A DNA stretch of 64,000 nt from Halobacteriaceae archaeon (GCA_042216675.1 JBDGTS010000003.1:13227-77226); one strand, 5' to 3'; positions 1-64,000 are shown, counted from the first letter of the stretch. Numbers and translations are program-made. The notes: generated from the letters alone by a model not told the origin.

Positions 1-240
1 CTGCGTGCGAAGGCCCACGACGGCCCCGACGCGCGCTTCTCGTGGGACCACTACTTCGAGTGGGACCCGGAAGCAGGGGCGTGGGAACTCGTCGTCGAGT
101 GGCGAACCGACCCCGGCGAGGACGTCACCTTCGACTACATCGTGGACCAACCGCAGGCCAACCTCGACCGGCGCTCCTACGGCGAGGAGAGCACGTGGGA
201 CGAGAGCGCCGCAGCGGGGCCGACTGACCCCCATCTCTGA
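1..240 (+). CDS. 3' part of a hypothetical protein (truncated by window edge)
   Basis: Frame 1 is open from base 1 to TGA at 238-240; acidic translation LRAKAHDGPDARFSWDHYFEWDPE... Confidence 0.55.
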   Translation: MRAKAHDGPDARFSWDHYFEWDPEAGAWELVVEWRTDPGEDVTFDYIVDQPQANLDRRSYGEESTWDESAAAGPTDPHL

Positions 241-285
241 GCAGGGACCGGTCCTGTTTTATCCGACCCGCCATCAGTTCGGGGC

Positions 286-981
286 ATGTACGAAGCCGTC
301 CACCCGGCGCCACACGGTGACAGCACCGTCGCGCGACACGCCGTGACGGCGGCCGAGGCTGGCTTCGACGGCGTCGTGGTCCGGGGGCGTCCCGGCGACG
401 ACGCCGACGTCGCCGCGGTCCGCGACGACGTGGACGCCGACGTGGCGACGGGCGCTGAAATCGTCGTCGACGACCCCTCGGTCGCGCGGGGTCACGTCGG
501 CAATCTCCGCCCGTCGGTGACTGTCCTCCTCGTCCGCGGTGGCTCGTCCGCGATGAATCGCTTCGCCGTGGAGACGCCCCGCGTCGACGTGTTGACCGCA
601 CCGATGACCGACGGCGGCGACTTCAACCACGTCCTCGCGAACGCCGCCGCCGACAACGACGTGGCCGTGGAGTTCGACTTCGGGCCGGTGTTGCGTCGCG
701 ACGGCGGCCCCCGGGTCCGTGCTCTCCAGCGACTCCGGAAACTCCGTGAACTGGTCGTCGATGCCGACGCGCCGTTCGTCGTCAGCGCCGGCCCGCGCTC
801 GCACCTCCACCAGCGTGCCCCCCGCGAACTCGTCGCCGTCGGCGAGGTCGTCGGGTTCGACGCCGCGGACGTGCGGGCCGGCCTCGACGCGTGGGGCGAC
901 CTCGTTTCGCGAAACCGTCACCGGCAGTCGGACGCCTTCGTCGCGCCGGGCGTCGAAGTCGACCGGGAGGGAAAGCGATGA
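286..981 (+). CDS. rnp3: Ribonuclease P protein component 3 (Rpp30)
   Basis: MYEAVH..GDSTVAR start, NRFAVE..VDVL, FNHVLA..A..NDVAVEFDF, PFVVSA; ATGA overlap with rnp2. Confidence 0.92.
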   Translation: MYEAVHPAPHGDSTVARHAVTAAEAGFDGVVVRGRPGDDADVAAVRDDVDADVATGAEIVVDDPSVARGHVGNLRPSVTVLLVRGGSSAMNRFAVETPRVDVLTAPMTDGGDFNHVLANAAADNDVAVEFDFGPVLRRDGGPRVRALQRLRKLRELVVDADAPFVVSAGPRSHLHQRAPRELVAVGEVVGFDAADVRAGLDAWGDLVSRNRHRQSDAFVAPGVEVDREGKR

Positions 982-1457
982 AGCACCTCCCGAAGCATCT
1001 CCGGCCGCGATGGCGCTATCTCGCCGTCGAGGTCGAGACGTGGCCCGACGCCGACGTCGGCCGGCGGGCCTTCCAGCGTGAGGCGTGGTACGCGGCGCAG
1101 AACCTCCTCGGGGACCCCGGGAGCGCCGACGCCGACCTCTCGGTGCTGCGCTTTCGCTTCGCCGACGGCGCGGGCGAGGCGATCGTCCGCGTGCGGCACG
1201 GCGAGACGGACCGCGCACGGGCCGCGTTGGCCTGTGTGGACAGCGTCGACGGGGAGCCAATCCGCATACGGATACGTGGCGTGAGTGGGACGATCCGTGC
1301 CGCTGAGGAAAAGTATATGCGTGGGCCGCCTGAAACTGTGGCCGAGACACGCGTCGTGTTCCGCAACGCCGACCGTCGGGCCGTCGAGCGAGGCGACCTG
1401 TTCGACGTGGAAACCGACGGAGGTTTCACGGGCGCGACCCGACTCGATTTCGAGTGA
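978..1457 (+). CDS. rnp2: Ribonuclease P protein component 2 (Pop5/Rpp14 family)
   Basis: MKHLPKHLRPRWRYL start and GVSGTIRAAEEKY motif; ATG at 978 overlaps rnp3 stop. Confidence 0.92.
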   Translation: MKHLPKHLRPRWRYLAVEVETWPDADVGRRAFQREAWYAAQNLLGDPGSADADLSVLRFRFADGAGEAIVRVRHGETDRARAALACVDSVDGEPIRIRIRGVSGTIRAAEEKYMRGPPETVAETRVVFRNADRRAVERGDLFDVETDGGFTGATRLDFE

Positions 1458-1462
1458 AAACT

Positions 1463-2242
1463 ATGCAGGGACAAGCCCAACAGCAGGCCTACGACCGAGG
1501 TATCACGATCTTCTCCCCGGACGGCCGTCTCTACCAGGTGGAGTACGCCCGTGAGGCGGTGAAGCAGGGGACAGCCAGCATCGGCATCCGCGCCAACGAC
1601 GGCGTGGTGCTCGCCGCGGACAAGCGCATCCGCTCGCCGCTCATGGTGCGCGAATCCGTGGAGAAAATCCACAAGGCCGACGACCACATCGGCATCGCCA
1701 GCGCGGGCCACGTCGCGGACGCCCGCCAACTCATCGACTTCGCGCGCCAGCAGGCGCAAGTCAACCGCGTCCGCTACAGCGAACCCGTCGGCGTCGAGCG
1801 CCTGACGAAGAACGTCACGGACCACATCCAGCAGTACACCCAGATCGGCGGCGCGCGCCCGTTCGGTGTCGCCCTCCTCATCGCCGGCGTCGAGGACGGC
1901 GAACCCCGTCTGTACGAGACGGACCCCTCCGGGACGCCCTCCGAGTGGAAGGCCCACGCCATCGGGTCGAACCGCAACGACCTGCAGGACTTCCTCGAAC
2001 AGCACTACACCGAGGACGTCGACCTCGAAGGCGGCATCGAACTCGCGCTCCGCGCCCTCGCGGACGTGCAGGACGACGCCATCAGTTCCGAGACGGTCGG
2101 GCTGGCCACCGTCGACGCCGAGTCCGGCCGCTTCATCGAACTCACCGACGACGAGATTACGGAGTACCTGACCGAGTTCGGCCTCGGGCAGGAGGCCGAG
2201 GACGAGGACGAGGACGCCGACGAGGAGTTCGACGAGGAGTAA
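1463..2242 (+). CDS. psmA: Proteasome subunit alpha
   Basis: [20 protein letters not shown] signature, [17 protein letters not shown]; acidic tail. Confidence 0.98.
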
Positions 2243-2256
2243 CTCTCCCGTCCCGG

Positions 2257-2272
2257 GAAAGGCCTTTTACTT
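2257..2272 (+). promoter_or_regulatory. BRE/TATA-like promoter of the SBDS gene
   Basis: GAAAGGCCTTTTACTT with TTTTAC at -28 to -23 from ATG 2293, the spacing expected for a leaderless haloarchaeal transcript. Confidence 0.55.
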
Positions 2273-2292
2273 GCGGGCCGGTACGACCGCGT

Positions 2293-3018
2293 ATGATTTC
2301 CCTCGACGACGCGGTGACGGCCCGACTCGAGTCCCACGGCGCGCGTTTCGAGGTCCTCGTGGACCCGGACGCCGCCCTCGCAATCAAGCGCGACGAGTTC
2401 GAGGGGGACCTCGAAGACGTCATCGCCGCCAGAGACGTGTTCGAGGATGCCTCCCGCGGGGACCGCCCCGCAGAGGGTGACCTCGAGGAGGTGTTCGACA
2501 CGACGGACGCGATGGAGATTATCCCCGAGGTCATCAAGCGCGGGGAGATTCAGATTACGGCCGAACAGCGCCGCGAGATGCAAGAGCAGAAGCGAAAACA
2601 GCTCATCGACACCATCACGCGCAACGCCATCAATCCGCAGATGGACGACGCGCCCCACCCGCCAGAGCGCATCGAGAACGCACTGGAGGAGGCTGGCTTC
2701 ACGGTCGACCCGATGGAGCCAGTCGAGACGCAGGTGGACGACGCCCTCGACGCCCTGCGCCCCATCATCCCGATTCGCTTCGAGGAAGTGACCGTCGCGG
2801 TGCAGGTGCCACCCGAACACGCGGGGAGCGCGCAGGCGCAACTCCGCGGCTTCGGCGAACTCGAACGCGAGGAGTGGCAGGCAGACGGGTCGTGGGTCGG
2901 CGTCCTCACGTTCCCCGCCGGGATGCAAAACGAGTTCTACGAACTGGCGAACGAGGTGTCACAGGGCGAAGCCGAGACGCGCATCGTGCGCGACGAGGAC
3001 CAGTTGTCGACGAAGTGA
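2293..3018 (+). CDS. Ribosome assembly factor SBDS/Sdo1
   Basis: [51 protein letters not shown]. Confidence 0.96.
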
Positions 3019-3333
3019 TTATCCGCGCCGGAAGCCCAGCAGGAAGCCGCCGGTGAAGCCGGCGGAGACGGACATCGTGGAGAGGAGCGGCTGAATCCAC
3101 TCCTGATTGACGCCGCTCGTCGACTGCGCGGCGCCGAGCATTCCGCCCGTGAGTTCGTCCCACCGTACCGTGATGTATCCCTTCGATTCGAGGAACTTGA
3201 ACAGCGCCAGTTCGAGTCCGACGAGGATGGCGATGAGTTTCGCGACTTTCTTCGCCGCGAATCCGATGATGCCGCCCACGACGGCACCGGACCCGAACTC
3301 GAGTCCCAGCGACGTGAGGTTGAGGTCGACCAT
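3019..3333 (-). CDS. FUN14 domain membrane protein
   Basis: GAVVGGIIGFAAKKVAKLIAILVG...V.WD...GFTGGFLLGFRRG. Confidence 0.88.
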   Translation of the reverse strand: MVDLNLTSLGLEFGSGAVVGGIIGFAAKKVAKLIAILVGLELALFKFLESKGYITVRWDELTGGMLGAAQSTSGVNQEWIQPLLSTMSVSAGFTGGFLLGFRRG

Positions 3334-3395
3334 ACAGCATAGACGGCCGTGGCTCCTCATAGCCTTTGTGGGCCAGAACGGGGGTCAGGCCCGCG

Positions 3396-3403
3396 CTTAA
3401 GTA
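3396..3403. promoter_or_regulatory. TATA-like element in the divergent FUN14/hflX intergenic region
   Basis: CTTAAGTA about 25-32 nt upstream of the hflX start. Confidence 0.5.
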
Positions 3404-3427
3404 TTTGCGACACGTACATTTCGATCA

Positions 3428-4732
3428 GTGATCGGCGACACCTACGATCCTGACGTGGCCGTCGTGGTCAAGCGGGTTGACTCGGGAACCCCGGACACGG
3501 AGGAGATTCGGGACCTCGTCAGCGCCGCTGGCTACGAGGTGGCCGCCGAGGTCACCCAGACGCGTCGCGAGGACGCGTCGCTCCAAATCGGCGAAGGGAA
3601 GGCCGAGGAACTGGCGGCCGTCGTCCGCGATGCGGGTGCGGGCACGGTGGTCTTCGACAACAGCCTCGGCCCCTACCAGACGTACAACCTCGGGCAGATG
3701 CTCCCGAAACGCGTCGAGGTGATGGACCGATTCCGGCTCATCATCGAAATCTTCGGCCAGCGAGCGCAGACACGCAAGGCACAACTGCAGGTCGAACTCG
3801 CGGAACTGCGCTACGAACTCCCCCGGGCGGAGGCCAAGACGAGCCTCGCGAAGCGCGAGGAACACCCCGGCTTCATGGGACTGGGCGAGTACGACGAGAG
3901 TCGCGAGCAGGACATCAAGAACCAAATCGCCTCCATCCGGGAGGAGCTAGAGCGCATCGAGAAGACCGAGGCCCACCGGCGCGACCAGCGTCGCGAGTCC
4001 GGCTTCGACTTGGTGGCACTCGCGGGCTACACGAACGCCGGCAAGTCCACGCTGATGCAGGCGCTGGCGGCGGACCTCGAAGTGGGCGAGAACGAGGGCA
4101 AGCACCCCGACCTCGAACCCACGGCGGAGCGTCAGGACCGTCTGTTCACCACGCTCGGCACGACGACGCGCCGGATGGAGACGGAGCGACGCGACGTGCT
4201 GTTGACGGACACGGTCGGGTTCATCTCCGACCTGCCCCACTGGCTCGTCGAGTCGTTCAAGTCCACGCTCGAATCCGTCTACCGCGCGGACCTCGTGCTG
4301 TTGGTCGTGGACGTGAGCGAACCCATCGACGAGATTCGGGAGAAACTCGTGACCTGCCACGACACGCTCTCGGAGCGAAACGAGGCGCCGATCGTCACGG
4401 TCCTGAACAAAATCGACCAGGTGTCGCCGGACGAACTCGACGAGAAGCGCGAGGCCATCGGCGCCCTCACGCACACCCCCGTCTCGGTGAGCGCCGTCGA
4501 GCGCACGAATCTCGACGAACTCGCGGACCGCATCGACCGGGCGCTCCCGCCCCACGAGCGCGAACGGCTGGTCTTGCCCCTCTCCGACGACGCGATGAGC
4601 GTCGTCTCGTGGGTCCACGACAACGCCTACGTCAACGAAGTCGACTACCGGAGCGACCAGGTGGTCATCGATTTCGAGGCCCGTCCCGCCGTCGTCGAGC
4701 AGACGCGGGCGAAGGCCGGCGACATCGCGTAG
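3428..4732 (+). CDS. hflX: GTPase HflX
   Basis: AQLQVELAELRYELPR, GYTNAGKST (G1), LFTTL, DTVGF (G3), NKID (G4). Confidence 0.96.
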   Translation: MIGDTYDPDVAVVVKRVDSGTPDTEEIRDLVSAAGYEVAAEVTQTRREDASLQIGEGKAEELAAVVRDAGAGTVVFDNSLGPYQTYNLGQMLPKRVEVMDRFRLIIEIFGQRAQTRKAQLQVELAELRYELPRAEAKTSLAKREEHPGFMGLGEYDESREQDIKNQIASIREELERIEKTEAHRRDQRRESGFDLVALAGYTNAGKSTLMQALAADLEVGENEGKHPDLEPTAERQDRLFTTLGTTTRRMETERRDVLLTDTVGFISDLPHWLVESFKSTLESVYRADLVLLVVDVSEPIDEIREKLVTCHDTLSERNEAPIVTVLNKIDQVSPDELDEKREAIGALTHTPVSVSAVERTNLDELADRIDRALPPHERERLVLPLSDDAMSVVSWVHDNAYVNEVDYRSDQVVIDFEARPAVVEQTRAKAGDIA

Positions 4733-4863
4733 CGGCCGCGGCGTCAGGCGTCGTCGACCGCCTCGGGCGGTGACCAGTCGCGGAATGTGCGCCACAGGCG
4801 CGTCGCATATCGGCCACATCCGCGCGTTTGACCGGCCGGTCTACACGGCGGGGCGGGGCCGAA

Positions 4864-7326
4864 TTACGACCGCCGATTTTTCAGCCATCGCGTCACGCGT
4901 GACTTGATCCCGAGATCCCGTTTCGCCATGATGACTGTACTTTGCGCTCGCCGGCCGACCTCCTCCGGGATGGCGCCCAACACGACCTGTTGAAGGAGTC
5001 CTTCCCGGGACGCCCCGATGATGGTGAGGTCGTGACCCGCCGATTCCTCGACGATGGCATCGGCGATAGCCGCACCCTCGACGATCTCCGTCGTCGCCTC
5101 GACGTCCTCTAGTTCGGCCGCGGCCGAATCGAGAATCGAGGGCGCATCGTCGTCTCGGTCCGATTCGTTCGACCGCACGTATATCACCCTGATGCGCGCG
5201 TCGTTGCGCCTGGCGATAGCACGGGCGATTTCCGTCGCGAATTCGGCGTGTGGACCGCCAGCAGTCGGGACGAGGATCGAGTCCACGCCCCCGATGGACT
5301 CGCTGTCAGCGGCCGGGCCGACGCGCTCAACTAGGACGTCACAGCGCGCCCTGGTCACCACCTCGTCGACGTTACTTCCCAAGATGATGTCGCGACGGCG
5401 CGGACGGCTCCGCCACCCCATCAACACGAGGTCGACGTCGTCCTGTTCGATGGTGTTGAGTATCGCCCGGGACACGTCGTGGCCGATGCGGATTTTGCCA
5501 CTCACGGGCACGTCCGGACGCTCTTCGCTCGCGAAGTCGATCGCCTGGTTGATGACCGCCCGTTCTTCGTCGACGAACTGGCGACCCTCCGAGAGCGGCG
5601 TCTGTTGCGGAACCGTCCCGACGCTCACCACCTCTATTTCGGCGTTCCGCTCCTCAGCGAGGTCGAGTGCAGTCCGCATCAACTGCTCGACGGTCGCCGG
5701 GTTCGCCACCGGGACGAGAATCCGTTGCTCGCGCTCCCGCCGTTCTTCCGCCGGCGCTCGCTCGGTCGTGACGGTCGGCGTCTCCTCTTCGAACTTCTCC
5801 GCTTCTTTCCGCTGAGAGTAGCCGTAGTAGAGGATGAGTCCCAGCCCCATCCAGATAGCGGTCGTCACGAGCGCGATGAACCCGTGGGAGTCGTGTCCCA
5901 ATCCGATTTCCATCCCCAGCGCCGAGAGGAGAAACGGCGTCAACAGGAACTGGAGAACGATCCCGATCAGCGGCGGCCACGGCATGTACGGAACTTCGTA
6001 CGTGCGTGGCAGGTCGGGGTGGGTCTTGCGCATCTTGATGACCGTCCAGTTGACCTGCACGAACAGCAGGATGAACATGATGTCCGCGGACGCCGCGACT
6101 GCCTCGATCGGCAGGGCGACCGCCATCAGCGCGATGAGAACCGCCGAGAGGAAAATCGCCCAGTGCGGCGTTCGTTTCTCGGGATGGACCTCACTGAAGA
6201 CATCGGGGAGCGCCCTGTCCCGCCCCATCGCGAACGAGACGCGCGAGGAGGAGTAGACAGTCGCGTTCAGCGCACTCATCGTCGCCGTCAGCCCGGCGAC
6301 CAGAAGTAACGGGACGCCGTAGGGAACGAACTGGCCGGCGGCCTCGATGATGCCGAGTTCGCCGAGGTCACCGAGCGCGCTCCACGTCGGGAGACTCGGG
6401 TCTGCGCTGTTCGGAATCCCGCCCGGCTGTGCGATGAGTTCCGCCGTCACGTCGATGCCGCCGATGGCCGCGAACGCGACGAGGATGTAGATTGGCACGA
6501 CGATGGCGAGCGAGTAGAAAACCGCCTTCGGGACGTTCTCACCCGGTTCGACGACCTCTTCGCCGGACTGGACGATGATTTCGTAGCCCTCGAAGGCGAT
6601 GTACGTGAACCCCATCGCACCGATAATTCCGATGGCGCCGTTCGGCGCGAACCGGGGGCTGTTGAAGAACTTCGACGGCCAGTCCGGGGTCTGAATCGTC
6701 GCCAGAATCCCGAAGGCGACGAAGATACCGAGAATGACGACCTTGATGAACGTCACAATCACGCCCGCCTTCCCCGTCTCCTCCGCGCCGCGGTAGTTGA
6801 TGTACGCGAACAGAGCCACCATGAGGACCGCGAGGATTTTATCGAGGAGGCCACGGCCGATGAACCCGAGCAGTTGGAACCCCTCGGCGAGTACGCCCCC
6901 GTAGACCAGAAACTCAGTGAGGAACACGCCGAAGGTCACCGCGTACAGGGAACACGCGACGGCGTGCGCGAACCAGGACATCCAGCCCGCGTAGAAGCCG
7001 TTCGGATCGACGAGCGCTTCTTTCACCCAGAGATACCCCCCGCCCGCTTCCGGAAATGCGGCGCCGAGTTCGGCGTAGGAGACGGCCGTGAACAGCGCGA
7101 CGAACCCGTTGAGAGCGAACGCGAGAATCAGCGCGGGCCCTGCGAGCCCCGCGGCGAAGCCCGTGAGGGCGAAGACACCGGCGCCGATCATGGCCCCGAC
7201 GCCGATGAACGTGATGTCGAAGAGACTCATGTCCCGCGAGAGTTCCGTCTCGACGTCGCCGGACCCCTCCTGAGCGGCATCACCGCCCGTCTCTTGGCTC
7301 ACGCGGTCCGAGGACTCATCGTCCAT
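4864..7326 (-). CDS. APC-family amino acid permease fused to two universal stress protein (USP) domains
   Basis: GAMIGAGVF, YAELGAAFPEAGGGY, many TM segments; C-terminal ILVPVANP and ILVPTAGGPHA USP domains. Confidence 0.92.
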   Translation of the reverse strand: MDDESSDRVSQETGGDAAQEGSGDVETELSRDMSLFDITFIGVGAMIGAGVFALTGFAAGLAGPALILAFALNGFVALFTAVSYAELGAAFPEAGGGYLWVKEALVDPNGFYAGWMSWFAHAVACSLYAVTFGVFLTEFLVYGGVLAEGFQLLGFIGRGLLDKILAVLMVALFAYINYRGAEETGKAGVIVTFIKVVILGIFVAFGILATIQTPDWPSKFFNSPRFAPNGAIGIIGAMGFTYIAFEGYEIIVQSGEEVVEPGENVPKAVFYSLAIVVPIYILVAFAAIGGIDVTAELIAQPGGIPNSADPSLPTWSALGDLGELGIIEAAGQFVPYGVPLLLVAGLTATMSALNATVYSSSRVSFAMGRDRALPDVFSEVHPEKRTPHWAIFLSAVLIALMAVALPIEAVAASADIMFILLFVQVNWTVIKMRKTHPDLPRTYEVPYMPWPPLIGIVLQFLLTPFLLSALGMEIGLGHDSHGFIALVTTAIWMGLGLILYYGYSQRKEAEKFEEETPTVTTERAPAEERREREQRILVPVANPATVEQLMRTALDLAEERNAEIEVVSVGTVPQQTPLSEGRQFVDEERAVINQAIDFASEERPDVPVSGKIRIGHDVSRAILNTIEQDDVDLVLMGWRSRPRRRDIILGSNVDEVVTRARCDVLVERVGPAADSESIGGVDSILVPTAGGPHAEFATEIARAIARRNDARIRVIYVRSNESDRDDDAPSILDSAAAELEDVEATTEIVEGAAIADAIVEESAGHDLTIIGASREGLLQQVVLGAIPEEVGRRAQSTVIMAKRDLGIKSRVTRWLKNRRS

Positions 7327-7546
7327 ATCGAATGCAATTCGACGGGCGCCTATAAAATCGGGCGGCCGAGCGGGGAACTCACTCCGCCGCCCCACCTGTG
7401 ACTGGCCCGACACTCCTGCTGGGCGCCGTCTCGTCTGTCACGGATTGGGGCCGCTGCAACAGGGCGGGACTCGGCACGCCGCTCGCATCGCGCGCAGGGG
7501 ATCGACGGAGTCACGCTTTTGTCCGTTCCGCTCCCCGGGAGAGGGT

Positions 7547-8401
7547 ATGCAGGTGGGACTCATCGGCGCGGGGCACATCGGCGGCCTCCTCGCCGACGCG
7601 ATTCTCGCGACGGACCACTCGCTCGTCGTCCACGACGTCGAGGAGTCACAGGTGACGCCGCTCGTCGACCGCGGCGCGTCGTCGGCTCCCGGCCCGGCGG
7701 CCGTCGGCGAGCACTGTGACGCGGTGCTGCTGGCGCTCCCCGGCGCGCCCGAGGTGACGGCCGTCGCTCTCGAATCGGGTCTCCTCGACGCTCTCGACCC
7801 CGGCGACTCGCTCATCGACACCTCGACGACGGGTCCCGACGCGGCCGAACGGGTCGCGGAGGCCGCGGCCGACCGGGACGTGACGTTCGTGAGCGCTCCG
7901 GTCACCCGCGGCGGTCCCGGCCCCGACGACGGCCTCCACGCGATGGTCGGCGGGACCGAGGCGGCCCACGCCGCCGTCACGGACCTACTCGACGTCGTGA
8001 CCCTCGACCACGCGCACGTCGGCGACGCGGGAACGGCCCAGCGGTTCAAACTCCTCTTGCAACTCCGCTATGCGGGACAGGCCGCCGTCGACGCGGAAGT
8101 CGTCGCGGCGGGTCGGGACCTCGACGTGCCGGTCGAACTGCTCGCCGACTTCCTCGACCTCGACGTGTCCGAGCGTCTCCTCGACGGCGACTTCTCGCCT
8201 GCGATTCCGGGGATGGGCGGCTTCGCCATCTGGCAGAAGGACCTCGGCTATCTCCTCGACGTGACGACGGAGACGGGGACGGCGACGCCGCTAGCGAGCG
8301 AGATACACGCGGCCTACACGCACGCCGACCGGGTGAAAACCGAGGACGAGCGACACGCCGCCGCCATCCGCTACCACTGGCGTCGCCTCAACGGCGCGTG
8401 A
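7547..8401 (+). CDS. NAD(P)-dependent oxidoreductase, 3-hydroxyisobutyrate/beta-hydroxyacid dehydrogenase family
   Basis: VGLIGAGHIG Rossmann motif, IDTSTTGP, APVTRG, MVGG, conserved Lys in QRFKL, KDLG. Confidence 0.82.
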   Translation: MQVGLIGAGHIGGLLADAILATDHSLVVHDVEESQVTPLVDRGASSAPGPAAVGEHCDAVLLALPGAPEVTAVALESGLLDALDPGDSLIDTSTTGPDAAERVAEAAADRDVTFVSAPVTRGGPGPDDGLHAMVGGTEAAHAAVTDLLDVVTLDHAHVGDAGTAQRFKLLLQLRYAGQAAVDAEVVAAGRDLDVPVELLADFLDLDVSERLLDGDFSPAIPGMGGFAIWQKDLGYLLDVTTETGTATPLASEIHAAYTHADRVKTEDERHAAAIRYHWRRLNGA

Positions 8402-10318
8402 CTACTTCTTCGCGCGGATGCGGCCCATGTTCAGCAGGTGGAACGTCGGGTCGCGGCGGTTCCACGCCGCCTCGTCGGTGGGCGCTTCCCACTCGCCGTG
8501 GTCCTGAAACGCGAGGTTGTACGTCCGGGCGATGGGGAGCAACGGAAGCGTCCAGTTGAACACCCACGCGAGTTTCTGCAGATACTCGCGGCGCTCGTCC
8601 CGGCTCAGCGCCCGGTTCAGCATCTGGTCCATGTAAACGACGGGGTAGTCGATTCGCTCGTCGCTGTCGGGCTTTCCGAGCGGCGGCGCCGAGACGGTGA
8701 ACGCCTTCGTCTGCTCGGCGGTGAAACCCTCGACTTTCTCCGTCCACTCGTACTCCACCACGTCGACGTTGTCGTGTTTCTTTGCCCACTCCCTCACCCT
8801 CTCGTCGGTCCAGATGCCGAACTGGTGTCTGTCGGCGGACACCGCCATCGCCTGCGTGAACAGGCCCTTCGGGGACCCCTCCCACGAACGCCGTGCGAGG
8901 TCGAAGTCGCCCGCCGAGCGCATCGTCGAGACGGTGCTCTCGCCCCACGACCGGACCTGCGTCTCGACGCCGAGATCGCGCAGTTGGCCCTGCAGAACGC
9001 TCACGAATTGACTGGCGTTGCTCGCCGTGAGATACCGCAGTTTCCAGCGGTCCCCCTCCGGCGTGCGCCACCGGTCGCCGTCCTTCGTGAACCCCTCGGC
9101 GCGCAGGAGTTCGGCCGCCCGCTCCGGGTCGTAGTCGTAGGACTGGAACGATGCCATCAGGTCGTCGTCCATCCACCGGCCGGCCCCGTCGTACGTCAAT
9201 CCCGCGGGGTTCGACGGCGGGTCGGCGGCGTACTCGTGTTCCGCGTCGGCCAGCCGCGAGGCATCGAGGGCGTACAGGAGCGCCTGTCGCACCCGCGGGG
9301 CGGCGAGTTCGGGCGAGCGGAGCCCGTTCGCGTGCAGTCCGAGCCAGCGCCGTCCGCCCCACCGGTGCATCCGCATGTCGTCGGGGAGCGACTCGACGGC
9401 GCTCGCCGGGGGCGGCGGAAGGATGCCGGGCATCGCGTCGTAGGTGCCCGTCGTCAGGCCACCCCACCGCACGTCGCGACTGCTGTGGACGAGCGCCTCC
9501 GCTCGTTCGAAGTTGAGTTCGTCGGCGTTGCGGAAGTGGGGGTTCGTCGTCATCTCGACGCGGTCCGGCGGGAGCTTAGACACCTCGAAGGGGCCCGAGA
9601 CGAGGGCCGCCGTCGGGTCGGCGCGGTCCCCCGACACGCGCCGGTCGAGGAGTGACTCGATTTCGCGCTGGCCGGCGTCGCTGTAGGGGTCGGACACCGC
9701 CGCTACGTCGTCGAGCAGCGGTCGCGTCTCCGAGCGGTGCCGGAACACCTCGGCGGGGCCGGGCCGCGTGAGTTGCCGGCGGAGCCACCGCTCCACGTCT
9801 AGGTCCGCGTAGAGGCCGGGGTCGCTCAGGAAGCGCGCGGTCCGGCCGTCCCACTCCACGGCCGTCGTCGCCTCCAGCACCGACTTCGGATCGCCGCTGT
9901 CGGCCACCTCGCCGGGCGAGCGGTCGAGGGCGTAGCGCTGGACGCGGTACTCCATCGCCCAGTCGGCCGCGAGCACGTCGTCGCCGTTGTTCCAGCCACT
10001 CTGTTTGAGGTCGACGCGAATCTCCCCGCCGTCGTGGCCCCAGTCGGCGGCGAGCAGCGGTTTCACCGTGCCGTCCGGGTTCTCCGAACCGAGCCTGTCG
10101 AAGCAGTAGGGGTAGATGAGGCGGGGCCAGTCCGCGCGCATGTCTCCCTTCGTCCAGTCGTATCGCTCGTGTGGCTGTGGCGTGAACGTCCGGAACACCG
10201 GGGCGCCGTCGCCGCCGGAGAGACAGCCAGCGAGTGCCGTCGCGCCCCCCGCGCCGAGGCCGGCGAGAAAGGCCCGGCGGCGCCCGTCCACGTCCGCTCC
10301 CGTCTCGCCGTCAGACAT
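8402..10318 (-). CDS. ABC transporter substrate-binding lipoprotein (family 5, peptide/nickel-like), Tat-exported
   Basis: RRRAFL twin-arginine plus LAGC lipobox; PLLAADW, VRQALLYALD, YDYDPERAAELLRAEGF. Confidence 0.85.
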   Translation of the reverse strand: MSDGETGADVDGRRRAFLAGLGAGGATALAGCLSGGDGAPVFRTFTPQPHERYDWTKGDMRADWPRLIYPYCFDRLGSENPDGTVKPLLAADWGHDGGEIRVDLKQSGWNNGDDVLAADWAMEYRVQRYALDRSPGEVADSGDPKSVLEATTAVEWDGRTARFLSDPGLYADLDVERWLRRQLTRPGPAEVFRHRSETRPLLDDVAAVSDPYSDAGQREIESLLDRRVSGDRADPTAALVSGPFEVSKLPPDRVEMTTNPHFRNADELNFERAEALVHSSRDVRWGGLTTGTYDAMPGILPPPPASAVESLPDDMRMHRWGGRRWLGLHANGLRSPELAAPRVRQALLYALDASRLADAEHEYAADPPSNPAGLTYDGAGRWMDDDLMASFQSYDYDPERAAELLRAEGFTKDGDRWRTPEGDRWKLRYLTASNASQFVSVLQGQLRDLGVETQVRSWGESTVSTMRSAGDFDLARRSWEGSPKGLFTQAMAVSADRHQFGIWTDERVREWAKKHDNVDVVEYEWTEKVEGFTAEQTKAFTVSAPPLGKPDSDERIDYPVVYMDQMLNRALSRDERREYLQKLAWVFNWTLPLLPIARTYNLAFQDHGEWEAPTDEAAWNRRDPTFHLLNMGRIRAKK

Positions 10319-10358
10319 TACCACGCCCGTAGGCCGTCGGCACGGGAAAACCTCGCGG

Positions 10359-11792
10359 TCACTCCGCCGGGTCGCGGAGGGCGTCTGGGAGTGCGTCGGT
10401 CAGGTCCGACGCCAGCAGGCCGTGGCCTCGCTGTTCGACGACGGCGTCGCCGGCCCGCCCGTTGGCGTAGGCCGCGACGGCCGCTGCCGGCACGGGGTCG
10501 CGGACGGCGAGGAGGGCACTCGTCACGCCCGCCAGCACGTCGCCCGTGCCCCCGACGGTCATCCCGGGGTTGCCCGTCCGGTTGATTCGCGTCGTCTCGC
10601 CGTCCGTCACCACGTCGTAGGCGCCTTTCACGAGGAGCGTGTGGCCCAGTTCGGCCGCGAACGACTCCACGGCGTCGGCGCGCGCCCGCCAGTCGGACTC
10701 GCGGGGGCCGCCCATCTCCGCGAGTTCGCCCTGATGGGGCGTGCAGACCAGCGTCGCGTCCGTCTCCACCTCCGGAACGACGCCGAGGGCGTCCGCGTCG
10801 ACGACGGCGCGCCCCTCGTACCGTTCGAGGAACTCCCTGACTGCCTCGCGGGTGGCGTCCGCGTCGCCCAGCCCCGGGCCGAGGACCGCCACGTCTCGGT
10901 CGGCCGCGGCTTCCAGCAAGCCGTCGACGTGGGCGGGCGTCAGCACCGGCCCGTCGTAGCCGGCGGTGATGACGTCCGGGCCGTACCCCTGAATCGTGTC
11001 GGCCACTCGCTCGGGCGCGTGGACGAACACGAGGTCCGCGCCGGCCCGGAGCGCCGCCGTGGCGGTGAGCGCCGGCGCGCCGGTGTAGGGGCCGCCGCCG
11101 ACGACCATCACCCGCCCGAAGTCGCCCTTGTGGCTCTGTGGGTCGCGCGCCAGTCCTTGCAGGTCCCCGGGGCCGACGAACGTCTCGGCGGCGTCGGGGA
11201 TGCCGATGTCGGCCACCGTCACGCCCTCGCGGTCCGCGAGGCCGGGCTTGCGGTCGTGGAACGTCACGACCCGGTCTGCCTCGACGGCGACGCCGTGCGT
11301 CTCGCCCGTGTCCGCGTCGACGCCGGAGGGCACGTCGACGGCCACGACTGCCGCGTCGGCGTCGTTGATTTCTCGGGCGGCCGTACGCTCCGGGTCCCGA
11401 AGGGCGCCGGTGACGCCGGTGCCGAGCATCGCATCGACGATTACGTCCGGCCCGTCGAGCGCGAGGGTACGGGAGTCAGTCACTTCGCGGCAGTCGAGTT
11501 CGGCCTCTTGGAGTGCGTCCCAGTTCTCGCGGGCGATGTCCGTCGCGATGGCCGACCGGCGGCCCAGCAGGTGGACCGTCACGTCGAACGCCGAGAGGAA
11601 GCGCGCCGCGACGAAGCCGTCACCGCCGTTGTTTCCCCGGCCGGCGACGACGGCCACCTCGTCGCCCGGCGCGGCCACCTCGCGGACGGCGCGGGCGACG
11701 GCGTTGCCACTCGACTCCATCAACTGCTTGCGGGGGACGCCGAGGGCCGCGGCGTTCCGGTCCACCGCGGCCATCCGGTCGCTCGATATCAT
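10359..11792 (-). CDS. nnr: Bifunctional NAD(P)H-hydrate epimerase/dehydratase
   Basis: LMESSG, GRGNNGGDG, VDAMLGTG, DVPSG, SHKGDFG, GGTGDVLAG. Confidence 0.95.
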   Translation of the reverse strand: MISSDRMAAVDRNAAALGVPRKQLMESSGNAVARAVREVAAPGDEVAVVAGRGNNGGDGFVAARFLSAFDVTVHLLGRRSAIATDIARENWDALQEAELDCREVTDSRTLALDGPDVIVDAMLGTGVTGALRDPERTAAREINDADAAVVAVDVPSGVDADTGETHGVAVEADRVVTFHDRKPGLADREGVTVADIGIPDAAETFVGPGDLQGLARDPQSHKGDFGRVMVVGGGPYTGAPALTATAALRAGADLVFVHAPERVADTIQGYGPDVITAGYDGPVLTPAHVDGLLEAAADRDVAVLGPGLGDADATREAVREFLERYEGRAVVDADALGVVPEVETDATLVCTPHQGELAEMGGPRESDWRARADAVESFAAELGHTLLVKGAYDVVTDGETTRINRTGNPGMTVGGTGDVLAGVTSALLAVRDPVPAAAVAAYANGRAGDAVVEQRGHGLLASDLTDALPDALRDPAE

Positions 11793-11830
11793 GGCCGGCG
11801 CTACGGCCGGTCGTCCCAAAAGCCCGTGGG

Positions 11831-12109
11831 TCAGCGCCGGATGCGGAAGCCGTCTTCGCCCTGCGGGTCCTCGTAGGACACCTCCACGTCCGTCACGTCG
11901 GCGGCGGGGCTCCCCTCGTGACAGAACTCGACCATCCGCTCCACGGCGTCCTCGGACCCTTCGAACACCGCCTCGACGCGGCCGTCGTCGAGGTTTCTGA
12001 CCCACCCCTCGACGCCCGCGTCGCGGGCCTCGTCGCGCGTCGTCGCGCGGAAGAAGACGCCCTGCACCGTTCCGGAGACGAAGACGTGCGCTCGCGTCGC
12101 GGCTCTCAT
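11831..12109 (-). CDS. acyP: Acylphosphatase
   Basis: VSGTVQGVFFR and GWVRNLDDGRVE signatures. Confidence 0.95.
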   Translation of the reverse strand: MRAATRAHVFVSGTVQGVFFRATTRDEARDAGVEGWVRNLDDGRVEAVFEGSEDAVERMVEFCHEGSPAADVTDVEVSYEDPQGEDGFRIRR

Positions 12110-12151
12110 GGCCGTCGGTTCACCTGTCGCTCACTAAACGCCACCGGTCTG

Positions 12152-13045
12152 TCACGACCCGGCGCCGGTCCGGAGATAGTGGAAGAGGTAGGTCTGGTGG
12201 TAGCCCGCGTAGTCGCCGCCCAGTCGCTCCCGAATGGCCCGCGAGGTGTCGGCGTAGGAGCCGCGGGCGCAGTCGGGGTAGTGGTCCTCGATGGCCGAGC
12301 GAATCCACGTGTCGAGGGGCACGGCCTCCAGATGGTCCAGCGCGAAGAGGCAGATGCAGTCGGCCACCTTGTCGCCGACGCCGACGAACCCCGTGAGCGC
12401 GTCGCGGGCCGCCTCGTAGTCCAAGCCTGCCACGTCGGCGCGCGCGAGTTCGCCATCGGCCACCATGCCGGCCGTGTCGCGGACGTACGGCGCCCGGTAG
12501 CCCAGCCCCAAGTCCCGAAGTTCGGCCTCGCTCGCCGCCGCCAGCGTCTCCGGATCGGGGAACCCGTAGTAGGTGCGCTCGCCCAGTTCGATTGGGTCCC
12601 CGAACTCCCGGCGGAGGGCGGCCTGCATCGCGGCGATGCGACCCACGCGCATCTGCGCCGAGCAGATGAACGCGATGACCGTCGGGAAGAAGGGGTCGCG
12701 CACCAGACGGAGGCCCCCGAACTCGTCGTAGGCCGCGCGGACGAGTTCGTCCTCGGGCGCCGTCGCGGCGATGGCGTTCAGGTCGTCGTCGAGGCGGAGC
12801 AAGTCGGTGAGGATCGGTTCGGCGTCCGTGGTGGCCTCCCACTCCAGATGGTCGTCCCGCTGACGGACGCGAATCGCCTCGCCGTCGACGACGACGTGGT
12901 ACCACGCGTCGCCGCCCGCCGGGGCGTCCGTCTCGTAGAGCGCGCCGTCGTCGCGGCCCCAGAGGTAGGACTGGCCGCTCTCTAGCGTCGCCTGCAGGTC
13001 GATGCCGCCCGGGAGGTCCGCGACGGACACGTGCCCTGTCTCCAT
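12152..13045 (-). CDS. ogg: 8-oxoguanine DNA glycosylase-like HhH-GPD glycosylase
   Basis: TLESGQ, LGLGYRAPY, HhH GVGDKVADC, VPLDTW, YAGYHQTYLF. Confidence 0.88.
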   Translation of the reverse strand: METGHVSVADLPGGIDLQATLESGQSYLWGRDDGALYETDAPAGGDAWYHVVVDGEAIRVRQRDDHLEWEATTDAEPILTDLLRLDDDLNAIAATAPEDELVRAAYDEFGGLRLVRDPFFPTVIAFICSAQMRVGRIAAMQAALRREFGDPIELGERTYYGFPDPETLAAASEAELRDLGLGYRAPYVRDTAGMVADGELARADVAGLDYEAARDALTGFVGVGDKVADCICLFALDHLEAVPLDTWIRSAIEDHYPDCARGSYADTSRAIRERLGGDYAGYHQTYLFHYLRTGAGS

Positions 13046-13129
13046 CGGCGCACCGTTGCCGACGGGGGCTGAGAAGGCTGTCGGTCGGGCCAAGGTACTT
13101 TTAGTCGAAGCCCGTCTGTACACTCGATG

Positions 13130-13567
13130 ATGGATTGCCGAGTAGTCGTCGAGGCGGCCGTCCCCGTGTACGACGTCTCCGAACCTGACGAGGCAGTGCG
13201 CATCGCCATCTCGAAGACGGGCGAGATGCTCAATCCCGACCTCAACTACGTCGAGATCGAGATGGGGGAGCGCGCCTGTCCCACCTGCGGGGACGACCTC
13301 GAACCGGCGTTCATCGCCGCCGACGAGGGACTGGTCGCCCTCGAACTCTCGATGTCCGTGTTCAACGTCGAACGCGAGGAACACGCGGCCCGCATCGCCC
13401 GCAAGGAAATCGGCGAGCGACTGGAGAACATCCCCCTCGAAGTCCTCGACGTGGAAATCGAGGAGGACGAGGACGAGGATGCAGAGGCGGACACCGGGGA
13501 GGAATCGACCGGCGGGGAGGAAGAGGACGTGCTGCCGGAGTTCGACGACCTGCTCGAAGAGGGGTAG
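13130..13567 (+). CDS. DUF555 (UPF0212) family protein
   Basis: VVVEAAVPV, DEAVRIAISKTG, CPTCG, EHAARIARKEIG. Confidence 0.85.
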   Translation: MDCRVVVEAAVPVYDVSEPDEAVRIAISKTGEMLNPDLNYVEIEMGERACPTCGDDLEPAFIAADEGLVALELSMSVFNVEREEHAARIARKEIGERLENIPLEVLDVEIEEDEDEDAEADTGEESTGGEEEDVLPEFDDLLEEG

Positions 13568-13612
13568 CCGTCGCTACGTGGCGTGTGTATCCGCAGAGCG
13601 TCGCCCTGAATT

Positions 13613-13849
13613 TCAGTCGGCCTGGGCGGCGACTGCTTCCGTCGCTTCGGATTCGACTTCGTCCGTGATTCCGCCGATGAGCGCAAAAACAGCAGCCTTG
13701 TGGTCAGTCTTCGAGCGGTGGATGGATGTCGGTCGTACCCCCATCGTCTCGTACTCTGTCAGATCCAGCGATGCGTCCTTGTGTTCCTCGTAGTGATTGC
13801 CGACCTCTGCGAGCAGGCCGTGGAGGTGGATCAGCTCCTGCTTCTTCAT
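13613..13849 (-). CDS. UPF0058 family protein
   Basis: MKKQELIHLHGLL, RPTSIHRSKTDHKAAVFAL. Confidence 0.9.
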   Translation of the reverse strand: MKKQELIHLHGLLAEVGNHYEEHKDASLDLTEYETMGVRPTSIHRSKTDHKAAVFALIGGITDEVESEATEAVAAQAD

Positions 13850-14003
13850 AACCAAGCGTTTGTTGCAGGTGGAGGGTTATATTATTATCCTGAGTACCGT
13901 TACCACACTACCGCCTAAGTATTCCGGAGAGAGTCTGACGTAAGAAACACTCGACCGCATCGCCGTGAAAGGTTTTTACGGCGTCCGTCCCCAACGAAGC
14001 GGT

Positions 14004-14408
14004 ATGGAGTACGACGATGCGCTGGACCGGGCGCTGGAGAGTACCCCTGACATCCAGTCCGACAGCGAGCGATTCGAGGTGCCGGACCCGGACGTTCGGA
14101 CGGAGGGCAACGCCACAGTCTACGAGAACTTTCAGGCGACCATCGACCGACTCGACAGGGATGGTGACCACTTGCTGAAGTTCCTGCAGGACGAACTCGG
14201 CACGAGCGCTCACATCGACGAGAGCGGCCGCGCCCGCCTCACCGGCGAGTTCCGCGCGCGGCGCATCTCGGACGTCCTCGACGACTACGTGGAGTCCTAC
14301 GTGCGCTGTCCGGAGTGTGGCCTGCCGGACACGCAACTGACCCGGGAGCAAGGCGCGCTTCTCATCCGCTGTGAGGCCTGCGGGGCGCGGTCCCCTGCCG
14401 GCGAGTGA
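14004..14408 (+). CDS. Translation initiation factor aIF-2 subunit beta
   Basis: Y..LDRA, ERFEVP, KFLQDELGT, YVRCPECGLPDT...CEACGA zinc ribbon. Confidence 0.92.
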   Translation: MEYDDALDRALESTPDIQSDSERFEVPDPDVRTEGNATVYENFQATIDRLDRDGDHLLKFLQDELGTSAHIDESGRARLTGEFRARRISDVLDDYVESYVRCPECGLPDTQLTREQGALLIRCEACGARSPAGE

Positions 14409-14594
14409 TCAGCTTTCGAGCCGTTTGAGGTTCTCGAGGTCGCGGTCCGTCCGCATGAAGAGGGCCGTCCGCCGCGTGGCGTGACATTCCGGACAACTGT
14501 AGTTCTCGTCGTGATTCGGGAGTTCGGAGGGGGTCATCTCCCAGCTCTTCTGACACTCGGGGCAGAGCAGTTGCACGTACGCCTCGTGAGCCAT
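14409..14594 (-). CDS. Small CPxC-type zinc-finger protein (61 aa)
   Basis: Two CPEC motifs (CPECQK, CPECHA). Confidence 0.8.
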   Translation of the reverse strand: MAHEAYVQLLCPECQKSWEMTPSELPNHDENYSCPECHATRRTALFMRTDRDLENLKRLES

Positions 14595-14635
14595 GCCGCG
14601 AACTGCGGGCCGTCACCGGAAAAATCTACTGGCGC

Positions 14636-14920
14636 CTACTGTGTGAACAAGTGCCCTTCCGTGGGCACGTCGAACAGTCCGATTCGCGCGCCGGCGTCGA
14701 GCCACGCGTGACCGTAGGAGAACGCGGCGAGGGCGTTCACCGGGTCGTCGTCGGCCCGGAAGTGCCGCCCGTCCTCCAGATACGCGCGGGCCATCTCCTC
14801 GCACTCGTCGGCGGCGTCCGCTAGCGGCGTCTCCGGCGGTGCCGTCACCTCCGCGGCGTCGAGGGCCGCGGCGAGCAGTTCCTCGTAGCGGTCCGTCTTC
14901 TCCGTGAGGTCGGCGGGCAT
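14636..14920 (-). CDS. DUF357 domain protein
   Basis: EMARAYLEDGRHF...VNALAAFSYGHAWLDAGARIG. Confidence 0.9.
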   Translation of the reverse strand: MPADLTEKTDRYEELLAAALDAAEVTAPPETPLADAADECEEMARAYLEDGRHFRADDDPVNALAAFSYGHAWLDAGARIGLFDVPTEGHLFTQ

Positions 14921-15023
14921 ACCGCTCCCGACCCGGCGTGGGGTCATATGGGTGACGACCCGAGCGGAGGCGAGATGGGCGGGCAACACAACCTCCTTTA
15001 CCGTCCGCGGCGCACGTAGACGT

Positions 15024-16076
15024 ATGACCGACACGGAACCAGTCGAACACCGGCGCCTCGTCATCGCCGGGACGGGCATCGCGGGCCTCACGGCGGCCAT
15101 CTACGCCGCGCGGTCGAACAACGACCCCCTCCTGCTGGAGGGCGACGAACCGGGCGGCCAGTTGACCCTCACCACGGAAGTCGACAACTATCCGGGCTTC
15201 CCGGAGGGCATCTCCGGGCCGGAACTGGTGAACAACATGAAAGAGCAGGCCGAGCGCTTCGGCGCGGACATCCGCAACGGCGTCGTCGAGGACGTCGACG
15301 ACTCCGCCAAGCCCCTGACGGTGACGCTCACCAACGGCGACGTGTACCACGCCGACGCGCTCATCGCGGCCTCCGGCGCGAGCGCCCGCACCCTCGGCAT
15401 TCCGGGCGAGGACGAACTGATGGGCTACGGCGTCTCCACCTGTGCGACCTGCGACGGCGCGTTCTTCCGCGGCGAGGACATGATCGTCGTGGGCGGCGGC
15501 GACGCCGCGATGGAGGAGGCCTCCTTCCTCACGAAGTTCGCGGACACGGTGTACATCGCTCACCGCCGCGACGAGTTCCGCGCGGAGGACTACTGGATCG
15601 ACCGCGTGCAGGACCACGTCGCGGACGGCGACATCGAAATCATGCGAAACACCGAGGTGACCGAAATCGAGGGGACCCCGGAGGAGGGCGTCGACAGCGT
15701 CTCGCTCGTCCGAAACCCGGAGGGGCACCCCACGGACAAACTCGGCGACCCGCAGACGGAGGCCTTCGAGATGGACGTGGGTGCCGTCTTCCTCGCCATC
15801 GGCCACACGCCGAACACGGGCTACCTCGACGACACCGGCGTCGAACTCGACGACGAGGGGTACATCGTCGCCGAGGGTGGCGACGGCGGTGGACAGACGA
15901 AGACGGGCGTCGACGGTATCTTCGGCGCCGGCGACGTGGTGGACTACCACTACCAGCAGGCCGTCACGGCCGGCGGCATGGGCTGTAAGGCCGCGCTGGA
16001 CGCCGACGAGTATCTCGAAAGCCGCGGCAGTACGGTCGCGACGGGCGAGGAAGCGGGCGCGGAAGCCGACGACTAG
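15024..16076 (+). CDS. trxB: Thioredoxin-disulfide reductase
   Basis: GGQLTLTTEVDNYPGF, CATC redox motif, GGGDAAMEEA, HRRDEFRA, GDV...QQAVTAGGMG. Confidence 0.95.
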   Translation: MTDTEPVEHRRLVIAGTGIAGLTAAIYAARSNNDPLLLEGDEPGGQLTLTTEVDNYPGFPEGISGPELVNNMKEQAERFGADIRNGVVEDVDDSAKPLTVTLTNGDVYHADALIAASGASARTLGIPGEDELMGYGVSTCATCDGAFFRGEDMIVVGGGDAAMEEASFLTKFADTVYIAHRRDEFRAEDYWIDRVQDHVADGDIEIMRNTEVTEIEGTPEEGVDSVSLVRNPEGHPTDKLGDPQTEAFEMDVGAVFLAIGHTPNTGYLDDTGVELDDEGYIVAEGGDGGGQTKTGVDGIFGAGDVVDYHYQQAVTAGGMGCKAALDADEYLESRGSTVATGEEAGAEADD

Positions 16077-17725
16077 TCGAGTCGGAAGGCGTCGGCACGC
16101 CGCACGGCCCGCCGGAAGCCGACGTACCCGGCGCCGACGCCGAGCGCAACCGAGACGGCGAGACCGGTCAGTTGAAGCGTCCACGCGGGCGGCCCGAGCG
16201 TCGCCGCCGTCACCGCGAGGTGGCCCACGAGAGCGGGCAGGCCGATCGCGACCATCGCGAGGAGGAAACTGACGAACGCCCACGGACTCGGGACGACGAC
16301 CTCACGGCTGTCGTTAATTCTCGTCGCCTCTAACTTCGGATAGCGCGTCCCGAACGCCGCAGCGACGCCCGTCCCGGCGACGCAGAGGATGGCCATCCCC
16401 ACCACGTCTGCGGCCGCGACGAGCGGCGTCAGTGGACTCGCGACGGCGACGGCGGCCACCGCGAGGACGGTCAGCGGAAGGCCGACTGCCAGTTCGCCCA
16501 CCGCGGCGCCCGCGACCAACCGCCGTCCGCCGACGCCGGTGGTCAACGTCGCCGGCAACACGTCGCCCTCGTTGCCGATGGGGTTCAGCGTGTACAGCCC
16601 GCCGGTGACGACGGCCCCGGTCAGCCCCACGGTGACGGGAAGTCGCATCGGCACGACGCCCGACACCGCGAACAGCTGGACCTCGTAGAACAGAAAGAAG
16701 ACCGGCACGACGGCGTACTGGACCGTCACCGGCGACCGGACCGCGCGCCGGACACAGGTGACCGCAACCTGTCGCACGGGACGGTCGACGAGGCCGGAGA
16801 GCGCCCGGTCGAGGCCTTCGCCGCCGAAGCCAGCGGTCTCACGGCCGGATGACTGCTCTGCGGACTCGCGGAGCCAGAGCCCCCGGGCGACTCGCCCCGC
16901 CGCGAGGCTGCCGCCGGCCGGGAGTGCGAGCAACAGCGCCGCCCCGACGGCGACCCGGAGCGGCGAGGTGTCGACGCCCGGCACGAGCGCTATCGCCGGG
17001 TCGCCGAGCCACGCGAGCGGAATCTCGTCCGTGGCGCGCCTGACGGCGGCGAGGGACACGTCGACGTTCACCGCGAGGGGCACCGTGTAGAGCGCCGGAA
17101 TCGAGACGGCGCTGAGGAGGCTGATCGCGGTTCGGTGTCGCGCGACGAACGCCGACCGGGCGGCGAGTCGCTTCGCGAGCAGTCCGCCCACGTACCCCAG
17201 CGCCGTCCCGCCGACGACGAGCGCCGCCGCGACGAGCAGAACGGTGAGGCCGGCCGTCGCGGACCGGGCGCCGATGGCCAGTCCGACCGACCCGGCGGCC
17301 AGCGGGAGCGCCAGAAACGACGCGTACCGACACACTTCGGCCGCGAGATGGCCGACGGCCACCGCGCGGGGACTCGCGGCCGTGAGCAGGGCCGCCGGCG
17401 CGTCGGGCCACCCGACCTGCTTGACCGTACGCTGGACGCCCATGAAGCCGACGAACGCGAGGAGGAGCACCGCGCCCGCCCGGGCGCCGACGACGCCGGC
17501 CTCGATTTCCTCGGTCCGGAGCACCCTCCCCAGCACGAACCCGCCGAAGCCGGTGCCGCCGACGTACACGAGGCCCACCAGCGTGAGGGCCACGAGTTTC
17601 AGTGCGACGCGGTCCGTGTCGGCTACGCGGCGCCACGACCGACGGACCTCGGTGCGGGCGACGAGGGCGGCGTCGCGCGCGTCTTCACGCAACGTCTCGA
17701 CGGAGAGGCCGTCCGCGGAGGGCAT
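16073..17725 (-). CDS. Multi-pass membrane protein, probable ABC-2-type exporter permease
   Basis: About 550 aa with many hydrophobic segments; ARTEVRR..R start and LNPIGNEG motif recalled from haloarchaeal ABC permeases. Confidence 0.65.
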   Translation of the reverse strand: MPSADGLSVETLREDARDAALVARTEVRRSWRRVADTDRVALKLVALTLVGLVYVGGTGFGGFVLGRVLRTEEIEAGVVGARAGAVLLLAFVGFMGVQRTVKQVGWPDAPAALLTAASPRAVAVGHLAAEVCRYASFLALPLAAGSVGLAIGARSATAGLTVLLVAAALVVGGTALGYVGGLLAKRLAARSAFVARHRTAISLLSAVSIPALYTVPLAVNVDVSLAAVRRATDEIPLAWLGDPAIALVPGVDTSPLRVAVGAALLLALPAGGSLAAGRVARGLWLRESAEQSSGRETAGFGGEGLDRALSGLVDRPVRQVAVTCVRRAVRSPVTVQYAVVPVFFLFYEVQLFAVSGVVPMRLPVTVGLTGAVVTGGLYTLNPIGNEGDVLPATLTTGVGGRRLVAGAAVGELAVGLPLTVLAVAAVAVASPLTPLVAAADVVGMAILCVAGTGVAAAFGTRYPKLEATRINDSREVVVPSPWAFVSFLLAMVAIGLPALVGHLAVTAATLGPPAWTLQLTGLAVSVALGVGAGYVGFRRAVRRADAFRLD

Positions 17726-17813
17726 GTCCTGCGGCGCTTTGTGTGCCAGCCGCTTCATCGGTTCGGTTCCCGAGAATCCACAGTTCCTTACGTCGGGCGG
17801 GCGAACGGCGGCT

Positions 17814-18095
17814 ATGGCTGACGAACTCACAGTCACGGTCGAAGTCGACGACGACACCGACGAAGTCCGCCTTCCGGAGGGCCTCGTGGAGATGTTCAGT
17901 GAGGGCGACGAACCGCCCGCCACGGTCGTGGCCGACATCCTGCAGGTCGCGTTCACGCAACGCGCACACTCCGTCGTTCACCACGGGCACGGCGAGGCCG
18001 ACGAGGAGATGGAGGCAATCGAAGACCACGCGCTCGACCTGTTCGAGGAGCGCTTCGGGCAGACGTTCGAGGAAGCGACCGGTCACTCCCACTAA
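17814..18095 (+). CDS. Conserved haloarchaeal hypothetical protein
   Basis: Acidic 93 aa, ending LFEERFGQTFEEATGHSH. Confidence 0.8.
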   Translation: MADELTVTVEVDDDTDEVRLPEGLVEMFSEGDEPPATVVADILQVAFTQRAHSVVHHGHGEADEEMEAIEDHALDLFEERFGQTFEEATGHSH

Positions 18096-18706
18096 TCGAC
18101 GGTCCAGCGGAGAAGCACGCCGTCGTCCAGTCGTTCTACCCCGACCAGCGACAGGTCCACGAACGCCTCGGGCAGGCCGAACCCCTCGCCGTCCGCGAGC
18201 GTCGGCGCGTCGCGGCCGCCGATGAGCGTGCCGCCGACGAACACCGAGAGGTCGTCGACGAGGCCCGCCTCGAACAGCGAGAAGATGAGTTCGCCGCCGC
18301 CCTCGACCAGCAGCGACTCGACGCCCGCGGCTTCGAGGGCGTCGAGGGCCTCGGGGAGAGCCACCCGGTCCGCGCCGGCCCTGATGACCGTCGCGTCCGG
18401 CACGTCCTCGTCGGGGGCGGCCTCGCTGGCGAGGAGGTACGTCGGCGCGGCGTCGTCCAGAATCCGTGCGTCCCGGGGCGTCCGCAGGCGCGAGTCCGCG
18501 ACGACTCGGGCCGGCGTCGCGCCCGCGACGGTGAGGTGTGGGTCGTCCGCGAGAACCGTGCCGACGCCGACCATCACGGCGTCGCTCTCGGCGCGCATCC
18601 CGTCGACGCGCGCGAAGTCCTCGTCGCCGCTGATGGCCACCTGCTCGCGACGGTGCGAGGCGAGTTTTCCGTCGGCGCTCGTCGCGGCGTTCACGCGGAC
18701 GTGCAT
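18092..18706 (-). CDS. arfC: 2,5-diamino-6-(ribosylamino)-4(3H)-pyrimidinone 5'-phosphate reductase (archaeal riboflavin synthesis)
   Basis: NAATSADGKL, DAVMVGVGTVLADDPHL, LLVEGGGEL, IGGRDAPTL. Confidence 0.92.
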   Translation of the reverse strand: MHVRVNAATSADGKLASHRREQVAISGDEDFARVDGMRAESDAVMVGVGTVLADDPHLTVAGATPARVVADSRLRTPRDARILDDAAPTYLLASEAAPDEDVPDATVIRAGADRVALPEALDALEAAGVESLLVEGGGELIFSLFEAGLVDDLSVFVGGTLIGGRDAPTLADGEGFGLPEAFVDLSLVGVERLDDGVLLRWTVD

Positions 18707-18788
18707 CGGCCCCTCGTAGGGGGGTGGCCGGAAAACGGCTTTCGGTCACGCAGTACGCTTTTAGGCGCCTGTCACGAAGAACGAGGCG

Positions 18789-20060
18789 ATGGAGTTAGAA
18801 GACCATGCCGAGGACCTCGCCTCCGACCTCGGCGTTGACAAACAGGAGGTCGAAGAGAGTCTGCGCAACCTCGTGGAGTACAGCGTCCCCATCGAGGAAG
18901 CCAAGCAGAGCCTGCGACGCAAGTACGGCGACGACGGCGACGGCGGGAGCGCAACCCCGACGACGGCCGACGTGGCCGACGTGACGACGGACTCGGGCAA
19001 CGTCACCACCACCGTCCGGGTCCTCACCGTGGGCAAGCGCCCCATTCGCTATCAGGGCGAGGACCACGTCATCTTCGAGGGCGAACTCGCCGACGAGACG
19101 GGCACCATCTCCTACACCGCGTGGGAGGACTTCGGTCTCAGCCCCGGCGACACCATCACCGTCGCGAACGCCTCCGTCCGCGAGTTCGAGGGCCGCCCCG
19201 AACTCAACTTCGGCGAGAACTCCTCCGTGGAGTTCCTCGAGGAACCGCTCTCCGTCGACACCGAGGTCGGTGGCGACGCCGGCCTCGCCGACCTCGAACC
19301 GGGTGACCGCGGCGCCAACGTCGAGGTCACCGTCGTCGAGTGCGAGGAGCGCACCATCGACGGGCGCGACGGCGAGACAGAGATTCTGAGCGGCGTCCTC
19401 GGCGACGAGACGGGGCGTCTGCCCTTCACCGACTGGGAGCCCCGCTCCGAAATCGAGGCGGGGGCGTCGCTCCGCATCGAGAACGTCTACGTCCGAGAGT
19501 TCCGGGGCGTCCCCTCGGTGAACCTCTCGGAGTTCTCGGTGGCCACGCCCCTCGACGGCGAGGTGGAGATGAGTGGCCCACAGCGACTCTCGATTCGGGA
19601 GGCCGTCTCACGCGGCGGCGCCTACGACGTGGCCATCGTCGGCGACGTCATCGACGTCCGTGACGGCTCCGGCATCGTCCAGCGCTGTCCCGAGTGCAAC
19701 CGCATCGTCCAGAACGACCGATGTCGCACCCACGGCGAGGTGGACCCCGAGGACGACCTGCGGACCAAAGCCATCCTCGACGACGGCACCGGCACGGTGA
19801 CGGCCGTCTTCGACGCCGACCTCACGGCCGACATCTACGGCGGCACGCTCGACGACGCCCTCGACGCCGCCCGTGAGGCGATGGACCAGTCCGTCGTCGC
19901 CGAGGCCATCAGCGACGAACTCGTGGGTCTCTCCTTCGAGGTCCGGGGCCACCTCAGCGTGGACGAGTACGGTGCGAACCTCGAAGTCGTCGAGTTCGGC
20001 CCCGTCGAGGAGGACCCGTCCGAACGCGGCGAGCGACTGCTCGCGGAGGTGGGCCGATGA
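18789..20060 (+). CDS. rpa1: Replication protein A (multi-OB-fold ssDNA-binding protein with zinc finger)
   Basis: Repeated OB folds (LADETG, LGDETG, LDDGTG), CPEC...C..H zinc finger; operon with RPA-associated protein and phosphoesterase. Confidence 0.9.
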   Translation: MELEDHAEDLASDLGVDKQEVEESLRNLVEYSVPIEEAKQSLRRKYGDDGDGGSATPTTADVADVTTDSGNVTTTVRVLTVGKRPIRYQGEDHVIFEGELADETGTISYTAWEDFGLSPGDTITVANASVREFEGRPELNFGENSSVEFLEEPLSVDTEVGGDAGLADLEPGDRGANVEVTVVECEERTIDGRDGETEILSGVLGDETGRLPFTDWEPRSEIEAGASLRIENVYVREFRGVPSVNLSEFSVATPLDGEVEMSGPQRLSIREAVSRGGAYDVAIVGDVIDVRDGSGIVQRCPECNRIVQNDRCRTHGEVDPEDDLRTKAILDDGTGTVTAVFDADLTADIYGGTLDDALDAAREAMDQSVVAEAISDELVGLSFEVRGHLSVDEYGANLEVVEFGPVEEDPSERGERLLAEVGR

Positions 20061-21415
20061 GTTCGAATGAGGACGGACCCGCCAGCGGCCGCGAAGTCGC
20101 CTACCGCCTGTTCGCGGCGGAGTTCGACGACGCCGACTTCAGTCACTCCGAGAGCGACGAGGAGCGAGCGCCGAACTACGTCGTCACGCCGACGGGGGCG
20201 CGCGTCAACCGCCTGTTCGCCGTCGGCGTCCTGACGGAAGTCGAGCAGGTGGGCGAGGACGTCCTCCGCGCCCGCGTCGTGGACCCGACGGGCGCGTTCG
20301 TCGTCTACGCGGGCCAGTATCAGCCGGACGCCATGGCGTTCCTCGACGACGCCACGACGCCCGCCTTCGTCGCGGTGACGGGGAAAGCCCGCACGTTCCA
20401 ACCGGAGGACAGCGACCGGGTGTTCACGTCGGTCCGGCCCGAGAGCGTGAGCGAAGTCGACGCGGAGACGCGCGACCGGTGGGTCGTCCACACGGCCGAG
20501 CAGACCCTCGACCGGGTCGCGACGATGGCGGACGCGCTTGACCGCCCGGAGCGCGGCGACGACCTGCGCGCCGTCCTCGACGACGCGGGCGTGCCGGAAG
20601 GACTCGCGGCGGGCGTCCCCCTCGCCATCGCCCACTACGACACGACGGAGGCGTATCTCGAAGCCCTCCGGACGCTCGCGCTCGACGCCGTCGAAGTCGT
20701 CACCGGTGACCGCGACGAGGCGGGCGAACTCGCACTCGCGCCCGACGAGGGCGGCGCCGCCGAAGCCGACCTCTCGTTCAGCGGACTGGGCGAGGCTTCC
20801 CCCACCGACCACGCGCCCGAGGCGGAGACGGCCGTCGAGAGCGCCGTCGAGGAGACGGACGCCGAGGCGGGGTCCTCGGGCACGGAGATGGAGAGCGAAC
20901 TCGAAGGCGAGCGCGCGGACGCGACTGCGGCCGAGACGGACGTCGAGGCCGGAGCCGAGGTAGAGGCCGGCCCCGAGTCCGGAACGGAGACCGAAACTGA
21001 CGAGGCTGAGTCCGAACCCGAGGAGTACGAACTTCCCGAGGAGGAACGCGAGGCCGTCATCGAGGAACACGGCGTCGAGTTCTCCACCGGAACCGAGGTG
21101 CCCGACGCGGGCGAGGCGGACATCGAGACGCCCGACGTCGAGGAGGTGGCCGAGGACGCCGAGGACGCGGGGGAGGACGCGGAGACGGCCGACGAGGCGG
21201 CCGACGCAGACGTCGCCGAGGAGGACCTGCAGGACCTCGTGGTCGAGTACATGACCGAGATGGGCGACGGCGGCGGCGTCCCGCGTGGGGACCTCGTCGC
21301 GGCGGTCACGGAGGACTACGACGTGAGCGCCGAGGCCGTCGAGGACGCCGTGCAGGACGCCCTGATGGCCGGCCAGTGCTACGAGTCAGGTGACGACGAA
21401 CTCACCCCAATCTGA
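20057..21415 (+). CDS. rpap1: RPA-associated protein
   Basis: REVAYRLFAAEF, ERAPNYVVTPTGARVNR, VYAGQYQP; long acidic linker and C-terminal winged-helix-like end; ATGA overlap. Confidence 0.88.
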   Translation: MSSNEDGPASGREVAYRLFAAEFDDADFSHSESDEERAPNYVVTPTGARVNRLFAVGVLTEVEQVGEDVLRARVVDPTGAFVVYAGQYQPDAMAFLDDATTPAFVAVTGKARTFQPEDSDRVFTSVRPESVSEVDAETRDRWVVHTAEQTLDRVATMADALDRPERGDDLRAVLDDAGVPEGLAAGVPLAIAHYDTTEAYLEALRTLALDAVEVVTGDRDEAGELALAPDEGGAAEADLSFSGLGEASPTDHAPEAETAVESAVEETDAEAGSSGTEMESELEGERADATAAETDVEAGAEVEAGPESGTETETDEAESEPEEYELPEEEREAVIEEHGVEFSTGTEVPDAGEADIETPDVEEVAEDAEDAGEDAETADEAADADVAEEDLQDLVVEYMTEMGDGGGVPRGDLVAAVTEDYDVSAEAVEDAVQDALMAGQCYESGDDELTPI

Positions 21416-21416
21416 C

Positions 21417-22154
21417 GTGGCGCGCGTCGACCCGGTTCCCGGTTCGCCCGCCGCCGTCGCCGACCTCGGCGCGGAGACGGCCCTCGTCGTCGCGGACTAC
21501 CACGCCGGCATCGAGCGGTCGCTCCGGTCGGAGGGCGTCGAACTCCCGTCGGCGGCCGACGAGCGACGCCGCGAACTCCTCTCGCTCGTCGCCGAGACGG
21601 GCGTCGACCGGGTGCTGTTCTTGGGGGACCTCGTCAGCACCATCGGGCAACCGAGCGGCGAGGAGCGCACGGAACTGACAACCCTCGTCGACGCGCTCCC
21701 GGTCCCGGCGACGCTCGTGCCCGGGAACCACGACGGCGAGGTGGGCGAAGCCGCTGCCGTCGAGGTGACCGACGCCGACGGCGTTCGCTACGGCGACGTG
21801 GCGTTCGCGCACGGCCACACGTGGCCCGACCCCGCCTTGCTCGACGCCGACGTGCTGTGCATCGGCCACGAGCATCCACAGGTCCGCCTCGAAGACGAGG
21901 TGGGAGGCCGCCGCGTCGAACGGGCGTGGCTCCGCGGACCGCTCTCGGCGGCCCCGTTCAGCGACCACTACGGGGAGTCCCTCTCGTCGGCCGCAGAACT
22001 GGTCGTCTTCCCGGCGTTCAACGAGCGCTGTGGCGGGTCGTGGGTCAACGTCGACGGACAGGGCTTCCTCGCACCGTTCCTGCCCGATGCGCTCCCTGCG
22101 GGGGAGGCCTACCTGCTCGACGGAACGCGGTTGGGTCCCTACGCCGAGGTGTGA
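21417..22154 (+). CDS. rpe: Calcineurin-like metallophosphoesterase
   Basis: ADYHAG, LGDL, GNHD, HGH, GHEHP motifs; follows rpap1. Confidence 0.88.
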   Translation: MARVDPVPGSPAAVADLGAETALVVADYHAGIERSLRSEGVELPSAADERRRELLSLVAETGVDRVLFLGDLVSTIGQPSGEERTELTTLVDALPVPATLVPGNHDGEVGEAAAVEVTDADGVRYGDVAFAHGHTWPDPALLDADVLCIGHEHPQVRLEDEVGGRRVERAWLRGPLSAAPFSDHYGESLSSAAELVVFPAFNERCGGSWVNVDGQGFLAPFLPDALPAGEAYLLDGTRLGPYAEV

Positions 22155-22155
22155 C

Positions 22156-23160
22156 CTACCAGCGGTGGTGGACGTACTCCTGTACGTGCGCCTCGTAGGC
22201 GTCCCGAACCGCGCCGTGTTCGCGGTGCGAGAGCGAGTCGAGGTCGGCCGCGGCGGCGTTCTCCCGGACGTGCTGTGGGTCCGTCGAGCCGGGAATCACC
22301 GTCGTCACGGCGTCGAAGTCGAGAATCCAGCGGAGCGTGTACTGCGCCATCGTCGCGTCCGCCGGGACGAGGGGGCGCATCTCCTCGACGACGCTGAGAC
22401 CGTCCGCGAACGGCGCGCCGGCGAACGTCTCTCCCCCCTTCGCGCCGACCCCAGCCTCGACGCCGTCTCGGACCGCGCGGCCGCGGTGGTCGTCCTCGGC
22501 GAACTCCGTCTCGGCGTCGAAGGCGTCCGCGAGGAGGCCCGAGGCGAGCGGGACGCGGACGACCACGCCCACGTCCTCCTCGGCCGCACGCTCGAAGAAG
22601 CGCTCGGCGGGGCGCTGACGGAGCGGATTGAAGATGATTTGGACGGACTGCACGCCGTCGTATTCGAGTGCCTTCAGCCCCTCCTCGACTTTCTCGACGC
22701 TGACGCCGTAGTTGCGAATCTTCCCCTCGGCTTCGAGCGCATCCAGCGCCGCGAACGTCTCGGGCTGATAGTACGTCTCGGTCGGCGGGCAGTGCAGTTG
22801 GAGCAAGTCGAGGCTGTCCATCCCCAGTCGCTCCCGGCTCTCGTCGACGAACGATTCGAGGTTCTCGCGGTTGTAGCGCTCGGCCTCGTGGGGCCGGAGT
22901 TGGCGCCCCGCCTTCGTGAGGACGTAGATTCGCTCGTCGGGGTCCGCCTCGGCCAGCACCTCGCGGATGAGGCGCTCCGCGCGCCCGCTCCCGTACACGT
23001 CGGCGGTGTCGACGAGGTTCATCCCCGCGTCGAGGGCGGCGCGAATGGACTCTTTGACCGCTTCGTCGCTCGCTTCGCCCCAACTCGGGCCGACGGTCCA
23101 CGTCCCAAGTCCGACTTCCGTCACGTCCCAGCCTGTCGCTCCCAAGGGTCGTCTGTCCAT
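22156..23160 (-). CDS. Aldo/keto reductase
   Basis: VGLGTW, DTADVYG.G.AE, LDLLQLH, GKIRNYGVS, VPLASGLL. Confidence 0.92.
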   Translation of the reverse strand: MDRRPLGATGWDVTEVGLGTWTVGPSWGEASDEAVKESIRAALDAGMNLVDTADVYGSGRAERLIREVLAEADPDERIYVLTKAGRQLRPHEAERYNRENLESFVDESRERLGMDSLDLLQLHCPPTETYYQPETFAALDALEAEGKIRNYGVSVEKVEEGLKALEYDGVQSVQIIFNPLRQRPAERFFERAAEEDVGVVVRVPLASGLLADAFDAETEFAEDDHRGRAVRDGVEAGVGAKGGETFAGAPFADGLSVVEEMRPLVPADATMAQYTLRWILDFDAVTTVIPGSTDPQHVRENAAAADLDSLSHREHGAVRDAYEAHVQEYVHHRW

Positions 23161-23245
23161 ACCCGTCGGTCGGCCGAGCGACCCTTAACCGTGGCCGTTC
23201 CGGCGAGGCGGTGGGCTTAATCGCCTCTGGCCCCTCTCCCCGACG

Positions 23246-26092
23246 ATGACAGCGGGGCGGCAGGCGACGGACGCGAGCGTCTTCGCTCGCTTCGGCGACG
23301 GGGTGCGGGCGGCGCTCTCCGAACGCGGCTTCGACGCGCCGACGGAGCCACAGCGTCGCGCCATCCCGCCCCTCGCCGACGGTCGGAACGCCCTCGTCGT
23401 GGCGCCGACCGGCACCGGCAAGACGGAGACGGCGATGCTCCCCGTCCTCGACGCTATCGCCGAACGCGACGACCAGTTCGGGATGCAGGCGCTCTACGTC
23501 ACGCCCCTCCGGGCGCTCAACCGCGACATGCGCCAGCGCCTCGACTGGTGGGGCGACGAACTCGGCCTCGACGTCGACGTGCGCCACGGCGACACGACCC
23601 AGTACCACCGCCAGAAGCAGGCCGAGGACCCCCCGGACGTGTTGGTGACGACGCCCGAGACGCTACAGGCGATGCTGACCGGGAAGAACCTCCGGACGGC
23701 CCTCGAAGACGTGAACCACGTCGTCGTCGACGAGGTGCACGAACTCGCGGCCGCCAAGCGCGGGGCGCAACTCACTGTCGGCCTCGAACGCCTGCGGGAA
23801 CTCGCCGGGCCGTTCCAGCGTATCGGCCTCTCGGCGACGGTGGGGGACCCCGAGGAGGTGGGCCAGTTCCTGACCGGCGGCCGCGACTGCGCCGTCGTCG
23901 AAGTCGACGCCGGCAGTCTCGTGGACTTCGAGGTGGTGCGCCCCGAAATCACCGACGCCGACGAGCGACTGGCCAGCGAACTCATGACGGACGCGGAGAT
24001 GGCCGCGCACGTCCGGGTCATCCGCGACGTGGTGGAGCGCCACGACTCGACGCTCATCTTCGTCAACACGCGCCAGACGGCCGAAGCGCTGGGCTCCCGC
24101 TTCAAGGAAGTCGGCGCCGATGTGGACGTTCACCACGGGTCGCTGTCCCGCGAGGCCCGCGTCGACGTCGAGGAGCGATTCAAGGACGGCGACCTCTCGG
24201 GTCTGCTCTGCACGTCCTCGATGGAACTCGGCATCGACATCGGGCGCGTGGACCACGTCGTACAGTACGGCAGTCCGCGCGAGGTGGCTCGCCTCCTCCA
24301 GCGAGTCGGCCGCGCCGGCCACCGGAGCGACCGGGTGTCCTCAGGCACGGTGGTCACCGGGTCCGCCGACGACACGTTCGAGGCGATCGCCATCGCCCGC
24401 CGGGCCGCCGAGGACGAGGTGGAACCCGCTGACATTCACGCTGGGAGCCTCGACGTGGTGGCGAATCAAGTCGTCGGCCTCGCGATGGACTTCGGGGACC
24501 TCTCGGCGCGCCGCGCGTACGAAATCGTCACCGCGGCCTATCCCTATCGGGCCCTCTCGGAGAGCGAGTTCCGCGAGGTGGTCCGCGAAATCGCGGGGAA
24601 CGGCCTCGTCTGGCTCGACGAGGACGCCGACAGAATCGAGAAGTCCGGCGGGACGTGGCAGTACTTCTACGCCAACCTCTCGATGATTCCCGACGAGGAG
24701 ACCTACGAGGTGCGGGACATGGCCGCCGGCGGGCAGGTGGGCACCCTCGACGAGCGATTCGTCCGCAACTTCGCGGAACCGGGCGCGTCGTTCGTCCAAC
24801 GCGGCGAGATGTGGCGCATCGCGGAAGTCGACGACGAGGAGACGACGGTGCGCGTGACGCCCATCGAGGACCCCTCCGGCGAGGTGCCGTCGTGGACCGG
24901 CCGCGAGATTCCGGTGCCACGCCCCGTGGCGGGCGAAGTCGGGGAACTCCGCGGCGTCGTCGGCGACCAACTCGACGCCGGTGCCGACCCGGACGCCGTC
25001 GCGCGGGACCTCACCGCGCGCTACCCCGCCGACGAGGCGACGGTGCGCTCGGCCGTCGAGCAGGTGGCCCGGCAAGTCGAGGCCGACGCGCCCGTACCCA
25101 CCGACGAGCGAATCGTGGTTGAGCGAGAGGCCCGCACCGTCGTCGTCAACGCGGCGCTGGGCCACCAGATAAACGAGACGCTCGGGCGCCTGCTCGCGGC
25201 GCTGCTGGGCCAGCGCACCGGCTCCTCGGTGGGGATGGAAACGGACCCGTACCGCATCGAACTCGACTTACCGACGGGCGTGGGCGCTCGCGAGGTGCGC
25301 GAGGTGCTGTCCGAGACGGACCCCGACCACGTCGAAGGCCTCATCGAGTTGAGCCTGAAGAACTCGGACTCGCTGAAGTTCACGCTCGCCCACGTCGCCG
25401 CGAAGTTCGGGGCGCTCAAGCGCTACCGGGGGTCCACTGGGCCGGGTATGTCCGGTGACCGACTGCTCGCGGCGCTGGAGGACACCCCGCCGTATCACGA
25501 GGCCGTTCGGGAGGTGATGCACGAGGAACTCGACGTCCCGGGGGCGGCGCGCGTCCTCGACGCCATCCAGTCCGGCGACTTGGAGCTGGTGACCCACGGC
25601 GGTCACACCGCCATCGGCACGGACGGCCGGTCGAGCGGACGGGAACTTCTCGCGCCCGCCGACGCGGACGCCAGCGTCGTGCAGGCCGTCGAGGAGCGCA
25701 TCCTCGACGACGACGTGCGCCTCGTCTGTCTCCACTGCGGCGACTACGACCGGGAGAAGCCGGTTCGTCGCGTCGCCGACCAGCCCGAATGCCCTCACTG
25801 CGGGTCGACGCGCATCGCCGCGCTCAGCCCGTGGGCCGAGGAGACGGTCAAGGCCGTCAACAGCCCGGACAAGGACGACGAGGAGCGCAAACTGACCGAG
25901 CGCGCCCACCGCAACGCGAGCATCGTCCAGAGCCACGGCAAGAAGGCCGTCATCGCCCTGCGGGGGCGGGGCGTCGGCCCGCAGAACGCTGCGCGCATCA
26001 TCAACAAGCACCGCGAGGACGAGGCCGACTTCTATCGGGACATCCTCGAACGGGAACGGGAGTACGCGCGGACGAAAGCGTTCTGGGACTAG
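23246..26092 (+). CDS. lhr: Lhr-family ATP-dependent DEAD/DEAH-box helicase
   Basis: APTGTGKT, TPLRALNRD, DEVH, GLSAT, HHGSLS, MELGIDIG, QRVGRAGH; C-terminal CxxC...CPHCGS. Confidence 0.94.
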   Translation: MTAGRQATDASVFARFGDGVRAALSERGFDAPTEPQRRAIPPLADGRNALVVAPTGTGKTETAMLPVLDAIAERDDQFGMQALYVTPLRALNRDMRQRLDWWGDELGLDVDVRHGDTTQYHRQKQAEDPPDVLVTTPETLQAMLTGKNLRTALEDVNHVVVDEVHELAAAKRGAQLTVGLERLRELAGPFQRIGLSATVGDPEEVGQFLTGGRDCAVVEVDAGSLVDFEVVRPEITDADERLASELMTDAEMAAHVRVIRDVVERHDSTLIFVNTRQTAEALGSRFKEVGADVDVHHGSLSREARVDVEERFKDGDLSGLLCTSSMELGIDIGRVDHVVQYGSPREVARLLQRVGRAGHRSDRVSSGTVVTGSADDTFEAIAIARRAAEDEVEPADIHAGSLDVVANQVVGLAMDFGDLSARRAYEIVTAAYPYRALSESEFREVVREIAGNGLVWLDEDADRIEKSGGTWQYFYANLSMIPDEETYEVRDMAAGGQVGTLDERFVRNFAEPGASFVQRGEMWRIAEVDDEETTVRVTPIEDPSGEVPSWTGREIPVPRPVAGEVGELRGVVGDQLDAGADPDAVARDLTARYPADEATVRSAVEQVARQVEADAPVPTDERIVVEREARTVVVNAALGHQINETLGRLLAALLGQRTGSSVGMETDPYRIELDLPTGVGAREVREVLSETDPDHVEGLIELSLKNSDSLKFTLAHVAAKFGALKRYRGSTGPGMSGDRLLAALEDTPPYHEAVREVMHEELDVPGAARVLDAIQSGDLELVTHGGHTAIGTDGRSSGRELLAPADADASVVQAVEERILDDDVRLVCLHCGDYDREKPVRRVADQPECPHCGSTRIAALSPWAEETVKAVNSPDKDDEERKLTERAHRNASIVQSHGKKAVIALRGRGVGPQNAARIINKHREDEADFYRDILEREREYARTKAFWD

Positions 26093-26216
26093 CGATATCC
26101 GAGCAGAGCGAGGATATCGGACTCGCGAGCGGGGAGCGTTGCGAGGCGCGAACGCAGTGAGCGCCTCGATAGTGCGAGCGGGGAGGAACGACCCGCGAGC
26201 AGAGCGACCCGCGAGC
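26093..26216. repeat. Cluster of short GA-loop hairpin repeats (REP-like), partly nested
   Basis: Perfect 8-bp inverted repeats CGATATCC/GGATATCG and CGAGGCGC/GCGCCTCG; direct repeats GCGAGCGGGGAG x2 and CGACCCGCGAGC x2. Confidence 0.8.
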
Positions 26217-26239
26217 GGCGGTAGTGGAAGAAGCGCCCG

Positions 26240-27310
26240 CTACTCGATGTCCACGGCTTCGCCCTCGCGCGCCGCCTCGTAGATGGCCTCGATGGCGCGC
26301 ATGTCGACGAGGCCGTGTTCGCCGTCGGGGTAGACGTCGTCGCCCGTGAGAATCCGGTCGGCGAAGTAGTCGAACTCCGCTTCCATCTGGTCGGGGTAGT
26401 CGTAGGTGATGTCGGCCGTCTGGCCGCCGCGGCGCACCGTCAGCGACCGGCTCACGTCCTCGGCGTAGGCGGGTTCGTAGCGGAGTTCGCCCTCCGTGCC
26501 GACGACGGAGAGGTGGCCGCTCCCGTATGCGTTCTGGCTCGTCGTGCACGTCGCGTAGACGCCGTCCTCGAAGGTGAGTTGGAAGCCCGCGCGCTCGTCG
26601 GGGATGCTCTCGAACTCGGGCGTCTCGGAATGCATCGCGGCCTGCGCGCGCACCGGGTCCCTATCGAGGACGAAGCGCGCCGTGTTCAGCGGGTAGATGC
26701 CGATGTCCGTCACCGACCCGCCCTCGCCCGCGAGGTCCGGGTTCAGGCGCCACTGGTCGGGGTCGGGAATCATCTCCAAGAGGCGCTGTGAGTTGTGCCC
26801 GTGGACGAAGACGGGGTCGCCGACGACGCCCGCCTGCACCGCCTCGCGCATCCGGCGGATGCCGGGGTCGGTGTGCATCCGGTAGGCAATCATCAGCGGC
26901 ACGTCCTCGGCGGCGGCGACGAGTCGCTCCGCGCGGTCCACGCTGGCCTCCATGGGCTTCTCGCAGAGGACGGCCTTGTCCAGTTCGGCGGCCGTCTCGA
27001 CGTACTGGAGGTGGAGCGCGTTCGGCGTGCAGACGTAGACGGCGTCGTACGCGTCGGCGGCGGTTCCGTCGTGGAACTCCTCGTAGGTGATGCCGGCCTC
27101 GGCCCCGCAGTCGTCGGCCACACGCTGGGCCTTCTCCGCGTCGGAACTCACGAGAACGGTCGTCTCGCAGAACTCCGAGTCCGCCACGGCGGGGATGGCG
27201 AAGTCCGTGACCCACCAGCCGACGCCGATCATCGCGAACCGCACGGTCCCCCCCTCGGCGCGTTGCCAGTCCCGGCGTGTGAACTCCCCGAGATACTGCT
27301 GTAGGTCCAT
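26240..27310 (-). CDS. gfo6: D-xylose 1-dehydrogenase-like Gfo/Idh/MocA oxidoreductase (Gfo6 type)
   Basis: F.RRDWQ N-terminus, [44 protein letters not shown]. Confidence 0.85.
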
Positions 27311-27352
27311 GCGAAATTGTTTACCTGACCCCGAGTTAACGATTGTGACTCG

Positions 27353-28447
27353 TCACCACGACGTGATGGTCACGTCGCGGAGGGGCGCGTCGAGGGGCAA
27401 CTCGACCTGACTGTCGGTGTAGTGCGAGATGTAGATGCCGGCGATGACTTCCAGCGACTTGCGGGCGGCCTCGCCCGGCGAGCGGTTCTCCGCCTCGCCG
27501 TCGAGCAGTTCGACGACGTGTTCCGCGGCGTTCGGGAACGCGGCCTCGTAGTCCTCGTCCCACGACCACCCGTCGGCGATTTTCGGATGGTCCGTCTCGA
27601 CGTGGGCGCCGTCGTCGAGGTCCCAGTAGCGCCACTCCTCGTCGTCGTTGTTGAGGTACAGTTTCCCCTCGCTCCCGACGAGGTTGAACGTCATCGAGGA
27701 CGCATCGCGGGGCACCGTGCAGTCGATGGTCGCGAACGTGCCGTCCTCCATCACGACCATCCCGCCGCCGCCGGCGTCGTCCACTCGCTGGTCGGCCGAG
27801 AGCGCGTCCACCGCCTCGTTCTCGCCGGTGACGTGGCCCGCGACGGTGGCGGGGTCGGTCTCCAGTAGATGCACCAACAGGTCGATGACGTGCGTGGCGT
27901 TGCGAAGCAGTTCCATCCGGAACTGGACCGCGGCCGAGCGCACGTCACCCAACACGTCGTCCTCGGCGACGGCCTCCCGGAGCGACACTACCTTGTCCGT
28001 GAACCGGAAGGAGTGGTTGACGAGCAGTTCGGCGCCCTCGTCGTCACAGACGTCGATCATCTCCTCGGCGTCCGTCACGGAGGACGCGATGGGCTTCTCA
28101 CACCAGACGACGTCGGGGTCGCCGACCGTCGCCGCGTCGACGACGTGGTCCGCGTGGAGGAGCGACGGCGTGCAGACGCTCACCACGTCGAGGTCCTCCT
28201 CCTCCAGCATCGACTCGTGGCCGTAGTAGCGCCGGTCCTCGGGAATCTCCCACGCGTCGCCGAACGTGTCGAGTTTGTCGCGGTCGATGTCGGCGACGGC
28301 GACCAGTTCGACGCCCTCCGCGGCCTCGTAGCCGCCGGCGTGACTCGCTCGCACCTTCTCGCGTCCGATCTGTTCCTCCTCGTGCATGCCGAGGATGCCC
28401 ATGCCAGCGATCCCGCCGGTGCCGATGATGCCCGCGCGATAGGTCAT
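27353..28447 (-). CDS. Gfo/Idh/MocA family oxidoreductase
   Basis: GIIGTGGIA, VSVCTPS..H, WCEKPI, NHSFRF. Confidence 0.9.
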   Translation of the reverse strand: MTYRAGIIGTGGIAGMGILGMHEEEQIGREKVRASHAGGYEAAEGVELVAVADIDRDKLDTFGDAWEIPEDRRYYGHESMLEEEDLDVVSVCTPSLLHADHVVDAATVGDPDVVWCEKPIASSVTDAEEMIDVCDDEGAELLVNHSFRFTDKVVSLREAVAEDDVLGDVRSAAVQFRMELLRNATHVIDLLVHLLETDPATVAGHVTGENEAVDALSADQRVDDAGGGGMVVMEDGTFATIDCTVPRDASSMTFNLVGSEGKLYLNNDDEEWRYWDLDDGAHVETDHPKIADGWSWDEDYEAAFPNAAEHVVELLDGEAENRSPGEAARKSLEVIAGIYISHYTDSQVELPLDAPLRDVTITSW

Positions 28448-28525
28448 ACGCCACCTCCGGCCACCGGCGGCATTAAACTGGCTCTTAGCCGCCGCGCTTA
28501 GGTACGTCCCCACCGACAGGCCGGT

Positions 28526-29941
28526 ATGTCGGACCCCTTCGTCGTCGTCGGCGGCGACGCCGCCGGACTCAGCGCCGCGAGCAAGTGCAAGCGCGAGGAC
28601 CCCGACCGCGAGGTGGTCGTCTTCGAACGCGGCGCGTGGGTCTCCTACGCCCACTGTGGGATGCCCTACTACGTCGGCGGCGACGTCGACCACATCAGCG
28701 ACCTCCTCTCGCTCTCGCCCGAGCAGGTGGCCGACCGCGGCATCGACCTGCGCCGTCACCACGAGGTGGTGGCCGTGGACACCGACGCCCGGACGGTCAC
28801 CGTCGAGGGGCCGAACAGCCGAATCGAACAGCCCTACGCCGACTTGCTCGTGGCGACCGGCGCTCGCGCCCGCGAGGACCACATCGGCGGCACGGACCTC
28901 GACGGCGCGTTTACGATGCACTCGATGGACGCCGCCGCGGCGGTCCGGGCCGCGCTCGACGACCCCGACGACGCGGCGGCCCCACTCGACGTGCCCTACG
29001 TCGACGAGGACCGAGTCGGGACGTACGCGGCGTGGGACCCGCCCGAAACTGTCGCCGTCGTCGGCGGGGGGTACGTCGGCGTCGAGATGGTCGAGGCGTT
29101 CGTCAATCGGGGCTGTGACACGCACCTGTTCCACCGCTACGAGCGACCGCTCCCGAACTTTCCGGACCCGGTTGGCGACGCGACGGCCGAGGCCCTCCGC
29201 GAGGCGGGTGCGACGCTCCACCTCGGCACCCCCGTGGACCGCCTCGTCGGCGACGAACGGGTGCGGGCCGTCGACCACGCCGAGGGCCGCTTCGACGTCG
29301 ACCTCGCCGTCGTCGGGGTCGGTATCGCGCCCAACGCGGAACTGGTCGCCGAAACGCCGGTCGAACTGGGCGACTCGGGCGCTATTGCCGTCGACGAGTA
29401 CGGCGAGACGTCGGTCGAGGGTGTCTACGCCGCCGGGGACTGCGCCGAGGACCGCCACGCCGTCACCGGTGCCTCGACGTGGGTGCCACTCGGCCTCACC
29501 GCGAACCGCGCGGGCCGCGCCGTCGGCGCGACGGTGGCCGGCGACCCGACCCCGGTGGGCGACGTGGCCGGCACGGCCGCCGTGAAGGCGTTCGACCTCG
29601 AAGGCGCCCGGACGGGCCTGTTCCCGGAGCAAGCGGCCGCGGCGGGCTTCGACCCGGTGATGGAGACGATAACGGCGGGGTCGCGGTCGGGCTACTACCC
29701 CGGCGCCGCGGAGACGACGGTTACCCTCGTCGCGGACCGCGAGACGGCGCAACTGCTCGGGGGCGCAATCGCCGGGACGGACCGCGCGGCTGTCCGCATC
29801 GACACGCTGGCGACGGCCATCGAGAGCGGCCTGACTGTCGGAGAAGTAGAGCGACTGGACCTCGCGTACGCGCCGCCCTTCAGTCCGGTGTGGGACCCGG
29901 TGCTGGTGGCGGCGAAGGTGCTGAACGGGGCCTTAGACTGA
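28526..29941 (+). CDS. FAD-dependent CoA-disulfide reductase/NADH oxidase family protein
   Basis: VGGDAAGLSAAS, single-Cys SYAHCGMPY, GGGYVGVE, AGDCAE, DLAYAPPFSPVWDP. Confidence 0.88.
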   Translation: MSDPFVVVGGDAAGLSAASKCKREDPDREVVVFERGAWVSYAHCGMPYYVGGDVDHISDLLSLSPEQVADRGIDLRRHHEVVAVDTDARTVTVEGPNSRIEQPYADLLVATGARAREDHIGGTDLDGAFTMHSMDAAAAVRAALDDPDDAAAPLDVPYVDEDRVGTYAAWDPPETVAVVGGGYVGVEMVEAFVNRGCDTHLFHRYERPLPNFPDPVGDATAEALREAGATLHLGTPVDRLVGDERVRAVDHAEGRFDVDLAVVGVGIAPNAELVAETPVELGDSGAIAVDEYGETSVEGVYAAGDCAEDRHAVTGASTWVPLGLTANRAGRAVGATVAGDPTPVGDVAGTAAVKAFDLEGARTGLFPEQAAAAGFDPVMETITAGSRSGYYPGAAETTVTLVADRETAQLLGGAIAGTDRAAVRIDTLATAIESGLTVGEVERLDLAYAPPFSPVWDPVLVAAKVLNGALD

Positions 29942-30454
29942 CTGGAGAATCTCCTCTCGCTCCGTCCCAGCGACCACCACCACCGGGAGGGTGCAGGTGT
30001 GTCGTCGGTCGAACAGCGTCACCGTCACGTTCACCCTCGGCGGTGCGTGTGGCTCCAACTGCGACGTGGCGAGGTCCCCCGACTTCCAGACGGTGACGTC
30101 GATGCTGTCGCCGTCCCAGCCCTGCACCGTGTAGTCCTCATCGTCCGGGTCGACGCGGGATTCGACCACGGCGCGGACGCGCGCCGTCCCGGCCGGCCCG
30201 CACTTCGTCCGTGCGTACTCGGCGAACGGGACGGTTCTCGTGTGCCCGGAGCGTGGGTCCGTCACTTGGACCGCGTCCTCCTCGGGCAGGTACTCCGCGT
30301 GTTCGGTGCTGACGGTACCGGCGTCGGCCGAGACGGGTGTGGCCGTGCCGTCCGGTGGCTCCCGGTTCAGCGAGTCGTCCGACCCGAGACAGCCAGCGGT
30401 CGTCGCGGCGAGAAGCAGGAGGGCAAGTGCGAGGGCGGGCCTGAGGTGGGACAC
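29933..30454 (-). CDS. Hypothetical lipoprotein
   Basis: Hydrophobic signal ending TAGC lipobox, acidic mature part; GTG start inferred. Confidence 0.6.
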   Translation of the reverse strand: MSHLRPALALALLLLAATTAGCLGSDDSLNREPPDGTATPVSADAGTVSTEHAEYLPEEDAVQVTDPRSGHTRTVPFAEYARTKCGPAGTARVRAVVESRVDPDDEDYTVQGWDGDSIDVTVWKSGDLATSQLEPHAPPRVNVTVTLFDRRHTCTLPVVVVAGTEREEILQSV

Positions 30455-30508
30455 GGCCGGCCGTTCAGCCGTCCGCGAAAAATGTGTTTCGCCCCACACG
30501 ACGCGGCG

Positions 30509-31684
30509 CTACTCGTAGACGTGGACGCTCCCGGTCTGGTTGTCGTAGATGTAGTCCCAGTCGTAGGTGACCCCGAGGCCGGGGCCGTCCGGAACGCCGA
30601 TGGTGCCGTCCTCGTCGATGGTGTCGATGCGGTCGGAGTAGCCGCCCTCGTAGACGGGCGGTGGCGTGTTCGAGCAGTCGGGGTGAACGAGCGCCATCTC
30701 GTAGTAGTTCGTATTGCGCGTCGCCGCGATGCAGTGGCGGTGGGCCGGGCCGGGCGCGTGGAACTCCACGTCGAGGCCGTACCCCTCCGCGATGGCGACG
30801 CGCTTCATCGCCCCGGTGATGCCGCCGTCGTACTCGGGGTCGGCGCGCACGAAGTCCGTCGCGCCGCTTTCGATGAAGTCGGTGAACTGTTCGAGGCCGC
30901 GCAGATGCTCCGTCTGGAGCAAGGGGGTGTCGAGGTGTTCGCGGAGTTTCTCGTGTGCGTGCTGGGAGACGCCACCGTCACGGTACGGGTCCTCGTACCA
31001 GAAGAAGCCCTCTTCGTCGGCGGCGCGGCCGACGGTCAGCGCGTCCGCGAACGTCTCGTACTCGCAGGCCGGGTCGAGCATCAGGTCCATCTCGTCGCCG
31101 ACCCGGTCCCCGACGGCGTGGACCGTCTCGACTTCGCGGTCCACGTCGCGGGACTCGTCGGAGCCGCCCCAGCCGTGAATCTTGAACCCCTGATAGCCCA
31201 TGTCGCGACACTCCTCGGCGAAGTCGGCGAAGGCCTCGGGGCTGTCGAGGCCGCCGTTCTCGTCGCCGTGGTAGGTGGAGGCGTAGGCCGGGATGCGCTC
31301 CCGGTACGTGCCGAGCAGTTCGTGGATGGGCGCGTCGTAGTACTTGCCCGCGAAGTCCCAGAGCGCGATGTCGATCGGGCCGATGCCCATCCGGTCGTAC
31401 TTCCGCAGAGCGCGCTTGACTTCGCTCCAGTGACGCTCCCTGTCGAGGGGGTTCTTGCCGACGAGGTAGTTCGCGAACGTGTTGTACTGGGCCGCGCCGG
31501 GGGAGTTCCCCCCCACGTACTGGCCGGTGATGCCGACGTCTGTCTCGATGCGGATGCCGAACAGTTTCCGCATCGTCGTCTCGCCGGGGTCGTAGACGAG
31601 ATTGAAGCCGTTCCCGTCCGTGCCCACGTCCGAGAGCGGGTACTCGAACTCCACGCTCTCGATGCGGGTTATCTCTGGTGCCAT
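30509..31684 (-). CDS. Enolase-superfamily (mandelate racemase-like) sugar-acid dehydratase
   Basis: IDIALWDFAGK...PIHELLG; metal ligands in LMLDP, WYEDP, QTEH; C-terminal PDGPGLGV. Confidence 0.88.
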   Translation of the reverse strand: MAPEITRIESVEFEYPLSDVGTDGNGFNLVYDPGETTMRKLFGIRIETDVGITGQYVGGNSPGAAQYNTFANYLVGKNPLDRERHWSEVKRALRKYDRMGIGPIDIALWDFAGKYYDAPIHELLGTYRERIPAYASTYHGDENGGLDSPEAFADFAEECRDMGYQGFKIHGWGGSDESRDVDREVETVHAVGDRVGDEMDLMLDPACEYETFADALTVGRAADEEGFFWYEDPYRDGGVSQHAHEKLREHLDTPLLQTEHLRGLEQFTDFIESGATDFVRADPEYDGGITGAMKRVAIAEGYGLDVEFHAPGPAHRHCIAATRNTNYYEMALVHPDCSNTPPPVYEGGYSDRIDTIDEDGTIGVPDGPGLGVTYDWDYIYDNQTGSVHVYE

Positions 31685-31727
31685 GTCTCTCCCGGTGACG
31701 GCGCTCGCAATAAAACCCGCGACCCGG

Positions 31728-31916
31728 CTACTCCTCGTCCTCGGAGACCAACACGTTGTTGCCGATGTAGTAGCCGAGGCCGACGGTGAGCGAGAGCGTC
31801 ACGAACAGGAAACCGAGCGTCGCCGGATCCGTCGACTTCGCCCACGTCGTGGCCGCGACGGCGAAGACGACGAGGACGACGGTGGCGTACGTCAGGACTT
31901 TCCAAGCAGGTGGCAC
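31728..31916 (-). CDS. Small two-TM membrane protein
   Basis: GTG start; two hydrophobic helices and acidic tail SEDEE. Confidence 0.55.
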   Translation of the reverse strand: MPPAWKVLTYATVVLVVFAVAATTWAKSTDPATLGFLFVTLSLTVGLGYYIGNNVLVSEDEE

Positions 31917-31954
31917 GCATGGGGGTCCGCGTCGCCCGAACGTGAATCTGTCGC

Positions 31955-32314
31955 TCACGGGGGGCCGACGGAGCGGTCGACGACCGTCACGTCCGACAGG
32001 GTCAGTGCCTCGGGGTCGTAGTCGTCGGCCGGTTGGTTCATCGAGTCGCGTGGTTGGCCACCCGTCGCGGCGAGGCGCGCGCGGACCAACACCACCTCGT
32101 CGGCCCACCGGCGCTCCGTCCCCGTGAGTCGCTCGCGGGACTCCTCGCCGTCGACGGCCGTCAGCGGGAGCCACGACACGTCCTCCACCCCGGACCCGTC
32201 GTGTTCGAGGATGAGGTACACCGCGTCGCCCGCCTCGAACTCCGGCCCCTGCACGAGGTAGGTGCAGAGCCCCGTCAGTCGGCGGGCGATGTCGGCCGCC
32301 GTCCGTCTGCTCAT
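31955..32314 (-). CDS. Hypothetical protein
   Basis: Acidic 119-aa ORF filling an otherwise empty gap. Confidence 0.55.
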   Translation of the reverse strand: MSRRTAADIARRLTGLCTYLVQGPEFEAGDAVYLILEHDGSGVEDVSWLPLTAVDGEESRERLTGTERRWADEVVLVRARLAATGGQPRDSMNQPADDYDPEALTLSDVTVVDRSVGPP

Positions 32315-32400
32315 GTCTCCGCCGTACCGCCGCGGCGCACTTGGCCGTTGTGTCGCAGCCGTCTGACAAGAGTTTAGTCGCCCCTCTCCGCAGGCCCGCT

Positions 32401-33264
32401 ATGCGCTACTACCGACTCCCCGCCGACGGGACCGAACGCCTCGTCGCCCGCGACGGCGCCGACGCCTACGACCTGACCGCCGCCGACCCGACGCTCGACT
32501 CCTTCGCGGCGCTCGCGGCCGAGGCCCTCGGCGACGAGAGCGTAGACGACGTTGCGGCCGCGTTGCTCGACGACGCCGACGCCGTCGACGTGGACGCGCT
32601 GGACTCCGCCTCACTCCCCGTCGTCCCCGAGGAAGTGTGGGCCGCCGGCGTCACCTACAAGATCAGCGAGGAGGCCCGCACCGAGGAGTCCGTGATGCCG
32701 GAGATGTACATGGACGTGTACGACGCGGAGCGCCCGGAAATCTTCTTCAAGGCGACGCCGAGTCGGACCGTCGGGCCGAACGAGGCCGTCGGCGTCCGCG
32801 GCGACTCCGACTGGGACGTGCCCGAACCGGAACTCGGCGTCGTCGTCCACCGGGGCGACATCGTCGGCTTCACCGCGGGCAACGACGTGAGTAGCCGCGA
32901 CATCGAGGGCGAGAACCCGCTCTACCTCCCGCAGGCGAAGGTGTACGACCGCTGTTGCTCGCTCGGCCCCGCCGTCGCCTCCGCCGACTCCATCGGCGAC
33001 CCCCACGCGCTGGCGATGGAAATCGAAATCGAGCGAGACGGCGACACCGTGTTCGCCGACGCCACATCCACGTCGGAGATGGTCCGCACCTGCGAGGAAC
33101 TGGTCGGCGCGCTCTCCCGACACAACGTTCTTCCGGAGACGACGGTCCTGCTGACCGGCACGTCGCTGGTGCCCCCGGACGAGTTCACCCTCGAAGTCGG
33201 CGACCGCGTCGAAATCGACATCGAAGGCATCGGCACTCTCGTCAACGACGTCGTCGAGGTATAG
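32401..33264 (+). CDS. FAH-family protein, 2-keto-3-deoxypentonate dehydratase-like (XacE/KdxD type)
   Basis: EVWAAGVTY, ERPEIFFKAT, DVPEPELG, GNDVSSRDIEGENPLYLPQAKVY. Confidence 0.85.
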   Translation: MRYYRLPADGTERLVARDGADAYDLTAADPTLDSFAALAAEALGDESVDDVAAALLDDADAVDVDALDSASLPVVPEEVWAAGVTYKISEEARTEESVMPEMYMDVYDAERPEIFFKATPSRTVGPNEAVGVRGDSDWDVPEPELGVVVHRGDIVGFTAGNDVSSRDIEGENPLYLPQAKVYDRCCSLGPAVASADSIGDPHALAMEIEIERDGDTVFADATSTSEMVRTCEELVGALSRHNVLPETTVLLTGTSLVPPDEFTLEVGDRVEIDIEGIGTLVNDVVEV

Positions 33265-33295
33265 ATTGATAGGGCGGGCCCGTGACGCTCCACCT

Positions 33296-33622
33296 ATGCC
33301 GCGCGTCGCCTTTCTGCAACGACTCAAGCCGGACCGCGTCGACGACTACGTCGAGGCTCATCAGGACGTCCCGACGGCCGTCACGGACACGATGGCCGAC
33401 GCCGACGTGGAGTGGTTCGACGTGTTCGTCCGCGACGAGATTGCGGTCTGTGTTCTCTCCGTCGCAGACCCCGAGCGGTTCGCGGACACCTACGAACGCG
33501 CGATGGCCGAGAACGAGACCATCGCCGACTGGGAGCGTTTGAACAACGGCTTCAAGCGTGAGGGGATGGACGGCGACGGCATTCCGTGGATGGAGCGCGT
33601 CTGGACCGCCGAGTTCGACTGA
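33296..33622 (+). CDS. L-rhamnose mutarotase-like protein
   Basis: RVAF..RLKPD..DDYVEAH, C-terminal MERVW; about 108 aa. Confidence 0.72.
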   Translation: MPRVAFLQRLKPDRVDDYVEAHQDVPTAVTDTMADADVEWFDVFVRDEIAVCVLSVADPERFADTYERAMAENETIADWERLNNGFKREGMDGDGIPWMERVWTAEFD

Positions 33623-33663
33623 CCCCCTTGGTTTCTTCACGACGCCGGCCAACCGTCGGTCTA

Positions 33664-34509
33664 ATGCTCACTCACGGCCACGTCACGCGCTCCGGATTCG
33701 CCGACGAGGTGGCGGACGACCTCGAGACGCAACTCGACACGTTCGCTGACCTCGGTATCGACTACGTCGACCTCCGCTCGGCGTGGGGCACGAACGTCCT
33801 CGACTTCGACGACGACGAAATCGAGACGGTCCAGCGGGCCCTCGACGAACGGGACATGGGCGTCGCCTGCATCGGCTCCCCCATCGGCAAGGTGCCCATC
33901 GAGGACCCGTTCGCGGACCACCGCGAGCGCTTCCACACCGCAATCGAGCGCGCACACCAGTTCGACGCCGACTACATCCGCCTGTTCTCCTACTGGATGC
34001 CCGCCGACGGGAGCCCCGCCGACTACAGACAGGAGGTGATTCACCGGATGCAGGAGAAAGCCGACGTCGCCGAGGAGGAGGACGTGATCTTGCTTCACGA
34101 GAACGAGAAGGACATCTACGGCGACACGCCCGCCCGCTGTCGGGACCTGCTGACCGCCGTCGACTCCCCGAACTTCCGGGCCATCTTCGACCCCGCGAAC
34201 TTCTTGGAGGTGGGTGTCCGCCCCTACCCCGACGCCCTCCTCGATTTGGTGGAGTACGTCGAGTACCTACACATCAAGGATGCCCAGTTCGGGGAGCGCG
34301 GCGCCATCGAACCCGCGGGCGAGGGCGACGGCGAGATTCCGGCGGTCCTCCGCGCCCTCGACCGGCGCGGCTTCGAGGGCTTCGCGGCCCTCGAACCGCA
34401 CCTCGCCGCCGCCGAGGAGAAGGGCGGCTTCAGCGGTCCCGAGGCGTTCCGCGTGGCCGACGAGGCCCTCCGGGACTGTCTGGACGAGAGCGGGATGGCC
34501 TACGACTGA
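33664..34509 (+). CDS. Sugar phosphate isomerase/epimerase family (xylose-isomerase-like TIM barrel)
   Basis: SGFADE, GSPIGK, LLHENEK, FDPANF, YLHIKD, LEPHL. Confidence 0.88.
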   Translation: MLTHGHVTRSGFADEVADDLETQLDTFADLGIDYVDLRSAWGTNVLDFDDDEIETVQRALDERDMGVACIGSPIGKVPIEDPFADHRERFHTAIERAHQFDADYIRLFSYWMPADGSPADYRQEVIHRMQEKADVAEEEDVILLHENEKDIYGDTPARCRDLLTAVDSPNFRAIFDPANFLEVGVRPYPDALLDLVEYVEYLHIKDAQFGERGAIEPAGEGDGEIPAVLRALDRRGFEGFAALEPHLAAAEEKGGFSGPEAFRVADEALRDCLDESGMAYD

Positions 34510-35336
34510 GCGAGGCGCGCCCGCAGGTCCGGGCCGAAGCGGACCAGTCCCCACCGCGCGACGGGCGCGACGAGGAGGAGCGCCGTCCCGGCGAGGGCGG
34601 CGTCGAGGTTGGGCGAGAGCCGGCAGGGTGCGTACTGGGTCCCGTACCGGAGCGTGTTCTCCGCGAGCGAGTAGGACACCCGGTAGTTCGCCGGCGGAGA
34701 GCCGTACACGCCGACGGCGAAGCACTTCGCGACACCCGTCGTGGTCCCGACGAGGACCAACGCCGCGCCGACCCACTCGGCGACGAGCGTCGTCGCGTCG
34801 GCGAGGCCGCCGTCGAACCGCGTCACCTGTAGCAGGCCGAACACCCCCACCGCGTAGTGGGGCAGCGGTTCGCGGACGGCCGCTCGCTGGAGGGGGTCGA
34901 ACGGCACGAACGCCGCGACGACGAGCAACGCGACCGGCAGGACGAGCGGAACGCGTCGGGGGACGCGGTCGGTGAGCGCTGGGCCGACTGCCGCGGCGCC
35001 GAGTCCCAGAGCGCCGACGACGACGGCGCGCCCGGTCACCTCGAACGCGCCGGCCGACATCGCGACGCGCGCCATCTCCGCCGCCGCGACGACTGCGAGC
35101 GCCCCGTAGCCGACGAAGCCGAGACACGCCACCGCCAGCGCACCCCGAGGCACGCGCTTCCGGGCCAGTCCGGCCAGCAACAGCGCCGCCGCGGGGAACG
35201 CGAGGAGGGCGGGCAGTTCGACGGCCCGGAGCGTGGCTCCCCCGAGCAGAGCCTCGGCGGTGACGACGGCGGGGGAGAGGGTCGCGACCGCCAGCAGAGC
35301 GGTCGCGGCGAGTGCGAGTCGGCGTGGCGGGGTCAC
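34500..35336 (-). CDS. Hypothetical multi-pass membrane protein
   Basis: Several hydrophobic segments; GTG start inferred; fills gap between isomerase genes. Confidence 0.6.
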   Translation of the reverse strand: MTPPRRLALAATALLAVATLSPAVVTAEALLGGATLRAVELPALLAFPAAALLLAGLARKRVPRGALAVACLGFVGYGALAVVAAAEMARVAMSAGAFEVTGRAVVVGALGLGAAAVGPALTDRVPRRVPLVLPVALLVVAAFVPFDPLQRAAVREPLPHYAVGVFGLLQVTRFDGGLADATTLVAEWVGAALVLVGTTTGVAKCFAVGVYGSPPANYRVSYSLAENTLRYGTQYAPCRLSPNLDAALAGTALLLVAPVARWGLVRFGPDLRARLAQS

Positions 35337-35376
35337 GCCCGGTCCGTCGGCCGCCGTCCGGAAAACGTTTCTGCAG

Positions 35377-36117
35377 TTACAGGTCCGCGAGGAAGTCCGC
35401 GCCCGTCTGGATGGACTCGGCGGGGTTCTCGGGGTCGTCGTGTTCGTAGATGAGCCATTCGGCGTCCACGTCGCGCGCGGCGTCGGCACAGGCCTGCATG
35501 TCCACGTCGCCCGCGCCGATTTCCGCGAACTCGCGTTCCTCGACGTGCATGTCCTTCATGTGCACGAGGTCTATCTGGTCGTCCAACTCGCGGATGAGCG
35601 CCGCGGGGTCGTCGCCGCCGACCAGCGCCCACCCCACGTCGAGTTCGATTTGGGCCGCCGTCTCGTCGATGAAGCGGTCGAAGGCGGTGTGGTCGCCGAG
35701 GTCCTCGAACTCGAAGTCGTGGTTGTGGTAGTGGCAAGTCCAGTCCGCGGCCGCGAGGTCGTCGGCCACCTCGTCCACCAGCGCCGCGAACGTGTCCACG
35801 TTCTGCGCGGAGGCGAAGTGGTCGTCGCTAACGTGAGGGATGACCGCGCCCGAACAGCCGATTTCGTCGCGGTAGGCCGCCACCACGTCGTCGAGGTCGT
35901 CCTCCAGTTCGTCCATGCCGACGTGGGGCGGCACCGGGTCGAGGCCCGTCTCCGCCAGTTTGTCCGCGACGGCACCGGCGCCAGCGTCCTCGATGGCGCC
36001 GAGGCCGCCCGAAATCTGGACGCCGTCGTAGCCCGCGTCGGCAACACGGTCGATGGTGTCGAGGAGAGGTTCGTCGAGCGCTCGGACGCTGTACAGATTG
36101 ATGGCAGTCTTGACCAT
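35377..36117 (-). CDS. Sugar phosphate isomerase/epimerase family (TIM barrel)
   Basis: AINLYSVR, HYHNHDFEF, ELDVGW, VHMKD, IYEHD. Confidence 0.9.
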   Translation of the reverse strand: MVKTAINLYSVRALDEPLLDTIDRVADAGYDGVQISGGLGAIEDAGAGAVADKLAETGLDPVPPHVGMDELEDDLDDVVAAYRDEIGCSGAVIPHVSDDHFASAQNVDTFAALVDEVADDLAAADWTCHYHNHDFEFEDLGDHTAFDRFIDETAAQIELDVGWALVGGDDPAALIRELDDQIDLVHMKDMHVEEREFAEIGAGDVDMQACADAARDVDAEWLIYEHDDPENPAESIQTGADFLADL

Positions 36118-36201
36118 ACCGTCGCCGTTCGGGGCCGCCGGCTAAGGCGTTGTGGTCCGGGAACCGGGGTTTATTTTTGCCCGCTCGTCACAGTCCGGGG
36201 C

Positions 36202-37338
36202 ATGCAGGTCACAGACGTCGAAGCAATCCCGCTCGTCCACGAACTGCCCGAGGGGCGCACGCTCGGCAGTTCCCGCGGCCAGACCGGGGAGCGATTCACG
36301 ACGCTGGTCCGACTCGAAACCGACGACGGCACCGTGGGCTGGGGGGAGGCCTTCGCCCCCGCGCGCACCGTGGCGACGCTCGTCGAGGAGGTGTTCGCGG
36401 ACCGCGTGCTGGGTCTCGACCCCCACGACGCGGCGTCCTTCGTCGAGGAGTCCTACACTACCGGCTACCACTTCGGGCGCGCCTCGTTCGTCCGGTGTGC
36501 CGTCTCCGGCATCGACGTGGCGCTACACGACATCCTCGGTAAGGCGACCGGTCAGCCGATTCACAAACTGCTCGGCGGCGGGGCCGTCGACTCGCTCACG
36601 CCATACGCCTCGACTGGCTACGTGAGTTCGTGGGACTGGAGCGTCGCGGAACAGGTGGGCACCGCCGCCGAGGAGGGCTTCACCGCCGCGAAGATCAAAA
36701 TCGGCACCGGCATCGAGGAGGACGTGCAGCGAGTGCGCGATGCTCGCGAGGCCCTCGGCGAGGACGCGACGCTGATGGTGGACTACAACGGCAACTACCG
36801 CCCGAAGCAGGCGCTCCAGTCCGTCGAGGCCATCGAACCCTACGACGTGGCGTGGATCGAGGAGCCGGTGCCCGCGGAGAACCTCTCGGGCTACCGCGAA
36901 CTCTCCCAGCAGGTGGACGTGCCACTCGCCGCGGGCGAGGCGCACTTCAGCCGCTTCGAGTTCCGGGACCTCGTCGAGGACCGCACCGTGGACGTCGTCC
37001 AGCCGAATCTGGGTCGCTGTGGCGGCTTCACCGAGGCGAAACTCATCGGGCAGATGGCGACGACGGAGAACGTCGCCGTCCGACCGCACGTCTGGAACTC
37101 CGGCGTCGGCGTCGCCGCCGCCGTCCAGTTCGCGGCGACGGTTCCCGACTACCCGCACAACACGAACGTCGTGGACCCGCTTCTCTTCGAGTTCGACCGC
37201 TCGGAGAACCCTCTCCGCCACGAGATTCTCGACGACCCCTTCGACCCGACGGGCGGGGACCTGCCGGTTCCCGACGACCCCGGCCTCGGCATCGAGATCG
37301 ACGAGGAGGCAGTCGAGCGGTACCGCGTCGACACCTGA
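36202..37338 (+). CDS. Enolase-superfamily (mandelate racemase/muconate lactonizing) acid-sugar dehydratase/epimerase
   Basis: VGWGE, SGIDVALHDILGK, KIKIG (KxK), VDYN, WIEEP, AGE, PGLGI. Confidence 0.9.
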   Translation: MQVTDVEAIPLVHELPEGRTLGSSRGQTGERFTTLVRLETDDGTVGWGEAFAPARTVATLVEEVFADRVLGLDPHDAASFVEESYTTGYHFGRASFVRCAVSGIDVALHDILGKATGQPIHKLLGGGAVDSLTPYASTGYVSSWDWSVAEQVGTAAEEGFTAAKIKIGTGIEEDVQRVRDAREALGEDATLMVDYNGNYRPKQALQSVEAIEPYDVAWIEEPVPAENLSGYRELSQQVDVPLAAGEAHFSRFEFRDLVEDRTVDVVQPNLGRCGGFTEAKLIGQMATTENVAVRPHVWNSGVGVAAAVQFAATVPDYPHNTNVVDPLLFEFDRSENPLRHEILDDPFDPTGGDLPVPDDPGLGIEIDEEAVERYRVDT

Positions 37339-37377
37339 ACCCGGAACTTTTTCGGCGCCCCTCGGCCTCTCTCCGGC

Positions 37378-38217
37378 ATGGACGTTCTCATGACGGGCGT
37401 GTACGGCCGCTGTGGTACCGCCATCATCGACCACCTCTACGAGGAGGAGGCCTACGACTGGACGCTGTACAACCGCTCGGACCGGCCCGACGACCACCCC
37501 TACGGCGGCTACGACACCGTCGTCGGCAACGTGACGGACGCGGACCTGCTGATGGACGCCACCGAGGGCCACGACGCGATGGTCCACCTCGCGGGCTACC
37601 CCTTCACCGACGGCGACTGGGACGACGTGCTGGAACCCAACTACATCGGGATGTACAACGCACTAGAGGCGGCCCGGCAGAACGAGGTGGAGTCGTTCGT
37701 CTTCGCCTCGACGAATCACGTCATGGGGATGTACGAGGTGGAGAACGCCCCGGACATCTACTTCCCCGACAGCGACGTCCTCATCGACCACACCGACCCG
37801 GTTCGGCCGGACTCCTTCTACGGCACCTCCAAGTCCTTCGGCGAGGACCTGCTGCGCTACTACGTCGAGAACTACGAGTACCCGAAGCAGGGGTACGCGC
37901 TCCGCATCTGCTCGGTCCGAATGCCCGAGTACGACCATCCCTACGGCGACGCCGAGTCGGGCGTCGACGACGGCGAGTTCGAGCGTGGGAGCGACGCGTA
38001 CGCCCAGCAAGTCGCCCGGATGAAGGCGATGTGGCAGTCCCGCCGGGACTTCGCGCATCAGGTCGAGTGCTGTCTCGACGACGACGACGTGGACTACGGC
38101 ATCTTCAACGGCGTCAGCGACAACCAGCGCCGCTGGTACAGCATCGAACACGCGCGCCGCCGCATCGGCTACGACCCACAGGACGACGGCGACGAGTGGG
38201 ACTCGCCGCCGGCCTGA
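37378..38217 (+). CDS. NAD-dependent epimerase/dehydratase-type extended SDR (sugar/uronate dehydrogenase-like)
   Basis: TGVYGRCGT, VHLAG, FASTNH, PDSFYGTSK (YxxxK), GVSDN, IGYDPQD. Confidence 0.85.
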   Translation: MDVLMTGVYGRCGTAIIDHLYEEEAYDWTLYNRSDRPDDHPYGGYDTVVGNVTDADLLMDATEGHDAMVHLAGYPFTDGDWDDVLEPNYIGMYNALEAARQNEVESFVFASTNHVMGMYEVENAPDIYFPDSDVLIDHTDPVRPDSFYGTSKSFGEDLLRYYVENYEYPKQGYALRICSVRMPEYDHPYGDAESGVDDGEFERGSDAYAQQVARMKAMWQSRRDFAHQVECCLDDDDVDYGIFNGVSDNQRRWYSIEHARRRIGYDPQDDGDEWDSPPA

Positions 38218-38259
38218 GGGGAACGACTTATTGACGCCGAGACGATATCGACGCCAACC

Positions 38260-38637
38260 ATGAGCGACCACGGGACCCGCGTCGAGGACGGCACGCTCTA
38301 CGTCGATGACGGCGAAGGCGGATGGCTCGAAGTCGGCACCTTCGACGACATCTACGACGTCCTCGACGGCGAGACGATAGAAGTCGAGTACGAGGCGAAA
38401 GCCGCGGCGTTCGGATCGGCGTGGCTCGACGTCGACGACGACGACGTCCTCACCATCGACGTGCGCGAGACGGTGACGGACATGACGTATCCGCCCGCGT
38501 TCGTCGCGAAACTCGCCGAACGCTCCGTCGAGGGTCGCGGTATCCCCGAGCGAACGACGTTCTTCGCGGAGTCGATGGAGCGCGTCTGGCGCTCCCGCGG
38601 GTCGCTCCCTGACGACGAGAACCCGTTTCTCGCCTAG
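38260..38637 (+). CDS. Hypothetical protein
   Basis: Acidic 125-aa ORF with TTTATT-like element upstream. Confidence 0.7.
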   Translation: MSDHGTRVEDGTLYVDDGEGGWLEVGTFDDIYDVLDGETIEVEYEAKAAAFGSAWLDVDDDDVLTIDVRETVTDMTYPPAFVAKLAERSVEGRGIPERTTFFAESMERVWRSRGSLPDDENPFLA

Positions 38638-39707
38638 AGCGAGACGGCCGCTCCTTGCTCGTTCGACCGGTAGATGGCGTCTAACACCCGCTGGACCGCC
38701 AGTCCCTCCTCGACGGTGTTCGTCTCCGGCGCTTCGCCCGCGGCGACGGCGTCGAGGAAGGCCCTGTCTTCGGCGTCGTGGCCGCTCACGTCGCGGTGTC
38801 CCGTCAGTTCGCTGTCGACGTAGTGGTCCACGCCGGCCCCGTCGACGCCGCGGACGGTAATCTCGTCGCCGCCCACCTCACACTCGGCGCCCGCGTCCGT
38901 CCCGCGGAGCACCACGTCTTTGCTCGGCGTGCGGTTGCAGGCCCACGCGACTTCGAGCGACATCGTCGTGCCGTCCGCACACCGGAGGAACGCGCTCGCG
39001 GAGTCCTCTACCTCGAAGGCGCCGGTGCCGCCGGACCCGTGCCCGGACCAGCCCTCGGGGTCCACGTAGTCCTCGCGCCCGCCGAACTCGGAGCGAGTCG
39101 TCGCGGACACCTCCGTCACCTCGGGGAAGCCCGCGAGATAGAGCGCGAAGTCGACGAGGTGGACGCCGACGTCGACGACGGCACCGCCGCCGGCGAGGTC
39201 CGCGTCCGTGAACCACGAGCCGACGCCCGGCACGCCCCGCCGGCGGACGTACTCGCCCTCGACGTGGCTCACGTCGCCAAAGCGGCCGTCCTCACGGTAG
39301 GCGACGGCGAGGTCAGCGGCGGCGCTGAAGCGGTTGTGGAAGCCGACCATGCAGAACGCGTCGGACCGGCGGGCCGCGTCGGCGATTCGCTCGGCGGCGT
39401 CGAGGCTGTCGGCCAGCGGTTTCTCACAGAGGACGGCGACGTTTCGCTGGAGGGCCGCCACCGCGGCCTCCTCGTGAAACGCGTTCGGCGTCGTGACGAC
39501 GACGGCGTCCGGACCGACGTCTTCGAGCATCGCCGCCGTGTCGGCGAACGTCTCGGCCCCGAACTCCTCGGCGAAGTCGTCTCTGGCCCCCTCGTTCACG
39601 TCCACGCCGGCGACGACGCCGTGGCCGGCGCCCCTGACGTTGTTCGCGTGCGTGCGTCCCATGCCGCCACAGCCGACGACTGCGACGCGAAGCGGGTCGG
39701 ATGACAT
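38634..39707 (-). CDS. Gfo/Idh/MocA family oxidoreductase
   Basis: VVGCGGMG, TTPNAFH, LCEKPL, GFHNRF, RRRGVPG.GSWFT, GGGAVVDVGVH. Confidence 0.92.
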   Translation of the reverse strand: MSSDPLRVAVVGCGGMGRTHANNVRGAGHGVVAGVDVNEGARDDFAEEFGAETFADTAAMLEDVGPDAVVVTTPNAFHEEAAVAALQRNVAVLCEKPLADSLDAAERIADAARRSDAFCMVGFHNRFSAAADLAVAYREDGRFGDVSHVEGEYVRRRGVPGVGSWFTDADLAGGGAVVDVGVHLVDFALYLAGFPEVTEVSATTRSEFGGREDYVDPEGWSGHGSGGTGAFEVEDSASAFLRCADGTTMSLEVAWACNRTPSKDVVLRGTDAGAECEVGGDEITVRGVDGAGVDHYVDSELTGHRDVSGHDAEDRAFLDAVAAGEAPETNTVEEGLAVQRVLDAIYRSNEQGAAVSL

Positions 39708-39742
39708 GGGCAGACGGCGGGGCGCCGCGCCCAAAAGGGTAC

Positions 39743-40594
39743 CTACGGCTCCTCGACGACGGGGTTCGTCAGCGTGCCGATGCCCTCGATTTCCACGTCG
39801 ACTTCGTCGCCCGGTTCGAGAAGCTCCGGCGGTTCCATGAAGACGCCGACGCCGCCGGGGGTGCCCGTCGAAATCACGTCGCCGGGCCGGAGCGTCATCG
39901 CGTTGCTGATGTACTCGACGAGTTCGTACACGTCGAAGATGAACTGGTCGGTGTTGGAGTCCTGCTTCGTCTCGCCGTTGACGCGACAGGCCACGTCGAC
40001 GTTGTTCGGGTCGAAGTCGTCGCCGGCGACGAGGCGCGGCCCCATCGGCGCGAACGTGTCGTAGGACTTGCCGCGGAGGAACTGCTCGTCCTCGAACTGC
40101 GCGTCGCGGCCACTCACGTCGTTGATGGCGGTGTAGCCCGCGATGTAGTCGTCCGCCTCGTTGGCGCTGACGTTGTTCGCCGTCTCGCCGATGACGACGC
40201 CGAGTTCGACTTCGTAGTCCACCTGCTCGATGTTCTCGGGGTGGTAGATGGGGTCGGCGGGGTTCGTGACGGCCGTGGGCGCCTTGCCGAACAGGAGCGG
40301 TCGCTCGGGAATCTCCTCGTCCTGCTCTTCAGCGTGGTCACGGTAGTTCAGCCCGACGCAGACGATTTTGCCGGGTTCGGGCACCGGCGCGAGGTGACGC
40401 ACGTCGGTCTCAGGGACTGTGGAGAGGCCGCCCGTCTCGACGCGGCCGCGCACGTCGTCGCGGTAGCTCGGATTCGCGATGTCACCGTAGTCGGGTTCGC
40501 CCGCGGGAAGGTCCGACAGCGAGTAGACGTCGCCGTCCTCGACGACGCCCCACTGGGGGTTGCTTCCGGCGTGCGTGTAGCGGACAAATTGCAT
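39743..40594 (-). CDS. Fumarylacetoacetate hydrolase family protein
   Basis: KIVCVGLNYRDHAEE, DYEVEL, NDVSGRD, GKSYDTFAPMGP, STGTPGGVG. Confidence 0.92.
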   Translation of the reverse strand: MQFVRYTHAGSNPQWGVVEDGDVYSLSDLPAGEPDYGDIANPSYRDDVRGRVETGGLSTVPETDVRHLAPVPEPGKIVCVGLNYRDHAEEQDEEIPERPLLFGKAPTAVTNPADPIYHPENIEQVDYEVELGVVIGETANNVSANEADDYIAGYTAINDVSGRDAQFEDEQFLRGKSYDTFAPMGPRLVAGDDFDPNNVDVACRVNGETKQDSNTDQFIFDVYELVEYISNAMTLRPGDVISTGTPGGVGVFMEPPELLEPGDEVDVEIEGIGTLTNPVVEEP

Positions 40595-40635
40595 CACAGG
40601 ATTCCATCCGCGGCGCCGCCTTAAACCCAACTACT

Positions 40636-40875
40636 TCAGCTGAAGAAGCCCCAGCCGCGCTTCTCCCGTTCGGCCTCCTTCAGTTCCTCGCGGTCCACGA
40701 GCCCCGCGTCGAGGACGGTGAGACGCTCGTAGTGTTCGCCCATGACCCACGCGATGAGGATGAACGCTGATGCGAGGATTTCCGGCCTGGGAAGCGAGGG
40801 CACGAGAATCACCACGGCCATCATCAGTGCGAGCAGTGTGTTGTGGATCCAGCGGTTGGCGAGGATACTCGTCAT
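40636..40875 (-). CDS. Small membrane protein
   Basis: 79 aa, two hydrophobic helices, charged C-terminus. Confidence 0.6.
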   Translation of the reverse strand: MTSILANRWIHNTLLALMMAVVILVPSLPRPEILASAFILIAWVMGEHYERLTVLDAGLVDREELKEAEREKRGWGFFS

Positions 40876-40952
40876 CCTCGGGGAGTCGGACCCGCGGCCA
40901 CATTACTCTGTTCACCGGCACCCTTTTTATCGGCCCCATCCATCCGCCGTCC

Positions 40953-42008
40953 GTGACTCACCGAATCGCCATCGCCGGCATCGGCGCCGTGGCGGACCTC
41001 CACGCCGACTGCGTGGCCGAAATCGACGGCGCGGAGGTCGTCGCGGGGTCCTGTCGCACAGAGTCGAAGGGACGGGAGTTCGCCGAGGAACACGACGCGC
41101 GGTGGTTCCCGGAGACGGACCTCATGCTGGACGAGACGGACCCGGACGTGCTCATCGTCTGCACGCCCAGCGGTGCGCACCTCACGCCCACCGTCGAGGC
41201 GGCGGAGCGCGGGGTCCACGTCCTCTGTGAGAAGCCTCTCGAAATCACCACCGAGCGCGTGGACAAGATGATAGTGGCCGCCAACGAGGGCAACATCCGC
41301 CTCGGCGGCGTGTTCCAACAGCGCTTCGACCCGTCGGTTCAGCGGGTCCACGAAGCCGCCACCGAGGGTCGCTTCGGGGACCTCTCGGTCGGTGCGGCGT
41401 ACGTCCCGTGGTGGCGCGACGACGACTACTACCGCGACGCGTGGCAGGGCACCGAATCGCTGGACGGCGGCGGCGCGCTGATGAACCAGTCCATCCACGG
41501 CGTCGACGCCATCCAGTGGCTTGCGGGCGCGGCCGCCGGCGTCGACGAGGCGAACCCCGTCGAGGAGGTGGTCGCGTTCACGGACCGGCGCGCCCACGCC
41601 GACGACCTGATGGAAGTCGAGGACACCGCCGTCGCTTCCATCCGCTTCCGTGGGGGCGCCCTCGGTCAGATTCTCGCCGCCACCTCGATGTATCCGGGGT
41701 CGGACAAGCGCCTCCAACTCGCGGGCCGCGACGGCACCGTCGAGGTGCGCGACGACGAGATTTCGACGTGGGAGTTCCGCGACGCCGACGAAGGCGCCGC
41801 CGAGTCGGGCGGCGACGGCGGCGGCGGTGGCTCCGCGGACCCGATGAGCATCGGCGGCGGCAACCACCGGCGCAACATCGAGGCGTTCCTCGACGCAATC
41901 GAGTCCGGCGAGGAGTTCCTGCTGGACGCCCACGAGGCACGCAAGGCCGTGGAAATCGTCGAGGCCGTCTACGAGTCCGCAGAGACGGGTGAACCCGTCC
42001 GCCTCTAG
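40953..42008 (+). CDS. Gfo/Idh/MocA family oxidoreductase
   Basis: IAGIGAVA, CTPSGAH, LCEKPL, FQQRF, DGGGALMNQSIH. Confidence 0.92.
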   Translation: MTHRIAIAGIGAVADLHADCVAEIDGAEVVAGSCRTESKGREFAEEHDARWFPETDLMLDETDPDVLIVCTPSGAHLTPTVEAAERGVHVLCEKPLEITTERVDKMIVAANEGNIRLGGVFQQRFDPSVQRVHEAATEGRFGDLSVGAAYVPWWRDDDYYRDAWQGTESLDGGGALMNQSIHGVDAIQWLAGAAAGVDEANPVEEVVAFTDRRAHADDLMEVEDTAVASIRFRGGALGQILAATSMYPGSDKRLQLAGRDGTVEVRDDEISTWEFRDADEGAAESGGDGGGGGSADPMSIGGGNHRRNIEAFLDAIESGEEFLLDAHEARKAVEIVEAVYESAETGEPVRL

Positions 42009-42796
42009 CGCCGCGCCTCGCTGACGAACGTCGAGAACACGTCGGCGGGGTCGCCCTCGACGAAGCACTCCGCGGTGACGTAGCCGTCGTAGCCCGTCTC
42101 CGCGATGGCGTCGTAGATGCGGTCGTAGGCCAGTTCGCCCGTCCCGGGCGGGCCGCGACCCGGGTTGTCGGCGACGTGGACGTGGCCGATTGCGTCGACG
42201 TGTCGCCGGAAGCGCCGAATCACGTCGCCCTCGGTTATCTGCTGGTGGTACACGTCGAAGAGCAGTTTCACGTTCGGGCTGTCGACGGCCGCCACGAGTT
42301 CCGCGCCACGGTCCGTCGTCGTCAGGAAGTAGCCCGGGTGGTCGACGCGCGTGTTCAGCGGTTCGACGACGACGGTCACGCCCGCGTCCTCGGCGGCGGG
42401 CGCGGCGGCCCGGAGCGCGTCGACGAGGGCGTTCTGCTGGGTCGAGCGGTCGAGGGTGGGGTCGCGTTGGCCGACGGTGGTCACCACCTGTCGTCCGCCG
42501 AACGACGCCGCGGCCTCGATGGAGCGTTCGAGGTCCCGAACCGCCTGTTCGTGGCTCTCCGGGTCGACGAGGCTCGGCGCGTCCGGGTCCGAGATGTTCG
42601 ACCCGGCGCCGGCCGCGAGGGTGCCGAACGCCTCGACGCCGTGTTCGGCCGCCGAGTCGGCGACGGCGTCGAGGTCAGCGTCTTCCCAGTTCCAGAACTC
42701 GAAGCCGTCCGCGCCCGTCGCGGCGACGTGTTCGGCCGCTTCAGCCGGCGTGCAGTCGAACGCGCCCGACGGTGCCGTGAGGCCTACGTCGTACAC
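42005..42796 (-). CDS. Hydroxypyruvate isomerase family TIM-barrel protein
   Basis: [41 protein letters not shown]. Confidence 0.88.
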
Positions 42797-42897
42797 TACC
42801 GCTCCCCTCCGTCTCGGTGCATGGCGGTTGCTCCGACGGACGGCGCTTGAAACTTCCCCTCCGCCAACGCTTTACCGCCGCCACCTGCACGGCCCCT

Positions 42898-43611
42898 ATG
42901 GCACGCGTCACCGTGTGGAACGAGTACCGACACGAGCGAGAGGACGAAGAGGTGGCCGAGGCCTACCCCGACGGCATCCACGCCGCCATCGCGGAGGGCC
43001 TCGCCGACCGGGGCCACGAGACGCGGACGGCGACGCTGGACGAACCGGACCACGGCCTCACCGAGGCCGTCCTCGACGAGACGGACGTGCTGACGTGGTG
43101 GGGCCACCGCGCCCACGGCGAGGTGAACGACCGCATCGTGGACCGGGTGCAGGAGCGCGTCCTCGACGGGATGGGCCTCGTCGTCCTCCACTCCGGGCAC
43201 TACTCGAAGCCGTTCCGACGCCTGATGGGCACCTCCTGTGACCTGAAGTGGCGCGAGGCCGACGAAACCGAGCGCCTGTGGGTCACGGCGCCCGGCCACC
43301 CCGTCGCCGACGGCCTCGGCGACTACCTCGAACTCCCCGAGACGGAGATGTACGGCGAGCACTTCGACGTGCCAGAACCCGAGACGACGGTGTTCACCTC
43401 GTGGTTCGAGGGCGGCGAGGTGTTCCGCTCGGGATGCGCCTACACCCGCGGCGAGGGCCGCGTCTTCTACTTCCGTCCGGGCCACGAGACGTATCCCCTC
43501 TACTACCGCGAGGACGTCCGGAACGTTCTGGACAACGCCGTGTCGTGGGCCGGCGCGAGCGGCGACGCCGACGTGACGTACGGCAACCACGACCCCATCG
43601 AGGACTGCTGA
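42898..43611 (+). CDS. ThuA (trehalose utilization) family protein
   Basis: [60 protein letters not shown]. Confidence 0.92.
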
Positions 43612-43650
43612 CGCCGGAACCCTTTTGCGGCCGCCCTTGGATTCCCGGGC

Positions 43651-44718
43651 ATGACGTACTCCGTCGCCGTCATCGGAACGGGCGAGGACCCGGAGAACAG
43701 TAGCCGCGAGGGGTTCGCGATGGCGTATCGGCACGCGGACGCCTACGAGGAACTAGACGACTGCGAACTAGTCGCTTGCGCCGACATCGTGCCCGAGAAC
43801 GCGGCGGCGTTCGCAGACGCGTACGGCGTCCCCGACGACCACGTGTTCGAGGACTACGAGGCGATGCTCGACGCCGTCGACGTGGACGTGGTGTCCGTCT
43901 GCGTGCCGCCAGCCGTCCACGCCGACATCGTCGTCGGGTGCGCGAAGGGCGGCGTCGACGCCATCCACTGCGAGAAGCCGATGGCGCACACGTGGGGCGG
44001 CGCACAGCGGATGGCGCAGGTCTGCTGGCGGCGCGACGTGCAACTCACGTTCAACCACCAGCGCCGCTTCGGGACGCCGTTCCGGCAAGCCAAGGCACTC
44101 CTCGACGACGGCGACATCGGGGACTTGGAGCGCGTGGAGTTCGAGGCGTCGAACATCTACGACTACGGCAGTCACTCCTTCGACCTCGCGAACTACTTCA
44201 ACGACGAGGGCGCCGTGGCGTGGGTCATCGCCGGCCTCGACTACCGGGAGGAGAACGTCTTCTTCGGCGCGCACAACGAGAATCAAGCCCTCGTCCAGTG
44301 GGAGTACGACAACGGCGTCTCCGGCCTCGCCGCGACCGGTCGCCGCACGTCCCTCGTCGGCGCGCATCACCGCCTCGTCGGCACCGACGGCGAAATCGAG
44401 GTCGGTGGCGGCGGCGAGACGGCCCTCCGCATCCGACGGGCCGGCGACGCCGAGTGGGAGGAACTCGACTGCGACGGCGAGGACGTCCACGGCCCGGGCT
44501 TCATCCAGCGAGCCGTCGCCGACGTGGTGGACGCCGTCGGCACCGACCGCGAACCCGAACTGTCCGCGCGCCACGCGCTCACCGCGACGGAGACGATCTT
44601 CGCCGCGTGGGAGTCCGCGCGCCGGCGGGGCCGCGTGGACCTGCCGCTGGAAGTCGAGGGCAACGCCTTGGAGGAGATGGTCGAGTCCGGCGCGCTCACG
44701 CCCGAACCGCGGGAGTAG
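43651..44718 (+). CDS. Gfo/Idh/MocA family oxidoreductase
   Basis: AVIGTG, VSVCVPP..H, HCEKPM, NHQRRF. Confidence 0.9.
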   Translation: MTYSVAVIGTGEDPENSSREGFAMAYRHADAYEELDDCELVACADIVPENAAAFADAYGVPDDHVFEDYEAMLDAVDVDVVSVCVPPAVHADIVVGCAKGGVDAIHCEKPMAHTWGGAQRMAQVCWRRDVQLTFNHQRRFGTPFRQAKALLDDGDIGDLERVEFEASNIYDYGSHSFDLANYFNDEGAVAWVIAGLDYREENVFFGAHNENQALVQWEYDNGVSGLAATGRRTSLVGAHHRLVGTDGEIEVGGGGETALRIRRAGDAEWEELDCDGEDVHGPGFIQRAVADVVDAVGTDREPELSARHALTATETIFAAWESARRRGRVDLPLEVEGNALEEMVESGALTPEPRE

Positions 44719-45027
44719 TCACTCCTCGTCTTCGTCCGCTTCGAGGTGCTCCTCGGCGAAGTCGGAGAGCCACTCCCACCCGTGTTCGTCGCCGATGCGT
44801 TCGATGAACTCGCCCAGCGATTCGTCCGGGAGGACCTCCCACTGGGCCTGCTTGGGGTTGCCGAGTTTCTCTGCCTCGTGGTCGACGTTGGCGACGTAGA
44901 TGTCGCTGGTGGACTTATCGACCATCACCATCTGCTGTTCGTGGCCGGTTACGCCGAGGTGCTCTTGGTCGCGGTGTTCGGGATCCGAGACGGGCCACTC
45001 GTCGTACGGCGGCTTACTACCGGGCAT
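44719..45027 (-). CDS. Hypothetical protein
   Basis: Acidic 102-aa ORF; TTTTA-like element upstream on minus strand. Confidence 0.7.
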   Translation of the reverse strand: MPGSKPPYDEWPVSDPEHRDQEHLGVTGHEQQMVMVDKSTSDIYVANVDHEAEKLGNPKQAQWEVLPDESLGEFIERIGDEHGWEWLSDFAEEHLEADEDEE

Positions 45028-45074
45028 GTGATAGAATAAGGCGCCGCGTGGCCTAAAAGCCGCCGGCCAAATTC

Positions 45075-45821
45075 TCAGAGGTCGACCTCGCTCCCGAACC
45101 ACGTGTCCGCGAGGCGGATGAACACCGACGCGAACCCGGTGTCCGCGCTCCAGATGGCCGTCTCGTCGCCCTCGCTCTGGTCTACGCTGACCAGCATCGC
45201 GTCGTCGTCGGCGACGAGGAGGCGCCCCGCCGCGCCGCTCCGGTCCTCGAACGAATCCGGAAGCCGGTGGACCGTCACGCCCGTCCCCGCGAAGCGGTCG
45301 GCCACGTCGTCGGCGCTGACCGCGACGACGGCGACGCCCTCCTCCGATGCGTCCGCGAGGGCTTCGGTGACCGACTCGCTGATGTGGTCGGCGTCGCCGC
45401 TGTACACGAGTCGACGCTCGGCCTCGTCGATGAGCGCCGTCGTTCGCGCGACGACGGCTTCCCGCCCTTCGACGGTCCAGACGGCCTCCTGTTCGCCGTC
45501 GGACTCGGCCTCGTGGCGCACGTCCGCCAGCGAATCGAAGGCGCGGTCCGCCTCCCGGTCGAACCGGTCGCGGAGTCGGTCGCGGGCCTCCTCCAGCGAC
45601 ACGGGCCGGTATCTGATGGGCGAGGCCTGCTGGATTTCGACCAGTCCGCGCTCCTCCAGTCGCTCGGCCGCGCCGTACACCTGTGACCGGGGCACGTCCG
45701 TCTCGTCGGCGACTTCACGCGCCGTCCCGGTGCCCAACCGCTGAAGGGCGACGAACACCGATGCCTCGTACTTCGAGAGACCGAGACGCTGGAGGGCGGT
45801 CACGGCGTCGGATTCGCTCAT
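45075..45821 (-). CDS. TrmB family transcriptional regulator
   Basis: LQRLGLSKYEASVFVAL, VPRSQVY, LEERGLV, P.RYRPV; start overlaps RND stop. Confidence 0.9.
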   Translation of the reverse strand: MSESDAVTALQRLGLSKYEASVFVALQRLGTGTAREVADETDVPRSQVYGAAERLEERGLVEIQQASPIRYRPVSLEEARDRLRDRFDREADRAFDSLADVRHEAESDGEQEAVWTVEGREAVVARTTALIDEAERRLVYSGDADHISESVTEALADASEEGVAVVAVSADDVADRFAGTGVTVHRLPDSFEDRSGAAGRLLVADDDAMLVSVDQSEGDETAIWSADTGFASVFIRLADTWFGSEVDL

Positions 45822-48394
45822 TCGTTCGGTCCCCACTCCATCTCCTCGACGAACTCGTCTTGCTCGTCGTCTCCACCGAAGGCGTCGTCCGGCCCCATGT
45901 AGCGCGTCCAGTACATCAGGAGCGTCGGCAACACGAGGACGCTCGCGAGGAACGCGTAGACGATAGTGAGCCCCGTGATGATGCCGAACTGGCGAAGCGG
46001 CGGCAGGATGGCGAACGCGAGGACGCCGAAGCCACCGACCGTCGTCGCCGCCGACCCCAGCAGCGCCCCGCCGGTGCCGGTGACGGTGGTCCGCATCGCC
46101 GTCCACGCGTCGTCCTCTCGCTCGATTTCGTGGGCGTAGCGCTCGCTGATGTGGATGCTGTAGGCCACCCCCAGCCCGACGGTGAGACTCGTGATCATCC
46201 CCGTCAGGACGTTGAACGGGATGCCGAACAGCGCCATCGTCCCGAGAATCCACGCGACGCTGAACGCCACCGGGAGGAGCGTGATGAAGCCCAGCGTCGC
46301 GGACCCGTCGGTGATGCGGTAGGTCACCATCAGGAACGCGAACACCGCGACGAGCGTGATGAGCAGGCTCTGGACGACGGTCGAGAGCAGCGAGTCGCTC
46401 ACCATCTTGAACACGATGGGCTGACCCGTGGCCGTCACGGTGACGTCCGGGCCCTCGAGGTCGGCGGCGAGCGACCGCGTGACCGACGTGACCCGGTCGC
46501 TGCTGGCGGTGCCCTGCACCGAGACGACCATCCGCGCGGCTCGGTACTCCCCGCCCTCACGGTAGAGGACGCCCCGTGCCTGCTGTGGGGCGACGCTGTA
46601 CAGTTCGTCGTACAGCGCCCTCACGTTCCGGTCGGGCACCCTATCGCCGTTCGTGTCGGCGGCGGCGAGCGACCGCGCGAACGACTGGTTCTCGGCCGCG
46701 ACGCGCTGCATCGCCGTGAGCGGACTCCGCACGTCGGCTCGTCCGCTGGAGAGGACCACCACCACGTCGCTCAGACTCTCGCCGGCGGCGCGTTCGTGGA
46801 CTGCTGCCATCCGCTGAAGGACGGCGGGGTCCGCGACACCGCCGCCGCCGGCGCTCTCGACCAGTATCTGGGTCTGCCCCTGTGCGCCCTCCACGCGGAA
46901 GTTCTGGTAGACGTAGTTCAGCGAGTCCTTCGCGTGGTACTCGCCGGGCGCGAACGGTTCGGGGAGGCTCTCCATCCAGTCCGGCGGGTCGTCGGCGAGG
47001 AAGTCCTCCTGTGAGAAACTGGTGTCGACTTGCGTCGCACCGTACGCGCCGGCGCTCGTCAACACGAGCGTCAACAGGAGGACGATGACTGGGGCGCGTC
47101 GCGCGGCGGTTTCGCCGACGCCGAGCGCCTGACCGATGGCGCCGCCGCCGGTGCCGAAGGCCCGCATCTGCCGGTCGTAGCCCCGCGCTTCGAGGAAGCC
47201 GTCGAGACGCACCTTCATCGCCGGGACGAGTGCCCCGAAGATGACGAACGCCGCGACGATGCCGAACGCCGCGACGATGCCGAACTGGCGTATCGGGGGC
47301 ACGTCGGAGATGAGATTCGAGAGGAAGCCGATGACGGTCGTCGCCGTCACGAAGAACAGCGCCACCCCCACGCTGGCGAGGGCGACGTTCATGCTCTGGT
47401 GCACGCCCTCGGTCCGTGCGCGCTCCTCCCGGTGGCGCATGAAGACGTGGATGGCGTAGTCGATCGAGAGCCCGATCAACAACACTGGGATGGCGACGAA
47501 CAGTTGGTTGAACGCGTAGCCGGCCCAGCCCATGAAACCGAAGGTCCAGACCAACACCGCGCCGATGCCGAACAGGCCCAACAGGATGTCGAGCAGGTCC
47601 CGGTAGGCCACGACGAGGACGACGAGGACGAAGATGAGCGCCAGCGGTCCCACGATGAGGATGCTGTCGGCCATCGAACGGTTAATCTCGTCCGCGATGA
47701 TGCCGCTCCCGAACACCGCGCTCTCGGTGCCGAGCGTGTCGTGGACGATGGTCTGCATCGTGTTCTGGCTCTCGATGAGACGGTCGCTGGCCGATCCGCT
47801 CGCCGTCTGCTCGCTCATCGTCGTCTGTGTGACGATGATCATCGTCGCGTTCGCCGACGTCTCACCGGGCGTGTAACTGGTCGGCATCAACCCGAAGGCG
47901 GTGCTACTCCCGTTCGCACCGAGAAGTCCCTGTACCGTGGCGTCGATCCGGGACTGATTCATCGCCTGCACCGCCGCTATCTGCTGTTCGACCGTCGGCG
48001 ATTGTACCCCCCGCTGACGGAGAGCGGCCCGCGCGACGAGGTTCGCGACGCCAGTGGGCGGCGCCCCCGTCGTCAGCGTCGGTCCCACCGTCTCGTTCGT
48101 CTGGAAGCGCCGTATCGTCCGGAGTTGAGCGACTAGGCTCTCCTTGTCGAGAACGTTCTCACCCCTGACGATTATCTGGACCGTCGTTGTGTTCTCCGGT
48201 CCGGTCTGGAAGTGCTGCTCGATGTAGTCGAGTTTCTGTGCCTCCGTCGTCTCGGTCTGGAACTGGTCGAGCGAGGACGACTGCTCGACCTGTCCCATGC
48301 CGACGCCGAACACCACCGACAGCAACAGCACCACAGCGATGACGGCCGCGCTGTGTTCCGTCACGGTGCGCGCGATGCGGTCGACGATGCTCAC
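45818..48394 (-). CDS. RND/MMPL family transporter
   Basis: Two repeats of TM bundle plus large external loop; IGLSIDYAIH and GLGVAYSIH motifs. Confidence 0.9.
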   Translation of the reverse strand: MSIVDRIARTVTEHSAAVIAVVLLLSVVFGVGMGQVEQSSSLDQFQTETTEAQKLDYIEQHFQTGPENTTTVQIIVRGENVLDKESLVAQLRTIRRFQTNETVGPTLTTGAPPTGVANLVARAALRQRGVQSPTVEQQIAAVQAMNQSRIDATVQGLLGANGSSTAFGLMPTSYTPGETSANATMIIVTQTTMSEQTASGSASDRLIESQNTMQTIVHDTLGTESAVFGSGIIADEINRSMADSILIVGPLALIFVLVVLVVAYRDLLDILLGLFGIGAVLVWTFGFMGWAGYAFNQLFVAIPVLLIGLSIDYAIHVFMRHREERARTEGVHQSMNVALASVGVALFFVTATTVIGFLSNLISDVPPIRQFGIVAAFGIVAAFVIFGALVPAMKVRLDGFLEARGYDRQMRAFGTGGGAIGQALGVGETAARRAPVIVLLLTLVLTSAGAYGATQVDTSFSQEDFLADDPPDWMESLPEPFAPGEYHAKDSLNYVYQNFRVEGAQGQTQILVESAGGGGVADPAVLQRMAAVHERAAGESLSDVVVVLSSGRADVRSPLTAMQRVAAENQSFARSLAAADTNGDRVPDRNVRALYDELYSVAPQQARGVLYREGGEYRAARMVVSVQGTASSDRVTSVTRSLAADLEGPDVTVTATGQPIVFKMVSDSLLSTVVQSLLITLVAVFAFLMVTYRITDGSATLGFITLLPVAFSVAWILGTMALFGIPFNVLTGMITSLTVGLGVAYSIHISERYAHEIEREDDAWTAMRTTVTGTGGALLGSAATTVGGFGVLAFAILPPLRQFGIITGLTIVYAFLASVLVLPTLLMYWTRYMGPDDAFGGDDEQDEFVEEMEWGPNE

Positions 48395-48479
48395 GCCTCT
48401 GCCCTCCGTCCGACAGCGCCAGTCATCTGTTGTTGTGCGCCTACTCACAGCCCCCAGTTAAGCGCACCGGTCGCGGAAC

Positions 48480-49571
48480 TTACAGTCCGTCGTCCCGCGC
48501 CGCCGCCAGTAACTCCTGTACGGCGACGGCCTCGTTCGCCTCGCCGCTCTCGATGGCCGCTTCGACGAGCGCCATCGACTGGAGGTTGTCCCGGACGTTC
48601 GTCGGCATCTCGGGGCCGCCGTCGAGCCACTCCACGAACTGTTCGACGAGCCAGACGTTGCCCCACTTCTCCTGCTCGTCGAGGGGAATCAGGTCGCCGT
48701 CCGCGAACTCGGTGTGGTCGCCGACGCCTTCCCCGTCCTCGTCGTAGGGGAACGCCCGAATCTCGCCGCCCGAGAGAATCAGCGTCGCGTCGCGGCACTC
48801 GGCGCGGACGTACTCCTCTTCCCAGCCGTTGAGGCCGACGGCGTTCGTCTTCGCGCCCTCGTAGGTGGCTTCGACGCCGTTCGCCATCGTCATCGTCACG
48901 AGCGCGTTCGCGCCGGCGCCGTAGTCGCCCCAGTCGGGCGTCCAGTGCTGGCTGTAGAGTCGCTCGCACGGCGCGTCGGCCACGTCGGCGAGGATGTCGA
49001 GGTGGTGGACCCCGCCCTCCACGAGGAGCGCGTGGTCCATCTCGTGTCTGAACGACGCGCCCCACGACCCGTAGGAGCGGGCGTTGCAGGTGAACCGGCA
49101 GACGAGGTAGTCGAGGGGGCCGTAGTCGCCGGCCCGCACGAGGCGACGGAGCGTCGTCACGTCTCGTCGGAAGCGGTGTGTCATCGTGACGCCCATCTTC
49201 AGGCCTGCCTCGCGCACCGTCTCGGCGATGCGCACCGAGGCGGCCAGCGTGTCGGCGATTGGCTTCTCCGAGAGGACGTGGAGGCCGTTCTCGACGGCCG
49301 CGTCCACGACGGCCTCGTGGAACTCCGGCGGGATGACGACGGTGGCGAAGTCCGCGTCAGTCTCCGCGAACGCCGTCTCGTAGTCGGTGTACAGTTGGTC
49401 GTCGTCGAGGCCCAGTCCCTCGCGGGCGTTCTCGTGAGCGGCCTCGTCCACGTCCACGGCGGCGACGGGTTCGACGAGGCCGTCGTCGACGTTCGGCGGA
49501 AGCATGTCACGACACCACCGGGCGCCCTGCCCGCCGGTGCCGACCTGCACGAACCGGTACGGGTTCGACAT
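48480..49571 (-). CDS. Gfo/Idh/MocA family oxidoreductase
   Basis: QVGTGGQG, VIPPEFH, LSEKPIAD, EGGVHHLD. Confidence 0.9.
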   Translation of the reverse strand: MSNPYRFVQVGTGGQGARWCRDMLPPNVDDGLVEPVAAVDVDEAAHENAREGLGLDDDQLYTDYETAFAETDADFATVVIPPEFHEAVVDAAVENGLHVLSEKPIADTLAASVRIAETVREAGLKMGVTMTHRFRRDVTTLRRLVRAGDYGPLDYLVCRFTCNARSYGSWGASFRHEMDHALLVEGGVHHLDILADVADAPCERLYSQHWTPDWGDYGAGANALVTMTMANGVEATYEGAKTNAVGLNGWEEEYVRAECRDATLILSGGEIRAFPYDEDGEGVGDHTEFADGDLIPLDEQEKWGNVWLVEQFVEWLDGGPEMPTNVRDNLQSMALVEAAIESGEANEAVAVQELLAAARDDGL

Positions 49572-49646
49572 GGCCGCGGCGACGCGCCGCCGTGGGAAAC
49601 CGCTTACGACACCGGGTTATAAGGGCCGGCGGCCGAAGCCCCGGGC

Positions 49647-50321
49647 ATGGCAGACCTCCGCGCCCTCGTCATCGGCGAGACGACGTTCGGCTTCCACGAC
49701 TTCGACGACGCCCGCCCCCACCTCCGGGCCGCGCTCGAACGGGCGAACGTCGACCCGACGCTCACGACGGACCGCGACGAACTCCGAGACCTCGCGGGCT
49801 ACGACGTGGTGGTGGACTACCTGACGGACAGCGACCTCACGGACGCCCAACGCGACGGCCTCCTCACCTTCGTCGGCGACGGCGGCGGCTACGCTGGGGT
49901 CCACTGCGCCTCGGACCTCACCAGCGTCGCCGGCCCCGACGGCGAACTCGAACACGTCGAGTCGCCGTTCCCCGGCCTGCGGGCGATGCTCGGCGGCCAC
50001 TTCCTCGGCCACCCCGAACAGCAGGATATCGACGTCGACGTCACGGACACCGGCCACCCCATCACCGCCGGCGTGCCCGACTTCACCGTCTACGACGAAC
50101 CCTACGACCTCGACGTCGACGACGACGTGACCGTCCTCGCGCGGATGGACCATCCCGAGTCCGGCGACGTGCCCGTCGCGTGGGCCAAGCGCTACGGCCG
50201 GGGCCGCGTCACCTACTGCTCGCTGGGCCACACCGAGGACGCCCTGACAGACGACGTCGTGGCCGCTCTCGTCGGCCGGGGCGCACGGTGGGCCGCCGGC
50301 GCCCTCGCGGACCCCCGGTGA
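49647..50321 (+). CDS. ThuA-like domain protein
   Basis: GGGYAGVHCASD, LGGHFLGHP, HPITAG, DEPY, PVAW...GRGRVTYCSLGH. Confidence 0.85.
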   Translation: MADLRALVIGETTFGFHDFDDARPHLRAALERANVDPTLTTDRDELRDLAGYDVVVDYLTDSDLTDAQRDGLLTFVGDGGGYAGVHCASDLTSVAGPDGELEHVESPFPGLRAMLGGHFLGHPEQQDIDVDVTDTGHPITAGVPDFTVYDEPYDLDVDDDVTVLARMDHPESGDVPVAWAKRYGRGRVTYCSLGHTEDALTDDVVAALVGRGARWAAGALADPR

Positions 50322-50355
50322 AAACCGTTTTGTCGGTGGCTCCCGACGCGCGACC

Positions 50356-50613
50356 ATGACAGACATCGCGGACACGTGGTACTGGGACCACCGCACCGAC
50401 ACCGCGCTCTACCCCTGCAACACGGACGGCGACACCGTGGAGTTCGTCACCGTGCGCCACCGCGACGCCGTCGCGGACGCCATCGAGGCGGGGGCGCTCG
50501 AACCCCTCGGCGAGGGCACCCCGGACGGCGACCTCGCGGGCACCCTCGACTTCATCGACTCGTTCCGCCTGCTCGACGACGACGCGCTCAGCCGATACGT
50601 GGAGGGCGAGTGA
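50356..50613 (+). CDS. Hypothetical protein
   Basis: Acidic 85 aa; stop overlaps sulfatase start (TGATG). Confidence 0.7.
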   Translation: MTDIADTWYWDHRTDTALYPCNTDGDTVEFVTVRHRDAVADAIEAGALEPLGEGTPDGDLAGTLDFIDSFRLLDDDALSRYVEGE

Positions 50614-51923
50614 TGAGCGACCGACCGAACGTCCTCGTCGTCCTCACCGACCAGCAGCGCTGGGACACCGTGGGTGCCTACGGCAACCCGATGGACCTCA
50701 CGCCGAACCTCGACGCGGCGGCGGAACGCGGCACCCGCGTCGAGCAGGCAATCACGCCCCAACCGGTGTGCGGGCCGGCCCGCGCCTGTCTCCAGACGGG
50801 CCGTCACGGCACCGAACACGGCGTGTTCACGAACGGGCGCGTTCCCGACTTCGAGACCGAGGCGCTCCTCGCGGAGCAGTTCGCGGACGCCGGCTACGAC
50901 ACGGGCTACGTCGGCAAGTGGCACCTCGCGAACGCGCGTCTCGACCCAGTGTCCGCCGACAAGCGCGCCGGCTACGACTTCTGGCGCGCCGCGGGCGCCC
51001 TCGAGTGGACCTCTCACCCCTACGAGGGCACCCTCTACGACGAGGACGACGACCCCGTGGAGTTCGACGGCTACCGCGTCGACGCCGTCACCGACCACGC
51101 CGAGGAGTTCATCCGGCAGGACCGCGACGACCCGTTTTTCTGCATTCTCTCCATCCTCGAACCGCACCACCAGAACGACATGGACACGTACGTCGCGCCG
51201 GACGGCTACGCCCATCGCTACCGCGACCCGTGGGTGCCCGAGGACCTGCAGGGCCGACCCGGCGACTGGTACGAGGAACTGCCGGACTACTACGGCATCT
51301 GCCGGCGCATCGACGAGTGCTACGGACGCCTCCAGCGCGTCTTGGAGGAGGAGGGCATCGCCGACGACACCATCGTCGTGTTCACGTCCGACCACGGCTC
51401 GCACTTCAAGACCCGCAACCCCGAGTACAAGCGGAGTTGCCACGAGGCGTCGGTGCGGGTCCCCCTCGTCCTCGACGGGCCGGGCTTCGAGGGCGGCAAC
51501 GTCGTCGAGGACCCGGTGAGCCTCCTCGACCTGCCGCCGACGCTTCTGGACGCCGCGGACATCGACCCGCCGGCGTCGATGACGGGTGACCCGCTCGGTC
51601 CGGTCGTCGCGGGCGACTCGGAGGGCCGGGACGCGGTGTTCGTCCAGATCAGCGAACACGAGGTCGGGCGCGCGATTCGCACCGACCGCTGGAAGTACGC
51701 CGTCTTCGACCCGGAGGCAGACCACGGGGACGACCCGGCGGGCGAGACGTACGTCGAGCGATACCTCTACGACCTCGATTCCGACCCTCACGAGCAAGTG
51801 AACCTCGTCGGGCGCCGCGACTACGCGGACGTGGCGGCTCGGCTCCGAACGCGGTTGCTCGACCGCATCGAGGCCGTCGAAGGTGAGCGGCCGACCGTCG
51901 AGGCCGCCGACTACTACGCCTGA
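50613..51923 (+). CDS. Sulfatase (Cys-type, cytoplasmic)
   Basis: PNVLVVLTDQQR, CGPARACLQTG (CxPxR), GKWHL, FTSDHG, LYDL..DP.E..NL. Confidence 0.92.
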   Translation: MSDRPNVLVVLTDQQRWDTVGAYGNPMDLTPNLDAAAERGTRVEQAITPQPVCGPARACLQTGRHGTEHGVFTNGRVPDFETEALLAEQFADAGYDTGYVGKWHLANARLDPVSADKRAGYDFWRAAGALEWTSHPYEGTLYDEDDDPVEFDGYRVDAVTDHAEEFIRQDRDDPFFCILSILEPHHQNDMDTYVAPDGYAHRYRDPWVPEDLQGRPGDWYEELPDYYGICRRIDECYGRLQRVLEEEGIADDTIVVFTSDHGSHFKTRNPEYKRSCHEASVRVPLVLDGPGFEGGNVVEDPVSLLDLPPTLLDAADIDPPASMTGDPLGPVVAGDSEGRDAVFVQISEHEVGRAIRTDRWKYAVFDPEADHGDDPAGETYVERYLYDLDSDPHEQVNLVGRRDYADVAARLRTRLLDRIEAVEGERPTVEAADYYA

Positions 51924-53209
51924 GACCGGAAGAACTCGACCACGCCGTCCGCGTCCACCTGTCGCTCGTCGCCGCTGTCCATGTTCTGGACGGTGACGAC
52001 GCCCTCCGCGAGGTCCCGTTCGCCGACGACGACGGTCCAGTCGGCGTTCACGGAGTCCGCGTAGGAGAACTGGCTCCCGACGCTCCGGCCCGTGAGGTCC
52101 GTCTCCACGACGAGACCCTCGCCCCGCAGTGCGCGGGCGTAGTCGAGGGCGGTGTCGCGCAGCTCCTCGGAGACGTTCAGCACGTACACGTCGGTCCGGT
52201 GTTCCTCGGCGGGCCACTGCCCGGCGTCCTGTAGCAGTTCGCGGGTCGTGGAGTAGCCGAAGGCGAACCCGACGGCGGGCACGTCGCGGCCGCCGAACAG
52301 GCCCACGAGGTCGTCGTAGCGCCCGCCGCCGAACAGGGCGCGCAGGTCGCCCTCGGCGTCGAACGCCTCGAAGACGAGGCCCGTGTAGTAGGCGAGGCCC
52401 CGAACGATGGAGAGGTCGAGTTCGCACATCCCGACGACGCCGTGAGAGTCGAGGGCGTCCGCGAGGTCGTCCATCCGGTCGATGGCCGCCGTCGCGCGTT
52501 CGTCGTCGGGCGCCTGTTCGCGGAGTTCGTCCAGCGTCTCGTCGAGAGGGCCGCTGATGGCCGTGAGGTCTGCCACCTCCTCGGCCGTCTCCCGGTCGAG
52601 GCCGCGGGTGCCGAGTTCGTCGAGGTACTCGGCGCGGCTGAGTTTCTCACGGTCGTCCACGACGCGCATGACTTCCGTCGTGTTCTCGACGCCGTGGGCC
52701 TCAAGCAGGGCTTCGAGCAGGTTCCGGTCGTTGACGAGGAACTCCACCCTGTCGCCGACGCCGAGGCGGCGGAACGCGGTGGCGCCGACGGCGATGACTT
52801 CCGCGTCCGCGGCGACGGACTCGACGCCGAAGACGTCCACGTCAGTCTGGAAGAACTCGCGGTCCCGCCCCTTCTGGACGTTCTCGTAGCGCCAGCGCTT
52901 GGACGTGTCGTACCACTTGATCGGCGTCTTGAGGTCCTTCCGGCTCTGGACCATCCGGGCGCGGGTGGGCGTCTGCTCGGGGGTGAGCGTCACCTCGCGC
53001 CCGCTCCGGTCCTCGAAACTGTACGTCTGTTCGAGGAGTTCCTCGCCGGACTTCACGCGGTAGAGGTCCGTGCGCTCGACGGCGGGGGTGTTGACCTCGC
53101 GGAAGCCGAACTCGGCGGCCGTGCGCTCCACGGTGTCGATGACCTCGCGCCACGCGGCGAACTCCTCGGGGTAGCGGTCGTAGAATCCCTTCAGGCTCTC
53201 GATTGTCAT
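51914..53209 (-). CDS. hisS: Histidine--tRNA ligase
   Basis: KGFYD..P, LTPEQTP, RWRYENVQKGRDREFFQ, IVRGLAYYTGLVFE, GGGRYDDL, AVGFAFG, anticodon-binding domain. Confidence 0.95.
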   Translation of the reverse strand: MTIESLKGFYDRYPEEFAAWREVIDTVERTAAEFGFREVNTPAVERTDLYRVKSGEELLEQTYSFEDRSGREVTLTPEQTPTRARMVQSRKDLKTPIKWYDTSKRWRYENVQKGRDREFFQTDVDVFGVESVAADAEVIAVGATAFRRLGVGDRVEFLVNDRNLLEALLEAHGVENTTEVMRVVDDREKLSRAEYLDELGTRGLDRETAEEVADLTAISGPLDETLDELREQAPDDERATAAIDRMDDLADALDSHGVVGMCELDLSIVRGLAYYTGLVFEAFDAEGDLRALFGGGRYDDLVGLFGGRDVPAVGFAFGYSTTRELLQDAGQWPAEEHRTDVYVLNVSEELRDTALDYARALRGEGLVVETDLTGRSVGSQFSYADSVNADWTVVVGERDLAEGVVTVQNMDSGDERQVDADGVVEFFRSQA

Positions 53210-53992
53210 AGTCGGTCGGTCGCGCTCGCGTTTCTTAAAGACCCCCAGTCTGCTCGTCGCGCCGGGGACGGAGCGGTACGTCAGGCCGTACTCGTCGGCG
53301 GTGGACCCGCTCACGTACATGTAGATGCCGGCCGTGTCGGGACCCACGTCCGCCAGCAGGGCCTCCTCGTCGGCGTCCGGGCGGTCCACGGCCTCGGCGT
53401 GGGCCTCGTAGGTCCGTATCTCGCTCACGCGCTCGAATGCGAGGTCGGCGAGGCGGGTCCCCAACTGCCGGAACGCCTCGGGGACGAGGACCGTCTCGGG
53501 ACGCTTCGGGATGGCCTCGGGCGCCATCACGGCCCACGACACCTCGTCGCCGAGGGCGGCGTCGAGTTCGTACCCTCGCTCGCCCATCAGCGACCGGACG
53601 GCGCTCTCGATGCCGTCGGCGAGGTCCGGGTCAGCGCCACGGCGGAGACACGTCTCGATTAGCTCGTCGTACCCCGCGTAGAAGCGGGTCGCGCCGTTGC
53701 GCCACGCCTCGGCGGGCGACTCGTAGCCCTCCACCCGGCGGTCCGTGAACTCGATGCGGTTGAACACCGGCCGGTCGGCCTCCCGGCCGTAGTAGTTCAG
53801 CGAGAGGAGGTCCTCGACCGCGTCGACGTACTCTCGGACCTCCGCCACGCCCTCACCCGTCTTCGCGGCCCGCTTGCCGCGGCCGTTGATGAGGTCGGCC
53901 AGCCACTCGGTGTCGTACGCGTCGCCGGCGAGTTCACGCTCCAGCGCGAGTCTCGCGTTCCGTCCCTTTTCGGGGACCATGAACGTACTCAC
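53210..53992 (-). CDS. Unknown acidic ~260-aa ORF with no stop codon, in frame with hisS
   Basis: Continuous open frame from 53992 to 51914; acidic protein-like composition. Confidence 0.55.
53231..53240 (-). promoter_or_regulatory. TATA-like promoter for leaderless hisS, embedded in the upstream ORF
   Basis: CTTTAAGAAA on the minus strand at -31 to -22 from ATG 53209. Confidence 0.6.
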
Positions 53993-54069
53993 CGGCGTTC
54001 GCCCCGGCGTCAGAAGCCGTCGTCATGCTCGAACGGTGGCCGGACGGAGCCAAAAGCCCTTCCCTTCGG

Positions 54070-54624
54070 TCACTCGGCGTCGGCGGGCGTGTCGAAGTCG
54101 TGGAAGTGCTCGCCTTTCTCCTTGCTGAGGATGTTCAGCGCCGCCGCGGCGCCGTCGCCCGCCGAGATGATGGCCTGCCACTCCTCGGCGCGGACCATCG
54201 CGCCCGTCGCGTAGGCGTCCGCGACGCTCGTCTCCATCGTCACGTCCACGTCGACCACGTCCTCGTCGGTGAACGCACAGCCGAGCGCCTCCGCGAGGTC
54301 ACGCTTGGCGCCCGTCGCCAACACGAGGTAGTCAGCTTCCACGGCGTCGTCCTCCGTGTCGACGGTGAAGCCCTCGTCCGTCGCCGCGACGCCCGTCGCT
54401 TCCGTTTCCCTGAGGTCCGCACCGAACTCCGCTACCTGCTCGCGGGCGCCCTCGACGAACTCGGTGCCGTCCTCGCTCTCGATGCCGAGGTAGTTGAACA
54501 GGTGCGCCTTGTGCAGCCACGTCTCGTCCGTGTCGAAGACGACCGTGTCGAGACCGTTCTTCGCGGTGAACAGTGCGGCGCTCAGGCCGGCGGGACCACC
54601 GCCGACGACAGCGACATCTGTCAT
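54070..54624 (-). CDS. Short FAD-dependent oxidoreductase (thioredoxin reductase-like FAD domain only)
   Basis: VAVVGGGPAGLSAA, NYLG, LVLATG, QAIISAGDG, FHDFD. Confidence 0.85.
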   Translation of the reverse strand: MTDVAVVGGGPAGLSAALFTAKNGLDTVVFDTDETWLHKAHLFNYLGIESEDGTEFVEGAREQVAEFGADLRETEATGVAATDEGFTVDTEDDAVEADYLVLATGAKRDLAEALGCAFTDEDVVDVDVTMETSVADAYATGAMVRAEEWQAIISAGDGAAAALNILSKEKGEHFHDFDTPADAE

Positions 54625-54697
54625 GGCACATCATGCCGCGGGCAGACACAAATAGATGGGGACGCCGGCGAGTACCGTGCCGACCGGTCACACCTCG

Positions 54698-55171
54698 CTA
54701 CGGGGCGAAGTGGTCCCGCGTCCGGCGGTGTCTGTCGCGGAACATGCCCTCGAAGAACGGCGGCGCGATGGCGTCACCGACGTCCCCCAGCGGCGTCGCG
54801 TACCGCACGCGGTCCCGCAACAGCGTCTCGTCGCCGTCGGCGTAGAAGATGTGGGTGTGTTCCCAGTGCCGGAACGGCCCGTCGCGCATCACGTCCCGAA
54901 AGTAGCCGCTCCCGCGCTCGCGTTCGCGGGCCGTGATTTCGCTCGTCCAGCCCTGTCTGGGGCCGACGCCGAACGGGCGCACCGACATCTCGATGCGCGT
55001 GCCCGGCACGAGCGTCTCGGGGTTTCGGTCGCCGTCGGGGCCGACGACGGACTCGATTTGGAGGTGTAGCCACGGCGGCGTCAGCGCTCGGAGGCCGTCG
55101 ATGGTGGAGTGAAACGCCCACACCGCCTCGAACGGTGCCGCGACCCGGCTCTCTCGCTCGAAACTCCGCAT
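54698..55171 (-). CDS. SRPBCC family protein
   Basis: VAAPFEAVWAFH, LTPPW, FRDVM..GPF..WEHTH.F. Confidence 0.85.
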   Translation of the reverse strand: MRSFERESRVAAPFEAVWAFHSTIDGLRALTPPWLHLQIESVVGPDGDRNPETLVPGTRIEMSVRPFGVGPRQGWTSEITARERERGSGYFRDVMRDGPFRHWEHTHIFYADGDETLLRDRVRYATPLGDVGDAIAPPFFEGMFRDRHRRTRDHFAP

Positions 55172-55210
55172 ACCGGGCAGACGGGCCGCCGCGCCAAAAG
55201 TTAGGGGGTG

Positions 55211-55639
55211 TTACTTCAGACGCTCCTGCAGGAACGAGGGATGGGCCGCGGTGACGCCCTCGATGTCGAGGATGGCGTCGCTGATGACTTCGCCGAGGGC
55301 GTCGCCGTCGGGGGCGCGCACTTCGGCCATCAGCATGTGGTCGCCGGAGGACGTGTAGAGGGCGCGCACGGCGTCGAGGTCCTTCAGTTCTTGTGTCGCC
55401 TCGACGTAACGCTCGCTGGCCACGTCGATACCGACCAGCGCGATGGACTGGCCGGACATCTTCTTGGGGTCCACCTCGGCGGAGTAGCCGACGATGACCC
55501 CCTCGTCCTCGAGCCGGTTGATGTACTTGCGAACCGTCGGCTTCGAGACGCCGGCGCGTTCGGAGATTTCGGCGTAGGAGGCCTGCGCGTCCTCTTCCAG
55601 AACGGCCAGGATACGTTCCTCCGTCGATTCGGAACTCAC
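55211..55639 (-). CDS. lrpA1: HTH transcriptional regulator LrpA1
   Basis: LEEDAQASYAEI, VSKPTVRKYI..LE.EGVIVGYSA, SSGDHMLMAE, AHPSFLQERLK. Confidence 0.9.
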   Translation of the reverse strand: MSSESTEERILAVLEEDAQASYAEISERAGVSKPTVRKYINRLEDEGVIVGYSAEVDPKKMSGQSIALVGIDVASERYVEATQELKDLDAVRALYTSSGDHMLMAEVRAPDGDALGEVISDAILDIEGVTAAHPSFLQERLK

Positions 55640-55699
55640 GACTCCCCCTTTGAGACGCCCGAAAAAATATCTTCCGAATCCGAAACTCCGGTTGCGGGG

Positions 55700-56635
55700 T
55701 TACTTGTGGCGGTCGATGAAGTCGTAGGACCGCTCCCAGTCGGCGTCGTCGTCGAAGTAGCGCTCCGCGAGGGGCGACTCGGGCGCGTCCTCGTTGGTGC
55801 GCTTCTCCTCGTAGTAGGACCGGCGGTCCTCCTCGACGTAGTAGCGGCCGGTGAGGACCTCGCCCTCGTACAGTTTCTCCTCGGTCTTCTGCATCATCTC
55901 CTGCGCCTCGGTGCGGTCCGTGACGTCGAAGTCGTAGTCGTCCGACTCCTGCACGTCGACGTAGGGCACGTACTGGCGCGCGTCCTTGTTCCACGTCGGG
56001 CACTGCGTGAGGAAGTCGACGTGGGCGAAGCCGTCGTGTTCGACGGCCTCCTTGATGATCTCCTGTGCCTGATTGGGGTTGACGGCGGCCGTGCGGGCCA
56101 CGTAGGACGCCCCGGAGGTCAGCGAGAGCGAGAGGGGCCGAAGCGGGTCCTTCGCGTTGCCCTTGGGCTGGGTCTTCGACTTGTGACCCTTCGGGGAGGT
56201 GGGCGAGGTCTGGCCCTTCGTGAGGCCGAAGACCTCGTTGTTGAACACGATGTAGGTCATGTCGTGGTTCTCCCGGGCGGTGTGCATGAAGTGGTTCCCG
56301 CCGATGCCGTAGCCGTCGCCGTCGCCGCCGGCGGCGACCACGGTGAGTTCGGGGTTGGCGAGGCTCGCGGCCCGCGCGATGGGGAGCGAGCGACCGTGAA
56401 TCGTGTGGAACCCGTAGCTGTCGAAGTAGCTGTTCAGCTTGCCCGAGCAGCCGATGCCGGTGGCGACGAGGACCTCCTCGGGGTTCTTGCCGAGGTCGGT
56501 CATCGCGCCCTTCAGTGCCTTGTTGACCGCGAAGTCACCACAGCCCGGACACCACGTCGGTTGCGGCTCGATGCCGGGGGTGAAGTCGTCGCGGTCTACC
56601 TCGCGTTGCTCGTCGATTGCGTTGAATGCGCTCAT
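55700..56635 (-). CDS. porB: Pyruvate (2-oxoacid):ferredoxin oxidoreductase beta subunit
   Basis: WCPGCGDF, GIGCSG, HGR, GGDGDG (TPP binding), GLTKGQTSPT, CPTWN; pyruvate specificity inferred from linkage to lrpA1. Confidence 0.88.
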   Translation of the reverse strand: MSAFNAIDEQREVDRDDFTPGIEPQPTWCPGCGDFAVNKALKGAMTDLGKNPEEVLVATGIGCSGKLNSYFDSYGFHTIHGRSLPIARAASLANPELTVVAAGGDGDGYGIGGNHFMHTARENHDMTYIVFNNEVFGLTKGQTSPTSPKGHKSKTQPKGNAKDPLRPLSLSLTSGASYVARTAAVNPNQAQEIIKEAVEHDGFAHVDFLTQCPTWNKDARQYVPYVDVQESDDYDFDVTDRTEAQEMMQKTEEKLYEGEVLTGRYYVEEDRRSYYEEKRTNEDAPESPLAERYFDDDADWERSYDFIDRHK

Positions 56636-56638
56636 TGA

Positions 56639-58531
56639 TTAGTCACCCGTCGCGGGTTCGAGTCGAGTTTGGGTGTTCGGCGATTCGGTGCCGCCGTTGA
56701 CCTGCACCTCGAAGCCCTCGACGACCTCTTCGGGCTCGAAGGGGTTGCCGTTGTACTTCAGGAGGCTGGTCATCTTGTCGGCGTAGTCGCCGAGGTTCTT
56801 CTGGACGTGACCGCGGAACTGGCCCGTGGAGTTCATCTCCACGACCAGCGCCTCCTCGACGCCGTCGAGGAACGCGGCCACTTCGTCGGACGGGAACGGC
56901 ATCATGTCGCTCACGGAGAGCGCCTTCACGGACTCGCCGTCCTCGTTGAGGCGCTCGACGGCCTCCCGAACGGTGCCTTGAGAACTGCCCCACGTCAGGA
57001 TGCCGTACTCGGCGTCCTCGGGGCCCCAGCGGGTCTGCTGACTCTCCGCTTCGTCCAGCATCTCGCGCACGCTGTCGAGCTTGCTGTTCCGGCGGTCCAC
57101 CTGCGCGACCCGGTTGGCGGGGTCCTCGCTGATGTGGCCGGAGGGGTTGTGCTCGTTCCCGGTGGCGAGATAGTGGCCGCCCTTCTGGCCGGGCACGGAG
57201 CGCGGACTGACGCCGTCCTCGGCGTCGTGCTGGAAGCGCTCGAACTTGCCCGAGGGGTGGTGGGGCTGGTCCTCGAGTTCCGCCTCGGTGAGTGTCTTGC
57301 CCATGTCCGGGTTCGGCTCCCGGTCGAAGAAGCTCGCGGGGACGTTGCGGTACTCCCCGGAGAGCTTCTGGTCGTAGATGATGATGGCGGGCATCTGGTA
57401 CTCGTAGGCCGCGCGGAACGCCATCCGCGTCTGCTCGTAGCACTCCTTGACGTTGCCGGGCGCGAACACGACGCGGTTCGAGTCGCCCTGACTCGTGGAG
57501 AGGACGAACTCGAGGTCGGCCTGTTCGGGCTTGGTCGGCATCCCCGTCGAGGGGCCAGCGCGCATGGATTCGAGCAGGACGACCGGCGTCTCGGTCATCT
57601 CCGCGAGGCCCAGGGGCTCGGACATCAGCGCGAAGCCACCGCCGGAGGACCCGGACATCGCCTTCACGCCTGCGTGGGACGCGCCAAGCGCCATCGCGGC
57701 GGCGGCGATTTCGTCCTCCACCTGCTCGTGGATGCCCCCGACTTCGGGCATCAGGTTCGTCATGATGGTGAACGCGTCCGTCCACGGCGTCATGGGGTAG
57801 CCCGCGATGAAGCGACAGCCCTCGTCCAGCGCCCCGTAGGCGATGGCGTGACTGCCGCCGAGGAGGACCTGCTCCTCGTCGTGGGATCCTTCGGGGACCG
57901 TGAGGTCGTGGGTGTGGTCGAACTCCTCGTTGACCTGCTGGTAGGCGTCTTCGAGGACGTCGAGGTTCTGTTCGAGCACCTCGCCGCTCATCGCCTCGGC
58001 CATCAGGTCCTCGATGTGGTCGAGGTCGAAGTCGACGAGGGCGGCCGTCGCGCCGACGCCGGCCGTGTTCCGCATGATCTCGCGGCCGTGTTCGCGGGCG
58101 AGGTCACGGAGGTTGATGGGGTAGACGTGCCAGTTGTTCTCCTCGACCCGTTCGTCGAAGTTCTCGACCTCCTCGATGTCGATGAGGCCCTCGTCGTAGA
58201 TGATGACGCCGCCCTCGCGGAGTTCGTCGAGGTTCTCCGTGAGGGGCTTGAGCTCTTCGTTCCCGTAGTAGGCGTGGTCGGATTCGTTCCGGGCGAAACT
58301 GTCCCCCAGCGCGAGCAACATGTTGTAGCCGTCGCCACGGGACGTGACTTCCTCCGGTGCCGCGCGGATTTCGACGTACGTGTGGCCGCCGCGGATCCGC
58401 GAGGGGTAGTGCCGGTGAGTGAAGACGTCCAGCCCCGACCGCATCAGCGCTGTCGCGAAGTTCTGGCTCGTCGAGTCGATTCCGTCGCCGGAACCGCCCG
58501 CGATTCGCCAGACGAGTTCGTCGTCGGTCAT
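56639..58531 (-). CDS. porA: Pyruvate (2-oxoacid):ferredoxin oxidoreductase alpha subunit
   Basis: GGSGDG, YPSRIRGGH, GYPMTP, EDEIAA, SSGGGFALM.E, RAGPSTGMPTKPEQAD. Confidence 0.9.
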   Translation of the reverse strand: MTDDELVWRIAGGSGDGIDSTSQNFATALMRSGLDVFTHRHYPSRIRGGHTYVEIRAAPEEVTSRGDGYNMLLALGDSFARNESDHAYYGNEELKPLTENLDELREGGVIIYDEGLIDIEEVENFDERVEENNWHVYPINLRDLAREHGREIMRNTAGVGATAALVDFDLDHIEDLMAEAMSGEVLEQNLDVLEDAYQQVNEEFDHTHDLTVPEGSHDEEQVLLGGSHAIAYGALDEGCRFIAGYPMTPWTDAFTIMTNLMPEVGGIHEQVEDEIAAAAMALGASHAGVKAMSGSSGGGFALMSEPLGLAEMTETPVVLLESMRAGPSTGMPTKPEQADLEFVLSTSQGDSNRVVFAPGNVKECYEQTRMAFRAAYEYQMPAIIIYDQKLSGEYRNVPASFFDREPNPDMGKTLTEAELEDQPHHPSGKFERFQHDAEDGVSPRSVPGQKGGHYLATGNEHNPSGHISEDPANRVAQVDRRNSKLDSVREMLDEAESQQTRWGPEDAEYGILTWGSSQGTVREAVERLNEDGESVKALSVSDMMPFPSDEVAAFLDGVEEALVVEMNSTGQFRGHVQKNLGDYADKMTSLLKYNGNPFEPEEVVEGFEVQVNGGTESPNTQTRLEPATGD

Positions 58532-58681
58532 AGTTGGATACTGGCCCGTGCCGGGCCGCTACTGTGACCTTGAAACTCCGGGGCTAAAACCGTTTGCCAT
58601 CCATTAACAGGGAACAATAATGAAGTTTCCGCCCGGCCGTGACAACGTTTATGCGCGCCGAAATCGTCACAATTAACGAAT

Positions 58682-59476
58682 ATGTCACGGGCACTCGGCG
58701 GCGCGCTCGGGCGGCTGAAGGACCCGGCGTACACGGGGCCGAATCGGTGTCTCCCCTGCACCGCGGTCAATCTCGTCATCGCCCTCGCTCTCGGGGCGGC
58801 GGTGGCGGTGTGGTGGCTCCCCGCGGGCGCGGGCGTGCTCGCCATCTCGGCGCTGGCAATCTACTTCCGGGGCTACCTCGTCCCGGGCACGCCGACGCTG
58901 ACGAAGCGCTATCTCCCCCGTCGCGTCCTCTCGTGGTTCGGCAAAGCACCCGCGGAGGGGCCCGCCGAGACGGACGCCGACGTCGACGTGGGACGCCACC
59001 TCCTCTCGGCGGGCCTCCTCCGCGACGGCGGCGACGACCTGTATCTCACCGACGCCGCCCGCGACCAGTGGTGGGGTCGGATCGAGACGATTCGGGACCG
59101 AGACGTGGAACCTGAGGACGTGGCGCGGGTGCTGACGGAGGACGTGGACCTCGACTTGCAGTCGCACGGCTCGGCATGGGTCGCCACCGCGAACGGCCGC
59201 CCAGTGGGTCGGTGGGAGTCGCGCGCGGCCCTCCTCGCGGACGTGGCCGGCGCGGAGTTGCTCGCCGACCACCTGCCAGCGTGGGAGACTGCGAACCCCG
59301 CGGTCCGCGGGGAGTTCCTCGGTGGCCTGCGCCTCTTCCTCGAACGGTGCCCGTCGTGCGACGGCACTGTGTCGCTGGGCACCGAGACGGTGGAATCCTG
59401 CTGTGCAGAACGGGAGGTCGTGGCCGTCACCTGCGACGACTGCGGGGCGCGCCTCCTCGAAACCGACGCGCCCTAG
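58682..59476 (+). CDS. Hypothetical membrane-anchored Cys-rich protein
   Basis: YTG.NRCLPCT, two TM helices, GYLVPGTPTLTKRY, C-terminal CPSC...SCC...CDDC. Confidence 0.8.
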   Translation: MSRALGGALGRLKDPAYTGPNRCLPCTAVNLVIALALGAAVAVWWLPAGAGVLAISALAIYFRGYLVPGTPTLTKRYLPRRVLSWFGKAPAEGPAETDADVDVGRHLLSAGLLRDGGDDLYLTDAARDQWWGRIETIRDRDVEPEDVARVLTEDVDLDLQSHGSAWVATANGRPVGRWESRAALLADVAGAELLADHLPAWETANPAVRGEFLGGLRLFLERCPSCDGTVSLGTETVESCCAEREVVAVTCDDCGARLLETDAP

Positions 59477-60501
59477 CGCCGCGCGCGGCGGTTGAGGACG
59501 CCGACGTTGTTCGCGACGCGACCGGTCAGGTCCGTGAACGCCTCGGCGGTGGAGCCCTCGCCCATCACGATCGGCTCGCCGCCCTCGGCCCCGGTCCGAA
59601 TCTCGGGGTCGAGTGGAATGGAGCCGAGGAACGGCATCTCCACGTCCTCGGCGAACTGCTCGCCGCCGCCCTCGCCGAAGATGTTGTGCTCGGAGCCACA
59701 GTCCGGGCAGTGGAACGACCCCATGTTCTCGGCGATTCCGAGGACGGGCGTGTCGTGGCGGCCGAACATCTCCAGTCCCTTCCGGGCGTCGTCGACGGCC
59801 ACCTCTTCGGGCGTCGTGACGACGACGGCGCCGGTGAGCGGCACCGTCTGGAGCATCGTCAGTTGGGTGTCGCCCGTGCCCGGCGGTAGGTCCACGATCA
59901 TGTAGTCGAGTTCGCCCCACTCCACGTCCTCGACGAGTTGGGTGATGATGCTGTGGACCATCGGCCCCCGCCAGATGACGGGGTCGTCCTCGCCGACGAG
60001 GAAGGCCATGCTCATCAGTTTCATCCCGTAGCGCTCGGGCGGGATGATGGTCTCGTCCTCGGTGGCGCTGGGGTGCTCGTCGGCGTCCACCATCCGCGGG
60101 ACGTTCGGCCCGTAGATGTCGGCGTCGAAGAGGCCGACGCGCGCGCCACGGTCGGCGAGGCCGGCCGCGAGGTTCACCGCGACCGTCGACTTCCCGACGC
60201 CGCCCTTGCCGGATGCGACGGCGATGATGTTCTGCACGCCCGGGAGAACGCCCTCGCCGCTCCGGCCGGTGTCGAGGTCCGCCGAGAGGTCGGGTTCGAG
60301 GCCCGCCTCACGGAGCACTTCGCGCACGCGGCCCGCGATGTGGGACTCGTTCGGCGCGTACGGCGCTCCAAGCGCCAACGTGACGTGCGCCGTATCGCCC
60401 TCGACACTGATGTCCGTCACGAGGTTGCCGGTCACGATGTCGCCGCCGAGGTCCGGGTCCTCCACCTCGGCGAGGAGGTCGCGCACGTCGTCTTCGTTCA
60501 T
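59473..60501 (-). CDS. mrp: Mrp/NBP35 (ApbC) Fe-S cluster carrier ATPase
   Basis: VEDPDL N-domain, ASGKGGVGKST, DADIYGPN, WRGPM, DLPPGTGD, ENM...CPDC. Confidence 0.94.
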   Translation of the reverse strand: MNEDDVRDLLAEVEDPDLGGDIVTGNLVTDISVEGDTAHVTLALGAPYAPNESHIAGRVREVLREAGLEPDLSADLDTGRSGEGVLPGVQNIIAVASGKGGVGKSTVAVNLAAGLADRGARVGLFDADIYGPNVPRMVDADEHPSATEDETIIPPERYGMKLMSMAFLVGEDDPVIWRGPMVHSIITQLVEDVEWGELDYMIVDLPPGTGDTQLTMLQTVPLTGAVVVTTPEEVAVDDARKGLEMFGRHDTPVLGIAENMGSFHCPDCGSEHNIFGEGGGEQFAEDVEMPFLGSIPLDPEIRTGAEGGEPIVMGEGSTAEAFTDLTGRVANNVGVLNRRARR

Positions 60502-60578
60502 GGCATCCGGTAGGGCTTCTCGCGGCGATAAGGGTTGTGCAAGCGAACGTTTATGTCGTGATTGGGCGAGAAGCCGTC

Positions 60579-61904
60579 ATGCCGGACCGTCCGAACATCG
60601 TCCTCGTCCACAGCCACGACCTCGGCCGCCGCCTCGGCTGTTACGGCGTGGACGTAGCGACGCCGAACGTCGACGCGATTGCAGACGACGGCCTGCGCTT
60701 CGACCAGTTCACCTGCACCGCGCCCCAGTGTTCGCCGTCGCGCGGGAGCCTCCACACAGGCCGGTATCCCCACAACAACGGCCTGATGGGACTGACCCAC
60801 CGGGGGTGGAGCCTCGACGACGTGCCCACACTCGCCGCGACGCTGAGCGACGCCGGCTACGACACGCACACGTTCGGCGTTCAGCACATCGCCGAGGACG
60901 ACGCCGACGCCGGCTACGACTACTCGCACCGCGGCGGGACCGCTCTCGACGCCGCGGAGTGCTTCGAGGCGGAACTGCCCGAGATGGCGGCCGACGGCCC
61001 GTTCTTCGCGTCGGTCGGCTTCGTCGAACCGCACCTCCCCTTCCGGGTCGATCACGTCGAGGACGCGGCGTACGACCGCTACCACCCCGAGAACGTCGAC
61101 GCGCCGCCGTATCTCCCCGACGAGTACGGTGTGAAACGGGACGTGGCGGAGATGCACGCGCTGATTTCCGAGACGGTGGACCCAGCTGTGGGACACGTTC
61201 GGGATGCACTCGACGACGCCGGCCTCGCCGAGGAGACGCTGTTCGTCTTCACGACCGACCACGGCCCGCCGCTCCCGCGCGCGAAGGGGATGTGCTACAC
61301 CGCCGGCGTCGGCGTGGCGTTCATCGCCCACTGGCCCGGCGTGGTGGAATCGGGTGTGGACGACCACCTGCTGAGCAACGTCGACGTGATGCCGACGTTC
61401 CTCGACGTCGCCGGCGTCGACAAGCCGCCCGAGATGGACGGGCGAACGTTCGCCCCGTTGCTGACCGGTGAGGGGACGTACGACCCCCGCGAACAGGTGT
61501 TCGTCGAGATGACGTGGCACGACCGCTACAACCCGATTCGAGGGATTCGGACCGAGGAGTACACGTATCTGCGGAACTTCTCGATGCTCCCGCGGGTGTT
61601 CATCCCCCGCGACATGATCGACCAGCGCGCCGCACGTCCCGTGCGGGGCGAGTGGTACGACCGGGACCGACCCGCCGAGGAGTTCTACGACAGACGCGAG
61701 GACCCTCACGAACTCGAGAATCTCGCCGCGGAGGCTATGGTGTCGCGCTCGGCGCCGGCCGACTGGGACGTGCCGGACCCGCCGACTGACCTCGGCCCCG
61801 ACCGCTACGCGGCGCTCCACGAGTTCAGAGAGCGCCTCCGTGAGTGGATGAGGGCGACGGACGACCCCCTCCTCGACGGCCCCGTCGGCATCCCCGGTCG
61901 GTAG
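60579..61904 (+). CDS. Sulfatase (Cys-type, sulfamidase/arylsulfatase-like)
   Basis: PNIVLVHSHDLG, CSPSRGSLHTGRYPH (CxPxR), EPH, FTTDHG, PRAKG, EFYD...DP.E..NL. Confidence 0.92.
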   Translation: MPDRPNIVLVHSHDLGRRLGCYGVDVATPNVDAIADDGLRFDQFTCTAPQCSPSRGSLHTGRYPHNNGLMGLTHRGWSLDDVPTLAATLSDAGYDTHTFGVQHIAEDDADAGYDYSHRGGTALDAAECFEAELPEMAADGPFFASVGFVEPHLPFRVDHVEDAAYDRYHPENVDAPPYLPDEYGVKRDVAEMHALISETVDPAVGHVRDALDDAGLAEETLFVFTTDHGPPLPRAKGMCYTAGVGVAFIAHWPGVVESGVDDHLLSNVDVMPTFLDVAGVDKPPEMDGRTFAPLLTGEGTYDPREQVFVEMTWHDRYNPIRGIRTEEYTYLRNFSMLPRVFIPRDMIDQRAARPVRGEWYDRDRPAEEFYDRREDPHELENLAAEAMVSRSAPADWDVPDPPTDLGPDRYAALHEFRERLREWMRATDDPLLDGPVGIPGR

Positions 61905-61934
61905 CCGGTTTTCCGCCCTCGGCGATTCGTTGGG

Positions 61935-61941
61935 TTTATCA
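61935..61941 (+). promoter_or_regulatory. TATA-like element for the tRNA-Ser/rps13 operon
   Basis: TTTATCA in the intergenic region upstream of the tRNA. Confidence 0.5.
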
Positions 61942-62023
61942 GGTGGCGAGAGGTACCTAAACTCGCAAGCCTGTAGGGGCGTCTGCCCCGAGTCCGAGAG
62001 GGCGACGATACAAACCACAGCGC

Positions 62024-62107
62024 GTCGTGGTAGCCTAGCCTGGCCCAAGGCGCAGGGTTGCTAACTCTGTGGCGTAAGCCTCCGGGGTTCGAATCCCCGC
62101 CACGACG
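62024..62107 (+). tRNA. tRNA-Ser (GCT)
   Basis: Acceptor stem GTCGTGG/CCACGAC, anticodon arm CAGGG-TTGCTAA-CTCTG, long variable arm GGC-GTAA-GCC, T arm GGTTCGAATCC, discriminator G; CCA not encoded. Confidence 0.95.
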
Positions 62108-62126
62108 TCCGACAAGCAAGCACACT

Positions 62127-62639
62127 ATGAGTTCGGAGCAACCAGCGGACGAAACAGAAGAGGACGAGATTCAGTACTTCGTCCGGATCGGACAGACCGA
62201 TCTCGACGGCACGAAGTCTGTAGAGCGTGCTCTCACCGGGATGAATGGAATCGGCCGCCGAGCGGCCCGCATCGTCGCCGAAGAGGCGAACGTCGAACGC
62301 GGGGAGACGATGGGTCTCCTCGAGGACGACGAGATCGAACGCGTCGTCGACGCCGTCCAGAACTTCGAGGAACTCGTCCCCGACTGGATGGCGAACCGCC
62401 GGAACGACTTCTTCACCGGCGAGACGACGCACGAGGTCGGGAACGACCTCTCGCTGACCCGCCAGCAGGACATCAACCGGATGCAGATGATCCGGTCCTA
62501 CAAGGGCGTCCGCCACGAGCGCGGACAGAAGGTGCGCGGACAGCGCACGAAGTCCACGGGTCGCACGGAAGGCACCATCGGCGTCAACGTCGAGGCCATC
62601 CAAGAAGAGATGGAAGAAGGCGGCGAGGGTGAGGAATAA
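62127..62639 (+). CDS. rps13: 30S ribosomal protein S13
   Basis: [38 protein letters not shown]. Confidence 0.97.
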
Positions 62640-63151
62640 TGGCACTCGGAGACAACACCAAGCTGTACGAGACGCCCAACCATCCGTATCAGGGCGAGCG
62701 TATCAGCGAGGAACACGGCCTCGTGGGCCGCTACGGCCTCAAGAACAAACAGGAACTGTGGCGCGAGCAGTCCCAGCTCCGGAACTACCGCCGCGAGGCG
62801 CGACGCCTCCTCGGTCGCACGGACTCTGACGGGTCCGAGACCGAGGAGTTCGTCGCCCGCCTCCAGCGACTCGGCATTCTCTCGGAGAACGCCGGGGTCG
62901 ACACCGTCCTGTCGCTGGACGTGACCGACCTGCTGGAGCGCCGCCTCCAGACCATCGTGTACCGGCAGGGGCTCGCCCACACGCCCGAACAGGCTCGTCA
63001 GTTCCTCTCCCACGGCCACGTCACCGTCGACGGGAGCCGGGTGCAGGAGCCGTCCTACCGCGTCGAAGTCGCGGAGGAGGACGACATCGAGTTCGACGAG
63101 ACGAGCCCGTTCGCCGACGAACTCCACCCCGAACGAGCGGAGGAGCAATAA
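62639..63151 (+). CDS. rps4: 30S ribosomal protein S4
   Basis: [37 protein letters not shown]. Confidence 0.97.
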
Positions 63152-63152
63152 C

Positions 63153-63542
63153 ATGAGTAGCAACGACGACTCCATCTGGGGCATCGCGCACATCCACGCC
63201 TCGTTCAACAACACCATCATGACCGTCACGGACCTCACGGGCGCCGAAACGCTCGCGAAGTCCTCCGGCGGGGCAGTGGTGAAGCAGAACCGCGACGAGG
63301 CGTCGCAGTACGCCGCCATGCAGATGGCCGAGCAGATGGCCGAGACGCTCCACGAGCAGGACATCGAGGGCCTGCACGTCCGCGTCCGCGGCCCCGGCGG
63401 CAACCGCCAGCGCAACCCCGGCCCGGGCGCGCAGGCGGCCATCCGGGCGCTCGCCCGTGCGGGCATCGAAATCGGTCGCATCGAAGACGTGACCCCCGTC
63501 CCGCACGACGGCACCCGCGCCCCGAAGAACAGCGGATACTGA
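63153..63542 (+). CDS. rps11: 30S ribosomal protein S11
   Basis: [46 protein letters not shown]. Confidence 0.97.
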
Positions 63543-63543
63543 C

Positions 63544-64000
63544 ATGAGCGACACCGACTTCGACGTCGAGTTCATCGAACGCGACGGCGACAGCGCCCGG
63601 TTCCTCGTTCGGGACATCACGCCGGCGCTGGCGAACGGCATCCGCCGCGCCATCGTCGCCGACGTGCCGACGGCGACCATCGACACCGTCCGGTTCGTCG
63701 AGAACTCCAGCGTGATGTTCGACGAGCAGTTGGCGCTCCGACTGGGCCTCGTGCCCCTCACGACGCCGGACGACCTCACCGAGGAGACGACGGTGACCCT
63801 CGCACTCGACGTGGAGGGGCCCGAGACGGCCTACTCGGGCGACTTGGTCAGCGAGGACCCCCACGTCGAACCCGCGACGGACAACGTTCCGATCATCGAC
63901 CTGAAGGAGGGCCAGCGCCTCGAAATCGAGGCCGAGGCCGTCCTCGGGCGCGGCCGTGACCACGCCAAGCATCAGGGCGGTGTCGCGGTCGGCTACCGCC
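63544..64000 (+). CDS. rpo3: DNA-directed RNA polymerase subunit D/Rpo3 (truncated by window edge)
   Basis: [44 protein letters not shown]; follows rps11. Confidence 0.95.

Follow-up and report, generated by a model that had tools for sequence, protein, structure and literature searches.

Gene content of the locus

The window, meaning the whole 64,000-nucleotide stretch of Halobacteriaceae DNA that was analysed, encodes the proteins collected in Table 1. The ThuA, Gfo, TIM-barrel and sulfatase genes named in the first-pass annotation were borne out at their positions by Pfam and by the translations, and the two TIM barrels it placed at 33664 and 35377 are both real by Pfam. The 'small ORF' that it put between the second ThuA gene and the sulfatase (50356-50613) is Pfam-negative. 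Lying in a 288-base spacer and running into the start of the sulfatase, it is unlikely to be a real gene. The sulfatase itself begins at the ATG at 50610 (MSDRPNVLVV...) and carries no signal peptide, and a gene for a formylglycine-generating enzyme is present on contig C6. Between positions 30 and 52 kb of the window there is no sugar importer, a point against the cleavage reading set out below.

Table 1. Features of the window, with position, strand and basis of assignment
Feature	Position	Strand	Basis and remarks
Aldo/keto reductase	22156..23160	-	PF00248, 199.9 bits
D-xylose 1-dehydrogenase Gfo6	26240..27310	-	NCBIfam NF041392, 568.9 bits (cut-off 350)
Gfo/Idh/MocA paralogue	27353..28441	-	Pfam; C-terminal 360 residues of long ORF 27353-29752
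FAA-hydrolase family protein	32341..33264	+	PF01557
TIM barrel, uncharacterised haloarchaeal subfamily	33664..34509	+	PF01261, 104.5 bits
AtOGE-like TIM barrel	35377..36117	-	PDB 8BVK (AtOGE), 85.8 bits, E 3.4e-23
Enolase-superfamily sugar-acid dehydratase	36202..37338 (start approximate)	+	MR_MLE_C, 225.7 bits; divergent from AtOGE-like gene
SDR/epimerase-family dehydrogenase	37378..38217	+	PF01370; resembles Azf, 192.6 bits (under 400 cut-off)
Small acidic protein	38260..38637	+	Translation; Pfam-negative
Gfo/Idh/MocA	38634..39734	-	Pfam
FAA-hydrolase family	39743..40630	-	PF01557, 242.2 bits; 2,4-didehydro-3-deoxy-L-rhamnonate hydrolase-like (NF053535, 211.7 bits, under 500 cut-off)
Gfo/Idh/MocA, module 1	40953..42008	+	Pfam; GTG start at 40953, then Rossmann N-terminus
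Xylose-isomerase-like TIM barrel, module 1	42005..42796	-	PF01261, 148.5 bits; divergent from ThuA-1, 101-base spacer between
ThuA-1, 1T0B type	42898..43611	+	PF06283, 120.7 bits; ATG start at 42898 checked
Gfo/Idh/MocA	43651..44718	+	Pfam; 39 bases downstream of ThuA-1
TrmB-family sugar-sensing regulator	45075..45794 (start approximate)	-	PF01978, 73.1 bits; C-terminal 240 residues of long ORF
MMPL/RND (HAE3-like) membrane transporter	45818..48448	-	PF03176, 136.8 bits; TIGR00921, 232.6 bits (below cut-off)
Gfo/Idh/MocA, module 2	48480..49571	-	Pfam; divergent from ThuA-2
ThuA-2, second ThuA subfamily	49647..50321	+	PF06283, 132.1 bits
Cytoplasmic Cys-type sulfatase	50610..51923	+	PF00884, 184.9 bits; CGPAR motif
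Second sulfatase	60537..61904	+	PF00884, 132.6 bits

Several of the surrounding genes have counterparts beside ThuA clusters elsewhere. The aldo/keto reductase, a candidate peripheral reductase, has a 73%-identical orthologue in the compact ThuA/Gfo/TIM cluster of another haloarchaeal genus (G084), where homologues of the small acidic protein (40% identity) adjoin Gfo and ThuA-2. The FAA protein at 32341 is of a type that recurs as a neighbour of ThuA clusters, with orthologues (57-62% identity) beside ThuA-1, Gfo and TIM-barrel genes at loci L197, L207, L208 and L028.

ThuA and Gfo proteins

ThuA-1 shares 63-75% identity with proteins of Halobacteria, Bacillales, Chloroflexi and Deinococcales, and a profile built from 65 of its relatives matches PDB 1T0B over the whole length at 436 bits, so that this subfamily has a solved structure; the entry is named 'ThuA-like protein' and is silent on function. 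ThuA-2 is only 25% identical to ThuA-1 in alignment and is present in 35/300 Halobacteria. The genome (about 2070 ORFs, called with a GC3 filter in an assembly that is 80.45% complete) holds three ThuA and 13 Gfo matches, and a Gfo gene immediately adjoins every one of the three ThuA genes in this incomplete assembly. About 1.3% of random genes would be expected to have such an immediate neighbour; the ThuA-Gfo arrangement is beyond chance.

Among the Gfo proteins, Gfo 40953 finds its best structural matches in 3q2k/3q2i (about 130 bits), followed by DgpA1 and a glucuronide-3-dehydrogenase (about 70 bits), and is 36% identical to the Gfo of the third ThuA pair, on contig C4. Its orthologues (58-65% identity) adjoin ThuA-1 in G126, G084 and G217. 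In the PDB, Gfo 43651 matches DgpA1 and DgpA best, over the Rossmann part only; its closest paralogue by BLAST and tree is Gfo 27353, and Halosimplex and G217 carry orthologues of it (56-64% identity) close to ThuA-1. The type represented by Gfo 38634 is the commonest ThuA-1 neighbour in other haloarchaea, with orthologues (46-56% identity) within 2 kb of ThuA-1 in 12/40 genera, and it groups in the tree near the second Gfo of bacterial operons. Orthologues of Gfo 48480 occur in 34/300 Halobacteria and stood apart from ThuA-2 in the 11 loci fetched. The second module of the first-pass annotation (Gfo 48480, ThuA-2 and the sulfatase) does not form a conserved unit.

None of the four Gfo proteins under consideration reaches an NCBIfam equivalog cut-off, and none has a curated 3-dehydrogenase assignment; against the models for levoglucosan dehydrogenase, BT_2158 and BT_2159 they score 28-68 bits (cut-offs 650-750). 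Sugar C3-dehydrogenases (DgpA and a glucuronide-3-dehydrogenase) are among the best solved relatives of the Gfo proteins of the island; the regiospecificity of a Gfo protein is not readable from its sequence. A Gfo on contig C6, preceded by a TIM barrel and an AKR gene, aligns with the levoglucosan dehydrogenase model from end to end at 329.8 bits (cut-off 650).

TIM barrels

The strongest link to glycoside cleavage is TIM 35377. Its homologue AtOGE is an experimentally proven 3-keto-O-glycoside beta-eliminase of Agrobacterium, for which the Mn ligands and the catalytic His are named (PMC10628242). In alignment, H131, H133, E158, D160, H186 and E225 of TIM 35377 correspond to His132, His134, Glu161, Asp163, His189 and Glu233 of AtOGE; all Mn ligands and the catalytic His are thus retained, and they are invariant in 22/22 and 30/30 relatives. 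By homology, TIM 35377 is a candidate Mn-dependent 3-keto-O-glycoside beta-eliminase and the best lyase candidate of the island.

This candidate lies outside the coordinates 40953..50321 of the first-pass annotation, whose module 1 contains TIM 42005. Rather than a lyase, TIM 42005 resembles hydroxypyruvate isomerase and a 3-keto-glucoside epimerase: it matches hydroxypyruvate-isomerase (TIGR03234, 165 bits, under the 353 cut-off), 2-oxo-tetronate-isomerase and ketose-epimerase models, and its PDB matches are 3ngf and then 6wn6, '3-keto-D-glucoside 4-epimerase'. TIM 33664 matches AsbF weakly (E 1e-5); many of its haloarchaeal homologues are named merely 'sugar phosphate isomerase/epimerase', and orthologues occur in the clusters of G084 (43%) and G217 (60%). 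It is a candidate hydratase or isomerase.

Conservation in haloarchaea and bacteria

Among the best 80 ThuA-1 loci, mostly from Bacillales, a Gfo gene lies within 200 bases in 50 and a TIM barrel within 3 kb in 39. In the typical Bacillales operon, TIM-ThuA-Gfo-Gfo-TIM, the TIM barrel at the upstream end belongs to the TIM 35377 type, and the Gfo that comes first scores 148 bits against DgpA. Two other haloarchaeal genera (G084 and G217) possess compact clusters that unite ThuA-1, ThuA-2 and orthologues of Gfo 40953, Gfo 43651, TIM 33664 and TIM 35377 with two sulfatases or a formylglycine-generating enzyme. Across 300 Halobacteria, 124 have both the AtOGE-like protein and ThuA-1, 12 only the former, 62 only the latter and 102 neither, which corresponds to an odds ratio of 17, compared with 4.4 and 3.8 for the xylose-dehydrogenase control (uncorrected for phylogeny).

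Gene neighbourhoods count against the cleavage reading set out below. At 20 ThuA-1 loci across 40 haloarchaeal genera, Gfo and TIM barrel are both absent within 10 kb. Around the 29 best haloarchaeal orthologues of TIM 35377 (1.5 kb on each side), Gfo was found in four loci and ThuA in one, and many of these orthologues lie among unrelated genes. In the window, the Gfo nearest to the AtOGE-like gene is 2.5 kb away, and the partner of that gene is the sugar-acid dehydratase. In other genomes, roughly every second ThuA orthologue and the majority of the AtOGE-like ones occur as solitary genes.

Proposed pathway and alternative readings

Taken together, the window is read as holding a haloarchaeal island for sugar catabolism, some 30 kb long, whose ThuA, Gfo and TIM-barrel proteins would cleave glycosides in the cytoplasm by oxidation, elimination, hydration and reduction, a reading to which we give about even confidence. 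What the data supply are homologies, from which every step is deduced. In the first step, a glycoside taken up by the cell, perhaps an anionic one (uronic or sulfated) as the nearby sulfatases suggest, would be oxidised at its C3 hydroxyl by a Gfo enzyme with NAD. TIM 35377 with Mn2+ would then abstract H2 through His133 and expel the aglycone or leaving sugar, giving a 2-hydroxy-3-keto-glycal, which a second TIM barrel (33664 or 42005) would hydrate or isomerise. The resulting 3-keto sugar would be reduced by a second Gfo or by the aldo/keto reductase, and the free sugar would feed into an oxidative route by way of sugar acids, for which genes lie nearby (Gfo6 dehydrogenase, enolase-type dehydratases and FAA-family enzymes). 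ThuA, as a conserved partner, may assist either the dehydrogenase step or the processing of the keto sugar that results, by analogy with rhizobial ThuAB.

The proposal of the first-pass annotation that Gfo/TIM modules cleave glycosides is partly upheld: it is backed by the AtOGE homologue, the Gfo set and the lack of DUF1080 (zero PF06439 matches in the whole 80.45%-complete assembly), and finds no support in TIM 42005, in the second module or in a hydratase role for ThuA. Its picture of cleavage without hydrolases also needs amendment, as the genome contains ordinary glycosidases (GH2, GH28, GH42, GH78) and a PL2 gene.

One alternative is that 3-keto sugars or keto-glycosides are made and interconverted while the glycosidic bond is left intact, as in ThuAB-like oxidation to 3-keto-disaccharides or in C3/C4 epimerisation by way of a keto intermediate (the glucoside/guloside system of E. 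coli); inositols or anhydro-sugars could also be the targets. The isomerase/epimerase and 6wn6 matches of TIM 42005, beside ThuA-1, would fit such chemistry, as would the description of ThuAB solely as forming 3-keto-disaccharides, so far as PMC8121099 relates it. Gfo 40953 scores highest in NCBIfam with inositol 2-dehydrogenase (138 bits, under the cut-off) and the TIM barrels match IolE weakly, but the window showed no genes of the iol pathway. The complete AtOGE-type catalytic residues of TIM 35377, and a pattern of two Gfo and two TIM barrels that is linked to cleavage in three characterised systems, make this alternative doubtful.

According to the other alternative, the genes are a loose set of enzymes from the haloarchaeal oxidative (non-phosphorylative) pathways, which would degrade pentoses, deoxyhexoses and uronates in free form once ordinary glycosidases and sulfatases have released them. 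Oxidation by the Gfo enzymes would take place at C1 of the free sugar, sugar acids or keto-deoxy acids would be the substrates of ThuA and the TIM barrels, and the resemblance to cleavage systems would reflect shared folds only. Gfo6 is indeed a D-xylose 1-dehydrogenase equivalog, which oxidises C1 of a free sugar and stands outside keto-glycoside chemistry, and the window also encodes two enolase-type dehydratases, two FAA-family enzymes, a rhamnose mutarotase and an SDR (Pfam). An MR_MLE dehydratase lies beside TIM 35377 orthologues in 4/29 loci and UxuA in 2/29; ThuA-2 has varied neighbours, with Gfo in about 11/29 loci, MR_MLE sugar-acid dehydratases in 8/29, and GH67, GH115, GH4 or altronate dehydratase in others. 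PL2, GH28, GH78, GH42 and GH2 genes surround the third ThuA-Gfo pair, and at one in two ThuA-1 loci Gfo and TIM barrel are both missing from the neighbourhood. This account is unlikely, as it leaves unexplained the tight TIM-ThuA-Gfo-Gfo-TIM operons of bacteria, the proximity of TIM barrels to relatives of the levoglucosan dehydrogenase model, and the co-occurrence of ThuA with the AtOGE-like protein in excess of that with xylose dehydrogenase.

Comparison with known systems

The rhizobial ThuAB system (Ampomah et al. 2013, as cited in PMC8121099 and PMC4765114) is similar in gene pairing, with ThuA beside a Gfo-family gene and a link to 3-keto-disaccharides; as those articles present it, the archaeon differs in that its ThuA proteins fall into two subfamilies and that no ABC importer adjoins them. 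Among solved structures DgpA, from the DgpA/DgpBC C-glycoside system of gut bacteria (PDB 7xr9, 9m3d), stands nearest to Gfo 43651, to Gfo 48480 and to the ThuA-adjacent Gfo of Bacillales, but the matches of the window proteins cover the Rossmann domain only (50-64 bits) and no heterodimeric C-glycoside lyase was seen. The AL1-4 and BT2156-2159 enzymes are described as periplasmic and DUF1080-using (Nasseri et al., 10.1101/2024.03.25.586180).

Closer in composition is the P2B11 glucuronide cluster, depicted in the same report as two Gfo flanked by two TIM barrels without DUF1080 and as acting on glycosides negatively charged at C6, 6-sulfate included; its oxidase (8tdi) is matched by Gfo 40953 at 70 bits, a low sequence similarity. 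The available account mentions ThuA in neither P2B11, AL1-4 nor BT2156-2159 clusters, unlike the island, and it counts against the cleavage reading that published four-enzyme systems function without ThuA. The levoglucosan pathway LgdA/B1/B2/C, as outlined by Kuritani et al. 2020 (PMC7676230), likewise pairs two Gfo with two 'sugar phosphate isomerase' TIM barrels, lacks DUF1080 and proceeds by oxidation, elimination, hydration and reduction; the Gfo proteins of the window score 43-110 bits against its model, far below the equivalog cut-off of 650.

With the GlycDH/AtOGE/AtHYD/Gfo operon of A. tumefaciens, as set out in Bitter et al. 2023 (PMC10628242), the island shares an AtOGE homologue, additional TIM barrels, candidate Gfo reductases and the lack of DUF1080. 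It differs in that the initial oxidant of A. tumefaciens is a flavoenzyme, whereas the island offers only NAD-type Gfo candidates, and in that its genes are scattered across some 10 kb instead of being grouped in a single operon; the system is archaeal and cytoplasmic, with ThuA and sulfatases alongside. Literature searches found no paper describing such a route in archaea, in line with the first-pass annotation. Because a close relative of a glycoside-cutting bacterial enzyme lies in an archaeal island, the recently described non-hydrolytic route of glycoside cleavage probably exists in archaea too, and the island would represent an archaeal version of a type of pathway already known from bacteria.

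Gene content of the island

The window (contig C2, 13227-77226) has a G+C content of 65-73% and belongs to an assembly of 2.15 Mb in 58 contigs, 80.45% complete, whose relatives are Halobacteria. Its genes were picked by third-position G+C (GC3) and then scanned against Pfam and NCBIfam. The first-pass annotation had described two modules, module 1 with Gfo 40953, TIM 42005, ThuA-1 and Gfo 43651 (Gfo/Idh/MocA oxidoreductases and TIM barrels are named by their start positions), and module 2 with Gfo 48480, ThuA-2, a small ORF and a sulfatase. The named Gfo, TIM barrel, ThuA and sulfatase genes were all recovered by Pfam and NCBIfam among the picked ORFs at the places assigned to them, and both ThuA proteins exceed the PF06283 gathering cut-off of 33.4. 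The small ORF (50356) is not counted as a gene, because it lacks a family match and overlaps the start of the sulfatase.

Features of the proposed keto-sugar island (window positions)
Feature	Position	Strand	Assignment or remark
D-xylose 1-dehydrogenase Gfo6 (haloarchaeal)	26240-27310		NF041392, 568.9 bits, cut-off 350
Two enolase-type sugar-acid dehydratases, two FAA-family enzymes, rhamnose mutarotase, SDR, aldo/keto reductase			upstream of the modules
Three further Gfo genes, Gfo6 and Gfo 38634 among them			upstream of the modules
TIM barrel (TIM 33664)	33664-34509		upstream of the modules
TIM barrel (TIM 35377)	35377-36117		upstream of the modules
Gfo/Idh/MocA, module 1	40953-42008	+	Pfam
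TIM barrel, module 1	42005-42796	-	Pfam
ThuA-1	42898-43611	+	PF06283, 120.7 bits
Gfo/Idh/MocA after ThuA-1	43651-44718	+	Pfam
TrmB regulator			between module 1 and module 2
MMPL/RND (HAE3-like) transporter	45818-48448		sterol-sensing-domain matches; beside the TrmB regulator, between the ThuA modules
Gfo/Idh/MocA, module 2	48480-49571	-	Pfam
ThuA-2	49647-50321	+	PF06283, 132.1 bits
Sulfatase, Cys-type, leaderless	true start 50610		

Between 26 and 50 kb of the window, six Gfo and three TIM barrel genes are encoded together, the combination expected of a four-enzyme system being two or more Gfo enzymes with two or more xylose-isomerase-like TIM barrels. Only the Gfo6 protein reaches the NF041392 cut-off of 350, the remaining five Gfo proteins of the window scoring 30-76 bits. 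No sugar importer was found within the island.

Several smaller features were also recorded. The two strands carry overlapping long ORFs at 27353-29941. On the minus strand, the 3' 1.1 kb of ORF 27353-29752 is a Gfo gene, and the 440 codons upstream of it are probably untranslated; on the plus strand, 28526-29941 encodes a pyridine-nucleotide disulphide oxidoreductase. The roughly 870 bases between the two upstream TIM barrel genes (34510-35376) hold no ORF passing the GC3 filter and could represent non-coding DNA or a degenerate gene; ORF 34500-35489 (-), of 329 aa, has no Pfam match. A very acidic protein of 125 aa, without a Pfam family, is encoded at 38260-38637, and its 40%-identical homologues lie beside Gfo and ThuA-2 genes in another genus (loci L207, 16544-16903, and L112, 1023-1382).

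ThuA-Gfo pairs and further modules in the genome

Among approximately 2070 called ORFs, the genome has three ThuA and 13 Gfo matches, and a Gfo gene is the immediate neighbour of every ThuA gene (3/3, against a chance expectation of about 1.3% per gene), an arrangement like that of ThuAB pairs. The Haloferax volcanii control genome gave a PF06283 match as well. The third Gfo-ThuA pair is located on contig C4 (locus L004, 2591-19560), inside a pectin/rhamnogalacturonan-type cluster with GH42, PL2 pectate lyase, GH28, MR_MLE, GH78 and GH2 genes, a glycan-degrading capacity unusual for a haloarchaeal assembly of 2.15 Mb. Ordinary glycosidases are thus part of the organism's gene content. The absence of DUF1080, previously noted for the window, extends to the entire 80.45%-complete assembly, where no PF06439 match was obtained in a search that detected the family in control genomes; DUF1080 was accordingly dropped as the hydratase.

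Outside the window, contig C6 (locus L228, 839-10304) carries a fourth module of keto-sugar type, in which genes for a sulfatase and an aldo/keto reductase accompany those for a TIM barrel of 331 aa and a Gfo of 371 aa. The whole length of this Gfo is covered by a match to the levoglucosan dehydrogenase model with 329.8 bits (cut-off 650), and the same TIM-Gfo pair occurs near ThuA-1 in another genome, G193, with 351.8 bits on that model. A second adjacency of a sulfatase and a TIM barrel is found on contig C3 (58863-61185). The genome contains about nine sulfatase genes and one gene for a formylglycine-generating enzyme (C6, 21477-22322).

TIM barrels and the candidate lyase

The closest link to known elimination chemistry is provided by TIM 35377, which matches the Agrobacterium tumefaciens enzyme AtOGE (PDB 8BVK) with 85.8 bits (E 3.4e-23) over residues 57-244 of 246. 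AtOGE is described as a Mn-dependent O-glycoside beta-eliminase that converts 3-keto-glucosides into the aglycone and 2-hydroxy-3-keto-glucal, its metal being bound by His132, Asp163, His189 and Glu233, and His134 serving as the essential base (PMC10628242). In the HMMER alignment, with the numbering checked, these residues correspond to H131, D160, H186, E225 and H133 of TIM 35377. All five positions are invariant in 22 of 22 TIM 35377-like proteins encoded at bacterial and archaeal loci linked to ThuA, and in 30 of 30 sequences comprising the window protein and its 29 best haloarchaeal orthologues. This homology, together with the conserved Mn ligands and catalytic His, makes TIM 35377 a candidate 3-keto-O-glycoside beta-eliminase of the AtOGE type.

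The proposal that TIM barrels of the island cleave glycosides finds its best candidate in TIM 35377, which lies outside the coordinates given for the modules (40953-50321), and is not supported for TIM 42005 of module 1, which does not look like a lyase. The latter was dropped as the lyase in favour of TIM 35377, its family models and PDB matches pointing elsewhere: among NCBIfam models it matches those for hydroxypyruvate isomerase and 2-oxo-tetronate isomerase, at scores under the cut-offs, and it also matches the PDB entries 3ngf and 6wn6 ("3-keto-D-glucoside 4-epimerase"), the second of which is presumably YcjR. TIM 33664 is one of a haloarchaeal subfamily whose annotation goes no further than sugar phosphate isomerase, and it gives a weak match to AsbF; profile comparison revealed no relation to TIM 35377 beyond the fold.

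As for gene context, the nearest Gfo gene in the window lies 2.5 kb from TIM 35377. Within 1.5 kb on each side of its orthologues at the 29 best haloarchaeal loci, a Gfo, a second TIM barrel and an MR_MLE dehydratase were each found at four loci and ThuA at one, and many of these loci are surrounded by ribosomal, RIO-kinase, Toprim or symporter genes. Genes of the same type adjoin ThuA-Gfo both in operons of Bacillales and in the compact clusters of two haloarchaeal genomes, G084 and G217.

Gfo enzymes

None of the four Gfo proteins considered for the system reaches a curated NCBIfam cut-off. Gfo 40953, 43651 and 48480 score 28-68 bits on the levoglucosan dehydrogenase, BT_2158 and BT_2159 equivalogs (cut-offs 650-750); Pfam places them in the superfamily only. 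The best solved relatives of Gfo 40953 are 3q2k/3q2i (about 130 bits), which we take to be WlbA-type UDP-sugar 3-dehydrogenases, followed by DgpA1 and the P2B11 glucuronide-3-dehydrogenase (about 70 bits). Among solved structures, Gfo 43651 and Gfo 48480 are closest to DgpA, with the similarity limited to the Rossmann domain. These structural matches lean toward C3 chemistry, without showing it. Weaker matches include 8tct, 8tcs and 8tcd.

ThuA family and bacterial operons

ThuA-1 is 25% identical to ThuA-2 and 62% identical to the copy on contig C4. Its relatives were searched in contigs of one genome per species, and the best 80 of 526 confirmed relatives, from Halobacteria, Bacillales, Chloroflexi and Deinococcales, share 63-71% identity. 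A profile built from 65 relatives matches PDB 1T0B, deposited as a "ThuA-like protein", with 436 bits. ThuA-1 looks like an enzyme, because its alignment retains approximately 70 invariant positions, including several His, Glu and Arg residues and one Cys.

At the best 80 loci, a Gfo gene is located within 200 bases of ThuA-1 in 50, within 1.5 kb in 57 and within 8 kb in 60, with none in the remaining 20; a TIM barrel lies within 3 kb in 39/80. The usual Bacillales operon reads [TIM]-ThuA-Gfo-Gfo-TIM, where the first Gfo matches DgpA over its full length (148 bits) and the TIM barrel upstream belongs to the TIM 35377 type. In Neobacillus the operon is flanked by an AraC regulator and a GH13 enzyme. 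Literature on ThuA biochemistry yielded annotation-level statements only. In an iminosugar cluster of Pseudomonas, a ThuA gene is the neighbour of a sugar oxidoreductase of the flavin type, its role there being assigned from annotation only (PMC11494336). Since ThuA is conserved while its partners diverge, and since its neighbour in Pseudomonas is of the flavin type, these data suggest that ThuA acts on something invariant, either a keto-sugar product or a cofactor.

Distribution and clustering across haloarchaea

ThuA-1 is present in 186 of 300 sampled Halobacteria (52 of 81 genera) and the AtOGE-like gene, the orthologue of TIM 35377, in 136 (48 genera); ThuA-2 and the orthologues of Gfo 48480 are confined to 35 and 34 genomes, respectively. 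The AtOGE-like gene and ThuA-1 occur together in 124 genomes, the former alone in 12, the latter alone in 62 and neither in 102, an odds ratio of 17 that is uncorrected for shared ancestry. Likewise without that correction, a xylose dehydrogenase used as control gives odds ratios of 4.4 with the AtOGE-like gene and 3.8 with ThuA-1, and within xylose-dehydrogenase-positive genomes the ratio for the AtOGE-like gene and ThuA-1 is 13.7.

Neighbourhoods of 20 kb around ThuA-1 were inspected in 40 genera, each represented by a single genome, with one listed match per genus chosen blind to its content. A Gfo gene is found within 2 kb in 16/40, twelve of these being a divergently transcribed orthologue of Gfo 38634, and a TIM barrel within 5 kb in 7/40. 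Half of the loci (20/40) have neither, and their neighbours are unrelated.

Two genera, represented by G084 and G217, contain compact clusters that gather orthologues of genes lying apart in the window. That of G084 comprises an aldo/keto reductase (73%), a formylglycine-generating enzyme, ThuA-1, two Gfo (one 59% identical to Gfo 40953), a TIM 33664-like and a TIM 35377-like protein (53%), a further TIM barrel, a further Gfo, the acidic protein of 38260 (40%) and ThuA-2. In G217 the cluster consists of a TIM barrel, a Gfo 43651-like protein, a TIM barrel, a Gfo, ThuA-1, ThuA-2, two sulfatases, a Gfo 40953-like protein (65%), a second Gfo 43651-like protein and a TIM 33664-like protein. The strongest evidence that the scattered genes of the window form one functional set, sulfatases included, comes from these two clusters.

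Module 2, as drawn in the first-pass annotation, does not recur as a unit. Orthologues of Gfo 48480 are not adjacent to ThuA-2 in any of the 11 loci fetched and, by the coordinates listed, come within about 2.3 kb of it in G095 only. Neighbours of ThuA-2 at 29 loci include Gfo (about 11), MR_MLE (8), ThuA-1 (3) and a sulfatase (1), and module 2 was therefore dropped as a conserved unit. GH67, GH115, GH4, CBM9 and altronate dehydratase also occur at ThuA-2 loci, a neighbourhood that fits uronate or xylan catabolism equally as well as keto-glycoside chemistry.

Proposed pathway and comparison with known systems

For the island, we favour a scheme of oxidation, elimination, hydration and reduction, in which the homologies and gene linkages are observed and every catalytic step is predicted from them; we give it an even chance of being correct. 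One or more Gfo enzymes would serve as 3-dehydrogenase, TIM 35377 as beta-eliminase, TIM 33664 or TIM 42005 as hydratase/isomerase, and another Gfo or the aldo/keto reductase as reductase, with the neighbouring oxidative sugar-acid pathway as the sink. Counting against this scheme are the sparse Gfo and ThuA neighbours of the TIM 35377 orthologues, the varied surroundings of ThuA-2, the failure of module 2 to recur, the ordinary glycosidases of the organism and the absence of an importer from the island.

A bolder reading, which we regard as improbable, is that ThuA of the 1T0B type supplies a fifth component that has been missing from the picture of cytoplasmic keto-glycoside pathways and is nearly universal in them. 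[quoted passage not shown] In haloarchaea the route would dismantle sulfated glycans or sulfated glycolipid head groups, aided by cytoplasmic sulfatases and perhaps by the MMPL transporter. Such a role would explain why ThuA-1 retains 63-75% identity from Bacillales to Halobacteria, as against 25-35% for its Gfo and TIM partners.

So far, it is only in bacteria that glycoside cleavage through oxidation and beta-elimination has been elucidated, in work from about 2020 onward. No description of the route in archaea was found in a literature search covering few subscription journals. If the haloarchaeal genes work as proposed, the route would also operate in Archaea, in the cytoplasm and at high salt, it would be common in Halobacteria, as the frequencies of the AtOGE-like gene (136/300) and ThuA-1 (186/300) indicate, and ThuA, a protein of solved structure, would gain a concrete, testable place beside a defined reaction sequence. 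The sulfatase link suggests substrates on which ordinary glycosidases perform poorly, sulfated or uronic glycosides for example. What would be new is an archaeal, cytoplasmic, ThuA-associated, sulfatase-linked and DUF1080-less version of a known pathway type. Compared with the levoglucosan, P2B11 and A. tumefaciens systems, the Bacillales operons are alike in their two Gfo enzymes and two TIM barrels, and differ in the additional presence of ThuA.
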